A stretch of 60,294 nt of DNA, filler included, from an uncultured virus (IMG/VR IMGVR_UViG_2049941000_000903) (lineage: Duplodnaviria; Heunggongvirae; Uroviricota; Caudoviricetes). It is 14 parts of one record of this genome, joined end to end, with 100 filler letters (N's around TTAATTAATTAA, not from the genome) between each part and the next. Parts side by side here need not be neighbours in the genome. Positions count along the whole stretch, not along the records: positions 14,988 to 36,482 come from IMGVR_UViG_2049941000_000903; 13 more parts are not named here. The stretch is one strand, 5' to 3'. Below, one piece after another: positions 1 to 60,294 of the stretch (within the stretch, counting starts at the first letter, position 1; every line of letters starts with the position of its first letter). Position numbers and translations under genes: made by a program. The notes under the pieces are model-generated. The model did no database searches. It saw only the letters and a list, made by a program, of their open reading frames with translations, and had not been told where the DNA came from.

Positions 1-344
1 ATCCGTTATCTCCAAGATGTCCTCGAAATACAAGGGCGTGGTGAAAGGGGGACAATGGAGTGTCACATTGTACACCACCACATCGCCCATCTCGGCCAAG
101 TTCCTCGTATTCGTGCGATAACCGCACTTGTGCTCGGTGACAACCTTTTCGATAATGGGATTGCCGTTGCTATCCCTTACCATCCAACCATCGTTCATCG
201 CCACGATTGACAACTCCACGAGNNNNNNNNNNGCGCTGATAGGTCAGTGCGTTGGTGAAGGATGCAACCTGATTGGCGATAATCTCACCGATGGAAGCAC
301 CCGCCGAGGCCTGGATTTCGGCATAACCCACATCNNNNNNNNNN

Positions 345-515
345 TCCCTCGCTGTCCCTTACCATCCAACCATCGTTCATCGCCACGATTGACAACTCCA
401 CGAGGTCGTAGATAGGGTTGGCATCCGCATCCAAGACATACTTGCCGTCTTGCCCCTTGCGGGGACGGTAAACCTTGAAACGGAACGGAAACCTCGGATT
501 GTGCGGACTGTCCAT
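345..515 (-). CDS. Phage neck/head-closure protein, N-terminal part (continues in 1-222 and 4820-5023)
   Basis: Follows the head-tail connector; overlapping fragments reconstruct one ORF MDSPHNPRF...WFDEIRN. Confidence 0.5.
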
Positions 516-522
516 ACTTCTA

Positions 523-867
523 TCAATACAGCGACTTCATACGGATAACTCCCGACGGGTCAGGCACGTCAACGCCCCACTTCGCGTATAACATCTTCGC
601 AAGGGCTCTCAACCCACTGCGGTCATATACGTTCTTAGAGGAACGCTGACGCTGCCAACCACCGTCGGATTCGTAATCACCCGACGCGGAGGTGGAAGAT
701 GACGCAAGGAACATATAGAGGTCTGCCGTAGCCAAGTCCCTCTGCATCTCGGTCACGTTGGACATATCCTCGCCTTCCGCGATGCCACGGTCAAACAAAA
801 TGGCTTGTATGGTGGCCTCCTGTAAGTTGAAGTCGGCCTTGCCGTTCAAATACTGCTCTATCGTCAT
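523..867 (-). CDS. Head-tail connector/adaptor protein
   Basis: 114 aa directly after the capsid gene; ADLYMFL and SDGGW motifs; position. Confidence 0.6.
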   Translation of the reverse strand: MTIEQYLNGKADFNLQEATIQAILFDRGIAEGEDMSNVTEMQRDLATADLYMFLASSSTSASGDYESDGGWQRQRSSKNVYDRSGLRALAKMLYAKWGVDVPDPSGVIRMKSLY

Positions 868-903
868 AATCCTTTTACGCTATCGGTTACACGCACTCCT
901 CAA

Positions 904-2058
904 CTAAGAAGCATTGATGCCCGTGAGGTAGAACATAAGCCTCGGCTTGTCGGGAGCGACCACGGAAGTCATTTCGCCGGAGTAACTCTGGCACTTCTTC
1001 ACATAGTCAGTTCCGATGGTGAACGCGGCCTTGCGACCAAAGGCGAAGGCATAACGGCCACCCTCGAAGAGCATAGGCTCAACGGTCAGAATCTCACCGA
1101 TGTTGCCATCGGGTACGAGGACTACATTCGCGTCGGAGAAGGAGGAGAAGGTACGCTCGGCAAGGACACCGCCGTCGTTGTACTCCACGCTTGAGACGTG
1201 GTCTTTCTCCACGATAGGCTTGCCTACGAGAGCCTCAAGAGCCGCAATCTGCTCGTTGCGAGTGAAGGGCTTGAGAGAGCTGACGGTGTAGGTGGCATTG
1301 AGGGAGAAACGCTCCTTGATGTCGGCGATGACCTGAGTGTGGTTGAGAAGCCTGTCAATGACGAGGTTGTTCATCTCGAAATGGCAAGCGGTCAGACCCT
1401 TCTGACGGGCGGTTTCCACGAGGTCTTTCATATCCTGCACGGGGTCGGAACTTGCGACTGCGGCATAGGTGGTTGCGGCAAACCAACCGTTACCACTGTT
1501 GACGGCTTTCTTGTTCGCGGAAGGAACACGAGCCGAAAGGGTGAGGTTGATACCGTAAGGGTTGTTGGTAGCGTTGTAGATGACACCACCCGTGGAGACC
1601 ATCTGGTCACGCTGATAGGTCAGTGCGTTGGTGAAGGATGCAACCTGATTGGCGATGATTTCACCGATGGAAGCACCCGCCGAGGCCTGGATTTCGGCAT
1701 AACCCACATCACGCCTACGGATGAGTTTCTTGAGTGTACGGACTTTCGCCTCGTTGAGATACTCGACGGTTTTCATACGAGGAATCTTGCCCGTGCCGAG
1801 GCTCTGTCCCTTGCGTCCGAAAGGAACGGCGGGGGAATCATGGTCAACAACGGCGGCAAGAGGAGCGATGCCGACATAGTTCTCAACCTGCTCGAAGGTG
1901 AAGTCATCAAGGAGGTCATCGTTGAAGGTGAAACCTGCGATGTCAAGGTTGTTGTAATCTGCGAGGATGGCATCTACGAAGGGCTGGAGGCGAGCGAAGT
2001 CACCGCCAAGCGCATAGTACAGCGCATCGAAATGGGCTTCAGGAGAAAAAATATCCAT
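904..2058 (-). CDS. Major capsid protein (lambda E-like)
   Basis: 384 aa; GKIPRM, SDPVQD and VVLVPDGNIG motifs typical of Bacteroidota phage capsids; synteny. Confidence 0.8.
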   Translation of the reverse strand: MDIFSPEAHFDALYYALGGDFARLQPFVDAILADYNNLDIAGFTFNDDLLDDFTFEQVENYVGIAPLAAVVDHDSPAVPFGRKGQSLGTGKIPRMKTVEYLNEAKVRTLKKLIRRRDVGYAEIQASAGASIGEIIANQVASFTNALTYQRDQMVSTGGVIYNATNNPYGINLTLSARVPSANKKAVNSGNGWFAATTYAAVASSDPVQDMKDLVETARQKGLTACHFEMNNLVIDRLLNHTQVIADIKERFSLNATYTVSSLKPFTRNEQIAALEALVGKPIVEKDHVSSVEYNDGGVLAERTFSSFSDANVVLVPDGNIGEILTVEPMLFEGGRYAFAFGRKAAFTIGTDYVKKCQSYSGEMTSVVAPDKPRLMFYLTGINAS

Positions 2059-2079
2059 AGTGCTTTTCGTTTTTAAGGG

Positions 2080-2806
2080 TTAATAACGAACCTCCTGATA
2101 CACGTTCGGAACGGCGGCCTTCATAGCGGTGGCGCAAGCGGCGGCAGGAGTCCTCTTGATAAGGATGCCCTCACCGTGGAAGTTCACGAGAGCAACGGAA
2201 GCCTGAACATTGGCCATAGACTCGTTGTTGCCAACGGGGTCAATAGCGACATCGTTGTAGAGGTAGTATTCGGGCTTCACGGCGATGGACTTGGAAGAAC
2301 CCGCATCCGAGGAAGCCGAGTAGGTCAGCATATCGCCAGCGGCGACGACATCAATGCCACTTGTGGCAACGGTGATGACATAAGTGCCGGCCACGGTACC
2401 AGCGTCGATGTCGCTGGGCAACCAAGCCTTACCCGTAGCGGCGAAAGTAGCACCGACCTTCTGGAGAACATCGGTAGCCTTCGGAGCGAGACCGGGGATA
2501 GTGCCCTTCACGGTGATGAGGGAGTTGGTGGATGAAGTGGTGTAGGAGATGACCTCAAAGCCAAGGAGAGGCTTCGCGGTACGNNNNNNNNNNACCGTCG
2601 CTACCAAGTGCCATCGGAGTTCCGGCGGGGTAGAAAGCCCCTGCGTANNNNNNNNNNAAGTCCGGGGATAGTGCCCTTTACGGTGATGAGGGAGTTGGTG
2701 GAGGAAGTGGTGTAGGAGATGACCTCAAAGCCAAGGAGAGGCTTCGCGGTACGGCCATCGCTACCAAGTGCCATCGGAGTTCCGGCGGGGTAGAAAGCCC
2801 CTGCGT
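2080..2806 (-). CDS. Head decoration protein (gapped; N-terminus at 5191-5307)
   Basis: YPAGTP and YLYND motifs; lies between scaffold and capsid once scaffolds are joined through the SDYA/YAGAF overlap. Confidence 0.6.
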
Positions 2807-3228
2807 ANNNNNNNNNNGTGCACTCTCGTGGGTCTGTCGTTCATCACTTCATCCAACCCTATCCGTGCNNNNNNNNNNNNNNNNNNNNNNNNNNNNNNNN
2901 NNNNNNNNNNNNTTAATTAATTAANNNNNNNNNNNNNNNNNNNNNNNNNNNNNNNNNNNNNNNNNNNNATCGCAAGTGACTGAATAGGTACTATGACCAT
3001 CGACCAAGTAACGGGCATCCTCACGGGCATCCGTGGGCGCGNNNNNNNNNNNNNNNNNNNNNNNNNNNNNNNNNNNNNNNNNNNNNNNNNNNNNNNNNNN
3101 NNNNNNNNNNNNNTTCGGACGCGCTTTCACAAGGGAAATAGCAGACCCAAGTAACCCTCTCGCCTTCGAGACCGTCACCTTCTTGGATGTGTGGACAAAG
3201 GACTACTATGTGCAGTACNNNNNNNNNN

Positions 3229-3300
3229 ATGCACTCTCGTGGGTCTGTCGTTCATCACTTCATCCAACCCTATCCGTGCTTGCTTTGAAACTTGCTCCAT
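3229..3300 (-). CDS. Probable tail assembly chaperone, N-terminal fragment
   Basis: ATG at 3300 (MEQVSKQARIG...) immediately after the major tail gene; positional call only. Confidence 0.35.
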
Positions 3301-3371
3301 AATTCAAAAAACTAAAAAAGGGACGGGCGACTCAATCATCTCCCGCCCCTCGCGTTATCGTCAACCACTAA

Positions 3372-3992
3372 CTAACCAGTAATCTTCGAGCAGATAGCCC
3401 AGTCACCCTGGTTGCCCGTGGACTCGGTGTTGTTGAGGATAGTACCGTTGATTTTGAGGTACGCAGGGTTGGTGGAGTCATCGTTGGAAACACCAACGGT
3501 GATTTTCGCACGAGCGAAGGCGATGCCCTCAGTTCCTGCCTGATTCTCAATCATCATCGTGACATAGACCTCCTTCGGGGTGGCGAAGTAAGCCTGAGCG
3601 GTGTACTGAGTGCCATCCTGACCGAGAATCTTGTTGGAAGAGGTGACTGTTGCACCCTTGTCGAAGAAGATGTCGCAGTAAGCGACAGCAAGGACAGGGA
3701 TGTTGCCCGTGAAAGTCCACTCACCGTCCTCGGTAGAGGTATCAATGGTGGCATCCATCTGGTCAATCTTAATCTCGGTGGTGGTCGGGTCAGCCTTCGA
3801 GAGCTGGAAGGAGTCCTTCAAGGTGAAGAACTCATCAGCACCGTTGAAAGAAAGGTCTGCCCAACTTACGCCGTTGGTGGAATCGTAGGGCATCAGAGAC
3901 CAATGGCTCTGACCCTTGAACAGAGTTGCAAGGAGGGTTTTTGCCCAAGTCTTGCTACTGCCGGTGAAAAATCTTACGGATTGTGCTGCCAT
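3372..3992 (-). CDS. Major tail tube protein
   Basis: 206 aa, Thr/Ser/beta-rich, downstream of the tail terminator. Confidence 0.65.
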   Translation of the reverse strand: MAAQSVRFFTGSSKTWAKTLLATLFKGQSHWSLMPYDSTNGVSWADLSFNGADEFFTLKDSFQLSKADPTTTEIKIDQMDATIDTSTEDGEWTFTGNIPVLAVAYCDIFFDKGATVTSSNKILGQDGTQYTAQAYFATPKEVYVTMMIENQAGTEGIAFARAKITVGVSNDDSTNPAYLKINGTILNNTESTGNQGDWAICSKITG

Positions 3993-3994
3993 AA

Positions 3995-4381
3995 TTATCT
4001 ATTTTTTACAGTTACACTGAAAGTGATGATTCGTGCGTGGAAACCGTAGTCATCCGCGTAGTCGGGGAGTACGAAAGGATGTATGTCAATAACATAGTCC
4101 TCCGTTTCTGCGGGTACTGCCGCCATCAGGCGTTCGTGCATCAAGTCCAACTTCTCCGTGTTCTTGAAGGCTTGTAAGTCCTTGGCAAAGAGGTGTACGC
4201 CCATCTCGGTCTCACCGTAGGTAGCCATATCCTCCAACTTGCCCGTCATACGCACCACCGCAAAGTCATTCTGCGGAACGGAGGCTTTCGGTCTCGCATC
4301 ATACACGGTGGTAGTAACGCCACCGTCAATCACGAAGCCACGGAAAGCGGACTCAAGGTCTGATACACTGTAAAACTTCAT
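3995..4381 (-). CDS. Tail terminator/completion protein
   Basis: 128 aa; RP..., DFAVV and DDYGFH motifs; position before the tail tube. Confidence 0.6.
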   Translation of the reverse strand: MKFYSVSDLESAFRGFVIDGGVTTTVYDARPKASVPQNDFAVVRMTGKLEDMATYGETEMGVHLFAKDLQAFKNTEKLDLMHERLMAAVPAETEDYVIDIHPFVLPDYADDYGFHARIITFSVTVKNR

Positions 4382-4815
4382 ACTGCAAATGTTTTGAAAT
4401 ACTTGCTGAAGTCATCCGACTTGAGATCGCGGATACCCGCCCTCATCGGGATGAACTCATAAAGCGCATTGAAGTATGTAACCGGCTTGACGGTCGCAAG
4501 GACTATCCCGACATATCCTTCGGAAGAAGCCTTGCTCTTGACATAGGTAAGGGCATCGCTTGCGTTGCTACGGAGATCGGAGTCCGTCCCCCATAACTTG
4601 CGCTCCAACTCATTCCCGTTGTGGAGAAGAATCCAGCCGTAGCCATCTCCCTCATCCGCGTGACGGCGGTGTATGTTGTCGTGCTCCTGGAGGCAATACT
4701 CCACCCCTGCATCCAAGACGGCTTTCATTCCCGTCAGCATCGTCAACTCCGATGCGGAACGAAACCTCTCAAATGCCGAGGCAATCTTGTTGGCATTGTC
4801 CTCCAAGTAACCCAT
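4378..4815 (-). CDS. Neck/tail completion protein
   Basis: 145 aa, ATGA overlap with the next gene, synteny. Confidence 0.5.
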   Translation of the reverse strand: MGYLEDNANKIASAFERFRSASELTMLTGMKAVLDAGVEYCLQEHDNIHRRHADEGDGYGWILLHNGNELERKLWGTDSDLRSNASDALTYVKSKASSEGYVGIVLATVKPVTYFNALYEFIPMRAGIRDLKSDDFSKYFKTFAV

Positions 4816-4819
4816 ACGG

Positions 4820-5023
4820 CTAATTCCTTATCTCGTCAAACCAAATGTCAGTACCCCAGTTGAAGGTCGCCTTCTTGACCATCTTCGCACGGAAAGTCCT
4901 GTCGTAATCCGTTATCTCCAAGATGTCCTCGAAATACAAGGGCGTGGTGAAAGGCGGGCAGTGAAGTGTAATATTGTACACCACCACATCACCCATCTCG
5001 GCCAAGTTCCTCGTGTTCGTGCG
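4820..5023 (-). CDS. Head-closure protein, C-terminal part
   Basis: Near-identical to 1-120; continues the ORF starting at 515. Confidence 0.5.
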   Translation of the reverse strand, partial: RTNTRNLAEMGDVVVYNITLHCPPFTTPLYFEDILEITDYDRTFRAKMVKKATFNWGTDIWFDEIRN

Positions 5024-5190
5024 NNNNNNNNNNCGTAACGTTGTACACCACCACATCACCCATCTCGGCCAAGTTCCTCGTGTTCGTGCGNNNNNNNNNN
5101 NNNNNNNNNNNNNNNNNNNNNNNNNNNNNNNNNNTTAATTAATTAANNNNNNNNNNNNNNNNNNNNNNNNNNNNNNNNNNNNNNNNNNNN

Positions 5191-5307
5191 AGCGTAGTCC
5201 GAATCAAGGACTGCACCCACGGGAATCGGAGACACCACACCAAGCCAGACGGGAGTTTCGTTGCCCACCTGGACATTCTTGTTGAAATAAGCGTTGTAGG
5301 TACTCAT
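5191..5307 (-). CDS. Head decoration protein, N-terminus
   Basis: MSTYNAYF...SDYA, joins the 2806 fragment. Confidence 0.55.
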
Positions 5308-5325
5308 TTTCTAAGGGTTTTAGAA

Positions 5326-6089
5326 TTACTGTTTCTGGGTAGGAAGAACACCCTTTGCGCGGAGACGGTCAACTGCACCTTGGAACTCATTGGCGTTCGG
5401 CTTCTCGCCCCTTGGGAAGAGATTACCCATCGGAGGGACTGCGCCGTCACCGTGAATCATCTTGTAGTCGGCATCGTAAGAGCCACGATACTTCTCAATG
5501 AGACTCGCTTCCGTGTCACCCTCACCAACTGCGAACTGTCGCATAATGATGTTCGTGACCGCAGCATCGTCTCGTCCCGAAGCCTTGAGACCCTCCAATA
5601 CCTTCGCCCGCATCTCGTCCGTCTTGGCAAGCGCATCCTTGGCATCCAACCTCGCCTTGAGTGCCTTGTTGTCCTCCTGCATCTGCTTGAGAAGTTTGAG
5701 GACGGCATCATCAGCCGTTGGTGTCGGTGTAGGCTCTGGCTCACCACTCTTGGACGGGTGTTGCTCCTTGTACTCGTCAAAGGACTTCTGAAGGGTNNNN
5801 NNNNNNAGGGCTTGGGGTCGGGGTCTGGCTCGCTCTTGGACGGGTGTTGCTCCTTGTACTCGTCAAAGGACTTCTGAAGGGTGGAACGCTGACGGCGTTC
5901 GGCATCAGCCGACCTCTGGAGTTCTTCTGCGATAAGCGTCATCGTTGATGCTTCAGCGATAGCACCTTCAATTCCACTCTCGTCGGTGACGGTCTTTTCC
6001 AACGCGGAGGCAATCCGGTCAACAGCCTCGTTACTCAGCCCGAAACGCTGATATTTAGTTCTGAGTGCGTTAAAGATTTTTGTTTTCAT
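5326..6089 (-). CDS. Capsid scaffolding protein (internal gap)
   Basis: MKTKIFNALRTKY..GLS start, coiled coil, Pro-rich linker; upstream of decoration and capsid. Confidence 0.7.
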
Positions 6090-6121
6090 CTCGTTGTTAA
6101 AGAACTTGTTAAACATAAAAT

Positions 6122-6161
6122 GTCCATCCCGAAAGCGGCACTTGCCACCTCCGAAATGGAC
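6122..6161 (-). promoter_or_regulatory. 18-bp hairpin in the leader of the head operon
   Basis: Minus strand GTCCATTTCGGAGGTGGC-AAGT-GCCGCTTTCGGGATGGAC with G-U pairs. Confidence 0.6.
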
Positions 6162-6189
6162 TATTGCGTGACCTCGGTGGGTCTATTTG

Positions 6190-6369
6190 TTAGTCTGTCG
6201 CAGCCTGTTCACTGGCCTTTATGTCACTCAACTCCACCACACTTGACCGCTTGCACGAAGTGCAGAAAAGGGAGTATCGTAAAGTGCCTCGGAGTTCGAG
6301 AATCCTAACCTTCAGGAACTTCCCGCAGTTCGGGCAACAGACCCTGTAATATGTCGGCTTCTCTACCAT
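6190..6369 (-). CDS. 59-aa zinc-ribbon protein (Mu Com-like), absent from the ORF track
   Basis: Manual translation MVEKPTYYRVCCPNCGKFL...FCTSCKRSSVV; TATTTTTG promoter element upstream. Confidence 0.7.
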   Translation of the reverse strand: MVEKPTYYRVCCPNCGKFLKVRILELRGTLRYSLFCTSCKRSSVVELSDIKASEQAATD

Positions 6370-6462
6370 CTACCACGTCACTTTGCCCCAAAAATACAAT
6401 CTTTTTACAATAAAACACAACCAATGTACAACTTTATTGTAGAATTATTGTGAAATTCGCAA

Positions 6463-8501
6463 GTGATGAAGAGACAGACAGATGATAAGCAGTTCCTCGA
6501 CCCCGTATTCCTTCGGTACGGGCAGGAGGTCTATACCAATGATTTCGCACAAAGCATCCGTGAAGATGTACTCGAAAGAAAGAAGCAAGGTAAGCGTCTC
6601 GCCAATCTCATCCCACAAGAGGGTTTCCAAGAAACGGTGTGTACGCAAGATGCTGATTTACTTATAGTTGGAGGCCGTAAGGGGGGCGGGAAATCTTGGG
6701 TCGCGCTCTTTATGGCGATGCGAAATATGTTCAATCCCGATGTGGCACTCTATGCCTTCCGTAAGTACGAGGACGATGTTAGGCGCGGCCCGTGGAAGGA
6801 GGCCAAGAAAACATACCGAGGATTCGGCACGGCAAAGGATTCGCTCTACGAGTTCGCTTTCCTTGACGGCAAGGGTGCGACGATGAAGATGGAACACATC
6901 GCGGACTTGGGCAAGATTTCCGACCGTTTCCGTGGTGCTGAACTCGCATACATAGACCTTGAGGAGTTGCCCGAACACACACGAGAGAACTTGGATGTCA
7001 TCTTCGACTTCTTGGCGGTCAACCGTAACACCGCCGGGGTCAAGTCACAGATGGTCGCAACGTGCAACCCCGTTGGATGGAAGAACAAACTCCGCAAGTT
7101 CCTGGAGTGGTACATAGACCCCGAAACCGACACCATCATCCGTGAGCGTGACGGCAAGAAACGCTATATGTTCAAGTACGGACACGATGACTCCGAAATC
7201 GCGTGGGGAAACTCGTGGGAGGAGGTGTACGCGCACCCCAAGGCGAAGATGAAGATAGACTTGCTACTTATGGGGCGCGATGACTTGACTCCCGAAGATA
7301 TGATTATGACCGTGCAGTTCATCGAAGGCGATTACTCCGACAACAAGATTCTCCAAATCACGGACAAGCGGTACATCTCGCGCCTTGCATCGAAGGGTGA
7401 CGGCTCGGTGGTCAATGACCTCGCGGGCGTGTGGCGCGATATAGACGAAGGTACGGGATTGCTCACGGGGCAAGACATCAACAAGTTCTTCAAGAACACC
7501 GAGCAACGCGGGGACGGCATCAAACGCGCATCGTGCGATGTCGCCATCGTGGGGGACTTCTTCGTGATATGGGCGGCAGAGGGACGGCACATCTTCGATA
7601 TGTCCGCTTGGTTCGGCGAGATGTCCGATGCCGTCATCCCGTTCATCGAAGAGTTCCTCCGTAAGAACGGCATCAACAAGAANNNNNNNNNNAACCCCCG
7701 AACTCAAGAGTGGCGCGGACATATCCTCGCTCACCGTAAAGACCTTGATGCAGGACTCCTACCTCAAGGCTCTTGACGATGCGAAGGAGTACCAGGACTT
7801 CCTTGACACCATCGTCCGCATCTTCATCGAAGGGTACGGCACGGAAGCGGGACTGCTGCCGGAGTTCAAGGCACTCAACATCCGCATCGCCCTCCAGCCG
7901 TGGACATTTATGGCCGAGTCCGAGGTGGTCAACACCATCGTTCANNNNNNNNNNTATCTGGGCAGCCGAAGGGCGGCACATCTTCGATATGTCCGCGTGG
8001 TTCGGCGAGATGTCCGATGCGGTCATCCCGTTCATCGAAGAGTTCCTCCGTAAGAACGGCATCAACAAGAAGAACTTTACCTTCGATGCCAACGGTCTCG
8101 GCGTGTGGCTGTCCACATCCACCGCTTTCCGCAACTCAAAGCCGTTCAACAACAAGTCCGCACCCACCGACAACCGCTTGTGGAACAACCTCAAGTCCGA
8201 GAGTGCCGAGAAATGGGTCAAGGAGGTCAAGCAAGGTATGTGGTCTATTGACTCCGACCTCTTGGAAAGAAAGTTCACCGACAAGAAAGGACACACCTTC
8301 TCCCTTCGCCAAAGGCTTGACGAGGAAAGACTCGCACTCAAGCGCAAGGACGATACGGGGGCAAGGTTCGAGATAATTGACAAGAAACAGATGAAGCTCG
8401 AAGTGGGACACTCCCCCGACTTCGTGGAAGGACTCATAATGTTTATGCCACTCTTCGAGATTCACCAATCACCAATCCGAAAAGGTTTTAACATCTGGTA
8501 A
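6463..8501 (+). CDS. terL: Terminase large subunit (interrupted by assembly inserts 7683-7955)
   Basis: Walker A GGRKGGGKS, YIDLEE, TCNP; nuclease motifs CDVA, FDANGLG and GHSPD. Confidence 0.9.
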
Positions 8502-8506
8502 TAACT

Positions 8507-9981
8507 ATGCTTTCAATCAATCAAATCCTTACCAAAGAGCCGTTCGTGCGGATGGTTCCCGCCGACGTGCCCTCTCGCAAGGTGGAGTACGAGAAGGTAT
8601 CGCAAGCGGAGTTCTTGCGTGAGTACAACCCCTCCTCGCACAAGATAAACTCCATCAAGTATTACCCCAACCTCTTGTTCCTCGACCAATCCAAGCGCAA
8701 GCACGAGGCGAAAATCCGTTCTCGCGTGGCGGTGGCTTGGCAGAGGAGGATTCACACCAAGAGGCTCGTGGCTCTCACGGGGTACGACCCCGACATCACC
8801 TCCGCACGTTCCAAGTCCGATGAGGCATCACAGGCCAACCTCGCCAAGTTCAAGGAAGGATGGGCACTCAAGGGAATGGACACCACCGTTCACCTCGCCA
8901 TCCGTGATGACCTCAAGGTCGGAGATGTCGCCATCTGCGGCTACAAGTCCGAGGGACGCTTCGGAACACGCATCTTCTCCTACGCCAAGGGAGATACCCT
9001 CTATCCGCATTTCGACCCGATGACGGGCGAACTTGACACCTTCGGACGCGCTTTCACAAGGGAGATAGCAGACCCTCGTAACCCTCTCGCCTTCGAGACC
9101 GTCACCTTCCTTGATGTGTGGACAAAGGACTACTATGTACAGTACCGCAGTGCCGCACCGTGGGAGATAGAGGTCCTCAAGGGCGATGGTTGGGTGGTAT
9201 CCTCTCCGATGCGCCCTCACGCCTTCCCGTTCTGCCCCGTGGCATACCACCGCTACGGTGAGCCTTGTTGGGCGGGGTCGCAGTCCCTCATCGAAACCCA
9301 CGAACTCGCTATGTCGCAACTTGCGGAGAACAACGCACAGTACGCCCTCCGTATCCTCTACGCACTCGGTGCTGAGTTCGAGATGGAAGGCTCTACCGAC
9401 GGCACTCCGAATCAAATCAACTCCACCGACCCTAACGCGAAGGTGGGATTCTTGGAGCCAGCCGATTCAAGCGGTTCGTTCGAGGTGCAACTCAACAAAC
9501 TTGAGAAGGAGATTATGCGGTGTTCCTTCGCCGTGGAGACCCCCGAACTCAAGAGTGGCGCGGACATATCCTCGCTCACCGTAAAGACGCTGATGCAGGA
9601 CTCCTACCTCAAGGCTCTTGACGATGCGAAGGAGTATCAGGACTTCCTTGACACCATCGTCCGCATCTTCATCGAAGGGTACGGAACGGAAGCGGGACTG
9701 TTGCCGGAGTTCAAGGCACTCAACATCCGCATCACCCTTCAGCCGTGGACATTTATGGCCGAGTCCGAGGTGGTCAACACCATCGTTCAGCTTGTGTCCA
9801 TCGGTGTCCTCTCCAAGAAGTCCGCTACGGAGTATGTCTATGAGACGCTCGGTCTCGGAAGTCTTGACGAGGCGAAGCGGTTGCTTCAGCAGGAGCACGA
9901 TGAACTCGTTGGCGAAGCACAAGCCGAAGCCATCACCCTCACCGACCGTGGCAATCCCGTGAACACCGCACGGCAGACCAT
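8507..9981 (+). CDS. Portal protein (3' end in gap)
   Basis: About 490 aa directly after TerL; SPP1-like layout (LYPHFD, PVAYHR). Confidence 0.8.
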
Positions 9982-9992
9982 NNNNNNNNNNC

Positions 9993-10694
9993 ATAAGGAA
10001 GATACTCGTCATCACGCAAGAGTATTCGTTCCTTGGGGAAAGGTTCACCTTCGATGCAAGCAAGGACTTGTCAGACCAAGTGAACCAACTGCTCATCCAA
10101 CTCTCGGATGCGATGCTTGAGGAAGCCGATAGGAGGACGCTAAAGACAATAGACAATGACGATGACGATGACACCGTTCTCGCGTGGATACACCGTGAGT
10201 ACAACGGGGAATCCAATGAAGAAAGGATGGACAGACACGCAAGTGCGCTCAGGTTTCTCCTTGAGGGATACCTTGCCGTATCCTTCGCCAACAAACTCTC
10301 AAGAGCAGACATTCTCGGTGACGCTTTGAGATTCCTCTCCAACCCCTATGGATGGAAACCTATGCAAGACGCACGGCAACACCCCGAAAGGTGGGCAAGC
10401 GAAACCGTAAGGGAGGTTTTCAAGCCTGGGCGCGGCAACGCCGTCAATCCCATAGATGCGATGGCGAATATGATACAGTACGAGGTCTTGGATGGATACC
10501 ATCACGGCGTTCTCCTTGACTACGGGCGTGACTCGGACATCATAGGCTACAATGTACACCGTGGAAGCGGATTCGACTGCGAAACTTGCGACGAGGTGGT
10601 TGCCAACGGGCCTTATTCGCTTGACGAGCAAGTGCTCCCCGTCCATCCTCGCTGTATGTGTTACACCACTCCCGTCCGTGCATCGGAACTCTAA
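9993..10694 (+). CDS. MuF/SPP1 gp7-like minor head protein (5' end in gap)
   Basis: CETC...PVHPRCMC C-terminal motif; follows the portal. Confidence 0.8.
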   Translation: MRKILVITQEYSFLGERFTFDASKDLSDQVNQLLIQLSDAMLEEADRRTLKTIDNDDDDDTVLAWIHREYNGESNEERMDRHASALRFLLEGYLAVSFANKLSRADILGDALRFLSNPYGWKPMQDARQHPERWASETVREVFKPGRGNAVNPIDAMANMIQYEVLDGYHHGVLLDYGRDSDIIGYNVHRGSGFDCETCDEVVANGPYSLDEQVLPVHPRCMCYTTPVRASEL

Positions 10695-10708
10695 CCAACA
10701 CAAGATAT

Positions 10709-10957
10709 ATGGAACAGGCCAAATTCATTAAGAAACTTGCGGTGTGGGTGGCCGTAGTTGCCGCCGTCATCATCGCCATCATCGGACTTTGCTTCGGCAA
10801 GGTCATCGAAGGCAACTTGTTTGCCGAGGTCGCCAAATGGGTCGTAATGGGACTCGTTGTCATCGGCATCCTCGAAGGATTCATCCTTATGGGTGTCGGT
10901 GGCATCGTCTATCACTTCTGGTATGAGCGCAAGCATCCCCCGCTTGACCAGAACTGA
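10709..10957 (+). CDS. Small two-TM membrane protein (holin-like?)
   Basis: Two hydrophobic helices. Confidence 0.45.
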   Translation: MEQAKFIKKLAVWVAVVAAVIIAIIGLCFGKVIEGNLFAEVAKWVVMGLVVIGILEGFILMGVGGIVYHFWYERKHPPLDQN

Positions 10958-11162
10958 CGGACTCCTTCACGCGGAGACATCGGCACTCATAGCCATCGCG
11001 CTATCACTTGTGTTTGCTTGGTGGATTGCGGGACTCGCAACATTCGCCATCGGCATCATCAAGGAACTGTGGGACAAGGAACACGGAGGCGTGGCATCTT
11101 GGCACGACATCGGATGCGATGCGGCGGGAACACTACTCGGACTCTTCCTTGCGTGGATATGA
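10923..11162 (+). CDS. Small membrane protein (DGLLH...KELWD...D family)
   Basis: Motif pattern of VanZ/YfiM-like phage membrane proteins. Confidence 0.55.
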   Translation: MSASIPRLTRTDGLLHAETSALIAIALSLVFAWWIAGLATFAIGIIKELWDKEHGGVASWHDIGCDAAGTLLGLFLAWI

Positions 11163-11166
11163 AAGA

Positions 11167-11193
11167 AGGGCGTAACCATCACGGCTGCGCCCT
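11167..11193. terminator. Hairpin between convergent operons
   Basis: AAGGGCGTAACC-ATCAC-GGCTGCGCCCTT. Confidence 0.55.
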
Positions 11194-11223
11194 TTCCACA
11201 TCTTAACACATAAACACTAAACG

Positions 11224-11355
11224 TTATGACACTCGAAAGTCGAAGGTGATTTCCCACAAAAGCCAACCAAAGGTCAGGATTCGCAAGTCACGCCACCAAC
11301 CAATCGAAGGCAATATCTCTATGTACGCACGGTGCGTATTGGTTCTCCATTTCAT
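11224..11355 (-). CDS. Small hypothetical protein (allele at 13312-13458)
   Basis: ATGA overlap with the upstream gene; FGWLLW motif in both alleles. Confidence 0.5.
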   Translation of the reverse strand: MKWRTNTHRAYIEILPSIGWWRDLRILTFGWLLWEITFDFRVS

Positions 11356-11972
11356 AGTCCTACGAATATCAACTCCTCGGCAAGAGGAAGCGTGTGTACC
11401 CAATCTATGAACTCGTGCCATTCGGGGAGGCGGTGGTTAGCCCTCTGGCGGCAGATGTTCCGCAAGGCTTGGTACGAGAACATATCTATCTTCGTCAACT
11501 CCTTGCCCATCGGAATCTCCGACTTTGCCTTCTGCAACTCCTCGCCAACCAGACCCTTGCAGTCGATGTGCATCGTACTCTCGGAACAGAGCCGTTCGTG
11601 TCCGGCACGATAACATTCGGCTTCGCACCACCAGAACACGGGGGCGGTAATCCTCGCCCATACCACAACGCCACGCATCACCTTGGCGTGTTCGTCACCG
11701 TTCTTGATGAGAGTCTGCAACAGTGCTATGTCCTTCGGATGGGGCGTGACAAGACCGCCGTAGTTCACGGTCTCGCCCTCCATAAAGAAGTCCGACGCGC
11801 CCTTAACCCTCGGTGCTTTCCCAAACGGAAGGCGCAGGGCAAGGAACATCGGCATAAAGCCACCAACCTCAATCGTCTGTATCGTCATACCTTTCTTCTT
11901 TTCACTTGTATCCGTCCACCATACCGGCAAATTAACTTGGCAACTGTAAGCGCGTGAAATAACCCTATTCAT
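11352..11972 (-). CDS. Conserved phage protein, ThyX-like fold suspected
   Basis: HAKVMR, APVFWW, SESTMH and QRANHRLPEW motifs. Confidence 0.55.
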   Translation of the reverse strand: MNRVISRAYSCQVNLPVWWTDTSEKKKGMTIQTIEVGGFMPMFLALRLPFGKAPRVKGASDFFMEGETVNYGGLVTPHPKDIALLQTLIKNGDEHAKVMRGVVVWARITAPVFWWCEAECYRAGHERLCSESTMHIDCKGLVGEELQKAKSEIPMGKELTKIDMFSYQALRNICRQRANHRLPEWHEFIDWVHTLPLAEELIFVGL

Positions 11973-12175
11973 CGTACTATCTCTATCTCGTCAACATCAA
12001 CCCACACATCCTTGGCAATCTCCACCTTCATAGCCTTACCTTGCTTGTCGGAACTCACCGTCAAGGCGTTCAAGACCGTCACGCGCTCACCACGGAACAA
12101 CACCGTGTCGCCAATCTTCACACGCTTGGAATAAAACTCACTTGCCGTCATACCGCAAATCTCTGGTGGGGACAT
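11969..12175 (-). CDS. Hypothetical protein
   Basis: Coupled ORF in the minus-strand operon. Confidence 0.5.
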   Translation of the reverse strand: MSPPEICGMTASEFYSKRVKIGDTVLFRGERVTVLNALTVSSDKQGKAMKVEIAKDVWVDVDEIEIVR

Positions 12176-12515
12176 TTATTCTTTCCCCATTGGGCAACTC
12201 CACGACGGCAGATGAGCCGTCATCGGAGACGTGCTCAATAACGCCAATGCACTTGACATCGCCATCCGCCCAGTGAACATTATCTCCGGCACGGAGGAGA
12301 TTAACAAACGGCTCTTGCTTTACCATCGCACTCTTGCCAAGTACCAAATCGCGCACTTGGGCGTACAACTTATCTCGCATCGGAAACTTGGCACTACCAC
12401 ACGGCGGCACATCAACGCCACGCTCTATCATAGTGCTCAACTCCGTCATAAAGTGCTCGTACTCCGAGAGCGTAGCACGGAGGTTCAGCATCACACCTAT
12501 CTCGTCCTGTGTCAT
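12138..12515 (-). CDS. Hypothetical protein
   Basis: ATGA-coupled ORF (MTQDEIG...). Confidence 0.5.
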   Translation of the reverse strand: MTQDEIGVMLNLRATLSEYEHFMTELSTMIERGVDVPPCGSAKFPMRDKLYAQVRDLVLGKSAMVKQEPFVNLLRAGDNVHWADGDVKCIGVIEHVSDDGSSAVVELPNGERINVPTRDLRYDGK

Positions 12516-12928
12516 TCCAAACCCTCCTCCTTGCGTACCTCCTCCTCGGCCTCGTGAAGCTCTTGCTCCTCCTTCAAGATAATCGCATCCTCCTCGTCCG
12601 TCAAGTCCTCCTTGATGCCGTACAACTCCTTGTGACGGTTGATGCACTCACGCACCGCCTTGTTCAACGCACCCAAGAACTCAACATCGGGGACGCAACC
12701 CAAGACATTGTACATCGAAGCGGCATAATTATGCAAGAAATTCTCGCCGCCGTCATCCATCACCTCCGACATCATACGCCCCGCCATCATACCGTCGCTG
12801 ATGCGTACCGACACCAAGCCACCGATGTCTTGTAACTTGTAATGAGCCTTCTCGCGGTGATACACGAAGTTACCAACGCGCCTGTCACCACGCTCCAATT
12901 TCACTTGGCCTTTCTTTGTTACTTTCAT
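12512..12928 (-). CDS. Hypothetical protein
   Basis: 138-aa coupled ORF with acidic C-terminus. Confidence 0.6.
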   Translation of the reverse strand: MKVTKKGQVKLERGDRRVGNFVYHREKAHYKLQDIGGLVSVRISDGMMAGRMMSEVMDDGGENFLHNYAASMYNVLGCVPDVEFLGALNKAVRECINRHKELYGIKEDLTDEEDAIILKEEQELHEAEEEVRKEEGLE

Positions 12929-13158
12929 TTCTCAATAAACCAAACACTAACCTTGTCACGGCGGTCGAACGATGAACACGCCAAGTATTCGGGACAGTTC
13001 CGATTCGCAAAAGCACAACCGATGCAAGCATCACGAGGAAACTCTATCACACCACGCAACACCACCTCGTAACGCACACCCGCCAACTCAAAGTAATCAC
13101 CCACCGCTATCGTCCGACGCGGCGGAGTACTACTCCGTATGCTCTTATGACTGCCCAT
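12925..13158 (-). CDS. Small Cys-containing hypothetical protein
   Basis: CIGCAF...C...CSSFDRRD motif. Confidence 0.55.
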   Translation of the reverse strand: MGSHKSIRSSTPPRRTIAVGDYFELAGVRYEVVLRGVIEFPRDACIGCAFANRNCPEYLACSSFDRRDKVSVWFIEK

Positions 13159-13616
13159 CACCCACAATTATAAGCATTTCCAAAACAATATCACAACAAT
13201 CCACAACACTTTGTTGAAAACTCCCCAAGCAACCACAAGAAATAATGCGTACCTTTGTGAAAAGTTCTATCACGGGATGGGGATAGGAAGNNNNNNNNNN
13301 CTGAAGGAAAATCACTTCTTTAGTCTTATCTCTATTGACCACAAGAGCCAACCAAAGTGGAGATACCACCGAGTAGCGAAATGCCACACCTCTATTTCGG
13401 GGATGAAGGCAAAGAAATACTCGCGGTTGACAAAGATGCGGTCAAAGTAACATTTCATAGTCCTACGAAGATTAACTCCTCGGCAAGAGGAAGCGTGTGT
13501 ACCCAATCTATGAACTCGTGCCANNNNNNNNNNGAGTTGCAAACCGTCCGACAAGGGTCTTTGTCCGTGCCCTTCCCCCACCCTTTTTTACCACCACGGA
13601 CATCATATAACGGACA

Positions 13617-14338
13617 ATGAGAACCAAGGATGAAGTCGGTCTGGAGGAATTGTTCTCCGGCAGCAAGAGATTAGCGATGAAATACGGCGTGAACGCGGCA
13701 ATCGTTCACCAGACACTCGCATACCACATCAAGGAAGCACAAACGAAAAAACGCAACCTCCGCAACGGACGCTATTGGTACTATGCCACCTACTCCGAAC
13801 TCACCGACAAGATGCCGTTCTTTACCGAAAGACAAGTGCGCTCCGCCATCGGCATACTCGAAAAGGCACACCTCATCACCACCGCACACTTCAAAGGCTC
13901 ACCACAACCACATACCACCTGGTACGACATCCCCGATGCCGTGATGACACACGCATACCCCACACAAAAACGCGGTAAACAAAATGACAAGAGCGTCAGC
14001 CAAAGCGACACGGATGTCAATCAAAGTGACACCAATGTCAGTCAAAGTGACAAAATTGTCACTTCCACTAACCTTATATATACCCATAGTAACACACATA
14101 TAGATACCATACAAAAGAAAAAAGAAATTATTAAAGAAAAAGAACATTTTTGCTCCAATGCCGAGTACNNNNNNNNNNCAGATGTCACTTCCACTAACCT
14201 TATATATACCCGTAATAACACACATATAGATACCATACAAGAAAAAGAAAACAATTCTTTTGTTATTAAAGAAAAAGAACATTTCTGCTCCCCTGCCGAA
14301 TACCACAAGTGGAAAGCCACCCTCCTCAACAACCTCCG
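13617..14338 (+). CDS. Lambda-O-like replication initiator (HTH), gapped
   Basis: KYGVNAAI, GRYWYY and TWY motifs; internal iterons. Confidence 0.7.
13985..14061. repeat. Four 21-bp-period iterons (TGACA-N4-TGTCA-like), probable origin
   Basis: Palindromic units at 13985, 14006, 14027 and 14048 followed by an AT-rich tract. Confidence 0.7.
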
Positions 14339-15025
14339 NNNNNNNNNNGGCTTTTTTGCCGTTTTAATCCCGTTCTAACTGGTTATAAATCACTTACTTT
14401 GCTATATTATTGTTATAATGTAGCATTTTAGGCTATTCCTAGAGGCTTCGCCCGTTGCTGTCTGTCAGTCCTATTTACGCGGCTTTCTCTTTTTCCGATA
14501 TGGGTCAAAAGGGANNNNNNNNNNCGCACAAGTGACTAACTAAGTATGACCATCGACCAAGTAACAGGCATCCTCACGGGCATCCGTGGGCGCGNNNNNN
14601 NNNNACTTGCGGCCCTTTCGGGCCACTTTTCCGGCCTTTTCGGCCTTGTTATAATAGTCTATTCATATAGACTATCGTTACGCCTTGTGGCCGTCCTGAA
14701 AGGCCCTATCTTGCCGCCTAACTTGTTGACGCGCTTGTATTATCCTACTTGCGCGGCCTAAAGGAGCNNNNNNNNNNGCCGCGCGAAGTTCGAATTTCCC
14801 CGTATCCGGCCTATTTTATGCCCGTTTTTGTCAAGTTTAGACCCAAAAATTGACCTTTGTAATACTCTATATAAATAGACTATTGTTNNNNNNNNNNNNN
14901 NNNNNNNNNNNNNNNNNNNNNNNNNNNNNNNTTAATTAATTAANNNNNNNNNNNNNNNNNNNNNNNNNNNNNNNNNNNNNNNNNNNNGAGGCACGCGAGG
15001 GATGGGTAAACTAACACGGACGATT

Positions 15026-15223
15026 ATGGGACTCTTACAGACAACAAGAACGGATCATTACAAAGGTCACGAGATAGCCCGTGTGGAGTCACCTCTCCAG
15101 ACCTTTTTTGTGGTTGACGGAAATTACTCCAGGGCACTCTGGAGCGTTGCCGATGCCAAACGGATGATTAACGGCAAGGACACTCTGTCCGAGCCGGTGG
15201 ATATACAGTATATGAACGATTAA
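15026..15223 (+). CDS. Hypothetical protein
   Basis: Short ORF with an AT-rich leader. Confidence 0.45.
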   Translation: MGLLQTTRTDHYKGHEIARVESPLQTFFVVDGNYSRALWSVADAKRMINGKDTLSEPVDIQYMND

Positions 15224-15377
15224 AACTTTTGGGTTATGGTATCACTTATCAACAACAACAGCGTCAGGAACGGCAACGCCGACTACTGGGCACGCCTGGG
15301 GGCTATCCTCAAGGAGAACAAAGAAAACGGCATATCGAACGAGATATACGCGGACTTGGCCCTTCTCNNNNNNNNNN

Positions 15378-15533
15378 GGAAGCACTTTTTAAGGCCGTGG
15401 AGACGCACGGAGGGGCACAGTCGGCCAGCATATCGAAGCACCTCCGAAACGCGGGGATAAAGGACTGGGAAGACCTCATCAGGCGCAAGCTGATGGACTT
15501 CCGCGACGGGCTGAAGAAAGACCTGGCCCCATC
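15378..15533 (+). CDS. Fragment of a third tyrosine recombinase (N-terminal domain)
   Basis: GIKDWEDL...LMDFRDGLKKDLAP resembles GIRDFDDC...LAEFVAYIRARVAP of 24216-25037. Confidence 0.5.
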
Positions 15534-15599
15534 NNNNNNNNNNATCCGTGGAACTACTCGACAAAGTAGAGTCAGACCTACGGTGGAAACATCGTAAAT

Positions 15600-16344
15600 A
15601 ATCAAGTGACTTACACCATTCACTTCCACAAAATACAAAAATAACAACCTTACTTGTGCCGAACTCTGGCACATCTAAAGCAAAATATCTATCCCATAGG
15701 GATAGATGGTGAAAAAATAAAAAAATTCACAATTAAAAATTTTGGTGCAAAAATTTTTGGCGATACTCCCCGCGCAGTCGAAGTTCGACATACGGGGTGA
15801 CCCCGTCAATTTTGCACAATTTTATGCGAGTTTAGACCCAAAACTTGACATTTGTAATACTCTATATAAATAGACTATTGATTTAACTTTGTGCCTATTG
15901 TGTCAAGTTCTGGCTATCTTGAAAGTCATTTACAACCGTTCCGAAGTTGTCAAGATAGGTCAAAACATTTCTTTTGACTTTTTCCAAATTACCTTCGTTC
16001 CGTTCGGTTACTTTTGAACAATTCCAATTTATACCTTCGTGAAGTTAGTTTAGAACAATTCTAAATTGTACTTTGTTGGTATGGTACTAAGTTAGGGTTT
16101 TTAATCCCGTCCGAAGTTAGGTAAATTTAACCCTATTTTTGTGGGGTTGTTTGGGGTTGTTTTGGTGCGCTCAGGCGCAATGCTATACAACCATATCAAA
16201 AGCGCGGTTTTGTGTGGGTTTTTCGTTATGCGTTCAAATGCGTTTATTTAGCGCAGAAACGGCCCAAATTTGCGTTTATAGGTAGTAAACCATATAAATA
16301 TACCTTTGCGGTTTTTCGCGCTCAATACAACCGCGAAGAAAGGG
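15600..16344. other. Long AT-rich non-coding region (possible genome end/pac or early control region)
   Basis: No credible ORF; palindrome 15687-15707; about 36-bp imperfect repeats 15980-16080; TACCTTTG promoter near 16301. Confidence 0.5.
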
Positions 16345-16582
16345 NNNNNNNNNNNNNNNNNNNNNNNNNNNNNNNNNNNNNNNNNNNNNNNNNNNNNNNN
16401 NNNNNNNNNNNNNNNNNNNNNNNNNNNNNNNNNNNNNNNNNNNNNNNNNNNNNNNNNNNNNNNNNNNNNNNNNNNNNNNNNNNNNNNNNNNNNNNNNNNN
16501 NNNNNNNNNNNNNNNNNNNNNNNNNNNNNNNNNNNNNNNNNNNNNNNNNNNNNNNNNNNNNNNNNNNNNNNNNNNNNNNNNC

Positions 16583-17116
16583 TTCGGGAAGGGTGAGTTA
16601 ACCGTTTACGATTGCATTGTAACCGCAGTTGACGGAACGAAGACAACCTACACAGAGAAGCCTATCGGTTACTACAAACGCATTTTTGGCGCGGTTGTAA
16701 ACCACAGGGAAGGCACAATGACAACCGCAAAGGTTATGACCGAAGAGGACATAACAAACGCGGTTTTGGCGTGGGAAGGCAAGATACTTGCAACCGCAGA
16801 GAAACTGCAAAGGTACGCACCAGAGGGTTATGATCTCTTGATAGTTCCTTGCAAGAAGGACACAAAGGAAATGTTAACCCTTCCCGATTGCTCAGCGGTT
16901 GTGCGCTCTCAAATCATTGCAAGAAATGAGAAGGCACAGGCCGAAAAAGCAGCAGCAGAGAAGGCACAGGCAGAGCGCAAAGAGAAGGCAGACCGCAGGG
17001 ACATTGCGAAGGCCGTTATGACCGCAGACGGGATTCAGGCAGAGATTATGAAGGCCGTTATTGCAGGGGACTTCGCAAAGGTTGCAGAATTGACCGCACA
17101 GGCGCAGGCAGTGTAG
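16583..17116 (+). CDS. Hypothetical Ala/Lys-rich early protein (start in gap)
   Basis: Frame is open from the gap to the stop codon. Confidence 0.6.
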   Translation, partial: FGKGELTVYDCIVTAVDGTKTTYTEKPIGYYKRIFGAVVNHREGTMTTAKVMTEEDITNAVLAWEGKILATAEKLQRYAPEGYDLLIVPCKKDTKEMLTLPDCSAVVRSQIIARNEKAQAEKAAAEKAQAERKEKADRRDIAKAVMTADGIQAEIMKAVIAGDFAKVAELTAQAQAV

Positions 17117-17135
17117 TAAGAGAGTGAACAAAGTT

Positions 17136-17174
17136 AAACCCCGTTCGGAGTCAAGTCCGGACGGGGTTTTTCTT
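17136..17174 (+). terminator. Rho-independent terminator
   Basis: AAACCCCGTTCGGA-GTCAAG-TCCGGACGGGGTTT followed by a T tract. Confidence 0.8.
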
Positions 17175-17309
17175 TGTGGAAACTTGACAATTTTACTAAT
17201 ATGGTACTTCTTAATTTGACATACTTTTACGGCCGTTTCGACAACTTCGGAACGGCCTTCTTCGTTTCTATGCGAAGGGTTGTCGATGCAAGAGGAAGTC
17301 AAGAAGGTG

Positions 17310-17435
17310 GTCGAACAGATCTCCGAAGTTGTGGCCGAACGGCCACCCGAACGACTCCGAAAAGTCACCCGAACGATTCCGGTCGAACGACTCCGTAAAT
17401 GTACCCGAACGATTATTCACTTCAAACCGAACGAA
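17310..17435 (+). repeat. GAACG repeat array, type A
   Basis: Six CGAACG copies, all on the + strand. Confidence 0.8.
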
Positions 17436-17436
17436 T

Positions 17437-17520
17437 ATGTTTCAAGTTTTATTCATCATCCTTTGCCTTCTCGTGCCCGCGTTCAACGATTGGACGGAGA
17501 AGTGCCGCAACAACGACTAA
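17437..17520 (+). CDS. 27-aa hydrophobic peptide
   Basis: MFQVLFIILCLLVPAFNDWTEKCRNND directly after array A. Confidence 0.4.
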   Translation: MFQVLFIILCLLVPAFNDWTEKCRNND

Positions 17521-17524
17521 CGTT

Positions 17525-17764
17525 ATGAAGAAGTATTATCACCGCCTTTGCGACCTTCTTGAATCGAGAAGGGAACGCGAATGGTTCAAGTCGCTCTCCG
17601 ACTACGACCACCGAAGTATCCAATACGATTTGGATATGGAACATCAAGCCCCCACGACCTCTTCTATGCACTCCGGCAACGGCTTTAACGCGCTTTGTGT
17701 GCAGTACGGGCCGGAAGTGAACACCGCTCCGCTTTACCTTCGTGTTTATCCTAACTTTCGATAG
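17525..17764 (+). CDS. Hypothetical protein
   Basis: 79 aa, tightly packed. Confidence 0.55.
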   Translation: MKKYYHRLCDLLESRREREWFKSLSDYDHRSIQYDLDMEHQAPTTSSMHSGNGFNALCVQYGPEVNTAPLYLRVYPNFR

Positions 17765-17766
17765 TT

Positions 17767-18033
17767 ATGCAAACGTACTACAATGTTTTCGAGGAGTTCA
17801 AGGGCGCGTATTGTGACCTTGCTTACGAATCACTCCACGGCTCGTTTATGAGTGAGGGAGATGCCAGGAACCAGATGAAGTTCCTTGCGCACGAGTTTGA
17901 GCAAAAGTTCAACGGAGTTATGGTGTCCGAGTCCGACAACAAGATTGTCGTGGAGGTTCGCGCTTGCAACAATCTCATCAACGAGGACGAAGTTTCATCC
18001 TTTCACACTTTCTCGGTACGATGCGGATTCTAA
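17767..18033 (+). CDS. Hypothetical acidic protein
   Basis: 88-aa ORF. Confidence 0.6.
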   Translation: MQTYYNVFEEFKGAYCDLAYESLHGSFMSEGDARNQMKFLAHEFEQKFNGVMVSESDNKIVVEVRACNNLINEDEVSSFHTFSVRCGF

Positions 18034-18053
18034 TCACTTCCATCACCCTCAAT

Positions 18054-18292
18054 GCCGAACGAACGGGCCGGAGTGGTCAAACGACCAAGCCGGCCCGCCT
18101 TCGTGAACGACCTTGGGGAAGTGTCCGAACGGGCAAGACCGAACGGGCAAGGGGGAGTGAACGAGGTGGGCGGAGTGCCCGAACGAACGAGGGCGGGAGT
18201 ACCCGAACAACCGAGGGTGTACCCGAACGATTTAGAAGATGCGGCCGAACGAGTAGTCGTTACTCCGAGCGATACGGACGGCCCGCACGAAG
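18054..18292 (+). repeat. GAACG repeat array, type B (G-rich)
   Basis: About 10 GAACG plus GTCAAACGACCAAG and CAAGGGGGAG, shared with 23960-24160. Confidence 0.8.
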
Positions 18293-18312
18293 GTATTTAA
18301 CCACTTTACGTT

Positions 18313-19926
18313 ATGTTATATTATAACTTCAACAACTACGAAGGGTTCAAGGAACGCTTCGGAGTCCGTACTTGCGGAAACGGTGAAAAGTCCCGCAAAA
18401 ACAAGATTCTTCTTTCCTATGTCAAGCAACCTTCGTTGCTCCGCGCTTGCCGTGAAAGCGGCAACTACTCCGAGTTGAACTTGGAGAATATGACCCAACT
18501 TTGGTCAACCTTGAAGTGCAAGATTAGCAACTACACCTTCTCGAACGCATCGAAGGGAACTCTCGGATGTCCGGCCTTTTGGCTTGAGAACTTCTACCTC
18601 GGTTGCAAGCGGTACAAACTTGACGAGTTTGAGGGCATTTGCCAGGACGGTGACTCCACGCGCATCCGTTGCATCATCGTGGCCGAGGGGAAGGTCAAGA
18701 AGGTCAAGCCAGGCAAATTCTTCGGTGCTTGCTTGGATGATATGAACTTCGAGTTGCCCGAACCCGTCCGTCGTTGGATGGAAGAAGAGTTTACCCGTAC
18801 TTGGGAGGTCTATGCGTCCGCGCTTGTGCCGCCCACCACTACACTCCACGTTGACGATAACTTCTCCGACATCTATGACTCGGACGAGTGCAAGGGTGAC
18901 TTCGGTTCGTGTATGGTCGATGACGCCCAGTGGAGTTTCTATCGTGACGCGGTGGACGCGAGTGCCGCCTACCTTCGGAACGACAAGGACGGGAAGATAG
19001 TGGCCCGTTGCATCGTTTTCAACAAGGTACGGGACGAACGAACCGGGGAGTGCCTACGACTTGCAGAACGGCAGTACTCCACGGACGGGGATGAAACGTT
19101 GAAGCGTATGCTCGTTGATGCACTTATCAAGGGCGGGCATATTGACGGCTACAAGAAGGTGGGCGTGGGATGCCACGACAACCGCGCGTATGTCGGAGTT
19201 GACGGCTCGGATTGGTCGTGCCGCAACTTCTCTATTGAGTGCAACTTGGACGATGACGATGTGATGTCCTATCAAGATTCCTTCGTGTACTACGATATGG
19301 AAGGCCGTAGGGCGTACAACTATGACGAAGAGAACACGACCGAGTGCTTGAACGACACATCAACTTACTTCCACGCCAATTACGATGACTTCAACGAGTG
19401 TTACACCACCCAAGAGTTGTACGAAGTCTATGCCCACGGAAGGTGGATGAACACCGACTACGACACGCGCGAGGAATACTTCACCGAGTGCAACGGCACT
19501 TACTATCTCACCGAGGAGTGCGAGTGTTGTCCTCGTTGTGGCGAGTGGTTCTATGTCGGTGACAGGTGCGGTGACTACTACTCCGAACTCACCGAGGAAG
19601 TCTATTGTTGCTCCACTTGTCTTGAGGAGGCCGAAATGGACTACCGAAGAGACCATATGATGTGGTCGGACTATGATTGCGAGGAGTACGACGAGGAGGG
19701 CCACGTTACCATTTGGAAGAGATGGGAATATTCGGAGTATCGCGGTAGCGGTTGCTACTTTGAGCAAACCATCTCCTTCGAGTCTTTACAAAAGATGATT
19801 GACCGCGATGAAGTCATCCTTTGCGGTGGTGTGTGGTACGAAGTGCCGTACACCAAGGAGTACGCGTGGAACGTTAATTGGTGGCACGAAGTCTATCACG
19901 CCCGTGTCCGAGTGTATAACAACTAA
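18313..19926 (+). CDS. Cys/Tyr/acid-rich protein with GSCM motif
   Basis: 537 aa; GSCM, ARCIVF, MSYQDSF; C-terminal CxxC clusters. Confidence 0.7.
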   Translation: MLYYNFNNYEGFKERFGVRTCGNGEKSRKNKILLSYVKQPSLLRACRESGNYSELNLENMTQLWSTLKCKISNYTFSNASKGTLGCPAFWLENFYLGCKRYKLDEFEGICQDGDSTRIRCIIVAEGKVKKVKPGKFFGACLDDMNFELPEPVRRWMEEEFTRTWEVYASALVPPTTTLHVDDNFSDIYDSDECKGDFGSCMVDDAQWSFYRDAVDASAAYLRNDKDGKIVARCIVFNKVRDERTGECLRLAERQYSTDGDETLKRMLVDALIKGGHIDGYKKVGVGCHDNRAYVGVDGSDWSCRNFSIECNLDDDDVMSYQDSFVYYDMEGRRAYNYDEENTTECLNDTSTYFHANYDDFNECYTTQELYEVYAHGRWMNTDYDTREEYFTECNGTYYLTEECECCPRCGEWFYVGDRCGDYYSELTEEVYCCSTCLEEAEMDYRRDHMMWSDYDCEEYDEEGHVTIWKRWEYSEYRGSGCYFEQTISFESLQKMIDRDEVILCGGVWYEVPYTKEYAWNVNWWHEVYHARVRVYNN

Positions 19927-19938
19927 TACTTCGAAGTT

Positions 19939-21060
19939 ATGGAAAATAAGGAATTACTATACGACCTTTATCGTATCTATTCGCCTTCTCGTGGCGAAAA
20001 GCGGCTCAAGAAGTTCGTGAAGAACTACATCCGCACGAACATCCCAGGAGTTGAAATCACCCACGACAATGTGGGGAACATCTACGCGAAGAAGGGGGCG
20101 GGTGACAGCTTCCCTTGCGTGGTGAGTCACCTCGACCAAGTGCAGAAGGTACACGAGAGTGACTTTATGTGCATCGAAGTCGAAGGCAAGGTGTTCGGTT
20201 TCTCGCCGAAGTCTATGGAGATGCGCGGTCTTGGCGCGGATGACAAGAACGGGGTGTGGGTTTGCCTCCAATGTCTTGCCAAGTTCGACAACATCAAGTG
20301 CGCCTTCTTTGTTGGAGAGGAGATAGGGTGTGTCGGTTCATCCGATGCCGATATGAAGTTCTTTGAGGATTGTCGGTTCGTACTCCAGTGCGACCGCCGG
20401 AACGGTGGCGACCTTATCACCTCCATTTGGGGCGACCTTTGCTCCGAAGAGTTCCTCGCGGATATTGACTTCAAGGACTTCGGCTACAAGGAAACGGATG
20501 GCCTCTCCACCGATGTCGGCACACTTAAAGACAACGGCTTGAAGGTGTCGTGTGTGAATATGTCTTGCGGTTACTATGCTCCACACACTGACGAGGAGTA
20601 CACCGACCTGGCCGAACTCCAACACTGTCTTGACTTTGTGTGCCACATCATCGGGAAGTGCACGAAAGTCTATCCCCACGAAGGCTCGTCGTACAAGTGG
20701 GGAGGCAACGACTACGATTGTGATGACCTCTTCGCCCGTCCGTATGGTGGCTATGGAGGTTACACCGCCTACGGGCCGAAACAACCGATAAAGGTTGCCG
20801 CATCTTCCGGCAAGCATTGGGGGTGGAACGAGCGCACACACTCCTACGAGTGGGTGGACGATGAGCCGGAAGAGGACATCGTGAACCAAGATGAGATTGA
20901 TGACATCAACTCCGAGATATACGACTGCTGCCTGAACGGGATGGAAGATAAGGACATCATCACGGACATCCAATACTTCTTCCCGTACTACGACTCCCCT
21001 ACTATCCAAGGGATGATTGACGATGTGCGGAGGTCATTCGACTTCCGTCAGTATTCATAA
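19939..21060 (+). CDS. M20/M28-family zinc metallopeptidase
   Basis: SHLD, GADDKNG, GEEIG, QCDRR and YYAPHT metal-ligand motifs. Confidence 0.85.
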   Translation: MENKELLYDLYRIYSPSRGEKRLKKFVKNYIRTNIPGVEITHDNVGNIYAKKGAGDSFPCVVSHLDQVQKVHESDFMCIEVEGKVFGFSPKSMEMRGLGADDKNGVWVCLQCLAKFDNIKCAFFVGEEIGCVGSSDADMKFFEDCRFVLQCDRRNGGDLITSIWGDLCSEEFLADIDFKDFGYKETDGLSTDVGTLKDNGLKVSCVNMSCGYYAPHTDEEYTDLAELQHCLDFVCHIIGKCTKVYPHEGSSYKWGGNDYDCDDLFARPYGGYGGYTAYGPKQPIKVAASSGKHWGWNERTHSYEWVDDEPEEDIVNQDEIDDINSEIYDCCLNGMEDKDIITDIQYFFPYYDSPTIQGMIDDVRRSFDFRQYS

Positions 21061-21155
21061 CGTATTAAAGTGGAACACCCGTGCGAAGGCGCGATGCCGT
21101 CCGACCGAATCGGGCCACGGGTGCTACTTGTTTAACCCTTTAATACTTCACCATT

Positions 21156-21383
21156 ATGAAAGTATATCAAGTCCTTATCCACAACACGGAGTATGCCCAC
21201 GGCTACAAAGATGACGAGTCGTGGACTACCTTCGGCCCTACCTACCACGATAAGAATCTCGCGGAAAAAGCGAAGGCGCACTACAACGCCACGCACAAAT
21301 GCACCGATGACTTCTACACCTATGCCACAGTGCGAGAGGTCGAGGTCTTTAATTACTTTTCACCAATTCAGTTGAACTTCTAA
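21156..21383 (+). CDS. Hypothetical protein
   Basis: 75-aa ORF. Confidence 0.55.
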   Translation: MKVYQVLIHNTEYAHGYKDDESWTTFGPTYHDKNLAEKAKAHYNATHKCTDDFYTYATVREVEVFNYFSPIQLNF

Positions 21384-21394
21384 ATCCTTATGTT

Positions 21395-21814
21395 ATGAAC
21401 AAAGATTTACACCTTCTCGGTCAACTCACGACCGAACTTCTAATCAACGCCGAAGAGTTCGGTGACGGATGCCTGGGCACGGCCGGAACACTTGTGCCCG
21501 AAGATGTGGAGATGCTCACCCGCGTGGAGGCATTTTGCCAAGAGCCGAAGATCTGGGTCGTGGCCCAGGACGAAGTGGTAGAGGGCGAGATTAACGACCG
21601 CCCCGTCCACATCTTCTTTAATCGTGCCGATGCCCTTGCCGATTTCAACTCCACGGTGTCCGAGGCAAAGAAAGAACTTCTTGAATACGGGTGGACACTC
21701 AACGACGAGTACACCGACGGGGATGACCACCTCTTCTTTGAGGCTTGGATGGAGTCAGAGGCGTATTCCTATTGCCACTATCGCACCGAACTTTATTCCG
21801 TAAACATCAAATAA
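21395..21814 (+). CDS. Hypothetical acidic protein
   Basis: 139-aa ORF. Confidence 0.6.
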   Translation: MNKDLHLLGQLTTELLINAEEFGDGCLGTAGTLVPEDVEMLTRVEAFCQEPKIWVVAQDEVVEGEINDRPVHIFFNRADALADFNSTVSEAKKELLEYGWTLNDEYTDGDDHLFFEAWMESEAYSYCHYRTELYSVNIK

Positions 21815-21822
21815 CAAAAGAT

Positions 21823-22143
21823 ATGGAACAGCTCAACAAAGTAGAACTTCGCGGCATTGTAGGTAATGCGCGGGTACAGAACATCGGCGACACTTCTATG
21901 ATTCGTTTCTCGGTCGCCACCGACCACGTCTTCAGGGACAAGAATGGAGGCGTTGTGGTCGAAACGGCTTGGCATCAGGTCGTGGCCTTCAAGAACGATA
22001 GTATGCCCGACCTCTCCGCTATCGTGCGCGGTGCGGGCGTGGAGGTCGTAGGCCGCCTACGGAACAACCGATTCTTGGACTCCAACGGAAACGAGAGAAC
22101 CGTCACGGAGATACTCGCATCCAAACTTTCAATAGTTAGGTAG
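21823..22143 (+). CDS. ssb: Single-stranded DNA-binding protein lacking the acidic tail
   Basis: LNKVELRG, FSVAT, TAWHQVV, VVGRL and TEILA OB-fold motifs. Confidence 0.9.
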   Translation: MEQLNKVELRGIVGNARVQNIGDTSMIRFSVATDHVFRDKNGGVVVETAWHQVVAFKNDSMPDLSAIVRGAGVEVVGRLRNNRFLDSNGNERTVTEILASKLSIVR

Positions 22144-22147
22144 CCCT

Positions 22148-22525
22148 ATGAACCGAGATGACAACTTCTATGTAGGCCAGCGCGTTCAGTGGAACGACCC
22201 CGGCCTTCTTGACTACGAACCGGAAGATAGACAATGGGTGACAGACCGCATCTTCCGCATTGTCAAGTTCCTTGACGATGATTACGACTCCGTACTCATC
22301 GCGGAGATAAACGGCACATCGGAGGCCGAGGTGTATGTGTCCGAACTCGTACCTCTCGAAAGTGATTGGTATTCCCGTGCCGTGCGACTTCTCGAAGAGA
22401 GGTTCCCGAAGATCTCCTACAACGAACTTTCCGATTTCGTGCTCTTCTATTGGAACAATCTTGACGAGGACGATGCCAACATCTCCACGTTCGTTGACTA
22501 CATCAACGGCATAGACGCAAGTTAG
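22148..22525 (+). CDS. Hypothetical protein
   Basis: 125-aa ORF with GQRVQWNDP motif. Confidence 0.6.
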   Translation: MNRDDNFYVGQRVQWNDPGLLDYEPEDRQWVTDRIFRIVKFLDDDYDSVLIAEINGTSEAEVYVSELVPLESDWYSRAVRLLEERFPKISYNELSDFVLFYWNNLDEDDANISTFVDYINGIDAS

Positions 22526-22838
22526 GCCGTTCCCTTTTGCCCGTACCGCGTGGTTTGACTCCGAGGGTCGCGTCCTCGGACGGGCACGATTCAAGTTATA
22601 AATACTTCGTATTTATACTCCGTTCATTGACATATAGCAAACATCCCCAAAAACGCCACAAAAACGGCTCAAATTCGCGCTTATAGACCGCAAAGGTATA
22701 AAGATATAGGCCACGGCCTAAAAGCCGCAAATAGGCCGCTTTTTAAGGTTCGTTTTTAGGGATTGCAAAGATACGCCCACGGCCCACGAAGGTACGGGGC
22801 GCGAATAAAGTATTACAAACCCATTAAAAAGTTACGTT

Positions 22839-23108
22839 ATGGGAAAACTTTTGAAAACCGATGGTACGACCATCGAAGTCCGGCCCGCTAACGGCACGGA
22901 CTACACCCTCGACGAATTACAGGAGTTTGTAGGCGGCTACATCGAAGTGGTGCGCTGCAAAGAAGAGGGTATGATTCTCGTTATCAACGAGGAAGGTAAA
23001 TTTTTAGACTTGGAGTGGAACGCCCAGGCGAGTAAGATTGCCGACATTCACTTCTGCGACTACATAGTCGGAGATGCACTTTTGTGCAAGGACTCCGAAG
23101 TGAGATAG
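22839..23108 (+). CDS. DUF3846-like protein
   Basis: TLDELQEFVGGYIE, NEEGK and IVGD motifs. Confidence 0.75.
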   Translation: MGKLLKTDGTTIEVRPANGTDYTLDELQEFVGGYIEVVRCKEEGMILVINEEGKFLDLEWNAQASKIADIHFCDYIVGDALLCKDSEVR

Positions 23109-23193
23109 CCGGTCTTGAAGTACGAGGTCGGTAGGACAACTCCGCCCACCGGTGAACGCCCCACCGAAGGCCTCGCCCACGGGGATACTCCGC

Positions 23194-23414
23194 CCGAATG
23201 GTTAGGAAGTTGAACGAACGACCGAACGAAGGCGAACGACGGCCACCTCCGAACGAGCGAACGAACGGTTGAACGACCGAACGACTCCGTGGCCGAACGA
23301 TTGGAAAAATGGTCGAACGATTCGGAAAAGCCGAACGAATGACTCCGAACGAGCCGCCGAATCGCTGGCCGAATCGCCGACCGAGCGCGAACGAAAACTT
23401 TTCAAACAAACGAA
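23194..23414 (+). repeat. GAACG repeat array, type A
   Basis: About 14 GAACG in about 200 bp; shares CGAACGACTCCG, GGCCGAACG and GGTCGAACGA with 17310-17435. Confidence 0.85.
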
Positions 23415-23417
23415 GAT

Positions 23418-23963
23418 ATGACAACGATTTCAACTTTCGCCGTCACGAAAACGAATGACGGCAAAATCGCGGTGAAAGATGCCACGATTTCCGTGGAGTT
23501 CCGCGAAGGACTCGGAATCCGCGTGACGGGACTCGAAGGATTCCCCGCGCGTGAGATTCTCTTGCGAACAATCAAATCACTCGCCGCGTCCGGCTGCATC
23601 GTCGGCAATCGGAAGATAAGCGTGGATGTGGACTACGGAAATCCCGCGTTGCTCCCGAACCGCGAGTACATTATGACGGAACTCTTCGACTTTCCGCTTG
23701 CCGTGGCGATAATGAATGAACTCGGCTTTGCGAAGTTCGAGAACTCAATGCGCGTCCGCTATGTTGGGATGCTACGCCCCGACGGACGAATCGAAGTGCT
23801 CGGCGATGCCGTGTACTTTGCTTGCCACGACCGCGTGTTTATGGGTAGCGAACTCGTGTGCGCCAACACAATCTTCGCCGATTGCAAGGTTGACCCCGGC
23901 CACGTTTACTTGGCAACTTTCCGGCGGTTCTTCAACCTCGCCGCCGAACAAAAGTCCGAATGA
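23418..23963 (+). CDS. Stand-alone ComM/YifB N-terminal (ChlI/Lon-like) domain protein
   Basis: VTGL...RE...R, FDFPLAVAI and GMLRPDGRI match the ComM N-domain pattern; no Walker motifs. Confidence 0.65.
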   Translation: MTTISTFAVTKTNDGKIAVKDATISVEFREGLGIRVTGLEGFPAREILLRTIKSLAASGCIVGNRKISVDVDYGNPALLPNREYIMTELFDFPLAVAIMNELGFAKFENSMRVRYVGMLRPDGRIEVLGDAVYFACHDRVFMGSELVCANTIFADCKVDPGHVYLATFRRFFNLAAEQKSE

Positions 23964-24160
23964 GGTGCACGGTATCCCACCGACCTTCGAACGAGGTGCA
24001 CGGGTGTGGAACGAGGTGCACGGGGACGACCCCGACGGGGAGTCAAACGACCAAGGGGGAGGGTATGGAACGAGCAAGGGGGAGGGTCAAACGAGGGTGA
24101 CGGTGGGTATCAAACGACCAAGGGGGAGTGTCCTTCGAACGAGGGGCACGGTATCCCGAT
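23956..24160 (+). repeat. AACGA repeat array, type B (G-rich)
   Basis: GAGGTGCACGG x3, CAAGGGGGAG x3, TCAAACGA x3. Confidence 0.85.
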
Positions 24161-24203
24161 GAAGAAAAACAACATTTATTGTGATAGATTGACAAAAATA
24201 ACT

Positions 24204-24211
24204 TAACTTTG
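24204..24211 (+). promoter_or_regulatory. Bacteroidota -7 promoter element (leaderless start)
   Basis: TAACTTTG ends 4 nt before the ATG. Confidence 0.65.
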
Positions 24212-24215
24212 TGAT

Positions 24216-25037
24216 ATGAATACATTAGAGCAAGCGATGGAGATGTTCGGCAAGCGGAACGGCATCTACACCTGGAAGTATATGACCGCTTTCGGTATCC
24301 GCGATTTTGACGATTGTACGAGTGGCACACTTGCCGAGTTCGTGGCGTACATACGGGCAAGGGTAGCCCCTTCGACCGCCAAGTTGTATGCGGCAACGTT
24401 ACAGGCGGTGCTCAACCGCTACAAAGACCAAGTGCCGTGTTCGGACTTCAACGGCCTACTCAACCTCCGGGCCGAGAGAAGCCAGAAGGTCTATCTCACC
24501 GAGGACGAACTTGCCCGTCTTGAGCAAGTGCATCCCCGCACACGAAAGGAACGGTATGTGCAACTTGCCTTCCTCATTTCGAGCAAGACGGGTATGCGCG
24601 TGAGTGACGCGACGAGGGTCACGCCCGAAAACCTCCACGGCGGCATCCTCATCTATGTTTCGCAAAAGACGAACAAGGAGGCCAAAGTGCCCGTGAGCGA
24701 CAAGGTGGCGGGGTGGATATGGGAGTTAAACGAGATAGGGGTAGGGCCGAACCTCTCCAACTACGAACTCGCAATCAAGCGGATGTGTATGAAGGCGGGG
24801 GTGGATACGCCCGTCAAGATATTCCGTGGCGGTGAGGAAAAGACCGAACCCAAGTGGAAGTTCGTGGGGTCGCATACGGCCCGCGTGACCTTTTGTACCA
24901 TTATGCACCAAAAGGGAGTCCCCGTGATGGACATTTGCATAATGGCCGGACACTCCTCTCCCGTTATGACCGAAAGGTACATCATCCGTGACGCGCCCGT
25001 ACTCAATGATGCCGCATTAAGTTTTCTCAACTCGTGA
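24216..25037 (+). CDS. Short tyrosine recombinase
   Basis: TGMRVSD, KT, SHTAR, GHS and terminal Y catalytic residues. Confidence 0.9.
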   Translation: MNTLEQAMEMFGKRNGIYTWKYMTAFGIRDFDDCTSGTLAEFVAYIRARVAPSTAKLYAATLQAVLNRYKDQVPCSDFNGLLNLRAERSQKVYLTEDELARLEQVHPRTRKERYVQLAFLISSKTGMRVSDATRVTPENLHGGILIYVSQKTNKEAKVPVSDKVAGWIWELNEIGVGPNLSNYELAIKRMCMKAGVDTPVKIFRGGEEKTEPKWKFVGSHTARVTFCTIMHQKGVPVMDICIMAGHSSPVMTERYIIRDAPVLNDAALSFLNS

Positions 25038-25477
25038 AACCGCGTGAACTCATAGCCCTCTTGGAGTTGGAGCATCCCGAACAAGAGGTGGTACTTATGG
25101 CCGTCAAGCGTCAACGCCTGATGCAAATCCTCGGCATCAACGCCGCCAAGAGCGCGGAGTTGGGGGCGATAGTCCTTGATGTGGATTGGTCGGCGGAGAA
25201 CAAGGTCGAGGAAACGAAGATTGACAAACTCGAACGGCAAAGGGCACGGCTCACCAAGGAGATAGAACGGCTCACGGACGAGGCCAAGGAAGAACTCGCA
25301 CGTTCCATCCGTGTACGAAGCAAGAGCGATATGACCGAGGAGAACCGGATGATAGACGAAATTCTCGGCCCGATGAAGAAAGGCCGCAAGAAAAAGAAGT
25401 CAACCGCCAAACGCGGGCGGGGGCGGCCACGCAAGTACAAGAAACCCGAAGAGATGGCGAAAGAAGGCGAGGAATAG
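25034..25477 (+). CDS. Coiled-coil protein with AT-hook
   Basis: KRGRGRPRK; GTGA overlap with the recombinase. Confidence 0.6.
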   Translation: MKPRELIALLELEHPEQEVVLMAVKRQRLMQILGINAAKSAELGAIVLDVDWSAENKVEETKIDKLERQRARLTKEIERLTDEAKEELARSIRVRSKSDMTEENRMIDEILGPMKKGRKKKKSTAKRGRGRPRKYKKPEEMAKEGEE

Positions 25478-25479
25478 TC

Positions 25480-26022
25480 CTACTTCTTTCGCTTTTCCTT
25501 TTCGAGTTCCTTCTTCGCCGCGTTGTATATGTTACACTCGGTACACCGTAACGGCATATACACGCGCATAATGTCTTGGTCTTGTTGGCTACCCTCCTTG
25601 AACCGCATCAAGTCCGAGAGCATCTTGAGGTACTCGCGCTTGTCTTTCTCTTCCGTAAGGGTGTTCGCTTGCGCGTTGAGGAACTGGATGAATTGGTTGA
25701 TGTCCGTGAAGTCGAATCCCTCGGTCAAGTCCATTTGGGATGTGAGGGCAACGCCCGGTTGTACCTCCATCTTGGACAACTCCACCTTGACGCGCTCCGA
25801 TATGCGCATCTCGGCAATAGTCCGCACCGACTCGAAGTACTCGTTCACTTCCGGACGGCGGCGCCAATTTGCCGCCATCGTGCGGAGAGAATCGGGGGTG
25901 AGGTGTGACACATCGTGGCAAATGGAGTAGATTTCCTTTGCGTACTTCACATTGTTATGGAAGGCGTAGGTTATCGCCGCCTTCTCCATAATCGTCAATT
26001 CGTTATACTTATCCGCTTTCAT
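25480..26022 (-). CDS. Probable terminase small subunit
   Basis: HTH-like N-terminus ([10 protein letters not shown]) and C-terminal YMPLRCTEC. Confidence 0.5.
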
Positions 26023-26084
26023 ATCACAAAGTTACGGAGAATTTTGAATGATTCAAATTTAGTTTTCAACAAAGGTGGCGGTGC

Positions 26085-26280
26085 GTCCCCTTTTCCGTCC
26101 CCGTGATATTAAAAACGCCCCTCTACAAGCGTAGAAGGGCGATGCGAGTGGTGCTGGCAGTAAGTGAACGAAGTGCCCACGGAGGCCACCCAGGGCCGTG
26201 AGGGGCATATTCGTTTGGTTTATATGCCAAAAATTTGTTATATTTGTATAGGGTTTTGTCCCCTTTTTTGTCCCCCTTTT
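26085..26280. other. Probable attP site
   Basis: Paired GTCCCC arm repeats (26085/26097 and 26258/26270) flank a tRNA-3'-like core CCCACGGAGGCCACC, next to the integrase. Confidence 0.6.
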
Positions 26281-26290
26281 ATCGCGTAAT

Positions 26291-27454
26291 ATGAACATAA
26301 GAATCTATCCGAAGGGCAAGGGAGGCCGCCAACCTCTCATCGTGTCCATCTCCCATCACGGCAAGAGATACCGCAAGGCATTGGGCATATCCGTGGGCGC
26401 GTGGAACGCCACGAAGGGCACTTGCGGCCACATACCGACCGACAAGGCAATCCGTCTTATCCGCATCGGGTTGGAGTCGGTGCTTGACGAGTTCTCCACC
26501 GAGAGCGACATAGCATCGGCACTTGACCGCATCGTGGACGGCAAATGGTCGGAGGATAAGAAACCCGCCGTGTCACCGAAGTCACCCTCGTTCGACGAGT
26601 TCTTCAAGTCCTGGTCGGAACGCGATGCGGGGGCGAAGCGGCAGAACACCCTCACATACCGCACGGTGACGGGCATAATGGGTAACGGCTACAAGTGGCG
26701 CGACATTGATTCGGCATACTACTCTCGGCTCAAGCAAGGGATGGACAAGAAGGGCTTTCGGCCCAACTACCAAGGCGTACTCATCGGGCGGCTCAAGACT
26801 TGTCTAAACGAGGCGTATGCGCTACATTACATTGACAATGCCGACTTCCGTGAGTGGGCCAAGCCGCACGAGGAGACATTCGCCATCGCACTCACGCAAG
26901 AGGAGGTGAACAAGTTATGGAAGGCCAAACTAACGGGCAACCTTGCAAAGACACGCGACCTTGCAATCATCGGCATCTACACGGCGGCTCGGTTCTCCGA
27001 CTACTCGCGCATAACGATTGACAACATCCACGACGGGCGAATATCGTTCGTGCAGACAAAGACGGGGAGTCCCGTGCTCATACCTTGCTCACCGAAGATT
27101 ACCACCGTGCTCGAACGCAACAACGGATTCGCACCGCAAATAGCAATACAGCACTTCAACGAGCGTCTCAAGCAACTGTGCAAAGCGGTAGGCATTGACG
27201 ATGTGGTGGAAGTGCCGAAAGGACTTATGGCCAAACTCGGCAAGAAGGACGGGGAAAAGGTCTATAAGTGGGAGCTCGTATCGTCACACACTTGCCGACG
27301 GACGGGGGCATCCCTGCTCTACAAATCTGGAGTTCCAATCCGCGTATGCCGTTACCTGACGGGCCACACCAAGGATGACACTTTCCTCAAATACATAAAG
27401 ATAGACCGAGAGGAAGGTGCGGACATACTTGCGAAAAACAAATTTTTCAAGTAG
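26291..27454 (+). CDS. int: Phage integrase (arm-binding, SAM-like and catalytic domains)
   Basis: ARFSD, SSHTCRR, TGHT and KYI motifs; 387 aa. Confidence 0.92.
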   Translation: MNIRIYPKGKGGRQPLIVSISHHGKRYRKALGISVGAWNATKGTCGHIPTDKAIRLIRIGLESVLDEFSTESDIASALDRIVDGKWSEDKKPAVSPKSPSFDEFFKSWSERDAGAKRQNTLTYRTVTGIMGNGYKWRDIDSAYYSRLKQGMDKKGFRPNYQGVLIGRLKTCLNEAYALHYIDNADFREWAKPHEETFAIALTQEEVNKLWKAKLTGNLAKTRDLAIIGIYTAARFSDYSRITIDNIHDGRISFVQTKTGSPVLIPCSPKITTVLERNNGFAPQIAIQHFNERLKQLCKAVGIDDVVEVPKGLMAKLGKKDGEKVYKWELVSSHTCRRTGASLLYKSGVPIRVCRYLTGHTKDDTFLKYIKIDREEGADILAKNKFFK

Positions 27455-27498
27455 ATTTGCAAGCACATAACGTAAAGAAGTATTAAAGTTGATGAATG

Positions 27499-27523
27499 GG
27501 GTCTTGCCGTGACGGTAAGGCCC
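27499..27523. terminator. Terminator hairpin between convergent genes
   Basis: GGGTCTTGCCG-TGA-CGGTAAGGCCC. Confidence 0.7.
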
Positions 27524-27528
27524 TTTCT

Positions 27529-27975
27529 CTATTTTCTTTTCCTATCGTAGTAAGAACCGAAATCCTCTCCTACTTCTTCCGAGCACCCTTGCCAACAAAG
27601 TCGTGTGAGAGGGTCGTTGAGTTTTAATCCGTGCCACTCAATCTTGAATCGGAGTTTCTTCATCTGCACGAGCCGCACAAAAGCATTACGATAGTCAAGG
27701 TTTGCCTTGACCTTTTTGAAAGTTCCACTATATAATCCAACGGCATAGGAACAATCGGAGTACACGAGCACCGAGCACTCGTTGGGCAAAGAGCGCACCG
27801 CCGCACCTATCGCCGTAAGGTGCGCTTGCTGGTCGTTCACCGAGTTCATCGGTTTCGATACGGAGTTGATGATGTGCTTGTCCTTGCCGTCCGTTACAAT
27901 GTAGGCAATAGCACCTTTCTTCAAATCACTGTTGTAGCCTCCCTCGGCATACACGATGTAGTCATAACTTTCCAT
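27529..27975 (-). CDS. RNase HI-fold protein with degenerate active site
   Basis: YIVYAEGG, AHLTAI, VYSDCSY and IEW motifs. Confidence 0.7.
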   Translation of the reverse strand: MESYDYIVYAEGGYNSDLKKGAIAYIVTDGKDKHIINSVSKPMNSVNDQQAHLTAIGAAVRSLPNECSVLVYSDCSYAVGLYSGTFKKVKANLDYRNAFVRLVQMKKLRFKIEWHGLKLNDPLTRLCWQGCSEEVGEDFGSYYDRKRK

Positions 27976-28033
27976 AACTTATTGATTTAGTTTGTTTTGC
28001 CCTTTGGACAGAACACAAAGGGGTACATTGTTG

Positions 28034-28915
28034 TTATCTTATCCAATACTGCTCTTGTTTTCTCCTTTGGGCATTCCACTTATCAGACGAAGCACCACCC
28101 TCTACACTACTCAAGAACTTGCTCATACTTTCCTTGTGATAATCATCATCGAAGTATTTGATATTATCCTCTATGGATTCTGCACCATATTCATCTACCA
28201 TCTCCTTTAACTTGTTAATGTCATCCATTGAGTACGGAATTTTAGGTAATATAGTCTTCCATCTTTGCCATTCCTTTGCACTAAAAGGATACTGATTCTT
28301 GTTATCACCCTCGCGTGAGGAATCATCAACCTCACTAACAACCTTATCAACTTGTTGATGCTGATTATTTAAAAAAATAATTTCTTTTTCTTGGTTGGGA
28401 GTCTGGTTGTTACAGTGGTTGTTATCTATTGTATATATATACTCGGTTGAAATTCCGCCCGTGGACGATTGCAAATCCTCTCGTGGTCGGGATGTTTCTT
28501 CATTCGTGGACGGTTGAGATTTCTCCCGCCCTTTCTTGTCCCAGAGCGAGATTAAATTAGGTTGATAATATGCGATGGTTTCTTTATCTACGGTGTACCA
28601 AGGAGTCCTATCGTAAGCCTTTTTGTTATACACTCCCCTTTCAACAAGTTTTAATTCAACAAGACATCTCAATGCCCTCTTCGCTTGCCATTCGGTCACA
28701 TAATCGTAGTCCGGAACTTTGAGAATATCCGCCACGGAGAAATGAGTCCAGTAGCGACCATCGTGAAGGTTCTTGCCGTCGTGCTCGTTCTTTAAGACCC
28801 AATAACAAATGTATTGGAAGAAGTCAACGGCGATGTAATCACCTTTTGTTTCTCTTATTAACTTTCGACTGAGGGTTACTAACTCGCCCTCGTACTTTTG
28901 ATAGTGTTTTCCCAT
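28034..28915 (-). CDS. Second lambda-O-like replication initiator (HTH)
   Basis: HDGRYWTH and YNKKAYDRTPWY motifs; internal CGTGG(A/T)CG repeats at 28460, 28482 and 28505. Confidence 0.7.
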   Translation of the reverse strand: MGKHYQKYEGELVTLSRKLIRETKGDYIAVDFFQYICYWVLKNEHDGKNLHDGRYWTHFSVADILKVPDYDYVTEWQAKRALRCLVELKLVERGVYNKKAYDRTPWYTVDKETIAYYQPNLISLWDKKGREKSQPSTNEETSRPREDLQSSTGGISTEYIYTIDNNHCNNQTPNQEKEIIFLNNQHQQVDKVVSEVDDSSREGDNKNQYPFSAKEWQRWKTILPKIPYSMDDINKLKEMVDEYGAESIEDNIKYFDDDYHKESMSKFLSSVEGGASSDKWNAQRRKQEQYWIR

Positions 28916-28937
28916 TGTGTGCGGTTTTGGGTTAAAC

Positions 28938-29090
28938 AAAAAACTCCAAAGCATCTCTGCCTTGGAGTTTCAAGCTGGGCGCACCCACCCTTTCGGGTCG
29001 CACACGGGAATTGCCCACTATATGTCAATATACAATTCGGACTTTTGTGTGGTACTTCCTGCCGTGTGCGTAGGCAGAGATAACCTCTGT
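28938..29090 (-). promoter_or_regulatory. Structured leader with terminator/antiterminator
   Basis: Terminator 28941-28970 with U tract; 29072-29081 is complementary to its 5' arm and loop; TATATTTG promoter near 29092-29099. Confidence 0.65.
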
Positions 29091-29161
29091 CACAAATATA
29101 CCGACCAAATCCCTATAAATCACAAAGAAAATTGCAAAAGTTATCAACAATCTTTGTTATG

Positions 29162-29476
29162 TCATTGATTGCCAATCAGTTTATCAATGATTAGTTTGAG
29201 CCGTTTATTTTCCTCACGCAAGTTCGCCACCTCAAGTTCAAGTCCCTCCTTGTCCATAAACGCGCCGGGGTTGTCGGACTCCCCAAGCAGGAACGCGAGA
29301 TTGATTGACGGGTATGCCTTGACGAACTTCGATGCGTATTTCTCCGTCAAGATATACTCGCCTTTTATGAGTTTGCTAACCGATGCCGGAGGTACGCCGC
29401 ACGTCCTCGCAAACAACGCCTGGTTGTCGTATGCCACCTTCTTGATGACGAACTTCAGTCTTTCACCTTGTGTCAT
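29162..29476 (-). CDS. XRE/Cro-type HTH protein
   Basis: QALFARTCGVPPASVS helix-turn-helix; FLLGE; C-terminal coiled coil. Confidence 0.75.
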   Translation of the reverse strand: MTQGERLKFVIKKVAYDNQALFARTCGVPPASVSKLIKGEYILTEKYASKFVKAYPSINLAFLLGESDNPGAFMDKEGLELEVANLREENKRLKLIIDKLIGNQ

Positions 29477-29566
29477 ATCCTTGTCTATTTTGCGCCCCAA
29501 AGGGGCATTGTGATACATTTATCATCCCGTGGGGTATATGCCCCGCAAATCGCCCGGAAATGCCCT

Positions 29567-30190
29567 TTAATCAAGCCCTATGTGCCCCACGACAATAGCC
29601 ACGTTGAGAATGTCGGATTTGGGGATGGTATAGTCGGGGTATTCGTCGCGGTTCTCCGACCGACAAATGACGGAGTTGTCATCATCGGGGCAAGGCAGAA
29701 GTTTCTTGACAACGCATCCTTGGGTGGTGCTCAAGACATAGACGCGCCCCCATTGGAAGAACGAAGGGTCTTGGACTACGCGGATGGCAAGTATCTCACC
29801 GTTCCGGAATCTCGGCGACATACTATCACCGTCCACTCGGATGGCTAACTCCGCACCCTTGTCAATGAAGTCCGGCACATAGCAAACCTCTTGAGTGTTG
29901 AGAAAACTTGATGGAATATTCTCCGCGAGTGCGCCCGCTACCGCCGAGAACGGAAGAAGAGGTAATCCCGATACCCCGCCCTTGAACATCGGGCCTTCGC
30001 CCGTGACGAGATAATCAAGCGAAAGTTGTGGTATTTTTTCCACAACCCGAAGCATCGTCTTGGCGGTCATCCCGTCCGTGATTTTCATAAGGGTATTGTA
30101 GGACATACCCATATCACGCTCCAAGTGGCGAAGGTTCTTGAATCCGGCGGCTACGGCCACCTTTTCCAAACGTGTATGCAAATTTTCCAT
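29567..30190 (-). CDS. cI: CI-like repressor (HTH plus S24 peptidase)
   Basis: YLVTGEGPM, VDGDSMSP and VVKKL motifs. Confidence 0.88.
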   Translation of the reverse strand: MENLHTRLEKVAVAAGFKNLRHLERDMGMSYNTLMKITDGMTAKTMLRVVEKIPQLSLDYLVTGEGPMFKGGVSGLPLLPFSAVAGALAENIPSSFLNTQEVCYVPDFIDKGAELAIRVDGDSMSPRFRNGEILAIRVVQDPSFFQWGRVYVLSTTQGCVVKKLLPCPDDDNSVICRSENRDEYPDYTIPKSDILNVAIVVGHIGLD

Positions 30191-30454
30191 AATGTAACAA
30201 AAAAGTTATTTACAATGAGTATCAATTAGTTACGGCTCATCGTGCTTTTTTGTGTGGAAATTTGTCCACGATTCGTTTGGAAATATGGATTTTTGTCCAT
30301 ACCTTTGTGACAGATACAAACGGAATCGGGGGCTTATCCCTACCGAAAAAGCACATTTGACAATCGTTGGCGCGATGTTTTGTGTTCCAAAGATAGTGAT
30401 AATGCCCCACAATTCCAATTTGTACCTACAACTTTTACAACTTTTATAATAATA

Positions 30455-30701
30455 AGTTGCGGAACGGCCCGATAGTTCCCGAATCGGCACGCCCGATTAT
30501 TAAAATGGTTATTGGCCGCAAGGTGCATAGTCCAAGGCGTGTAGGCAGACCACTACTGCTTCCAAGATGAGCATACCTCCGACGGGGCGAATCCAGGTGC
30601 AAGGCACTGAGATGGAGACCACACGGAAAATGGCGGTGCGATGGGCGTGATGCCGTCGCATTGACCTCGTGCTTGGAAAGACAAAAAAAGGCGTTCTAAC
30701 T
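30455..30701 (+). ncRNA. Putative multi-stem non-coding RNA
   Basis: Nested stems 30560-30571/30666-30678 and 30634-30644/30653-30663, plus an end-closing stem. Confidence 0.55.
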
Positions 30702-30866
30702 CCACCACGACAACCATCCTTCATAGTAAGAGTTTCATATTCGATTAGTTCTTTTGTTGTATTGTCGTGCCGTGTCCCAAGTGCGGAACAGAAGCGAGGA
30801 GGGGAACGTTAGTTAGTTTCAAACATTACGCGATTCAATGGTAGTCCAGCAGCGATGTTCGGCGCA

Positions 30867-30985
30867 AGCCTTCGCGGTGTGATTGGTCACAACGTCGGGC
30901 GGTAGCGGAGATAGGTTGCAAGCATTTCTCCACACATTCTGATAGACCGTGCTGAAGATGGGGATTCGACTTCCCCCGAAGGCTC
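30867..30985 (+). ncRNA. tRNA-like element with an extended anticodon arm
   Basis: AGCCTTCG/CGAAGGCT acceptor, TGTGA-TTGG-TCACA D arm, GGGGA-TTCGACT-TCCCC T arm. Confidence 0.6.
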
Positions 30986-31131
30986 AACTTGCTTTCCGTG
31001 GCGTTCTGCCACACCTTTGTTTTGCACGGTGCATCTATAAGCACCAGACTTTACTCATATTATTGATTGCTTCTCTCCTCCCTCGCAGTGATGCGCGGGA
31101 GGTTTCTTTGTCAACACTTAAAGTACAAGAT

Positions 31132-31359
31132 ATGGTTAATTACGATTTAGCGAAAGACAAGAAGTGGCGGGAGTTCATAGAGGGCATCCGCTACGGCGAG
31201 GTCGCCCAGTTCACCGTGAACTCCACGGGCGAGATTGATAACCTCCGCACGGTTGCAGGGCGCATCAACACCTCCAACGGACTTGACTATGTTTACTCGG
31301 TGGAGGCCAACAAGGAAACACTCCGAGTTCAAGTTTACACCAAGCCAAGGCTTAACTAA
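31132..31359 (+). CDS. Hypothetical protein (first gene of the rightward operon)
   Basis: 75 aa; TAATG overlap with the next gene. Confidence 0.6.
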   Translation: MVNYDLAKDKKWREFIEGIRYGEVAQFTVNSTGEIDNLRTVAGRINTSNGLDYVYSVEANKETLRVQVYTKPRLN

Positions 31360-32084
31360 TGGAAATCAAGGGAAAGGTTCACTGCCTCTTCGAGCAGTCT
31401 GGAACGTTCAAGAAGGAGTTTGAGAAGTTGGGAATCCCCGCAGAGGACTACGACATCTTCAATCACTTCAACGAGACCGACCACGTTATCGACCTCTTTG
31501 CCGAGATAGAGAAGGCGTACCAGGGGGGGGCGTCCGTGTTCGACAATATGACTCCAGACGACCTTGTGATGGCGTTCTTTCCTTGCACTTGGTTTGAAAC
31601 GCAACAAGGGATGTTCTTCGCCCTCAATCATTGGTCATTCCGCGATTGGCCGCTACGCCGCCGCGTGGAATATGTCGAAGAAAGGCTTGACCAACGCACC
31701 CACGTTCACAAGTTGTTATACCACTTGCTTGTAGTGGTGGAGGACAAGGGTATCAGACTTATCCTTGAGAACCCTTCGGCGGGCCACAGTTACATAGTGG
31801 CGGGGCAGAACTTCATACCGCCTACAATCATTGACACCGACCGAACGTTGCACGGCGACACATACAAGAAGCCGACAGCTTATTGGTTCGTGAACTGCAA
31901 GCCCGAAGGTGCGCTTACCGTCAACCGCAACTATGATACGAAAGCAATCATAAGCCAAAGGACGGGACGCTCCAAGGGCGAGGGTAGTATAGACCGAAGC
32001 CGAATCGAACCGGCATACGCACAATGGTTCATCAAGGAGATAATCCTCGGAATAACTGACACAAATGAAAACTCACTCTTTTGA
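31359..32084 (+). CDS. C5-cytosine methyltransferase-like protein
   Basis: CLFEQSG, FFPCT, LENP and KKPT motifs. Confidence 0.7.
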   Translation: MEIKGKVHCLFEQSGTFKKEFEKLGIPAEDYDIFNHFNETDHVIDLFAEIEKAYQGGASVFDNMTPDDLVMAFFPCTWFETQQGMFFALNHWSFRDWPLRRRVEYVEERLDQRTHVHKLLYHLLVVVEDKGIRLILENPSAGHSYIVAGQNFIPPTIIDTDRTLHGDTYKKPTAYWFVNCKPEGALTVNRNYDTKAIISQRTGRSKGEGSIDRSRIEPAYAQWFIKEIILGITDTNENSLF

Positions 32085-32343
32085 TTCAGTACGCGACCTC
32101 ATAAAAGAGATGGATTGCGACGAGGCACTCTTCCTCTCACCCGACTGCTACGACAAGGCAATCATAGGCATAAGCCACGATGACCGCATCATCTACTCCT
32201 ATGACAAACTCGTGGAGGTGGTAATGGAAAATGCCGGAAGCACATTCATAGACGCGCGGGCCTGGGTGGACTACAACATCCTTGAGAGCCTTCCGTCAAT
32301 GGGCGAATATTCCCCTATCGTACTCTTTGAACTTGACATCTGA
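32065..32343 (+). CDS. Hypothetical protein
   Basis: DKAIIG, YSYDK and WVDYN motifs. Confidence 0.6.
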   Translation: MKTHSFDSVRDLIKEMDCDEALFLSPDCYDKAIIGISHDDRIIYSYDKLVEVVMENAGSTFIDARAWVDYNILESLPSMGEYSPIVLFELDI

Positions 32344-32344
32344 T

Positions 32345-32569
32345 ATGGACAAGATAGACACACTCATAGACATCGGAAACGCAATACTCCGTGCGCTTAA
32401 CGAAATGAAGGAACGCGATGAGATACCGATGACAAGGCAGCAAGCCGCCGTCTATCTTGGCGTTTCCCTCACTACAATAGACAACTATCGGAAGCAAGGG
32501 CGCATCCGGCAAGTCGTAAAGGACGGCATTGTCGGATACCTCCCCTCCGACCTTAAACAAGCAAGATGA
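32345..32569 (+). CDS. Excisionase-like HTH protein
   Basis: TRQQAAVYLGVSLTTIDNYRKQG. Confidence 0.75.
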   Translation: MDKIDTLIDIGNAILRALNEMKERDEIPMTRQQAAVYLGVSLTTIDNYRKQGRIRQVVKDGIVGYLPSDLKQAR

Positions 32570-32724
32570 TGAAAGCATTAGGCTACACCTTCGCGGTTCT
32601 TGGCGCAATAGCCTTCGTTTCTCTTTTTTTCGGTTACTCGCATCAAATACTATCGGTTGCGATTTGCGGTCTTATGGCCCACGCACTCCTCACGGTAGAC
32701 GATACGAAAGAGACGCGAAGGTAG
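32566..32724 (+). CDS. 52-aa membrane peptide, absent from the ORF track
   Basis: Manual translation MMKALGYTFAVLGAIAFVSLFFG...; ATGA overlap. Confidence 0.55.
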   Translation: MMKALGYTFAVLGAIAFVSLFFGYSHQILSVAICGLMAHALLTVDDTKETRR

Positions 32725-32731
32725 GTCTCTT

Positions 32732-32901
32732 GTGATGGCAGGTGCTTGTCGGTACTCGTGAAGCAAATAGGTGGGAGTCTCGCGCGTAACGGTGCGCCCT
32801 TAGTCTTTTTGCCGTTACGTTGAGGAAAGGTGGGAGACCCGAAAGACATAACATCAAACTCCCGCAAGACTGACTTTCACCCTTTCAAAGCAAAGGGTTT
32901 T
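32732..32901 (+). ncRNA. Structured RNA, allele 1, with 3' hairpin
   Basis: Compensatory changes relative to 34522-34694. Confidence 0.75.
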
Positions 32902-32906
32902 CCATT

Positions 32907-33767
32907 ATGAAATACGGCCTTAACTACCAGGGGAGCAAGAACCCAATCGTCGAAGAGATGTGTGACTTGTTCCCCAAGAAAACGAATTTCTACGACCTCT
33001 TTATGGGCGGCGGTGCGGTGACGCACCGGATGCTCCAACTCGGCACTTTCGAGAGGTACTTCGCATCGGATATAAACAAGATGCCCGTCAACCTCTTCGC
33101 TAACTGTTTCTACGGTGACATCCCCTCCCCCAAGTGGGTGGAACGAGATGACTTCGAGGCTCTCAAGTCAAGCAATCCCTATGTAGCGTGTTGCTACTCG
33201 TTCGGTGGCGATTGGAGCTCCTACCTCTACTCAAAAGAGAAAGAGCCAATACAACGGGCACTACACCTCGCGGTCGTGGACGATGACTTTACGGAGACAA
33301 ACAAACTTGGTATTGACATAGAATACCTCACCGCTTTCAACTCTTGGCGGTCACGCCGTTTGATGTTGCTCTCTGAAGGCTATCGGCTCATCGAACTTGA
33401 AAGGATGGAGCAACTCATAGCAATATCCAAACTCAAGCATCCCAAGAGCATCCTCTTCGTGGATTGGCCCTACGACAAGTGGGAAATCCGGCCCGACTCC
33501 GTGGTCTATTGCGACCCTCCGTACAAGGACACGAAAGGCTATGTGGCAAAGGGATTTGACCACGAGAAGTTCTACGATTGGTGCAGATGCCAACGGGAAT
33601 TGACCTTCATATCCGAGTACACGATGCCCGACGATTTCATTTGCATCCGTGAGTTCACGCGACTTGAAGCGAAGTCGGCATACAAGGCATCGAATGTCGT
33701 GGAAAGGTTGTTCATCCCGCGACACCAAGAAGAAATGTATCACACTAACAAAACAACACTATTCTAA
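32907..33767 (+). CDS. Dam-like (D12 class) N6-adenine methyltransferase
   Basis: YQGSK, DLFMGGG, YCDPPY and ISEY motifs. Confidence 0.88.
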   Translation: MKYGLNYQGSKNPIVEEMCDLFPKKTNFYDLFMGGGAVTHRMLQLGTFERYFASDINKMPVNLFANCFYGDIPSPKWVERDDFEALKSSNPYVACCYSFGGDWSSYLYSKEKEPIQRALHLAVVDDDFTETNKLGIDIEYLTAFNSWRSRRLMLLSEGYRLIELERMEQLIAISKLKHPKSILFVDWPYDKWEIRPDSVVYCDPPYKDTKGYVAKGFDHEKFYDWCRCQRELTFISEYTMPDDFICIREFTRLEAKSAYKASNVVERLFIPRHQEEMYHTNKTTLF

Positions 33768-35055
33768 ATGAAAGTCACTTGTAACAAAAAAGACCTTCTC
33801 GCCGCTATCAATGCCGCGTTCAAGGCCGTCCCGTCGAAGGCAAGCATCCCTATTATGGAGTGTTTCAAACTTGAGGCCACCGACGAGAAACTCGAAATCA
33901 CCGCTACGGATGGAATGATGACCATCATATCCATCGCGGAAGCAAAGGGCGAAGGTGCCGCTTGTCTTGGTGCTAAACTCCTCCTTGATGCTATCCGCGC
34001 CCTCCCCGACACCGACATTGAGTTGTCCACCGACGAAGCATCTTGCAAGGTGGATTACGGAACGGGTATGTTCTCTCTCCCCTGCTATCCCACCGAGGAC
34101 TTCCCTACCATCACGGTGGATATGTCCAAGGCGATGAACGTTGCCGTGTCCGAGAAGATTAAGACGGGTCTATCGTTTACTCTTCCGGCGGTTGCGAAAG
34201 ACCCGATGCGTCCGGCACTCAACGGCGTGTTCTTCAATCCTACCGACAACGGTTTCGACCTCGTTGCCACCGATGCCCACGGCCTTGCACTCAAGACCAT
34301 CGCTTGCGACCGAGTGCCTACCGAGGGATTCATCATCCCCACCTCCGCCGCGACCTTCATCCGCGACAACGTGTCCGTTGACGATACCGTGATGTTTTGT
34401 GCCGATGACACCAAGGCGGAGTTCTGGTTCGGCCACATCATCCTCATCGTCACGAAGATTGTGGGAACGTTCCCCAAGTACCAAAGCATCATCCCCGCCA
34501 ATAACCAANNNNNNNNNNTAAGTGATGGCAGGAACTTGTCGGTTCTCGTGAACTAATTAGGTGATGGTCTCGTGCGTGACGATGCGCCCAGGAGTCTTTT
34601 TCATCGGCACGTTGGGGAAAGTCGGGGGCCGTAAAGACATAACGACAAACCATCGCAAGACTGACTCTCGCACTCTCAAAGCAGAGTGCTTTTTACGAAA
34701 TCTAACAACAACAGCGATATGAAATTCACTACCCAAACAAAAGACTTTCTCAAGGTCATCAACACGGCAATCAAAGCCGTTCCCGCAAANNNNNNNNNNA
34801 CAGACCATCGGCGAGACGAGCATCGAGGCACAAGATGTCGGTTTCGGTTGTGCCGCCCGTGAGGATATGGAGTTCGTATCCTACAACGGCGAGAGTATGA
34901 ACATCGGATTCAAGCACGAGTTGCTTTGCGACTTGCTTGCCGCGATGGGCGCGGATGAAGTGACCGTGAGTTTCGGGAACAACCGTCAGGCGGCACTCAT
35001 CACTTGCTCCGATGAAACGTGCAAGAGTTTGATAATGCCCGTAGCAATTCAGTAG
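33768..35055 (+). CDS. dnaN: DNA polymerase III beta sliding clamp (gapped; variant start at 34719)
   Basis: ITATDG, EDFP, RPALNGV, VATDAH, FPKYQSIIP and LIMPV motifs. Confidence 0.88.
34522..34694 (+). ncRNA. Structured RNA, allele 2
   Basis: Homologous to 32732-32901 with covarying stems. Confidence 0.75.
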
Positions 35056-35061
35056 CACACT

Positions 35062-35655
35062 ATGAAAGAGTTACTTACAATCCAACAAAAGTTGAACGCG
35101 CCGAAGAACCAATACAACAAGTTCGGCAACTACTACTATCGTTCTTGCGAGGACATCTTGATGGCGGTCAAGCCGCTACTTGTTGAGACGGGATGCACCC
35201 TCACTTGCAACGACGAGATAATCCTCCTCGCGGATAGGTTCTATGTCAAGGCCACCTTCACCCTCACGAACAAAGAGGGGAAGTCCATAAGCGCATCGGC
35301 ACTCGCAAGAGAGCAAGAGAAAGTGACGGGCCAAATCGAAGCCCAAATCACCGGCGCGGCCTCCTCTTATGCGAGAAAGTACGCCCTCAATGCCCTTTTC
35401 TGCATTGATGACAACAAAGACCCCGATGCGACCAACACGCACGGCAAGGAAACGCCCAAAACAAGCCCTACAAAGGACACAAAGCCCAAAGCCGAGGAAT
35501 CTACCGAAGATGTGCTTAATGCCGCCTTAAAAGCCGTAGAAAAGGCTACGACAAGGGCAGAACTTGAAGGTATCTACAAGACCTACAAGAGCACCATCGG
35601 CAAGGATGCGACCTTCGTAAAGGCTCTTAATGACAAAGCGAAAGATGTTAAGTGA
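35062..35655 (+). CDS. ERF-family single-strand annealing protein
   Basis: NKFGNYYYRSCEDI and GAASSYARKYAL motifs. Confidence 0.88.
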   Translation: MKELLTIQQKLNAPKNQYNKFGNYYYRSCEDILMAVKPLLVETGCTLTCNDEIILLADRFYVKATFTLTNKEGKSISASALAREQEKVTGQIEAQITGAASSYARKYALNALFCIDDNKDPDATNTHGKETPKTSPTKDTKPKAEESTEDVLNAALKAVEKATTRAELEGIYKTYKSTIGKDATFVKALNDKAKDVK

Positions 35656-35950
35656 AAAGAAAATCAAAGGGCTGTCGCCCGATGAGTTCATCCAAACCCT
35701 GCACACCGTCTGCAAGTGGTTGGAAGTATTCGCAGAGGCTGGGGAGGACATCTACGGTGAGGACTATACGGTAGTCCTTGCTTTCGTGGGACTCCCCCTC
35801 CCCTCCCTTGTGGATGCGATGGAAGCCGTGGCGATGCGAGGTGACGAGATGGTGGCAAGGATGAAAGCGGAGAAAGTTAACAAGAACCACCCAGGCCTAC
35901 TCAAAGGTTTCGGGATAAAATTGGAAGGCGATGACAACATCAAATCCTAA
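35645..35950 (+). CDS. Hypothetical protein
   Basis: Overlapping ORF within the operon. Confidence 0.45.
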   Translation: MLSEKKIKGLSPDEFIQTLHTVCKWLEVFAEAGEDIYGEDYTVVLAFVGLPLPSLVDAMEAVAMRGDEMVARMKAEKVNKNHPGLLKGFGIKLEGDDNIKS

Positions 35951-36331
35951 ACTCAACAAAGTGACAAGGGTGGAGTTCTACCCGTTCACCCATCAGTACA
36001 TCTTGGATGGGGAGAAGGCACTTATAGGCGTGACGTGCCTGATGCGAAACCAAGGTCTGTCACCCGACTACTCCTTCATTGACCAAGATGTCCTTGACCA
36101 CGCCGCCGACCTCGGAACACAGGCACACGAGGCAATCGAAGCCTACTGCAACGGCGAAGCAACGCAGGACATACCTCTTATCAAGTCCTTCCGCAAGTTA
36201 GGTCTTGACATCATCGCAACGGAGTACCTCGTCACCGACTATGAGGTCGTGGCATCGTCCATTGACTTGGTGGCGAAGGTGGATGACAACACCGTGGACT
36301 TGATAGATATGAAGCGCACCTCCACCGTCCA
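35931..36331 (+). CDS. PD-(D/E)XK exonuclease, partial
   Basis: GTQAHEAIE, E...IDL...DMK motifs. Confidence 0.75.
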
Positions 36332-36664
36332 NNNNNNNNNNGCACGAAGCGATAGAGGCATATTGCAACGGCGAGACTACGCCCGACATCCCGCTTATCA
36401 AGTCCTTCAAGAAACTCGGTCTTGACATCATAGCAACGGAGTACCTCGTCACCGACTATGAGGTCGTGGCATCGTCCATTGANNNNNNNNNNNNNNNNNN
36501 NNNNNNNNNNNNNNNNNNNNNNNNNNTTAATTAATTAANNNNNNNNNNNNNNNNNNNNNNNNNNNNNNNNNNNNNNNNNNNNGTCCATTGAGAACTTCAT
36601 CAAGTTCTCGGAGTCTGTGAAGGACGCGCAACGCGAGACGCAACTGACATTATTCTGACTATCC

Positions 36665-36736
36665 GAGGGGTGGAGTCCGTGATGCATCCGGCGAAATGGA
36701 AAATTTAAGGTGCGGGTTCGAGTCCCGCCTCCCCTC
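36665..36736 (+). ncRNA. Degenerate tRNA-like element
   Basis: GCGGG-TTCGAGT-CCCGC T arm; GAGGGG/CCCCTC acceptor; 72 nt; no clear D or anticodon arm. Confidence 0.45.
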
Positions 36737-36760
36737 CTACATCTTTTAACACTTATCATT

Positions 36761-37021
36761 ATGTCACGCAAAGGACTCAACTACTGTGAGGTTTACGATT
36801 ACCTCAAGACACACACCGCAGAGGAAACGGCGGTCAAGTTCAACTCCACGGCAAAGTTCGTCACCACCGTACAACGCATCGGTGATGCACTCATATCAAG
36901 GGTGCAAGAGGACAAGCCACTATCAAACTACTCCCCACGCGACCTTATGATGGAACTCGCCAATCGTGGCTATCGTGGGAAGCTGACCTACCAGCAAGTA
37001 ATAGACATCAATAACTTTTAG
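36761..37021 (+). CDS. Hypothetical protein
   Basis: SPRDLMMELANRGYRGKL motif. Confidence 0.6.
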   Translation: MSRKGLNYCEVYDYLKTHTAEETAVKFNSTAKFVTTVQRIGDALISRVQEDKPLSNYSPRDLMMELANRGYRGKLTYQQVIDINNF

Positions 37022-37025
37022 AACT

Positions 37026-37205
37026 ATGGCAACCAAGAAAACAACAAAGAAGGCCGAGGCAATCTTCCTCGCCAAGTGGAACACAAGAACCAACGGCAAA
37101 GTGGAGCAAGTAGCCGTCAAGGTCAAGAAAGTCGGTAACAAGTATGTAGCCGTGGACGGTAAGACCGAAGTCCCCGCCTGGGCCGAAATCATCACGCTGT
37201 CGTGA
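37026..37205 (+). CDS. 59-aa basic protein, absent from the ORF track
   Basis: Manual translation MATKKTTKK... Confidence 0.55.
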   Translation: MATKKTTKKAEAIFLAKWNTRTNGKVEQVAVKVKKVGNKYVAVDGKTEVPAWAEIITLS

Positions 37206-37603
37206 CACAGTTCGAGCAACTAATCATCTACGGCCTCGCATCTATCCAAGCGGAACAAAGCGGCTATGCGGTCGCGGAAGTCTTGCAACAATGGATGGAC
37301 GGCGCGAAGGCTCTATGGCCCGCCACCGCAAAGACACGCAACGGTGGTGATGCCGATGTGGAAGAGATATACCAAGCCTACCCTACCACCGACCCCAATA
37401 ACGGAGGTCGGCCTACGGGCAAAGGGCAAAAGGACAAGGCGACCATCAAACGCATCCTTGCCAATGGCGAGTACACCAAAGACCAACTCTTGCACATCAT
37501 AAAGAGAGAGGTTAAAAGCCGTGAGGAGTCGGGGGCATACCTCCGAAACTTCAGCACATTCCTTAACAATCTACCAGACCCTGACGAAGGAGGCTTGTTC
37601 TAA
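37202..37603 (+). CDS. Replication-associated helical protein
   Basis: YQAYP...K...STFLN motif; coupled to the primase. Confidence 0.5.
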   Translation: MTQFEQLIIYGLASIQAEQSGYAVAEVLQQWMDGAKALWPATAKTRNGGDADVEEIYQAYPTTDPNNGGRPTGKGQKDKATIKRILANGEYTKDQLLHIIKREVKSREESGAYLRNFSTFLNNLPDPDEGGLF

Positions 37604-38443
37604 TGACCGAGGAACAAAGACAACAGATACACGCTTGGTGGCAAGTATTCCAACACGGCGGCGAACTCACCGAGATACGCATCGTAGGCAAGTACACGGA
37701 TAGCGGATACTACAAGGACATAAACAACCTTATCCGCGATGTGGAAGCCAACGAACATAAGGGCGCGGTGTACTTCACCATCAACCCACCGAAGGAGGCT
37801 TGCTACGGACGAAAGCAACAAGAGCAAATGCCAACGGGAGGTGGCAAGATGGCTACCACCCAAGATGCGGATGTAGCATCACGGCGGTTCGTCCTACTCG
37901 ACCTTGACTGCGTGACGGGCGTGTCTGATGTCAACTCCACCGATGAGGAGAAAGCCTACGCACTCGCCAAATGCCGTGACATATTCCGATACCTCCGCAA
38001 AGAGGGATTCAATGACGGCATAGTCAANNNNNNNNNNTGTCTGATGTCAACTCCACCGAAGAGGAGAAAACCTACGCACTTGCCAAATGCCGCGACATAT
38101 TCCGATACCTCCGCAAAGAGGGATTCAATGACGGCATAGTCAATGACAGTGCCAACGGCTATCACATCTTCTTGCCGTGCGAACTTGAGAACACCGAGGA
38201 GAACACCAAACTCGTAAAGCGGTTCATATCGGCAATCGCTATGCAGTTCTCCGACGAGCACGTCAAGGTGGATACATCGGTGTTCAACGCAAGCCGTATC
38301 GCAAAACTCCCCGGCACCTTCTCCGCAAAAGGAAGCGTGGAAAGCGAGGACAGGCCGCGAAGGATGTGCAAGATACTATCCGTTCCCGTAGCCGTGGTAG
38401 CAACGCCAAGGCAATACTTCGAGAGGATAGCGAACTTGTACCC
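37603..38443 (+). CDS. Primase-polymerase (AEP-like), partial
   Basis: LLDLD, SANGYH and RIAKLPGT motifs. Confidence 0.75.
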
Positions 38444-38453
38444 NNNNNNNNNN

Positions 38454-38801
38454 CTTTGACATCAACTCCTGGATGGCATGGGCAGAGAAAGAAGGTGTTG
38501 ATGGACGATGCATCAACTTCGTTGCTTCGTACTACAATGAGTTGTTCAATGAGGATGACGAGGGTAACAGTATCTGTAATCCCCGAAGCTTCGTCATGTT
38601 CTCAAACATGATTTCCGGCGTGAAGGATTGGGATTCTGCTGACAGCCTGTCCTTTATCACCATGATTTCCAAGGGCTGCTTTAAGGATGACGGTGACCGC
38701 TTCTCCAAGATGTTCAACATGTTCATTAGGAACAAGATGCATCTCCTTCCTCAGCCGAAGAACATGCTTCTTGATGACTGGACAAAGGAAAGGCCTGTTC
38801 T
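38454..38801 (+). CDS. MoxR-like AAA ATPase, C-terminal fragment
   Basis: WMAWA...NPRS motif; adjacent to a VWA gene. Confidence 0.6.
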
Positions 38802-38811
38802 NNNNNNNNNN

Positions 38812-39584
38812 CCTGTTTGACAATACTGGAATATCCCATAAGGAGCGTCACATCCGTAATTGTGCAGAAGACCTTGAGGTGAACAGTTATCTTGACAGGA
38901 GCAAGATACAGAAAGAGGCGGGCGGGGTATTCGCTGAGGATTTGGGGCTCGAGAAACGTCTCGGAACCCGTGAGTATTATAAGATACTCATCAGTAATGA
39001 CCAGCAGCAACAGCAGCAGGCACAACAGCCTCAACAGGCGTGTAACGGTGGTCAAGGAGGAAGCTTAGGAAGTTCTGGTGATTCTGGAGATAACCAGCAG
39101 CAGGATCAGAACCAACAGCAAAACCAGAATCAGAATCCACCCCAGAANNNNNNNNNNCACAATCGGTGTCGCCAAGTATGGAAACGTGTTCCGGCTTATA
39201 TACAATCCCAAGTTCCTGGAACCCCTTAATGTTGATACTATNNNNNNNNNNTGTGGAGCAGATGCTGGTGTTTGCTGCGGAAGAGGTAGAGAAGGCACAG
39301 GGCACTATTCCCGGAGAGCTTGTAGGCAAGATAGAGCAGATACGTAAGAAACCCAAACCGGTTACTGATTGGAAGCGTCATTTCCGCAGGTATATGGGCA
39401 ATGAGTTCACAGAGTTCCTGCGCAAATCCAAGAAGCGTCCTAGCCGTCGTTTTGAAGATGCCGCCGGTAACAAGCACCGTAGGAAATCCAGGATTCTCGT
39501 AGCCATAGATACGTCAGGTTCTGTGTCTATGCCGGAGTATCTTGAGTTCTTCGGTCAGATAGCTACCCTGTCCCAGACAGCAGA
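38812..39584 (+). CDS. Metallopeptidase-like/VWA protein (DUF2201 type), scrambled fragments
   Basis: NCAEDLEVN, Gln-rich linker, DWK, RPSRR and AIDTSGS motifs. Confidence 0.7.
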
Positions 39585-39783
39585 NNNNNNNNNNNNNNNN
39601 GCTGCTTCACGGCAATAAGACATTCGATGATCATAGCATGTGGCCCAAGGATATGTCCGAATCCGAGAAGGAACAGCTTACTCANNNNNNNNNNNNNNNN
39701 NNNNNNNNNNNNNNNNNNNNNNNNNNNNTTAATTAATTAANNNNNNNNNNNNNNNNNNNNNNNNNNNNNNNNNNNNNNNNNNN

Positions 39784-40124
39784 NCAGGATAGTAGCAGCA
39801 TATACGGGAGAAACGGAGTACTACGCCAAGCAGGTGTACTTCAAAGCCCTTGCAAATCCTGGTATCTTCTTCGTTGTAACAAAGGATTCCGCTACCGGTA
39901 AGATTATGAAGATGGTCAGGAGTACAGCCGATCTCAGTATAGACGAGATGAGAAAAGCCATTTCAAACTTTCACTGGTGGGTACTTCAGACATTTGATGG
40001 ACGGCTTGTACTACCGGAAGCAACGATAGAAGATGACGGAACTGTAACATTTCGCTCCGAAGCGGAGAAGGAAGGTCTTGCAAAGGCTGATATAGAAGCG
40101 TCGAAAGCAGAAATATATATGTGA
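39784..40124 (+). CDS. NinB-like protein, partial
   Basis: RSTADLSIDEM...LP motif. Confidence 0.5.
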
Positions 40125-40125
40125 T

Positions 40126-40287
40126 ATGACACAGAAAGAAAAGGACATGATAAAAAGAGACATCAGGAATCTCCTGGAAGACTCTTACGAAGATGATTGC
40201 AATTCCTATGAACTGGAATTCCGTGACATGCTCGAGAACATTTTGGACAAGTGGGAAGAAATAACTACGATACATCAGAGGAAGTAA
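40126..40287 (+). CDS. 53-aa hypothetical protein
   Basis: Manual translation MTQKEKDMIK... Confidence 0.45.
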   Translation: MTQKEKDMIKRDIRNLLEDSYEDDCNSYELEFRDMLENILDKWEEITTIHQRK

Positions 40288-40288
40288 A

Positions 40289-40317
40289 TAAGGGGTAACC
40301 ATCGCGGCTACCCCTTA
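40289..40317. terminator. Bidirectional hairpin
   Basis: TAAGGGGTAACC-ATCGC-GGCTACCCCTTA between convergent genes. Confidence 0.65.
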
Positions 40318-40408
40318 CTCTTAACACATTAATCTTACACTTATGAATAAAGCTNNNNNNNNNNNNNNNNNNNNNNNNNNNNNNNNNNNNNNNNNNNNNN
40401 NNNNNNNN

Positions 40409-40942
40409 TTGTAGAAGCTAATCAACGATGACGGGTCTTTGAACCTTTGTACGTGCTTTGCCATTGATATGATAGGCAGGTTCCAGAAATACTTGTACGC
40501 CTTGCTGTGTCCTTTATATGGACCACGTGTGACTTCTTCCATATAAGTACCTGGCCATAGCAACTTGAGTCCGTTGATGGCATCTCGTATGGGCTCAATA
40601 GCTGCGAATGGTGACTCGAGGATATTAAGACCCTCCTTTATCATAAGACCTGGCATTGTTACGGACTGTGAGCCTAACTCATTCCTCAATCTATACAACT
40701 GGTACAGGGACATCTGTTCTGCCCAAGACAAGAGCTTATTCTTGTCCTTGTCGTCATCCGGCGGAAGATTTTCAAGCAATCCTATGCTCACAAGGGCTCC
40801 CAGTATAATTGCTGACTCACGAAGAGCTTTCTGCAGATTTGACTTCTCGTAGTCTGTCAGGACATCATGGTTCACATGCCACGAAGCTATCAAACCCTCA
40901 CCGTTACTTACTACGTTCTTTACGAAATCTGATACAAACCTA
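40409..40942 (-). CDS. crAss-like giant virion protein, C-terminal fragment
   Basis: Overlaps 48462-48532; GPYKG motif. Confidence 0.65.
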
Positions 40943-41473
40943 CNNNNNNNNNNCTCGCTATCAAGAACTTTCTCGCGCCTCGCCATAGCAAGAGCAGTCG
41001 CAGATGCAAGATAATCCTCGCCAACCATAAGACCTCCGTATAGCAGGTTCAGGTTAAATACCTTTGCAAGNNNNNNNNNNNNNNNNNNNNNNNNNNNNNN
41101 NNNNNNNNNNNNNNTTAATTAATTAANNNNNNNNNNNNNNNNNNNNNNNNNNNNNNNNNNNNNNNNNNNNATCCCTGCTGCCAGTTGCCTGCTCGAATTT
41201 GTCAAAGGCAACAACGATTTGTTTCTGTATATCATCCGTTGCAGTCCTTGCACGCTTCTTGGCATTACGTACTATTCCGCTGATTGCCTTAAGTACAAGG
41301 TCATTGGTATCAGCCATAGAATGTACCCAACGGGAGAAGATATTTATATCTTTGTCGCCATGGGTAGTCATTTCNNNNNNNNNNNNNNNNNNNNNNNNNN
41401 NNNNNNNNNNNNNNNNNNTTAATTAATTAANNNNNNNNNNNNNNNNNNNNNNNNNNNNNNNNNNNNNNNNNNN

Positions 41474-43331
41474 NGATTAATATAAACGGATGCTTCTGTA
41501 TCTCAACCAGGGGGACTGTCTTTACCTTCGCATCGTTCATAACAGAAGAGAGGCCAAATTGTTCGCGCAAACCATTGGGCAACTCCTTGACATCAATAAC
41601 AGGAACAAGCTTGTCGTCCTGCCAATGATTCATGTAGTAATAATCCACAAACCATTGTGTGTCTCTGTCTCCACGAACGAAATCAGACTCGAGGACATTG
41701 CGCATCCCTTCGCTATAGCCAGCAGTTGCCCACAGGACAGTAACAGGGGCAAGATGACCGAATTCGTACATGCCAAAACGGAATCCGTTTGTGACAAAAT
41801 TATACATATACAAATCCACAGCAAGCTTGCGTATCTCCTCAGAAGGATTATTCAGCAAGTCTGCCCAGTCACTCATAACTGAACTAGTTATCGTAGACGT
41901 AACTGGTCCACCTGGTCTGAAAAGAATTCTGGTCCTATCGGTACCCTTTATCTTCTGCGTTCCCATCAAATTCAGGAAGGAGTTATTGGCAAGAGAAGCC
42001 GCAACCTTATTCTTAGGTTCACCGCCTGAACGAATAACTCTTTTTGCCGTAGATATGTCACGCTTCAGAGTCTTAAGTCGTTCCGGTAGTTCATACACAA
42101 GCTCTTCCCTCCTTGCTTCCAAATCCTGTATAAACTGAGTATTCTGAGACAGCTTCCATGTCAGCATGTCATTTATAATACCTTGAACAGTTCCTTCCTG
42201 CAACGTACGGTAGCTATAACGTGAAGCTAGTCCAAGAAACAAATCAAGCCAGCTACGCCTAGCTTGCGGGAAGAACTGCTGCATCCACTTCATGCACTGG
42301 TCATACATGAGTGAATTCGTTATTCTCACTCTGTGAAGACTACTCTGAGTAGAATCAAATATCTCCCTATCCGTTGCTACCTGATCCATAGGCGCAAAGA
42401 TATTCTCAAGACCGCCTATGCGTACACTAGAGTCTTCGGCAAATACAAGGTCACGTATCTGTTCAATACGATAGTACTTGATAGCTGTCTTTGCCACAGT
42501 GGGACCAACAGTAGCAGTATGTGATTCAGGACGAGTAGCACGCACTACTTCGCTGAGAAGAGAAACCGCAGGCTGCAAATGTATAAATGACCTGAGCAGG
42601 TCCGCTTGGAATTTCTTGTCATCTTCTGCAAGAGAGGAGTAGCTTGACGGAAGAACCTCCTCGTAATCAAGTTCCGTATAACCAGGCAATCTCTTGAGGG
42701 AAAGATATGTCTCCTTTGCATTTATAGCATCCGGTACTCCACCCTCAAGTTCACGTATAATATCTTCCGCTTCTCCTATAAAACCCTTATTATCCCTGGC
42801 CTTGAGCCGCTGCGCCAGTTCAACCATAACAGGCTGATTTAGCATCAGGTGCAGTCTCTTTTTCTTAATGCCCGCCGCTGCAAGGAAGAACGTAAGTTCC
42901 TTTAATTCCTTTGTCTGATTAAGGTAACCGAGAATTGGATTCTTGTTATTATCCACCGCAGACTGCAAGCATTCTGAAATTACATTTGATGCAAACTCAT
43001 CAGCGTCGTACGCCTTTACAGGAAACAAAGTATTAATGTCATTATCACCGAAGAACGTCACATTAAGCCTTTCACCAGATTTGGTCTCGTGCGGTATGTA
43101 ATATAGGTTTGCTCTCTGCAGCATTTGGAATGCCGAACTGTACAGAGCATACACATCAATCAATGATGCTCCGCCCATAACCCTGCGATACGCCTCAATA
43201 GAATATGTCCAAGAATACGGTGATTGCACAGTGCTTATGGCATCGTGAAGGATATTAGCCTGCTTTACAGGAAGCTTGATGATTGACTCGAACAGGTTAT
43301 CCATGTCAATTTTAATTCCTTCAGCCTGCGC
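41474..43331 (-). CDS. crAss-like virion RNA polymerase, post-catalytic fragment
   Basis: SAVDNNKNPILGYLN and LMLNQP motifs. Confidence 0.7.
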
Positions 43332-43572
43332 NNNNNNNNNNTTCAATAGAATATGTCCAAGAATATGGCGATTGCACAGTACTTATGGCATCGTGAAGGA
43401 TATTAGCCTGCTTTACAGGGAGCTTGATAATTGACTCGAACAGGTTATCCATGTCAATTTTAATTCCTTCAGCCTGCGCNNNNNNNNNNAGCACCTACCA
43501 GTTTGTTCCCCGTATAGAGGAACAGGTCAATGTCTTCTTTCCGAGGCTTACCGCTTTTTATNNNNNNNNNNG

Positions 43573-45908
43573 GCATCACTCAATATCGAGCGTAACTCAG
43601 AGTTTTCCCCGACAGATTTTACTATCGAAACAGCCTTTGCAAGCACATCCGTCTCAGCGTTGGAGTTAGGCATTACAGCGCGTCTGGAACCTGCTGGCGA
43701 AGTAAGCTGTGCAATTATAAGCTCCTTCTTGGCATTCTCCCTTGACCGCTTATCCTGCATGTTACCTTCCTCATCTATAACAGGCTTTGAATAGTCATAT
43801 TTAGGAAGGGTAACTTTCTCGTAATCAGCCCGACGAACCTTAAGTTCTTTTCTAAAATCTTTATTAGTGGTAAACTCGTTGACGAAATCATCCTCGGTCA
43901 TGTAAGAATCACTCTTACGAACAGAGTATTCCTTACGACTTCTATATAGTTTACGTATCTTGTCAGTGTGCCATTCTATATCAAAGTCCTTGAAGAAAGC
44001 ATGGACTTCATCTCCATCATGGTCACCTCCATTCATGTTATCAACTTCCTTACAGGTTACCATACCAGAACCACCGATATTAGTGGACATTCCCACTATA
44101 ATACCTGCAGTTACCGAATGTATGTCATCAGAGGGCGTACGTAAGAAGTAGAAGTCAAACAGTTCCCTAGGTAATGTGCCGTCTTCTATCAACGCTTCTA
44201 TACGATACCTGTCAAGCACACCGTTTCTGTCAGCGAATCTTTTAAGCCTCTCGTCAAAGAACGGCATTATAGTTTCAGTACCAATAAGTCTGCGTGTAGC
44301 TCCCTCGCCCCTGAATATAGGCTTTAACGTAGGATTGTATGTAGCAACGCCTTCAAGCGGATTCTCCGGCTTTACGTCGGCAAATGGGGCATAATCATCA
44401 GTAAGACCTACAGGAGAAAGAATATGCAAATGTGCCCCCTTGGTCTTCTGCCTTGTCATTCTCTTACTTATTATTGAGAACAGCATCTGCTCCACCTGAT
44501 GAGCTACGGACAAACTACATAGAGGTATGGCAAATTCTCCATTCTCAAGCAAAGAAAGCGCATACATCATGTCGTCGGAGCTATAACCTTTGTTGGCTAT
44601 TTCTTCCTGGAATATACGCTCCAGTCTGGTCTTATCCGTAATAATATCATTGACCTCATGGTATGCTTCTATTACGCTTGCGGCTTCAAGGTCATCATGC
44701 AAATCACGCCCCCAGGTAGCATCTTTCTCGTACCCATCAATCTCTATCTTATCTCCAGGCATTATGTTTCCATATATAGCCTTAACTGCCTGAGAAGGCA
44801 TTGTAATTGACGTGTTGGCTACTTCATTCGGAATAGTCGCTGCCTTTCCGTAATATTTCCAGTCAATCTTATGCACAAACCTGTTCGGATCTTTGCTTAT
44901 GGAATCAACAAGATACTTCCTAATCTTCTCACCTGTGTCGTAGGTTCTCTTCTGACCGGTTCCAGTGTTCTCAACATGCAGAGGGTCAAGTGGAGAATTG
45001 AACCCAATCTTGACATCTGACTTGAACAGTATGGCATCTATATCTATCTTGTGCTTTTTCTTGAGGTCAGACAGTGCATTGGAGAAGCCTTCCATTACAG
45101 CAGAGCGGGCATGAAGACAATATTTCATAAGCTCCGGTGCAAGAAGCACCATCTCGGAATCTTTGTGCAAGAACGGATTCTTCACAGGTTTCTGCAGACT
45201 TCCGTTTGCAGCAGGTATGTGTTCGAACCCGGCACCCACTAATTTGTTTCCTGTATAGAGGAACAGGTCAATGTCTTCTTTCCGAGGCTTACCGCTTTTT
45301 ATCCTTCTTTCTGCAGCGGCATGCTTTGACGTCCACTCGCCCTGAGCTTTCATAAGCTTTACCTTTGACTCCATGGAACGAAGAGCAATACCGTCAGTAC
45401 TTTTTATTTCAGAATAGGACCTGATGAACTCAGCATGCTGGTATTCAGTTATGACATGCTGTTTGTAGAGCTCATCCGCCATTTCTGTAAGTTCATCAAT
45501 ATACTTCGAACGGACCACATCATCCTCAATATATGCTATATTCTGATGACCGGTAATATACAGCGAACTATGCGGCGCATGCTGGAACATCATACGCTTC
45601 TCCGTCTCAGTAAGACTGGGGAAATGAGCCTCACCACCAGTAAACAGTTTCATTATTTGAACACGTGCATAATATTGGTTCAAACTGAAATCCTGGAAGT
45701 CGGCCATTTCTGAATCAGTAAGTCTATACTTCTCAACAGGAAAACCTTCTGCATCAAGTTCCTGATACGACGTGAAGTAATCAATATTAGGATTACCCTC
45801 AACATGCAAGGAGTACAATTTTGCAAGGTCTCGCTGTACGACCTTATGCAACTGTTCCGCCACAGATGTCATAAGGAACTCGTATGCTTTAGAATCCGGC
45901 AGGGATTC
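43573..45908 (-). CDS. crAss-like virion RNA polymerase catalytic region
   Basis: DG, HKDSE, LRTP and GGDHDGD motifs. Confidence 0.78.
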
Positions 45909-46370
45909 NNNNNNNNNNGTACTTCTCAACAGGAAAACCTTCTGCATCAAGCTCCTGATACGACGTAAAGTAATCAATATTAGGATTACCCTCAACATGC
46001 AAGGAGTACAGTTTTGCTAAGTCTCGCTGTACGACCTTATGCAACTGTTCTGCCACAGATGTCATAAGGAACTCGTATGCTTTAGAATCCGGCAGGGATT
46101 CNNNNNNNNNNNNNNNNNNNNNNNNNNNNNNNNNNNNNNNNNNNNTTAATTAATTAANNNNNNNNNNNNNNNNNNNNNNNNNNNNNNNNNNNNNNNNNNN
46201 NCTGTTCAGAAGTTCTCGGAGCGCTGCCTGAAAGTGCGGATAATACGTCCTTGACAAAATTAGAGTATATAACAAGGTTTGAGATACGAGAAGTTAGCGG
46301 GCTATCCTCTGTACGAGTCATGTAGTACTCATACATCTCATAAGTAGTTATATCCTTTACNNNNNNNNNN

Positions 46371-48162
46371 TTGTTCAGAAGTTCTCGGAGCGCTGCCTGA
46401 AAGTGCTGATAATACGTCCTTGACGAAATTAGAGTATATAACAAGGTTTGAGATACGAGAAGTTAGCGGACTATCCTCGGTACGAGTCATGTAGTACTCA
46501 TACATCTCATAAGTAGTTATATCCTTTACAGGAATACCGGTCTTCTTGGATATCTCGGCACGCATCTCATCACGCTCTGCCCTGGTAGTAGCGGCACCTA
46601 GTATCTTTATAAACGCCTTTTCCGCTTCCTCACCGTCCGTAGTAGCACCAAATGTCCTGAGGCCGTCAAGAAGCCTTCGTACATTTTTACCCCGCACAGT
46701 GAGTAATATACCACGAACAACAGAACCCATGTCGTTACTTCCGACCTTACCAGTAAGTTGCTCACGTATACTTGTCTCTAGAGCACTCTCAGTTGCCTGT
46801 GCAGGACTTGCCTCAGTAGGAACAGCGCCGGTACCTTTCTTCTTGCTCTTCATATTCTTCTTAACAACTTCCTTATCTACCTTATCGGAATTCTCCGACT
46901 CTTCTTCAACACTACCAGGCAAATCCTTTGATATCTTTTCCTGTTTATTGTACGGCTCAAAGCCGTTGCCTGTCCACCTGTAGTAATATATATCTGTACC
47001 CTTAGCCCACAACGCCTGCGCATTACTGGTGATGATACCACCGCTTACAAGCGATGTTATGTTCGAAGTTTCTCCTATGTTCACAGGAAGCTTCTGATTT
47101 GCAATATACTTAAGAAGCCTTTCTTCCGTGAGTGTATCAGAGTTGAACCACCCGCCTGTTCCTTTGTTATTGTTCACCCATACGCGGAGAACATACTCTC
47201 CGTCTTTCTTCTGCATTATACGGAAGATGTAATCATGGATGTCAAGATATCTGCCTAGAGTTTTAACAGCATTGGACAGTCTGGAATTAGCGGCATTCAA
47301 ATCATCTATAGGAGAACCAAGTATCTCAGAACCTACCTTAGCTATATCTTTTATCGCACCACGGATATTCTTGAAAGTTTGGGTATTATACCCAACAGAA
47401 TCCTCCTTTAACGATTCCTGCTTGAAGTGCTCGACATTAAGACGTATAGGTATGCAGTACCCATTCTTACCACGAGCAAGATAATATAAATTACCATGAC
47501 ATTCGTCGTCATCAGACAGATTGGAGAGATATGCCCTATTATACGCAGAGCCTGACAATTGTATCTGGTCTCCGGTCTTGTTTATAAATACAATAGGAGC
47601 ATTCGGATCGTACCCAGGAATGTCTTTAATAGCCTTTTCCTTAACGTATGTCGGAGCTTTACTCTCATCATAAACTACGATACCATTCCTCTTGCTCCAT
47701 ATCGTTGANNNNNNNNNNATACCCATTCTTACCACGAGCAAGATAATATAAATTACCATGACATTCCTCGTCATCAGACAAATTGGAGAGATATGCCCTA
47801 TTATACGCAGAGCCTGACAACTGTATCTGGTCTCCGGTCTTGTTTATAAATACTATAGGGGCATTCGGATCGTACCCAGGAATGTCTTTAATAGCTTTTT
47901 CCTTAGCGTATGTCGGAGCCTTACTCTCATCATAAACTACGATACCATTCCTCTTGCTCCATATCGTTGAGCGGTACGGCTCACCAGTTGCCTCGTTAGT
48001 GAATACGAACACTTTACTTTTGTCTGATTTTTCATACTGAGCAAGTATAGTATCCCTGAGTTCATCTATATTCTCGTACGTCGTCTTGGTAGTATTATGC
48101 CCGAGAGTATTAAGCAGATAAGACTTGCCGTCCTTCACAGTATAGACAAGTATCTGAGGCTT
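46371..48162 (-). CDS. crAss-like large virion/ejection protein fragments
   Basis: Long open fragments with the same composition as the RNAP scaffolds. Confidence 0.5.
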
Positions 48163-48461
48163 NNNNNNNNNNGAAGCCGTTGCCTGTCCACCTGTAATAA
48201 TATATATCTGTACCCTTAGCCCACAACGCCTGAGCATTACTGGTGATGATGCCGCCGCTTACAAGTGATGTTATGTTCGAAGTTTCTCCTATGTCCACAG
48301 GAAGCTTCTGGTTTGCAATATACTTAAGAAGCCTTTCTTCAGTGAGCGTATCGGAGTTGAACCACCCACCTGTTCCTTTGTTATTGTTCACCCATACGCG
48401 AAGAACATACTCTCCGTCTTTCTTCTGCATTATACGGAAGATATAATCATGNNNNNNNNNN

Positions 48462-50015
48462 ATTTACATGCCACGAAGCTATTAGACCCTCACCGTTACT
48501 TACTACGTTCTTTACGAAATCTGATACAAACCTACCAGTTGTCCTCCAGTAACCTTCTTCCCACTCTTCTTTCATAGCGTCATAGTGGGTTCCTGCGTAC
48601 CTCCTCTTCAGTGATGGTGCTATCCACTTGCGATACATTATAATCAAAGCACCAAGTGATGTTGACTGTATAGCACTCTTATCGTCCTGATTATATATAC
48701 CTTGAAGTTCGAAGTTCGTTGCAGCAACTTTGTCAGAAAACTTGTACTCGTCCTCTATGGTTATTGCAGAGCCGTCAAGTTTGGTATATCCAGGCTGTAT
48801 CCCAAGATAGGCGCCAGTCTTATTTACCGGATCTTTGTAATATACTTTGTAAGCATCCCACAGATTAGCTGGTTTTCCTTCGCCATCAAGAACCTTTTCC
48901 CTCCTTGCCATAGCAAGTGCAGTTGCAGATGCAAGATAATCCTCACCAACCATAAGACCTCCGTATAGCAGGTTCAGGTTAAATACCTTTGCAAGCCTGC
49001 TGCGTTTGAACTGGGCATTCTTATACTGCTTTCCGTTCTCCTGCCCAATGTCAAGACGCTCGCGGAACAGGGAGAGCTTATCATCAGTTTCAGAAGCACC
49101 AGTATCAAGCAACCTCTTGCCCATGTGCTCCATCCATTGCTTTGTGGCCCATAGGATATCTTTCATATTGAATGCGCCCTTACCGGCAGCGTGTATAAGG
49201 ATATTTGCCTGACCAACTGATACGTTGGCTATACGCTGGGGCAGGTTAACAGCAAGCTGTGAATAAGAAGTAACTGAATTAATGGTATCAATGGTCTTGC
49301 GCTTGCTTATATTGGTTTTTCCGAATGTACCTTCGTTTCTCCTAAGATGACCATATACGTGCATCATCTTAAAGTCATCAAATACTTTCTGGATGTTTGT
49401 CCTTGATTGAGGCTGAGTATAATCCTCATGGAAAATCAAATCGTCGTTCTGTACAGTCTGTCTCTGAACCTTTGAACCAGCACGCTGCGTAATCTGACGC
49501 TGGGCAGACATATAGCTGGCATTCTCTATCTCGCCAACAATTTCATTCAACTGGTAATATTCATTAGCCATACCAGCGTAAGCAAGAATAGACGATGCAA
49601 CATCATCGGTCATATCATCGTATGTCTCCTTCTTGCCTTTCTTTGTATACAGGATGGGGAGTTTGTCAACCCGGTTTCCCTGGAAGTCAAGTTCTACTTC
49701 ATAGTAATCATAGTCAACGGACTCGGATGTGTCAACCACAGTATTACGAAGAGCTTCCCACATGTATTTAGCCTTTACGCCTATGTCGGAAGCTTCCCTT
49801 GCTTTCTCCATAGCTGTCTTACGGAGCATGACAATCTTCCTTTCTCCAAGTACAGACGGCGGCAATAGCCGGTCTACTTCTTTTTTTATACGCATCATTT
49901 CCAAATAGAAATCTCTCTGCGCATCAGGAAGTTCCCTGGCCTTCTTTTCTGTAATGTACTTTCCGGTACGTACACGCTTGCCGTTCTCTATCTTATACTC
50001 GAACATGAATGACTG
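48462..50015 (-). CDS. crAss-like giant virion protein fragment
   Basis: Over 500 aa open; LQGIYN, MYRKWI and EEGYW motifs. Confidence 0.65.
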
Positions 50016-50146
50016 NNNNNNNNNNGTGGAAAATCAAATCATCGTTCTGTACAGTCTGTCTCTGAATCTTTGAACCGGCACGCTGTGTAATCTGACGCTG
50101 GGCAGACATATAGCTGGCATTCTCTATCTCGCCAACNNNNNNNNNN

Positions 50147-52586
50147 GTCCTTGCTGCCAGTTGCCTTTTCAAACTTATCAAAGGCAACAACAATCTGTTT
50201 CTGTATATCATCAGTTGCAGTCCTTGCACGCTTCTTGGCATTACGTACTATTCCGCTGATTGCTTTGAGCACAAGGTCATTTGTATCAGCCATAGAATGC
50301 ACCCAACGGGAGAAGATATTTATATCTTTGTCGCCATGGGTAGTCATTTCCTGTATTGAAATGTGACGCCCGCGTTCCTTTCCAATGGTTATGTCAAGAC
50401 CGTCTTCACCATAGAAATCAGCCATCGTTCCCTGGAACAGTTGCAGGGAAATAGTGTTCGTCTTATCAAGCAATTCAGCAAGTCTGGCAGTCATCTTGTC
50501 TCTCGCAGACTTGAGTTCCGGAGATTCAGAAAATTCCCCAGATTTAACAGCATCATTGATAATCTTCGTAGCTACCTTATAACTATATATAGTATCAAGT
50601 ATAACTCTTGCTTTCTTGCATATAGAATTGGCGGGCATGGTGCCGACAGCAGAATCAAGACTTTCTTCGGCAGCCTTCAGGAAATCATAAGCATGCCCAA
50701 GATACGTGAGGATTGCAGACGTGGTCTTGTGGTCACGTATTGCAGCTTCAAGCCTGATAATCTGAGCCTCTGTGTTGGATATAGAAGCAGCACTTGCTTT
50801 CTTGGAACTGTAGGCATAACGTTTCTGAAGAATGGAAAGACGCTTAAGCTCATTCTTAAGAAGCATGGTCATCGCATCCTTCTGGTCTGATATATCCTTG
50901 CGTTCTTTGTTAGGCATCTTACCGTCCATGACGATATTATCAAGCGACATTTCATCAGCAAGACGCCCGCTGAGGAGGTCACGTGCCAGTTTGGAAGCAA
51001 TGCCCTCAGAGTCAAGTATGGCGTCATCAATCTGACGTATGCCAATCTTTCTGAGAAGGCTCTTAATGGCATCCACTATACGCCGCACAAGACCCCTTAT
51101 TCCAGAACTTTGAATCTGTTGCTCATACAGTAGCTGTTTCGCTACAATCTTACCTGCTGCCTCTAGAAGCATGTCGTCGGCATTGCCTTCATAATACTTC
51201 ATATACCAGTCATACTGATTTCCAAATGCTTCTCTAAGAGCAGCTTCGTCAGATGCAAGCGCATTAAGCAGCCTACTGACAAGCGGATGCTCACGCCCGA
51301 GCATTTCAACAGCAACGTGCGCAAACTCTTCAGGAAGAGCATATTCTCCAAGTTTACCTTCAGCAAGTCTGATAAGTTCCTTAAGACCTTCAGCGGTAAG
51401 TTTAGCTGTATTGAAGTCGGTAATACCAGCGAGCCTCATTCGTGCCTCAGCCTCAGTAATGACGCCTATTCCAATACCAGCATTCCTCAGTATCTGGCGG
51501 AGTCTCCTATTAAGTTCTACGTAAGCCTTTTGCCTTCTTGCTTCACGTACACTCCATGGAGATATTGGGAATTTCTTGGTCTTTACTTCTCCACCATCCT
51601 CAACGGCTATCTCTACAGAAGGCATTCCTTTCCTTGTCTGTTCCTCATTATAAGCAGCGGCCTCTTCAGGAGTAGGTGTCATACCAGCCCAAGGGTCGTA
51701 CTCAAACGGCATGTCATCAGAATCTGACTCGAGATCTCCGCCAGCTTCTTCCAAATCAGAAAGATTTGTCTGCTCATCTACAGAAGTATCTTCACCGGCA
51801 GCGTACTGCATGCGCTGCTGCTCATATATCTCGTCATAATACTGAGAGTCAATAGGAATATCTATTGCTCCTTCTACAGAGACCGAGAACGAACCAGGAA
51901 TTTCTTCAACATGCTGAGAAAGAACCTCCTCATTATTCGCAGACGCTTTTTCTGCAGCCGCTTCGTGCCTGTTGTTAATACCCTTAAGGCCATTGAGTGT
52001 GGGCCTGTCAACAGCACTAACTGGTGATGCTCCCGCCATCNNNNNNNNNNGCCGAGAACGAACCAGGAATTTCTTCAACATGCTGAGAAAGAACCCCCTC
52101 ATTATTCGCGGACGCTTTTTCTGCAGCTACTTCATGTCTGTTGGTAATACCCTTAAGGTCATTGAGTGTGGGCCTGTCAACAGCACTAACTGGTGATGCT
52201 CCCGCCATCCCAGCAAGAGTCGGTTTGTCTGATACTGCTGAATTGCTCGGCGCCCCAGCCATGCTACCAAGTGTCGGCCTTGAGGAAGCTTCTAGTTTTG
52301 TCTGAGGTTCTGCTGCAGTATTTGCTGCGGCAGCTATTCCAAAACTGGCATCCATGAACTCATCCGCCTTAATCTTTGAAGCATTCTCCTTTTCTGCGGA
52401 AGACATTAAAGGCATAGCATACGCCGGATTAATGAAAGGATTATACTGAACAGTGACCTGCCCCTTCTTACCTTTATATCCAAGCTTAGAATACTTTTTC
52501 AGAGTTGTTTCCCCGGTAATAGACATCTTGACTTTTGCAAGCTCAGTAATTTTTGTCTTTTTCTTTCCCGGATCTTTGATGTCAGA
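50147..52586 (-). CDS. crAss-like giant virion protein fragment with zincin-like LPEEFAH
   Basis: Continuous through the duplicate 51883-52040/52051-52209; EEFAH...EAAGK. Confidence 0.65.
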
Positions 52587-52845
52587 NNNNNNNNNNNNNN
52601 NNNNNNNNNNNNNNNNNNNNNNNNNNNNNNNNNNNNNATAGCTATAACGTGAGGCTAGTCCAAGAGACAAATCAAGCCAGCTACGCCTAGCTTGAGGGAA
52701 GAACTGCTGCATCCACTTCATGCACTGGTCATACATGAGTGAATTNNNNNNNNNNNNNNNNNNNNNNNNNNNNNNNNNNNNNNNNNNNNTTAATTAATTA
52801 ANNNNNNNNNNNNNNNNNNNNNNNNNNNNNNNNNNNNNNNNNNNN

Positions 52846-55206
52846 ATAGGTCTGACGGAAACCATTTGTATTAAACTCTGGAAATACCAGAAACTGCTTT
52901 CCTCTATCCTCGTACGTGTTAAGAACTATGCGACGCCCATCTGCAGAACGTTCCTCTATTGCGCGTATCCTTTCGTACTCACACAGGACCTCGTCAGCAA
53001 ATGCTTGTACTATAGGAGCGTTGATATTATATACGGTCCTGTACCTGGTATTTCCGTTCTCATCAACCCCGTCTTCTATCTGATATCCTATTGGAGTTAT
53101 AGTGGAATGGAATATCGCACGATCAGCTTCGGATGCCTCTGAGCCTGTTTCAATTCTGGTAAACGGAACCTCAATAAAATCGTATGCGGTGGAATAATCC
53201 GCCTTTATCGGAAACTCGTATGTTCTCTTGTTTCTTTTCCATTCTACATAGGAGGACAATCCCTTCTGTGCATCACTCAACTCAGCATAAGGGGCGCCAT
53301 TAAAAGTCAACTGCTGTCTGAATCTCACGCCAGAGGCTGCAGACGGGTTCTCCATCAATGCTTTGAGCCACCCGACTACCTTATCATTGTAGCTGTATCC
53401 TTCATATTGCCCCCACTCATCTTGAAGTCTCTGAACGTACTCTTCGTCAGTAAGTCCCTCCTCGTTATTGAGTATACCTATTATCTGGTGAGTTAGGTTT
53501 GTATTGCTTAGCGCAGACAATGTCTTCTGACCAACCCTTGCTCTTGTTTCCACTTCGTCCTGCACAGCCATATACAGGGAGAAATTGATAGCATTTGTTT
53601 CCTTGGTCAATACCAGAGACAGGGCGTCAGCATCTTCATTCTTACCGTTACCTGCAACTCCGTATATACTGGATAGGGCATTGACGAACACCTCAAGCCT
53701 ATTATGCTTGCCGGAAAAATCCCTTGTCTTGGTTGGCATTGGAGTATAGGCAATCCTCTTTACGTCATCAGCTATTATATCAAGACCAAGACCCCTTGCG
53801 TATTCCGCTACCTCCTCAGCATAGTTAGGATTTGAAGCAAAGAAATTGTCCATAGCCTCAGAGCCAGTAGTCCTTGCGTAAGAATGTTCCTTATCATACT
53901 GGTCAACTGGTTTCTTACCTTCTCGCATCTCTACAAGAGCAGCATTCTTAGCCATCAAGGCAAGAGTTTCCTTAGTGCCCTTGAAATCATAACCGACACG
54001 TATCTTTCCATCCCCGTCATATATGCTCCGGGAACTGAGGATGTTTCCGTTCATGTTATTGAACATGTGCCTGATTACCGAATACTCCTTCGAAGAGGAG
54101 TTCGCATCAGATACAACATATTTTCTATCCTCAGTATGAATTACAGAATACCTGTTAACGACACGCTTACAGTTACTGTAAATTACCGCCTGCATTCTCT
54201 CGTTACCCTTAAGCGCAGAATGGACATCTTTCATCCACGGATATTTACCAGATGCCTCCTCTAACTTTTTCATGAAGTTAGATGGATTAGAGGCCCTAAT
54301 TACACGCATAAGTGCTATGGCAACTTGCTTATAATCCATCTTCCTTGGCTTACCGAAGATTGTATTATAAGGTTTGCCTGCCTCATCACGCATGGTTATT
54401 CCGCTTAGAAATGCTTTAGCCATCGGGGACAATGTCTCTGCCAGACCCAGTTCACGAAAATCTACAAATCTAGAACCTTTTGATTCCCCATCCTCACGTC
54501 TTCCTACCTCATCATCGTCAGCCGCCGTTTGTTCGTTACCTTCATTCTTCCAATCAGCAAGCATTCCAGCATACTCAAACCTGAGCCCTTCTTGCTCTCC
54601 CAATCTATAGGCAGCCCTTGATACGATATGGTCCTTATATTTAAGAACAAGATCACGTTCCATCTTTATACGATGGGCTACATGCATAAGCTCCTCCTTT
54701 CTGGCGTCACTCTCGTTACCAGTAAGAAGCTCGTCGTAAATGTCTTCCACCGTTGTATCCATGATATCGTCAAGAATATCCCCAATCATAACTTCGAAAC
54801 CACCAAGCTCCTCTATTATCTCGGCTCTTGACTTACCAGGAAACGTCTCCTCTGCTTCAGTGATATAGTCACTGAACTCTGAAGCTATATAATCTACGGC
54901 GTCGTGAAGCTGGGCATGGTTGAATACCTGAAGCGCTTCGGTATATCTCGAAATAGCTCCGTTGCTCTCACGCTTTCCTTGTGCCTGTGCAACTCTTGCC
55001 GCCCTATCCTGATTATGAAGATATATGGTGAATGCCGCCCTGAACTCCTCGTCAGGATACCAGTCATCTCCCTTTTCCATTTGTGACCTATAAGTCTGAA
55101 GATAAGTCTTAAGCTCAAAAGGCTTACGACCAGGAAACATCTTCATCAATTTCTTGAAATTCTCATCCTTCAGAAGAAGGTTGAGGCTCATACAAACATC
55201 TGCCAT
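52846..55206 (-). CDS. N-terminal part of a crAss-like giant protein (probably the RNAP polypeptide)
   Basis: ATG at 55206 with a TATATTTG promoter near 55225-55232; over 780 aa open. Confidence 0.6.
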
Positions 55207-55276
55207 AGATTATATATTTAGTAAGCAAATATACTTTTAATATATACCGCTTCTTAAAGCGTAAGTATTTTAGTTG

Positions 55277-55456
55277 TTATATACCAAGACAACTAAGTGC
55301 CGATTTCTTACCTTCGGGAGAAAGCATGTTAAATGTCTCCTCGTCACATCCGGAATCAAGCAAAACCTTTTTAACCGGTTCGGACAAATTTTCAAACTTA
55401 ACAGTATTATAGTCAACTGATGCAAGCTCTGTCTTGATATCATCGACAGGAGCCGG
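55277..55456 (-). CDS. C-terminus of the upstream large virion protein
   Basis: ...KKSALSCLGI followed by a stop codon. Confidence 0.5.
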   Translation of the reverse strand, partial: PAPVDDIKTELASVDYNTVKFENLSEPVKKVLLDSGCDEETFNMLSPEGKKSALSCLGI

Positions 55457-55556
55457 NNNNNNNNNNNNNNNNNNNNNNNNNNNNNNNNNNNNNNNNNNNN
55501 TTAATTAATTAANNNNNNNNNNNNNNNNNNNNNNNNNNNNNNNNNNNNNNNNNNNN

Positions 55557-56676
55557 GTCCTTATGTGCCTCCCCTGTACGCTCCGGCTCTTCCTCCTGCC
55601 CTTCTTCAACCTGAGAAGGCCTGCCTGCCATACCTGCTATTGTTGGCTTGTCTCCAGTCATTCCTCTCAGTGTAGGAGAGTCACCGGTATTACTTTTCTT
55701 CTTGCTGGATGTTGGCTTCTTTCTTCCTGATACATAGTTGCTGATTTTCTTGTATTCATCAAGTCCTTTCTTTATAGCAGCAACGGCTTGGTCATAAGCG
55801 CGTCCTATAATATCCACACCTCCCATGCCTGCTATGGTAGGGCCAGTAATGGCATTAAGCTGCGTTTTTACTCTTCCACCAGGAATAACAGTACCGTCAT
55901 CCTCAAATGAGTCAAAGTTGAAATCAAANNNNNNNNNNGACCTGGTCACCTATGTTAGCTACAAACGCTGTGTTCTCGAAAGCATTTTGTGCCTCTTCCC
56001 CATCTGCAGCATCAGACCTCAGGAAGTTACTCAGCATTTGCCATGTTGGACGATAGGCTTCGTTCTTAAGATAAAAATCTTTGAGGTTGATTTTGAATAT
56101 TGCGGAAAGCTTTTCCCTCAGGGTAAGATTCCTGTTCTTCAATATCCTTCGTACATCCCGAGCATCGAATGAATCAATCTCAGGCATTCCTGTCCTGTAA
56201 TAATGTTTCTCTTCATTTGAAGTAACATCATCCTCACCACCAATTTCTTCTTGCTCTTCTTCGGACAAATCATTCACATCAGTGGTTTTTATTGTCTCCA
56301 GCGTTCCTCCAGTACTAGATTGGTTGCGTACAACCACAGTCGTATCGTCATCTATCGGTTCATAGCCTTCCTGCTTTACAGGACTCAGCCTGGCTACGTC
56401 TGACTTGTCAAGGTCTACGAGAATGCGCTTGTTATTAGCATCAGTAAGCGTCATCATGTGCTTGCCGTTGCTGTCGTAAAAACTCTTTATTGTATACTCG
56501 CCGACAAGGAAAGGAGTAATCTCTCCCTCATTGTCCAGCTTGTACATGTACGCCTTCTGACCAACCTGCCACTCCCTACCAAGAGAATCCTTATGTGCCT
56601 CTCCGGTACGCTCAGGCTCTTCCTCTTGCCCTTCTTCAACCTGAGAAGGCCTGCCTGCCATACCTGCTATTGTTGG
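55557..56676 (-). CDS. crAss-like large virion protein fragments
   Basis: Open fragments with PTIAGM motifs. Confidence 0.5.
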
Positions 56677-56891
56677 NNNNNNNNNNNNNNNNNNNNNNNN
56701 NNNNNNNNNNNNNNNNNNNNTTAATTAATTAANNNNNNNNNNNNNNNNNNNNNNNNNNNNNNNNNNNNNNNNNNNNTGCAGAGAGCCAGCGGGTAACCTG
56801 AATGTCGGAGACAGTGACTGCATTGCCGTTTGTGAAGTTGGTCTCGGGACCCTTAGAGAGATAGGAAGGATTCTGCACGCTNNNNNNNNNN

Positions 56892-57788
56892 TGCTGTAAC
56901 TATAGCGACACAAATGAATGTAAAAACAAGCCACCAGCGAAGTTCCTCGTTTTTAGCGAAGTACTTGACATCGCCTCTGAACAGGAAATAATATAAGGAG
57001 AAGTTGACACCCGACACCAGCATGAAGAATGAGCATACATATTCTAAATAATGCGAGTTATAGTAGCCTATGCTAGCCTGATGGGTGCTGAAACCGCCGC
57101 TAGACATGGTGGTGAAAGCGTGGCATACGGCATCATACAGGTTCATAGGTCCGGCCCAGTATGCCATGATACAGGCAATTGTGAGTATTATGTAGATGGT
57201 ATACAGATGACGAGAAGTGACAGACATCTTCGGATGCAGTTTCTTCACACCAAGACCTGACATCTCAGCGGCATAAAGCGAAGTCTGGTTGGATTTTTTA
57301 TTAAGGGCAGGCAGAACAGCGAGGAAAAGCACAATTATACCCAAACCTCCCAACCACTGTATCATACTGCGCCAGAACAGTATGCCATGAGGCTGATCGT
57401 CAATATTCTCCATTATTGTGGAGCCGGTTGTGGTAAAGCCCGACATGGTCTCAAAGAAAGCATCTGTCACAGTTGTTATTGAGCCCGTAAATATGAAAGG
57501 CAGCATACCGAAAACACAGAACAGCACCCATGTCACAGTAACCACAATCAAGGAGTCTTTCATAGTGAGACCGCCTGATTCTCTATCGTTGTTTTCTTTG
57601 CGCTTAGCCTTCTCCCTGCCGGATGAAAGCAAAATAAAACCGAAGATACCTGTAATCATTGTTGCGGCAAGCAGATATATAACATCCTCCTCACCGGCAT
57701 GCACATTGTAATACAAGGCCACCATGGAAGCAAGCAGCATAAAGAATGCCTCCAACAAGATGAAAATACCATAAATCCTAGCCTTCAT
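56892..57788 (-). CDS. trkH: TrkH-family potassium uptake protein, partial
   Basis: FFETMSGFTTTG, QWLGGLG and SSGGFS motifs. Confidence 0.92.
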
Positions 57789-57989
57789 ATTTGTTTAATA
57801 TATGTGCAACCCGCAAAAATACAAAAAAGTTTTTAATGTGTAAAAAAAATTGATTTTTCCCCAAAACGTGAAAAATCTCATCTGAAGCGACCAAAAATCC
57901 AGTTGAATTCTTCAGTTTTGTTTACGTTCATAACCACAAAAACACTATTTTTGCAGGTCTTATTAATAAGGATAAAATATAATAGGGAT

Positions 57990-59126
57990 ATGTTCAGAAA
58001 AAGATTGTTTTTAACTACTGTTTTGGCTATGGCGATGACGCTGTCAGCCAGCCTGTTGAAAGCCCAGCAGGCTCAAGACTCGCTGATTATCAGTCTCGAC
58101 CAAGCCATTGAGATTGCTCTTGAGGAAAGCAACACCATCACAATAGCCAATCTCACCATCGAAAAGACTGGCTATGCGCGCAAAGGCGCTTACGCCGCCC
58201 TCTACCCCAACATCAGCGCATCCGGAAGTTACCAGCGCACACTTAAGAAACAGGTCATGGCGATGGATTTCAACGGACAGTCAATGGAAATAGCTGTCGG
58301 TAAATGGAACAACGTCAATGCTGGCATCAACGCCGCCATGCCTTTGATCAACGCCTCCCTTTGGCAGTCACTCAAGCTTTCGGCTTTAGACGTGGAACTC
58401 GCAGTTGAACAGGCCCGCTCATCAAAGATCGCCATGATAACTCAGGTCAAGCAGTCGTATTACGCTGTCTTGCTGGCCCAGCAGGTTCATGCGGTATACC
58501 AGGAGGTTTACGACAATGCGACCAAAAACTTCGAACATGTCGAGCACCTGTACAAGGCAGGCAAATCGTCGGAGTATGAGTATCTGCGCGCGCAGGTCAA
58601 CGTTCGCAACGCTGAGCCCAGCATATTCAGTTCCCTCACCGCCATCGACCTCGCCATCTGGCAGCTCAAAGCCGTCATGGGCGTAGACCTTGATACCAAA
58701 ATCGGTGTGGCCGGCGAGATTGACATGTACAAAGACGAGATGCTGACGTATGAAAGCGACGACCTTATGGTTGATTTGGACAAAAACAGCACCCTCCTGC
58801 AACTCAACATCCAGAATGAGCAGCTCGAGCGCAGCGTGAAGATGGCCAAATACCAGTACATCCCCACACTTGCCGCCTCGTTCTCATACAACTACATTGC
58901 CATGGGCGACGACTTCAAGTTTAAATGGAACCCTTATTCTGTGGTGGGTCTCAGCCTTAACATCCCTATATTCGAAGGATTCGCCAAACGCAACAATATA
59001 AAGCAAGTTCAGGCTACGCAAAACATACTGCAACTTAACATTGAAGATACGGAACGTAATTTGCGCATAGTCGTCAAGAACTACAACAACCAGATTGACA
59101 CCTATATCAAGAATTACATGGCTGCC
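57990..59126 (+). CDS. TolC-family outer membrane efflux protein, partial
   Basis: Signal peptide; LDQAIEIAL, YP, VKQSYY and LNIPIF motifs. Confidence 0.88.
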
Positions 59127-59921
59127 NNNNNNNNNNNNNNNNNNNNNNNNNNNNNNNNNNNNNNNNNNNNTTAATTAATTAANNNNNNNNNNNNNNNNNN
59201 NNNNNNNNNNNNNNNNNNNNNNNNNNGCTTATCGACTACACACGTCTCTGTCTGGAACGCGGCATGGGTGTCAACGANNNNNNNNNNNNNNNNNNNNNNN
59301 NNNNNNNNNNNNNNNNNNNNNTTAATTAATTAANNNNNNNNNNNNNNNNNNNNNNNNNNNNNNNNNNNNNNNNNNNNCTTTGAGATAAAGATACCTGTAA
59401 AGCCAGTCGATAACAAAGTTGTTGAGAANNNNNNNNNNNNNNNNNNNNNNNNNNNNNNNNNNNNNNNNNNNNNNNNNNNNNNNNNNNNNNNNNNNNNNNN
59501 NNNNNNNNNNNNNNNNNNNNNNNNNNNNNNNNNNNNNNNNNNNNNNNNNNNNNNNNNNNNNNNNNNNNNNNNNNNNNNNNNNNNNNNNNNNNNNNNNNNN
59601 NNNNNNNNNNNNNNNNNNNNNNNNNNNNNNNNNNNNNNNNNNNNNNNNNNNNNNNNNNNNNNNNNNNNNNNNNNNNNNNNNNNNNNNNNNNNNNNNNNNN
59701 NNNNNNNNNNNNNNNNNNNNNNNNNNNNNNNNNNNNNNNNNNNNNNNNNNNNNNNNNNNNNNNNNNNNNNNNNNNNNNNNNNNNNNNNNNNNNNNNNNNN
59801 NNNNNNNNNNNNNNNNNNNNNNNNNNNNNNNNNNNNNNNNNNNNNNNNNNNNNNNNNNNNNNNNNNNNNNNNNNNNNNNNNNNNNNNNNNNNNNNNNNNN
59901 NNNNNNNNNNNNNNNNNNNNN

Positions 59922-60294
59922 AACCGAAGAGACAAGTCAAAGTTGTGACTTCACTGACGACTTCCCACAGCTGTGCGCCATGTTTAACAACGACGCCACA
60001 GCCATACGCGGCATACTTCAGACTTTCGCCGACACCACCTCCGACAATCTGGTCACTCTTAACGACGCCGTCACCGAGCATGATTTCGCCAAAGCCCAGG
60101 CTGTGTGCCACAAGATGCGCCCTATGTTCATTCAGTTGGAACAGGAATCGGCACAGTACCTCATCGACATGGACAGCCGTCGCGGACAAGACGCCTCCTC
60201 CCTTCCCGACTGGGAAGAAAAAGGCATCGAATTCATGAAACAATCCGATGCCCTCTTGGCCATGCTGGCCGATAAATATGATATTTCCGTTTAG
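59922..60294 (+). CDS. HPt domain, C-terminus of a hybrid sensor kinase
   Basis: Helical domain with CHKMRPMF. Confidence 0.65.

Follow-up and report, generated by a model that had tools for sequence, protein, structure and literature searches.

The window, the whole 60,294-nt stretch of DNA that was analysed, joins 14 parts of one record of the genome of an uncultured virus (IMG/VR IMGVR_UViG_2049941000_000903) with filler. Between approximately 17.2 and 25.5 kb it carries an integrase-proximal accessory operon that ends in an Xer-like recombinase, and a short motif, GAACGA, marks the whole sense strand of this operon (Table 1). The promoter-like stretch at the 5′ end, which would resemble the Bacteroides −33/−7 promoter consensus, is likely the start of the operon. 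The stretch before the recombinase gene was likewise called promoter-like from a consensus that we presume to apply. A sequence-only reading had proposed the order array, 17437-18033, array and then array, 23418-23963, array, recombinase, which was borne out. It had also called the 181-aa open reading frame (ORF) of the second cargo a ComM fragment; the only link to that name is a match to ChlI that falls below threshold (E 0.016; 15.5 bits, cut-off 27).

Table 1 Features of the accessory operon and its surroundings, by position in the window
Feature	Position	Strand	Remarks
Large terminase	6463-7776		
Initiator-like gene	13617-14378		
Terminator of upstream gene	17136-17169		
Promoter-like stretch, TTGACA ... 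TTAATTTG	17184..17218	+	Read from sequence; 3′ of the upstream gene's terminator
Terminator-like leader hairpin	17231..17257	+	11 pairs, then T-rich tail; motif-like 3′ arm GGAACGGCC
Array A1	17310..17435	+	6 GAACG plus GAACAG; 36-nt duplicated unit; ends 2 nt 5′ of ATG 17437
Cargo 1	17437..18033	+	Small ORFs 17437-17520, 17525-17764 and 17767-18033; no family
Array B1	18054..18292	+	10 GAACG plus AAACGA, GAACAA and GAGCGA; one strong hairpin
Operon body	18313..22525	+	537-aa Cys-rich protein, M42/M20-like peptidase, 75-aa and 139-aa ORFs, SSB, 125-aa ORF
DUF3846 gene	22839..23108	+	E 1.1e-13; 5′ of array A2
Array A2	23194..23414	+	14-15 GAACG, spacing 4-20 nt; ends 4 nt 5′ of ATG 23418
Cargo 2, 181-aa ORF	23418..23963	+	Sub-threshold ChlI match only
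Array B2	23956..24160	+	8 RAACGA/GAATGA units, each followed by GGTGCACGG or CAAGGGGGAG
Promoter-like stretch of recombinase gene, TTGACA ... TTAACTTTG	24189..24211	+	4 nt 5′ of ATG; kept in relative L201
Short Xer-like tyrosine recombinase	24216..25037	+	273 aa; last conserved operon gene
147-aa protein	25034..25477	+	Basic C-terminal tail with GRGRPRK; common to L121, L201, L202, L204 and L216
f180	25480..26022	-	180-aa protein; conserved beside motif zone
Full-length integrase	26291..27454	+	387 aa
Initiator-like gene	28034-28954		
LexA/S24-type repressor	29567-30190		

Four sense-strand arrays

All four arrays lie on the + strand where they had been placed. Within 17000-25500, GAACGA occurs 35 times on the + strand and never on the − strand, so that these 8.5 kb hold no reverse-complement copy and hence no inverted repeat of the motif; 29 of the 48 + strand copies in the window fall inside the arrays, and the operon body adds six sense copies and no antisense copy. 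Counted by strand across the whole window, as had been proposed for a check, GAACG is far more even (104 on +, 80 on −) and CGAACGA is skewed (27 and 4). Only three 200-bp bins reach at least four GAACG on a strand, and these are array bins, at 17200 (5/0), 18000 (8/0) and 23200 (14/0).

Measured against 2,000 mononucleotide shuffles, the claimed richness in GAACG holds for A1 (6 copies; shuffle mean 0.20, maximum 3), B1 (10; 0.59, 4) and A2 (14-15; 0.64, 5), but not for B2, the exact count of which is not above chance because its four copies (mean 0.59) equal the shuffle maximum of 4. B2 counts as an array through its RAACGA units and G-rich tails; the B1 unit is also the motif followed by a G-rich tail. 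Spacing of the motif is irregular (4-26 nt overall, mostly 14-26 nt) and not in multiples of 3, and the sole array copy in the window immediately 5′ of a start codon is at 17429.

The division of the arrays into subtypes A and B stands only in part. The shared words were located (CGAACGACTCCG at 17348, 17384 and 23278; GTCAAACGACCAAG at 18076 and 24042; CAAGGGGGAG at 18148, 24052, 24075 and 24119), but GGCCGAACG is found in B1 too (18243), GGTCGAACGA also lies outside the arrays (12963), and the 15-mer TGTACCCGAACGATT, common to A1 and B1, makes B1 a hybrid. The A arrays and B2 have no 9-mer in common. Folding of the four arrays gave no consistent stem-loop: z-scores for A1 (−0.94), A2 (−0.12) and B2 (−0.70) are not significant, and that of B1 (−3.4) comes from one local hairpin. 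The sole leader hairpin is the one at 17231-17257. The motif matched no Rfam family.

Replication-origin iterons were considered for the arrays and rejected, as these lie neither within nor beside the two initiator-like genes. The gene at 13617-14378 holds a repeat of its own (21 bp × 3.9, 13980-14061), the sequence of which is unrelated to the arrays.

The motif across Bacteroidales phages

The survey covered 67 non-redundant recombinase loci of Bacteroidales phages, which together with the window make 68 representatives. Among all hexamers within 3 kb on each side of the recombinase in the 67 loci, GAACGA is the most strand-biased (389 sense, 106 antisense), with CGAACG ranking second and CCGAAC sixth. 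A sense excess of at least four copies is present in 20 of the loci, which were picked on that ground for a density profile, and there is no excess in the other 47; sense arrays, 25 in total, occur in 16 loci and antisense arrays in none. The motif is common to phages of 33-56% G+C, and GTACCCGAACGA is found in both the window and L031 (34% G+C). One locus, L216, has 50 sense and no antisense copies of GAACGA at 3775-10949, a series of small genes on the + strand whose last member is the recombinase, and one sense and two antisense copies in its remaining 11.6 kb. The label is real and widespread in one family of Bacteroidales phages from gut and rumen, and undescribed: a literature search found no earlier account of a GAACGA operon label.

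The motif also reaches into genes. Across eight loci, the Glu-Arg dipeptides of the recombinase are spelled GAACGA in 33 of 41 cases and its Asn-Asp/Glu pairs stand in a GAACGA context in 38 of 42; in this one lineage, the codons of the recombinase are recoded to hold the motif, which is selection at the level of nucleotides. The window's own recombinase gene has no GAACGA copy and spells none of its three Glu-Arg pairs in this way.

At gene starts, a junction of the form TAA..CCGAACGA-nn-ATG recurs. Of 422 motif copies, 21 lie 2-3 nt 5′ of an ATG, and GAACG falls within 15 nt of the start in 16 of 58 ORFs (eight loci), although this start-proximal peak is not unique (15 copies at distance 2, 18 at 37, 14 at 29 and 13 at 19). 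Other lineages have other polar words at every gene start (for example, TGAGTTATGA, GCCTTATG, GGACGA or GAAAAC), which would fit a co-evolving reader. Sister lineages place junctions of about 30 nt ahead of nearly every gene; these have the look of a start context rich in A/T or of a −7-like box 4-5 nt upstream of the ATG, if the promoter consensus that we assume is right.

The recombinase is the sole protein present in all motif-rich loci (21/21), a linkage that is partly by design because all surveyed loci were picked via the recombinase. It has the two-domain build without an arm-binding domain (Pfam Phage_integrase, E 2.5e-16), and all 19 aligned sequences keep the catalytic residues R128, K151, H220, R223, H246 and Y255. 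It did not reach the XerC/XerD equivalog cut-offs; the best sub-threshold model is XerA-type (39 bits, cut-off 220), and the integron-integrase model NCBIfam TIGR02249 gave 20.2 bits against a cut-off of 265.

We consider f180 to be a candidate reader of the motif. It stands beside the motif zone in 27 of the 68 representatives, and within about 1.5 kb of a zone end in the window, L121, L122, L165, L204, L212 and L216. The f180 genes, which run in the opposite orientation, carry seven sense copies of GAACGA and one antisense copy in motif-rich loci, a bias that could be ordinary codon bias. The predicted structure (pLDDT 80) has no significant match in the Protein Data Bank, and the solved mycobacteriophage repressor is not among the matches listed. 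Its N-terminal part is the sole part with phage matches, all of them weak and all to small terminases (E217 TerS, Z 5.9 over 68 residues; NV1 TerS, Z 5.5 over 89 residues; SF6 DNA-binding domain, TM 0.58-0.59), with Foldseek E above 0.5 throughout and Z under the usual level for helical models. Another family, f134, is the only one exclusive to the most saturated loci (8/8); it is absent from the window, and no nucleic-acid-binding fold was found in it.

Gene turnover in close relatives

Near-identical sequences from four runs, which we term close relatives, differ from the window by whole small genes, and some of the breakpoints lie at junctions or array edges. In three runs from three studies, ORF 17767-18033 is swapped for an unrelated segment of about 280 nt (joint 17765 to 18047/18050), and in three runs ORF 21156-21383 is missing (joint 21149 to 21391), a loss that restores a canonical junction. 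The context breaks at the starts of A1 (17308) and B1 (18042); other breakpoints fall at plain gene borders, such as the gene end at 22141. The arrays themselves, A1 included, vary by unit indels; a 64-nt stretch of A1 is swapped for 26 nt, and single-nucleotide (+1) insertions occur in A2 at 23398 (three runs) and in B2 at 24001 (all four runs).

Further afield, most of the small ORFs occur in a single one of the 68 representatives, and all cargo is on the recombinase strand. Families F61 and F33 have opposite orders in L219 and L227, and F154 is common to lineages with different junction words. The suggestion that paired A and B arrays bracket mobile cargo found no support, since the arrays of relatives number one or three or are scattered and the motif extends over the whole operon; nor did any sequence in the four runs join A to B, although contigs cannot reveal rare circles.

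Possible functions of the motif

The explanation that we tentatively prefer, as possible but far from secure, is that the arrays are transcription-polar, putative binding sites through which a lineage-specific factor controls the operon, with recombination at junctions as a side effect. Of what had been suggested from the sequence, protein-binding arrays that control accessory genes fit best with a motif that follows one transcription unit, recurs in distant phages, saturates coding sequence and gives no genome-wide signal in a stand-in host. In this family of temperate phages of Bacteroidales, the arrays are dense clusters of a short asymmetric site (core CCGAACGA) on the sense strand only, and we hypothesize that the phage lineage encodes a sequence-specific factor which binds these sites. 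We infer that this factor would act in trans, either on the nascent or mature transcript, which we slightly favour, or on the DNA in a single orientation with respect to RNA polymerase, and that it would restrain or time the expression of the entire operon. Single copies lie at gene starts and inside genes, and the leader and intercistronic arrays may provide high avidity. Since these short sequences turn up again and again at gene borders, we propose that they would also be cross-over points, so that operon genes are exchanged like cassettes.

In T4, a short word in the start regions of many early genes is read on RNA by the nuclease RegB or the repressor RegA, leading to joint shut-off; this is an analogy only, the phage here being a temperate phage of Bacteroidales, and no RegA or RegB homologue was found. 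The nearest analogues appear to be the stoperators and the start-associated sequences (SAS) of mycobacteriophages. Stoperators of Cluster A phages (L5-type repressor) are described as asymmetric sites oriented with transcription and present in many copies, through which a phage protein silences transcription units with lineage-specific specificity; as reported there, they are 13-mers found genome-wide in more than 20 copies, mostly single and intergenic (PMC9283540). GAACGA, by comparison, is confined to one operon, much denser and clustered; stoperators are bound by a monomeric two-domain immunity repressor, and no homologous repressor was found. The SAS/ESAS of Cluster K phages lie 3-7 bp before the starts of non-structural genes, and the account gives their function and reader as unknown; like GAACGA, SAS are described as short asymmetric repeats in one orientation; they lie near the starts of unrelated non-structural genes, as some GAACGA copies do, and are essentially absent from the host genome, but they are 13 bp long, have a Shine-Dalgarno-like core and occur once per gene (PMC3203893). 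GAACGA differs in its 6-8-nt core, lack of a 16S complement, arrays of 6-14 copies, saturation of coding sequence and Bacteroidales hosts.

It is unlikely, though worth serious consideration, that there is no dedicated reader and that the host reads the words as ordinary expression signals (gene-start contexts, short-leader promoters and spacers), which recombination keeps alike, with arrays as by-products of slippage or unequal crossover. The ~30-nt junctions of the sister lineages and the unit indels between relatives are consistent with this, as is GTTATG at six gene starts of the module (five within 17525-21395, in the operon body or just 5′ of it, and a sixth at 22839). A precedent is provided by the PeSLs of T4-type phages, for which shuffling and mini-circles are described: in a hyperplastic region, small ORFan genes lie between conserved short sequences with a regulatory role, and it is at these repeats that close relatives gain, lose or replace DNA (PMC2839356). 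Several of the joints and breaks between the window and its close relatives are likewise placed at repeated units. As described there, however, a PeSL combines a promoter with a terminator stem-loop (PMC2839356), whereas the GAACGA arrays have no consistent stem-loop. Host-read signals would not need to be spelled in Glu-Arg codon pairs within a gene. One Bacteroides 16S rRNA gene contains neither TCGTTC nor TCGTT, the complements of GAACGA, and a 7.1-Mb Bacteroides genome taken as a stand-in host shows no enrichment of CCGAACGA (156 copies, 76 + 80, against 203, 117 + 86, for the reversed control). Neutral by-products would also hardly be expected to form arrays of 6-14 copies at four places in the window and arrays in 16 of the 67 loci, invariably in the sense direction.

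Integrons combine a tyrosine recombinase with an adjacent co-oriented array of diverse small genes parted by hairpin-forming attC sites. That the operon is a platform of this kind, in which the Xer-like recombinase inserts, excises or shuffles single genes at polar junctions and arrays, the latter being stacked or accessory sites for recombination, is decidedly unlikely. The likeness lies in a linked recombinase with all catalytic residues kept, its co-oriented and extremely diverse cargo, the order swap of F61 and F33, the spread of F154 across junction words, and the gene replacement, gene loss and breaks at A1 and B1 seen in close relatives. Against cassette acquisition, there is no attC-like hairpin or inverted repeat, with folds not significant in three of four arrays, and coding sequence is saturated with the motif, something for which sites of recombination have no need. 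Moreover, the recombinase is distal, at the 3′ end of the operon rather than by a promoter-proximal insertion site, it scores below the TIGR02249 cut-off, its linkage to the motif partly reflects locus choice, and A-to-B joints are lacking while some breaks fall at plain gene borders. The general form of the idea, that temperate phages of Bacteroidales own a platform on which an Xer-like recombinase captures, excises and reorders ORFan genes at short polar non-hairpin sites, with GAACGA and TGAGTTATGA as specificity classes and arrays as stacked or accessory sites, is more doubtful still.

We regard it as quite improbable that the motif supplies DNA architecture sites for f180 acting as a small-terminase-like protein, as a pac region or as an excision-directionality or architectural array beside the integrase, with polarity reflecting head-to-tail binding or the direction of packaging. 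The position of f180 near a zone end in the window and six other loci, its N-terminal matches and the lack of an evident small-terminase gene beside the large terminase are in keeping with such a role. However, those structural matches are weak, f180 is also present in lineages with other words, and the zone tracks a transcription unit, not a point; at 3-7 kb with intragenic copies it far exceeds the sites known for terminases or excisionases.

That the arrays are translated low-complexity ORFs is very improbable: open frames do run through A1 (17286-17528, its stop overlapping ATG 17525) and B1 (18052-18300, 82 aa, which fits neatly between its neighbours), but, as the arrays have only 11-19% T, 18-39% of composition-matched shuffles contain open runs just as long, no family matches, the arrays of A/T-rich L031 lie in intergenic gaps without listed ORFs, and the spacing, the +1 insertions and the 64-to-26-nt swap in A1 indicate that these are not coding repeats. 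Barely credible is a host-read polar DNA signal of the Chi (recombination hotspot) or translocase-orienting type that is concentrated on the phage: although the motif is short, strand-polar, over-represented and beside an Xer-like recombinase, it is not over-represented in the stand-in genome, the word varies between phage lineages of related hosts, and the zone ends at operon borders.

Phages of Bacteroidales rank with the most abundant gut and rumen viruses, and uncharacterised small genes, probably with host-takeover and anti-defence functions, crowd their integrase-proximal operons. A polar, operon-wide label would help to find such operons in metagenomes and would offer a lead to a new regulator or nuclease in a phylum that is not known to have Shine-Dalgarno-based initiation or the classical RNA chaperones. 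It would also open the study of operon silencing in lysogens, and recombination at shared junctions is a possible cause of the extreme turnover of ORFans. If the recombinase does act on these sites, it would constitute a new cassette-capture system, and a true cassette platform would be a functional analogue of integrons with a different site chemistry and a main source of ORFan diversity in gut and rumen phages.

Polar GAACG arrays in the accessory operon of a temperate phage

The gene content of the window is that of a temperate phage, and besides the genes in the table it includes methyltransferases, a sliding clamp, an ERF recombinase and two replication-initiator-like genes; many short stretches are N-masked. 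Near-identical DNA occurs in 21 metagenome runs from 15 studies of bovine-gut and other animal-gut samples, the first three runs possibly representing the source sample; no RNA run was among those listed. A DNA search of GenBank phages with 17110–25100 gave no match, nor did IMG/VR scans with two single proteins (the 537-aa protein and the recombinase described below).

The accessory region, a + strand gene run, begins at a promoter-like site near 17.2 kb and extends to 25.5 kb. It encodes, in order, three small ORFs, a 537-aa Cys-rich protein without any family, an M42/M20-like peptidase, a 75-aa ORF, a 139-aa ORF, SSB, a 125-aa ORF, a DUF3846 protein, a 181-aa ORF, a 273-aa tyrosine recombinase and a 147-aa basic protein. 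Downstream lie the gene for a 180-aa protein (f180) on the − strand and then a 387-aa integrase. The genes for the 537-aa protein and the peptidase (phrog_4191) are a conserved pair, present together in nine loci and lying 6–8 kb upstream of the short recombinase; among the comparison loci, L077 has the 537-aa protein only and L184 the peptidase only.

Coordinates of the principal features in the window
Feature	Position	Strand	Related loci
Major capsid	904-2058	-	
Large terminase	6463-7776		
Portal	8507-10120		
Array A1	17310-17435	+	
Array B1	18054-18292	+	
537-aa protein and peptidase pair	18313-21060	+	L172, L175, L177, L179, L182, L183, L186, L193
Array A2	23194-23414	+	
Array B2	23956-24160	+	
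Short tyrosine recombinase	24216-25037	+	
f180	25480-26022	-	
S24/LexA-type repressor	29567-30190	-	
TrkH and outer-membrane efflux gene	56.8-59.2 kb		

The sequence-only reading had placed four (C)GAACG(A) arrays on the + strand, and this polarity is borne out: between 17000 and 25500, GAACGA occurs 35 times on the + strand versus 0 on the − strand, 29 of the 48 + strand copies in the window fall in the four arrays, and the only 200-bp bins with at least four GAACG on one strand are array bins. A1, B1 and A2 each contain more GAACG than every one of 2,000 composition-matched shuffles; the exact-word count of B2 does not exceed them (4 copies, shuffle maximum 4), and B2 is an array through RAACGA units with G-rich tails. 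The proposed division into types A and B holds in part. The shared words are present, but GGCCGAACG is found in B1 as well and GGTCGAACGA at 12963 too, and because A1 and B1 have a 15-mer in common the separation of the two types is not clean.

The arrays are not coding repeats, contrary to the possibility that they are low-complexity ORFs. Motif spacings range from 4 to 26 nt and are mostly no multiple of three, and open frames as long as those observed arise in 18–39% of shuffles because the arrays are only 11–19% T. In near-identical relatives, A2 has +1 insertions in three of four runs and B2 in all four; A1 lacks one 12-nt unit, and 26 nt stand in for 64 nt of its sequence. RNA structure is no greater than in shuffles for three of the four arrays, and an Rfam search of the arrays found no family, returning only a chance microRNA match (E 0.3). 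The loop and 3′ arm of a leader hairpin (17231–17257), CGACAACTTCGG, are predicted to be able to pair with CCGAAGTTGTGG at the start of A1 (17323–17334), which would give two alternative structures; the overall fold z-score is not significant.

Other repeats occur in the window. A 21-bp tandem repeat (3.9 copies, 13980–14061) inside a replication-initiator-like gene (13617–14378; phrog_11233, E 3e-22) probably represents origin iterons. The second initiator-like gene lies at 28034–28954 (−), and no relatives of the window's initiator-like proteins were found in any fetched locus. A perfect 9-bp inverted repeat with a 3-nt spacer (TATAAATAC-TTC-GTATTTATA, 22597–22617), in the 313-nt gap upstream of the DUF3846 gene, looks like an operator, and the word TAATACTTC(G) is found again at 19924 and 21141. 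Two long tandem duplications (46203–46529, 169 bp × 2, 97% identity; 47458–47970, 262 bp × 2, 96% identity) lie within a block of large − strand genes without family matches.

Distribution of the motif across recombinase loci

A blind pattern scan of viral contigs returned at least 120 loci. The matches listed are mostly GAAC/GAACGAAC microsatellites or other repeats, and among them only L031, L033 and L077 are recombinase-bearing phages with dispersed arrays. L031, a 34% G+C prophage adjoining a tRNA gene, has three CGAACGA arrays (spacing 16 or 25 nt) around a homologue of the short recombinase and a two-gene cargo, and has the extended word GTACCCGAACGA in common with the window. Of five pattern loci checked that share a protein with these phages, one has the recombinase in its record, and two of the four without it are complete genomes.

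The repeats in the five pattern loci that were checked are of other kinds and were counted neither for nor against. L073, L039, L069 and L053 show 10–11-nt or 4-nt periodic runs, that of L073 inside a listed long open frame. L067, a complete 41.9-kb phage without the recombinase, carries about 3.5 perfect tandem copies of the 21-nt unit GTACCGAAAACGAACGAAAAC within an intergenic control region at 3560–3680, a repeat of another kind despite a similar core. In L302 (Bacteroides phage BI-TP1, about 6600–6950), L137 and L150, CCGAACTAT lies in the 3′ part of an annotated ‘processivity factor’ gene. We did not take loci of this LoVEphage/BI-TP1 type as evidence, as the CCGAACTAT repeats are inside the annotated gp54 gene with four copies in one frame; they may represent a repeated peptide (Pro-Glu-Leu-Leu) rather than a DNA signal.

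The catalytic residues R, K, H, R, H and Y are invariant across 19 aligned recombinases, and scans with this alignment yielded 80 loci from viral, 80 from metagenomic and 21 from genomic sequences. The hosts of L299 and L281 are rumen Bacteroidales MAGs, and all named hosts are Bacteroidales, except for one record titled Clostridium and one titled ‘bacterium’. The recombinase gene was located by tblastn in 158 of the 160 viral and metagenomic loci, which formed 67 clusters. Within 3 kb of the recombinase on each side, GAACGA is the most strand-biased of all hexamers across the 67 representatives (389 sense, 106 antisense), with CGAACG second and CCGAAC sixth. The excess of GAACGA reaches at least 4 in 20 representatives; 16 have one or more sense arrays (25 in total) and none has an antisense array. 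L216 illustrates the confinement of the motif: 3775–10949, about 19 small + strand genes with the recombinase last, contains 50 sense and 0 antisense copies, and the other 11.6 kb only three. The motif is thus conserved far beyond the phage in the window and is tied to one operon.

Motif density peaks inside the recombinase gene itself, at 6.3 per kb in 20 loci chosen for the strongest excess. Selection acts on nucleotides: across eight loci, GAACGA encodes 33 of the 41 Glu-Arg dipeptides in the recombinase, and Asn-Asp/Glu falls within a GAACGA context in 38 of 42 cases. The recombinase gene in the window has no copy, so the spread of this label differs between lineages.

Gene-junction words and gene turnover

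In motif-rich relatives a stop codon is often followed by the word and then by the start of the next gene, as TAA..CCGAACGA-nn-ATG. Copies 2–3 nt upstream of ATG number 21 of 422, and GAACG is within 15 nt of the start in 16 of 58 ORFs, although start-proximal placement is suggestive only because other peaks of the distance histogram are equally high. Some lineages have no GAACGA and carry other polar words instead. In L219, L223, L227 (for example, 586–8484) and L232, almost all small genes before the recombinase come after a near-invariant junction, about 30 nt long, whose end is TGAGTTATGA, often following a G+C-rich half-stem. L129 uses GCCTTATG, with a junction ending in GCCTTATGA, L234 uses GGACGA and L166 uses GAAAAC. 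Six genes in the window (17522, 17764, 18310, 19936, 21392 and 22836) have a GTTATG start context, in several cases following TAAnaCTTC; this conserved sequence at gene junctions is separate from the arrays.

Gene content between the junctions changes. In contigs from four runs of four studies (85–99% identity to the window), ORF 17767–18033 is swapped for unrelated DNA of about 280 nt in three runs, and ORF 21156–21383 is missing in three, with a canonical junction left behind. Context changes coincide with the first base of A1 in two runs (17308) and with that of B1 in one (18042); a further break, in three runs, falls at a plain gene end (22141). Across representatives the small ORFs are almost all singletons, one locus has two shared ORF families in the reverse of their order in another, and lineages with different junction words have one family in common.

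Possible roles of the arrays

The best fit, which we hold tentatively, is that the motifs are putative cis sites, read by a lineage-encoded factor, that control the accessory operon. This reading is favoured because polarity follows the transcription unit, spacing is irregular, structure is lacking and copies are start-proximal, and because of the nucleotide-level saturation, the lineage-specific words and the absence of the motif as a host-wide signal. The closest described systems in the sources consulted are the start-associated sequences of Cluster K and the stoperators of Cluster A mycobacteriophages. In the literature searched, neither these arrays nor any integron-like system of Bacteroidales phages turned up.

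Another reading is an integron-like cassette system driven by the recombinase. We consider this unlikely: there are no hairpin sites, no integron-type integrase and no observed joint, A-to-B joints being absent from the four runs (as contigs, in which rare circles would not show). PeSL cassettes of T4-type phages set a precedent for shuffling that takes place at conserved regulatory spacers. A host-wide polar signal (Chi/KOPS-like) is rejected, as CCGAACGA is no commoner than its reversed control in a 7.1-Mb Bacteroides genome used as a stand-in host; pairing with 16S rRNA fails, the motif having no complement in a Bacteroides 16S rRNA, as does an origin, an initiator-like gene having its own, unrelated 21-bp repeats.

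For the factor that would read the putative cis sites, the recombinase, f180 and f134 are candidates only, none of them established. The recombinase is the only protein in all motif-rich loci, partly by design of the locus collection. f180 lies within about 1.5 kb of an end of the motif zone in seven of the loci that were examined, mostly encoded on the opposite strand; 7 sense copies and 1 antisense copy occur in its genes, and its model (pLDDT 80) weakly resembles small-terminase DNA-binding domains. The f134 family is exclusive to the eight most saturated loci. Its absence from the window, and a model (pLDDT 80) that matches no nucleic-acid-binding fold, only type-III-secretion chaperone and AcrIIC2 folds weakly (E 0.1–0.5), count against it as the reader; an Atlas search with f134 returned nothing.

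RNA is slightly favoured over DNA as the target. Other lineages and the window carry junction words of their own. Polar gene-junction sequences specific to a lineage are therefore the norm, with GAACGA as the most common class of such words and the arrays as its extreme form.

Follow-up and report, generated by a model that had tools for sequence, protein, structure and literature searches.

In phage lambda, nut, a short boxA/boxB site, depends on the N protein and on Nus factors, and the eps-associated RNA (EAR) of Bacillales is a structured RNA that lies between genes of a long operon and aids the read-through of terminators. The c4 RNA of P1/P7 and the CI RNA of P4 are antisense immunity factors of about 77 nt; they are processed from a longer transcript with the involvement of RNase P, and their loops pair with short repeated targets. 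We know of no described system for antitermination or delayed-early control in temperate Bacteroidota phages, and a literature search for one found none. The put RNA of phage HK022 is about 70 nt long, forms two stem-loops in a V shape with an RNA triplex, and renders E. coli RNA polymerase resistant to terminators through the zinc-binding domain of the beta' subunit (PMC9378689). GOLLD and ROOL are prophage structured non-coding RNAs without an assigned function that often lie next to tRNAs; ROOL, with an average length of 581 nt, was initially discovered in cow rumen data (PMC5737381).

Here, a conserved folded RNA of about 170 nt is described from a clade of cattle-rumen phages, and it is without counterpart among the catalogued RNA families. 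It was found in 60,294 nt of joined sequence from an uncultured Caudoviricetes virus (IMG/VR IMGVR_UViG_2049941000_000903), hereafter the window, at positions 32732-32901 of the + strand, where model R1 matches it with 202.4 bits and an E value of 1.6e-52. A second copy lies at 34522-34694 on the same strand (206.9 bits). The sequence-only reading had not recognised the family, and Rfam 15 bears this out: none of its 4227 models, which include riboswitches, ribozymes, tRNA/tmRNA, 6S, C4 and GOLLD/ROOL, reached the gathering threshold anywhere in the window. At E values up to 10, the sole match between 32400 and 35000 was an unrelated chance hit to SNORD2 (33909-33935). In the related loci L005 and L006, Rfam found only a tRNA away from the element, and ARAGORN found no tRNA or tmRNA gene in the window, L005 or L006.

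Compared with EAR, the rumen-phage RNA belongs to another phylum, has another fold and is phage-borne rather than chromosomal; Rfam 15 gives no match between the two, if EAR is among its models. Unlike lambda nut, it is large and folds autonomously, and none of the genes was recognised as N-like. The c4 and CI RNAs have a different fold, with the Rfam C4 family unmatched, and GOLLD and ROOL are far larger, of unrelated structure and likewise without an Rfam match here. With HK022 putL and putR (PMC9378689), it shares the character of a cis-encoded structured RNA on the sense strand of a temperate-phage early operon, downstream of an early promoter and ahead of terminators in front of later early genes (here a promoter-like site at 30276, the RNA at 32732 and the terminator-like hairpin P5). 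However, put has about 70 nt and two stem-loops, against about 170 nt, five helices and a three-way junction in the rumen RNA, and there is no sequence likeness between them; the rumen RNA is found in Bacteroidota-type phages and its activity is a proposal. Its map place is also that of lambda nutR-tR1, with early regulators followed by a terminator and the replication genes (PMC9378689).

The RNA opens with a hairpin (P1) at its 5' end, continues with a three-way junction formed by P2, P3 and P4, and closes with a 3' hairpin (P5). In copy 1, the helices are formed on the + strand by 32738-32746/32751-32759 (P1), 32771-32778/32858-32865 (P2), 32779-32792/32812-32824 (P3), 32829-32832/32852-32855 (P4) and 32879-32885/32892-32898 (P5, with UUU directly after). 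The corresponding + strand positions of copy 2 are 34528-34536/34541-34549, 34561-34568/34649-34656, 34569-34582/34604-34616, 34621-34624/34643-34646 and 34670-34676/34683-34689, the last followed directly by UUUUU. Two large invariant loops belong to the junction. The P3 loop (about 20 nt; 32793-32811, + strand) has a conserved GCC and the motif GUCUUUUU, invariant in a seven-sequence alignment, and the P4 loop (about 19 nt; 32833-32851, + strand) follows the conserved pattern CC..AA.G.C.AUA and is closed by a 4-bp stem that covaries at all four pairs. A 13-nt invariant linker precedes P5, whose loop sequence UCAAAGCA is nearly invariant. About 60 unpaired loop and linker positions, those of the P5 loop among them, are invariant. 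Compact and prone to pseudoknots, the RNA adds a new fold to those available for structural studies.

The structure was first proposed from a comparison of the two stretches, in which the linkers were said to be kept while the stems covary. On reading and alignment, the linkers GTGATGGCAGG, CTCGTGAA, AGTCTTT, GGAAAG, AAAGACATAAC and GCAAGACTGACT are indeed identical in both, and the four stem exchanges are as described, the sole exception being one A.G mismatch in the long stem of copy 2. The copies are 73% identical across 175 positions of the model-based alignment, and for these two alone RNAalifold gives 41 pairs, 10 of which changed on both sides with pairing kept. The resemblance reflects homology and not chance. 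Folding of single sequences yields energies that do not beat those of shuffles (z of -0.17 and -0.57); the case for structure therefore rests on covariation rather than thermodynamics.

Five more homologues, four of them distinct, were found in IMG/VR and in JGI/GenBank metagenome contigs, giving a seven-sequence alignment of copy 1, copy 2, L005, L006, L015, L016 and L018. Standard pairs fill 94.2% of its 275 pair cells, against 36.2-44.6% in slid controls with the partners moved by 1-3 columns. Persistence of the covariation as the alignment grew from two to seven sequences had been set beforehand as the refuting test: 21 of 40 pairs show double-sided changes, a number matched by 0 of 500 shuffles. 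Independent RNAalifold runs on MAFFT alignments found compensatory changes in 10 of 41 and 17 of 41 pairs, and P4 alone occurs in five different 4-bp versions among the seven sequences. In the strain of DNA run X5, the element changes among the differences listed are 32853 A>G and 32854 T>C, both within P4 and with pairing kept. G.U pairs occupy 35 of the 275 cells on the + strand and would read as C.A on the opposite one, which places the RNA on the + strand. Covariation and G.U pairs together establish a real structured RNA on that strand.

Tertiary contacts are a separate matter. A pseudoknot between GUCUUU and AAAGAC, suggested earlier from the window, does not hold, since the partner in three of the seven sequences (L005, L016, L015) is AAUGUC and unable to pair. 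The alternative partner, AAGACU, fared better: a 4-bp core AGUC:GRCU is present in six sequences, but the seventh is without it. A further candidate came from a helix scan of the alignment, in which the P1 apical loop GUCGG (32748-32752, + strand; invariant in 7/7) is complementary in all seven sequences to CUGAC (32870-32874) of the invariant linker; the same pair in copy 2 is 34538-34542 with 34661-34665 on the + strand. Both AGUC:GRCU and GUCGG:CUGAC lie beyond covariation testing because their two sides are invariant. Loop-linker pseudoknots probably hold the fold together.

The two stretches had also been taken for two alleles. Copy 2 sits on an island of 271 nt (34519-34789) flanked by N10 scaffold gaps at 34509-34518 and 34790-34799, and the beta-clamp reading frame is split there. 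A full-length clamp protein (P0001, 99% identical) has 32 residues in place of gap, island and gap. Downstream of copy 2 a different clamp allele begins, represented by its first 23 codons (34720-34789, + strand), and the island is identical at 243 of 272 positions (89%) to metagenome locus L018, where the RNA lies directly 5' of a full clamp gene. The gaps and the L018-like sequence show that the "alleles" come from two related phages joined by the scaffolder. Two homologous variants thus stand, whereas two copies in one genome do not; both complete phage genomes that carry the RNA have a single copy (2/2). As the copies are orthologues, the covariation argument becomes cleaner, and the idea of a tandem pair falls.

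Searches for the RNA elsewhere delimit a small family. It comprises five lineages that belong to one phage clade, each known from cattle-gut or rumen-type metagenomes, and its reach may be narrow for this reason. Three DNA patterns gave no matches in 185,579 species genomes, and blastn with the element gave none in 50,697 phage records. Pattern matches at L001-L004, L009-L014, L017 and L030-L032 were discarded as chance, model R1 having rejected them; L004 was also judged chance by eye. Other pattern matches led back to contigs already in hand from the earlier searches. Related loci were sought with the clamp protein alone as query and with a clamp alignment against genome contigs, and neither search returned any. 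Of 58 phage records with distant clamp homologues, six (L021-L026) were scored with the model and set aside, their best scores being at most 5.3 bits; the regions upstream of these clamps resemble ordinary chromosomal dnaA-dnaN spacers. In six searched supplement files of an IMG/VR csRNA catalogue (PMC10690425), the same contig numbers are absent, and the sole clamp-upstream entry is DNAVirus_1552, of 81 nt and from freshwater.

The position of the RNA is conserved too. It stands at the exact border between regulatory genes and a replication/recombination module (beta clamp, ERF, exonuclease), and the order of HTH gene, membrane ORF, RNA, clamp and ERF is kept in 5/5 related loci, where clamp proteins are 40-50% identical. 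The sequence-only reading placed it ahead of replication and recombination genes, which is true of clamp and ERF in every lineage found. Upstream on the + strand are an HTH_17 or excisionase-like regulator ORF (32282-32569; PF12728 at E 2.9e-5, under its cut-off; phrog_66), syntenic in 5/5 loci, and a 52-aa hydrophobic membrane ORF (32566-32724) with tblastn identities of 45-79% in 5/5 loci and no match in Pfam and PHROG family searches. In all lineages, 0-8 nt separate the stop codon of the latter from the RNA. Between RNA and clamp there may be, by lineage, a methyltransferase or tRNA-like gene: the Dam-like N6-adenine DNA methyltransferase (32907-33767, +; PF02086, E 5.8e-15) is specific to the window lineage and absent in L015, L018, L005 and L006. 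The clamp follows as an N-terminal part of 247 residues cut by the gap (33768-34508, +; PF00712, PF02767; 99% identical to P0001) and a C-terminal part (34801-35055, +; PF02768), and then the ERF single-strand annealing protein (35062-35655, +; PF04404, E 3.8e-40).

A CI/LexA-like S24 repressor is encoded on the opposite strand (29567-30190, -; PF00717; phrog_4, phrog_6201). Beside it, a regex scan located a promoter-like site (TTTG ... TAccTTTG; 30276-30307, +) of the form TTTG..TAnnTTTG, which we take to be the Bacteroidota promoter consensus. This is the one such + strand site near the immunity region and the nearest upstream of the RNA, 2.4 kb away, and the next is at 41059; simple regex found no + strand TAnnTTTG between 30300 and 41059. 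In 6/6 loci, the 400 nt preceding the RNA contain no promoter motif by regex, and neither does the sequence downstream of it in 5/5 related loci. The RNA is thus located mid-operon, an argument that relies on this consensus and a simple regex, and transcription must cross the RNA and P5 to reach the clamp and ERF genes. Its fixed place at this boundary, despite protein identities of 40-50%, makes it a handle on the timing of replication genes.

The RNA probably regulates the replication genes or goes along with their expression. The reading we favour, tentatively and at less than even odds from the sequence evidence, is that the RNA governs read-through in cis into the replication genes. The RNA would belong to a long rightward early operon in a small clade of temperate rumen phages whose signals are Bacteroidota-style, would act in cis on its own transcript or on the polymerase making it, and would set the level of transcription or expression that continues beyond the terminator-like P5 to reach the replication genes. 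This is the part that nutR-tR1 has in lambda, put RNA in HK022 and EAR in Bacillus. P5 would terminate, and the upstream fold would modulate read-through. A more specific version, which we consider unlikely, is that the nascent 170-nt pseudoknotted fold licenses the replication module, either by binding RNA polymerase and making it terminator-resistant or by sensing a cellular or defence signal. If true, this would be the first known put/EAR-type element outside Proteobacteria and Firmicutes, with a structure unrelated to both. Size counts against control of read-through in cis, as the RNA-only antiterminators described so far are far shorter, with put at about 70 nt (PMC9378689). Three possible RNA runs (X18-X20) have no coverage of the element, a result that carries no information on expression.

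A terminator scan scored P5 as terminator-like in both window copies. However, the U-run after it measures 5 in copy 2, 4 in L018, 3 in copy 1 and L015, 2 in L005 and L016, and 0 in L006, so termination at P5 is not conserved; with a nearly invariant loop and a variable U-run, P5 looks more like an integral part of the structure than like a simple terminator. Several other ideas were rejected. Pairing of a 5' tail GUGA with UCAC/UCGC at the P5 base, as an antiterminator, occurs in four type-I sequences only and fails in L005, L016 and L015. The extension expected for stop-codon read-through of the upstream ORF is not conserved, and a small ORF within P1 (MAGxCRxS) is missing from type II. An RNA-primed origin is unlikely because the phage has a replication-initiator homologue elsewhere (28037-28954) and an RNase H gene.

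A released stable RNA, freed from the early transcript by cleavage or termination and acting in trans, is the main alternative to control of read-through in cis, itself at well below even odds. Its 5' end would lie near the small-ORF stop and its 3' end at P5, by termination or RNase P, and it would act by binding a protein (as a decoy, anti-defence agent or replication-factor ligand) or by pairing with mRNA through its invariant loops. The module edges are sharp, methyltransferase or tRNA-like insertions lying right after P5 and never within the element. The shortening of the U-run to 2 or 0 coincides exactly with a tRNA-like gene immediately behind P5 (L005/L016, L006); RNase P would then define the RNA 3' end, which fits a released stable RNA, but this correlation concerns two lineages only. 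The roughly 60 invariant unpaired positions suggest a compact tertiary fold, and GOLLD and ROOL are precedents for large phage RNAs beside tRNAs (PMC5737381). The P3 loop motif GUCUUUUU is complementary to clamp codons ~6-9 (+16 to +18) in 5/6 lineages, but the fraction of shuffled loops with duplex energies at least as good is 0.09-0.60, and this pairing was rejected. Against a trans-acting RNA also stand the lack of an own promoter motif by regex and the chance frequency of AAAAGAC in the window (9 observed, 9.8 expected).

It is rather improbable that the RNA is a ligand-sensing riboswitch, in which a metabolite or second messenger, for instance a nucleotide-derived signal, would be bound by the P2-P3-P4 junction and its loops so as to control P5 or expression further downstream. 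The junction is complex and rich in invariant unpaired nucleotides, a terminator-like hairpin comes next in 4/7 sequences, and replication genes lie downstream in all cases. However, the other three have a weak U-run or none, and a scan of all seven sequences for shared helices of at least 4 bp gave none that would compete with P5, a result that speaks against a riboswitch of the classical terminator/antiterminator type. Rfam riboswitch families give no match, and confinement to five lineages of one phage clade, with none in the species genomes searched, is a very narrow distribution.

A self-cleaving ribozyme or processing site, splitting the regulatory mRNA from the replication-gene mRNA, would suit the phage context, the predicted compact pseudoknotted fold, the highly conserved junction and loop nucleotides and the location between two functional gene blocks; it is nevertheless very unlikely, as Rfam ribozyme families are unmatched even at E up to 10, 170 nt is large against the small self-cleaving classes, and no cleavage site is marked. 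A DNA-level element (a single-strand initiation site, origin or recombination site) adjoining replication and recombination genes could form hairpins in ssDNA too, yet it is scarcely credible given the initiator homologue elsewhere, G.U cells confined to the + strand and an orientation that follows the operon sense in all loci.

The ~170-nt RNA occurs twice on the + strand, at 32732-32901 (copy 1) and 34522-34694 (copy 2). Direct reading of the alignment found the six linkers of the sequence-only reading identical in both stretches, and, as that reading held, four stems differ between them by paired changes. RNAalifold, run on these two copies only, predicted 41 pairs, 10 of them changed on both sides with pairing kept. 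Single-sequence folding of both copies was unremarkable (z of -0.17 and -0.57), so the case for structure rests on covariation. This covariation was kept when the alignment grew from two to seven sequences (A8). In A8, which was fitted to the model and is biased towards it, standard pairs make up 94.2% of 275 pair cells, compared with 36.2-44.6% after the 3' partners are shifted by 1-3 columns. Both sides have changed in 21 of 40 pairs, a pattern whose observed values were reached by none of 500 column shuffles. The fold, a 5' hairpin P1, a three-way junction P2-P3-P4 and a 3' hairpin P5, also agrees with two model-independent RNAalifold runs on plain MAFFT alignments. Doubly changed pairs number 1 of 8 in P1, 6 of 8 in P2, 8 of 13 in P3, 4 of 4 in P4 (which has five different versions) and 2 of 7 in P5. 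The G.U pairs (35 of the 275 cells) place the RNA on the + strand, which is the operon's sense strand. In DNA run X5 the element of a strain variant has two listed changes, the adjacent 32853 A>G and 32854 T>C on the 3' side of P4; pairing survives each of them (U-A to U.G and G.U to G-C). Together these data speak strongly for a real and intricate fold.

The two copies had been read as two alleles; two related versions of the RNA are indeed real, but they do not belong to one genome. Copy 2 lies on a 271-nt island (34519-34789) flanked by two N10 runs, in a heavily gapped scaffold with 74 N runs, mostly of 10 or 44 bases. The island splits the beta-clamp gene, whose N-terminal 247 residues stop at 34508 and whose C-terminal part restarts at 34801; by comparison with P0001, a related full-length clamp (363 aa, 99% identical), 32 residues between them are missing from the window. 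The island holds the RNA and codons 1-23 of another clamp allele, and is identical at 243 of 272 positions (89%) to metagenome locus L018, where a complete clamp gene lies directly 3' of the RNA. Two complete relatives, one of 67.6 kb with terminal repeats and one of 65.6 kb, each carry exactly one RNA copy. Copy 1 and copy 2 are therefore orthologues, each from one of two co-occurring phages; the second "allele" arose through scaffolding and is an artefact, though a useful one. At least this one small piece of the window is thus misplaced, from a related strain, and many window ORFs are broken.

Scans with the original linker patterns found no true homologue. Relatives of the clamp are very few (three with E ≤1e-61 among 5.8 billion proteins), and an alignment of these three retrieved two IMG/VR contigs, L005 and L006, each with a recognisable RNA homologue flanked by the same small ORF and the clamp. 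A pattern of the invariant loops matched seven metagenome loci, of which five are real: L015, L016, L018 and again the L005 and L006 contigs. The other two, L014 and L017, were judged chance matches and were not matched by R1, a covariance model built from four close sequences. Among 16 sources, R1 matched exactly the seven true elements (76-212 bits), and the chance loci gave no match. Further scans added nothing. The family as found here comprises seven sequences in five lineages (copy 1; copy 2 with L018; L006; L005 with L016; L015), with pairwise identities of 53-88% except for L005/L016 at 99%. Most DNA runs that contain the window's phage carry a bovine-gut label; 20 rows from 13 studies have at least part of it, and four of those rows may represent the source sample. 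A search of 185,579 species genomes found no prophage copy.

No family in Rfam 15 matches the RNA. It shares its map position with lambdoid nutR-tR1 and putR, and EAR is alike in position and presumed logic. HK022 put is also alike in both respects but differs in being only ~70 nt with two stem-loops (PMC9378689). GOLLD and ROOL share the theme of phage- and tRNA-associated RNAs (PMC5737381). The RNA is a member of none of put, EAR, GOLLD or ROOL. In text passages and six supplement files of the IMG/VR csRNA catalogue (PMC10690425) no entry appears for these contigs, and literature searches found no description of such an element. We regard it as a new family among the operon-embedded structured RNAs of phages, a kind already known, with strong fold evidence and a narrow distribution.

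The window is a temperate phage, with an integrase, CI/S24 repressor, portal, replication-initiator homologue and RNase H. Beside the repressor, at 30276-30307, lies what we take to be a Bacteroidota-style promoter motif; similar promoter-like sites precede the integrase, and the next + strand TAnnTTTG in the window is at 41059. By reading, start codons lack Shine-Dalgarno sequences. We infer a Bacteroidota host. All five related loci have an HTH_17 gene, the 52-aa hydrophobic ORF, the RNA, the clamp and ERF (a single-strand annealing protein) in this order, confirming the placement ahead of replication/recombination genes. The small-ORF stop codon lies 0-8 nt upstream of the RNA. No promoter motif was found within 400 nt upstream in six of six loci, nor anywhere downstream in the related loci, so transcription reaches the RNA in mid-operon and continues through it into the replication genes. 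The 52-aa ORF (32566-32724) and its homologues are 45-79% identical across lineages and belong to no Pfam or PHROG family. Its start overlaps the HTH gene stop (ATGA), while its stop codon adjoins the RNA; the ORF might link the end of its translation to P1 folding.

Insertions occur only immediately 3' of P5. In the window lineage the inserted gene is a Dam-like methyltransferase, whereas L005/L016 and L006 have a tRNA-like gene there. The Dam-like N6-adenine methyltransferase (32907-33767) sits exactly between P5 and the clamp gene, a moron-like placement. Strain X5 has it too, with a single contig covering 32732-34429; L015, L018, L005 and L006 lack it. Another methyltransferase, assigned to phrog_757, is found upstream (31359-32081).

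The unpaired parts of the RNA are strikingly conserved in the seven sequences: CUUGUCGG in the P1 loop, GCC and GUCUUUUU in the 20-nt P3 loop, CC..AA.G.C.AUA in the 19-nt P4 loop, CUGACUYUC in the linker and UCAAAG in the P5 loop. Candidate tertiary pairs are P1-loop GUCGG with linker CUGAC (seven of seven sequences) and P3-loop AGUC with GRCU just upstream in the linker (six of seven). They share two nucleotides, and both are invariant, so covariation cannot test either. The pseudoknot suggested earlier, GUCUUU:AAAGAC, fails in three of the seven. P3-loop GUCUUUUU is complementary to clamp Lys-Asp codons (about +16 to +18 of the ORF) in 5 of 6 lineages, at 33786-33794 and 34738-34745 in the window and at the clamp starts of L006, L018 and L005. 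Loop-clamp duplex energies were no better than those of shuffled loops, and the 7-mer complementary to the loop was not enriched in the window.

As to function, the reading tentatively favoured is that the RNA controls in cis the passage into the replication module, which would be set by an RNA ending in the terminator-like hairpin P5. It is favoured by the nutR-tR1/putR-like place, by the terminator scan, which flagged P5 in both window copies, and by the transcription of clamp and ERF through the RNA. Counted against it are the U-run after P5, which drops from 5 to 0 across lineages, the conserved P5 loop, the lack of a competing antiterminator helix in the seven-sequence alignment, and the tRNA-like gene that follows P5 where the U-run is weakest. 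All four fit the main rival, a somewhat unlikely one, that the RNA is released as a stable ncRNA with a 3' end from termination or RNase P. A riboswitch is improbable, a ribozyme or processing site more so, and action at the DNA level very improbable.

The tRNA-like gene (L005:3872-3978 and L006:3843-3984) immediately follows the RNA and precedes the clamp. Its parts are a 7-bp acceptor stem, a D-like arm, a T arm whose loop reads UUCGACU or UCCGACU, and a greatly expanded anticodon arm whose insertion differs by 31 nt between the phages. Between L005 and L006, 8 of 26 predicted pairs are compensatory; neither ARAGORN nor Rfam at E ≤1 calls the gene. L006:612-733 is a second odd tRNA, also without an ARAGORN call, which reaches 31.4 bits for Rfam tRNA only when a 58-nt anticodon-loop insertion is skipped. 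Its MFE z-score is -3.77, and this phage tRNA may contain an intron-like insertion.
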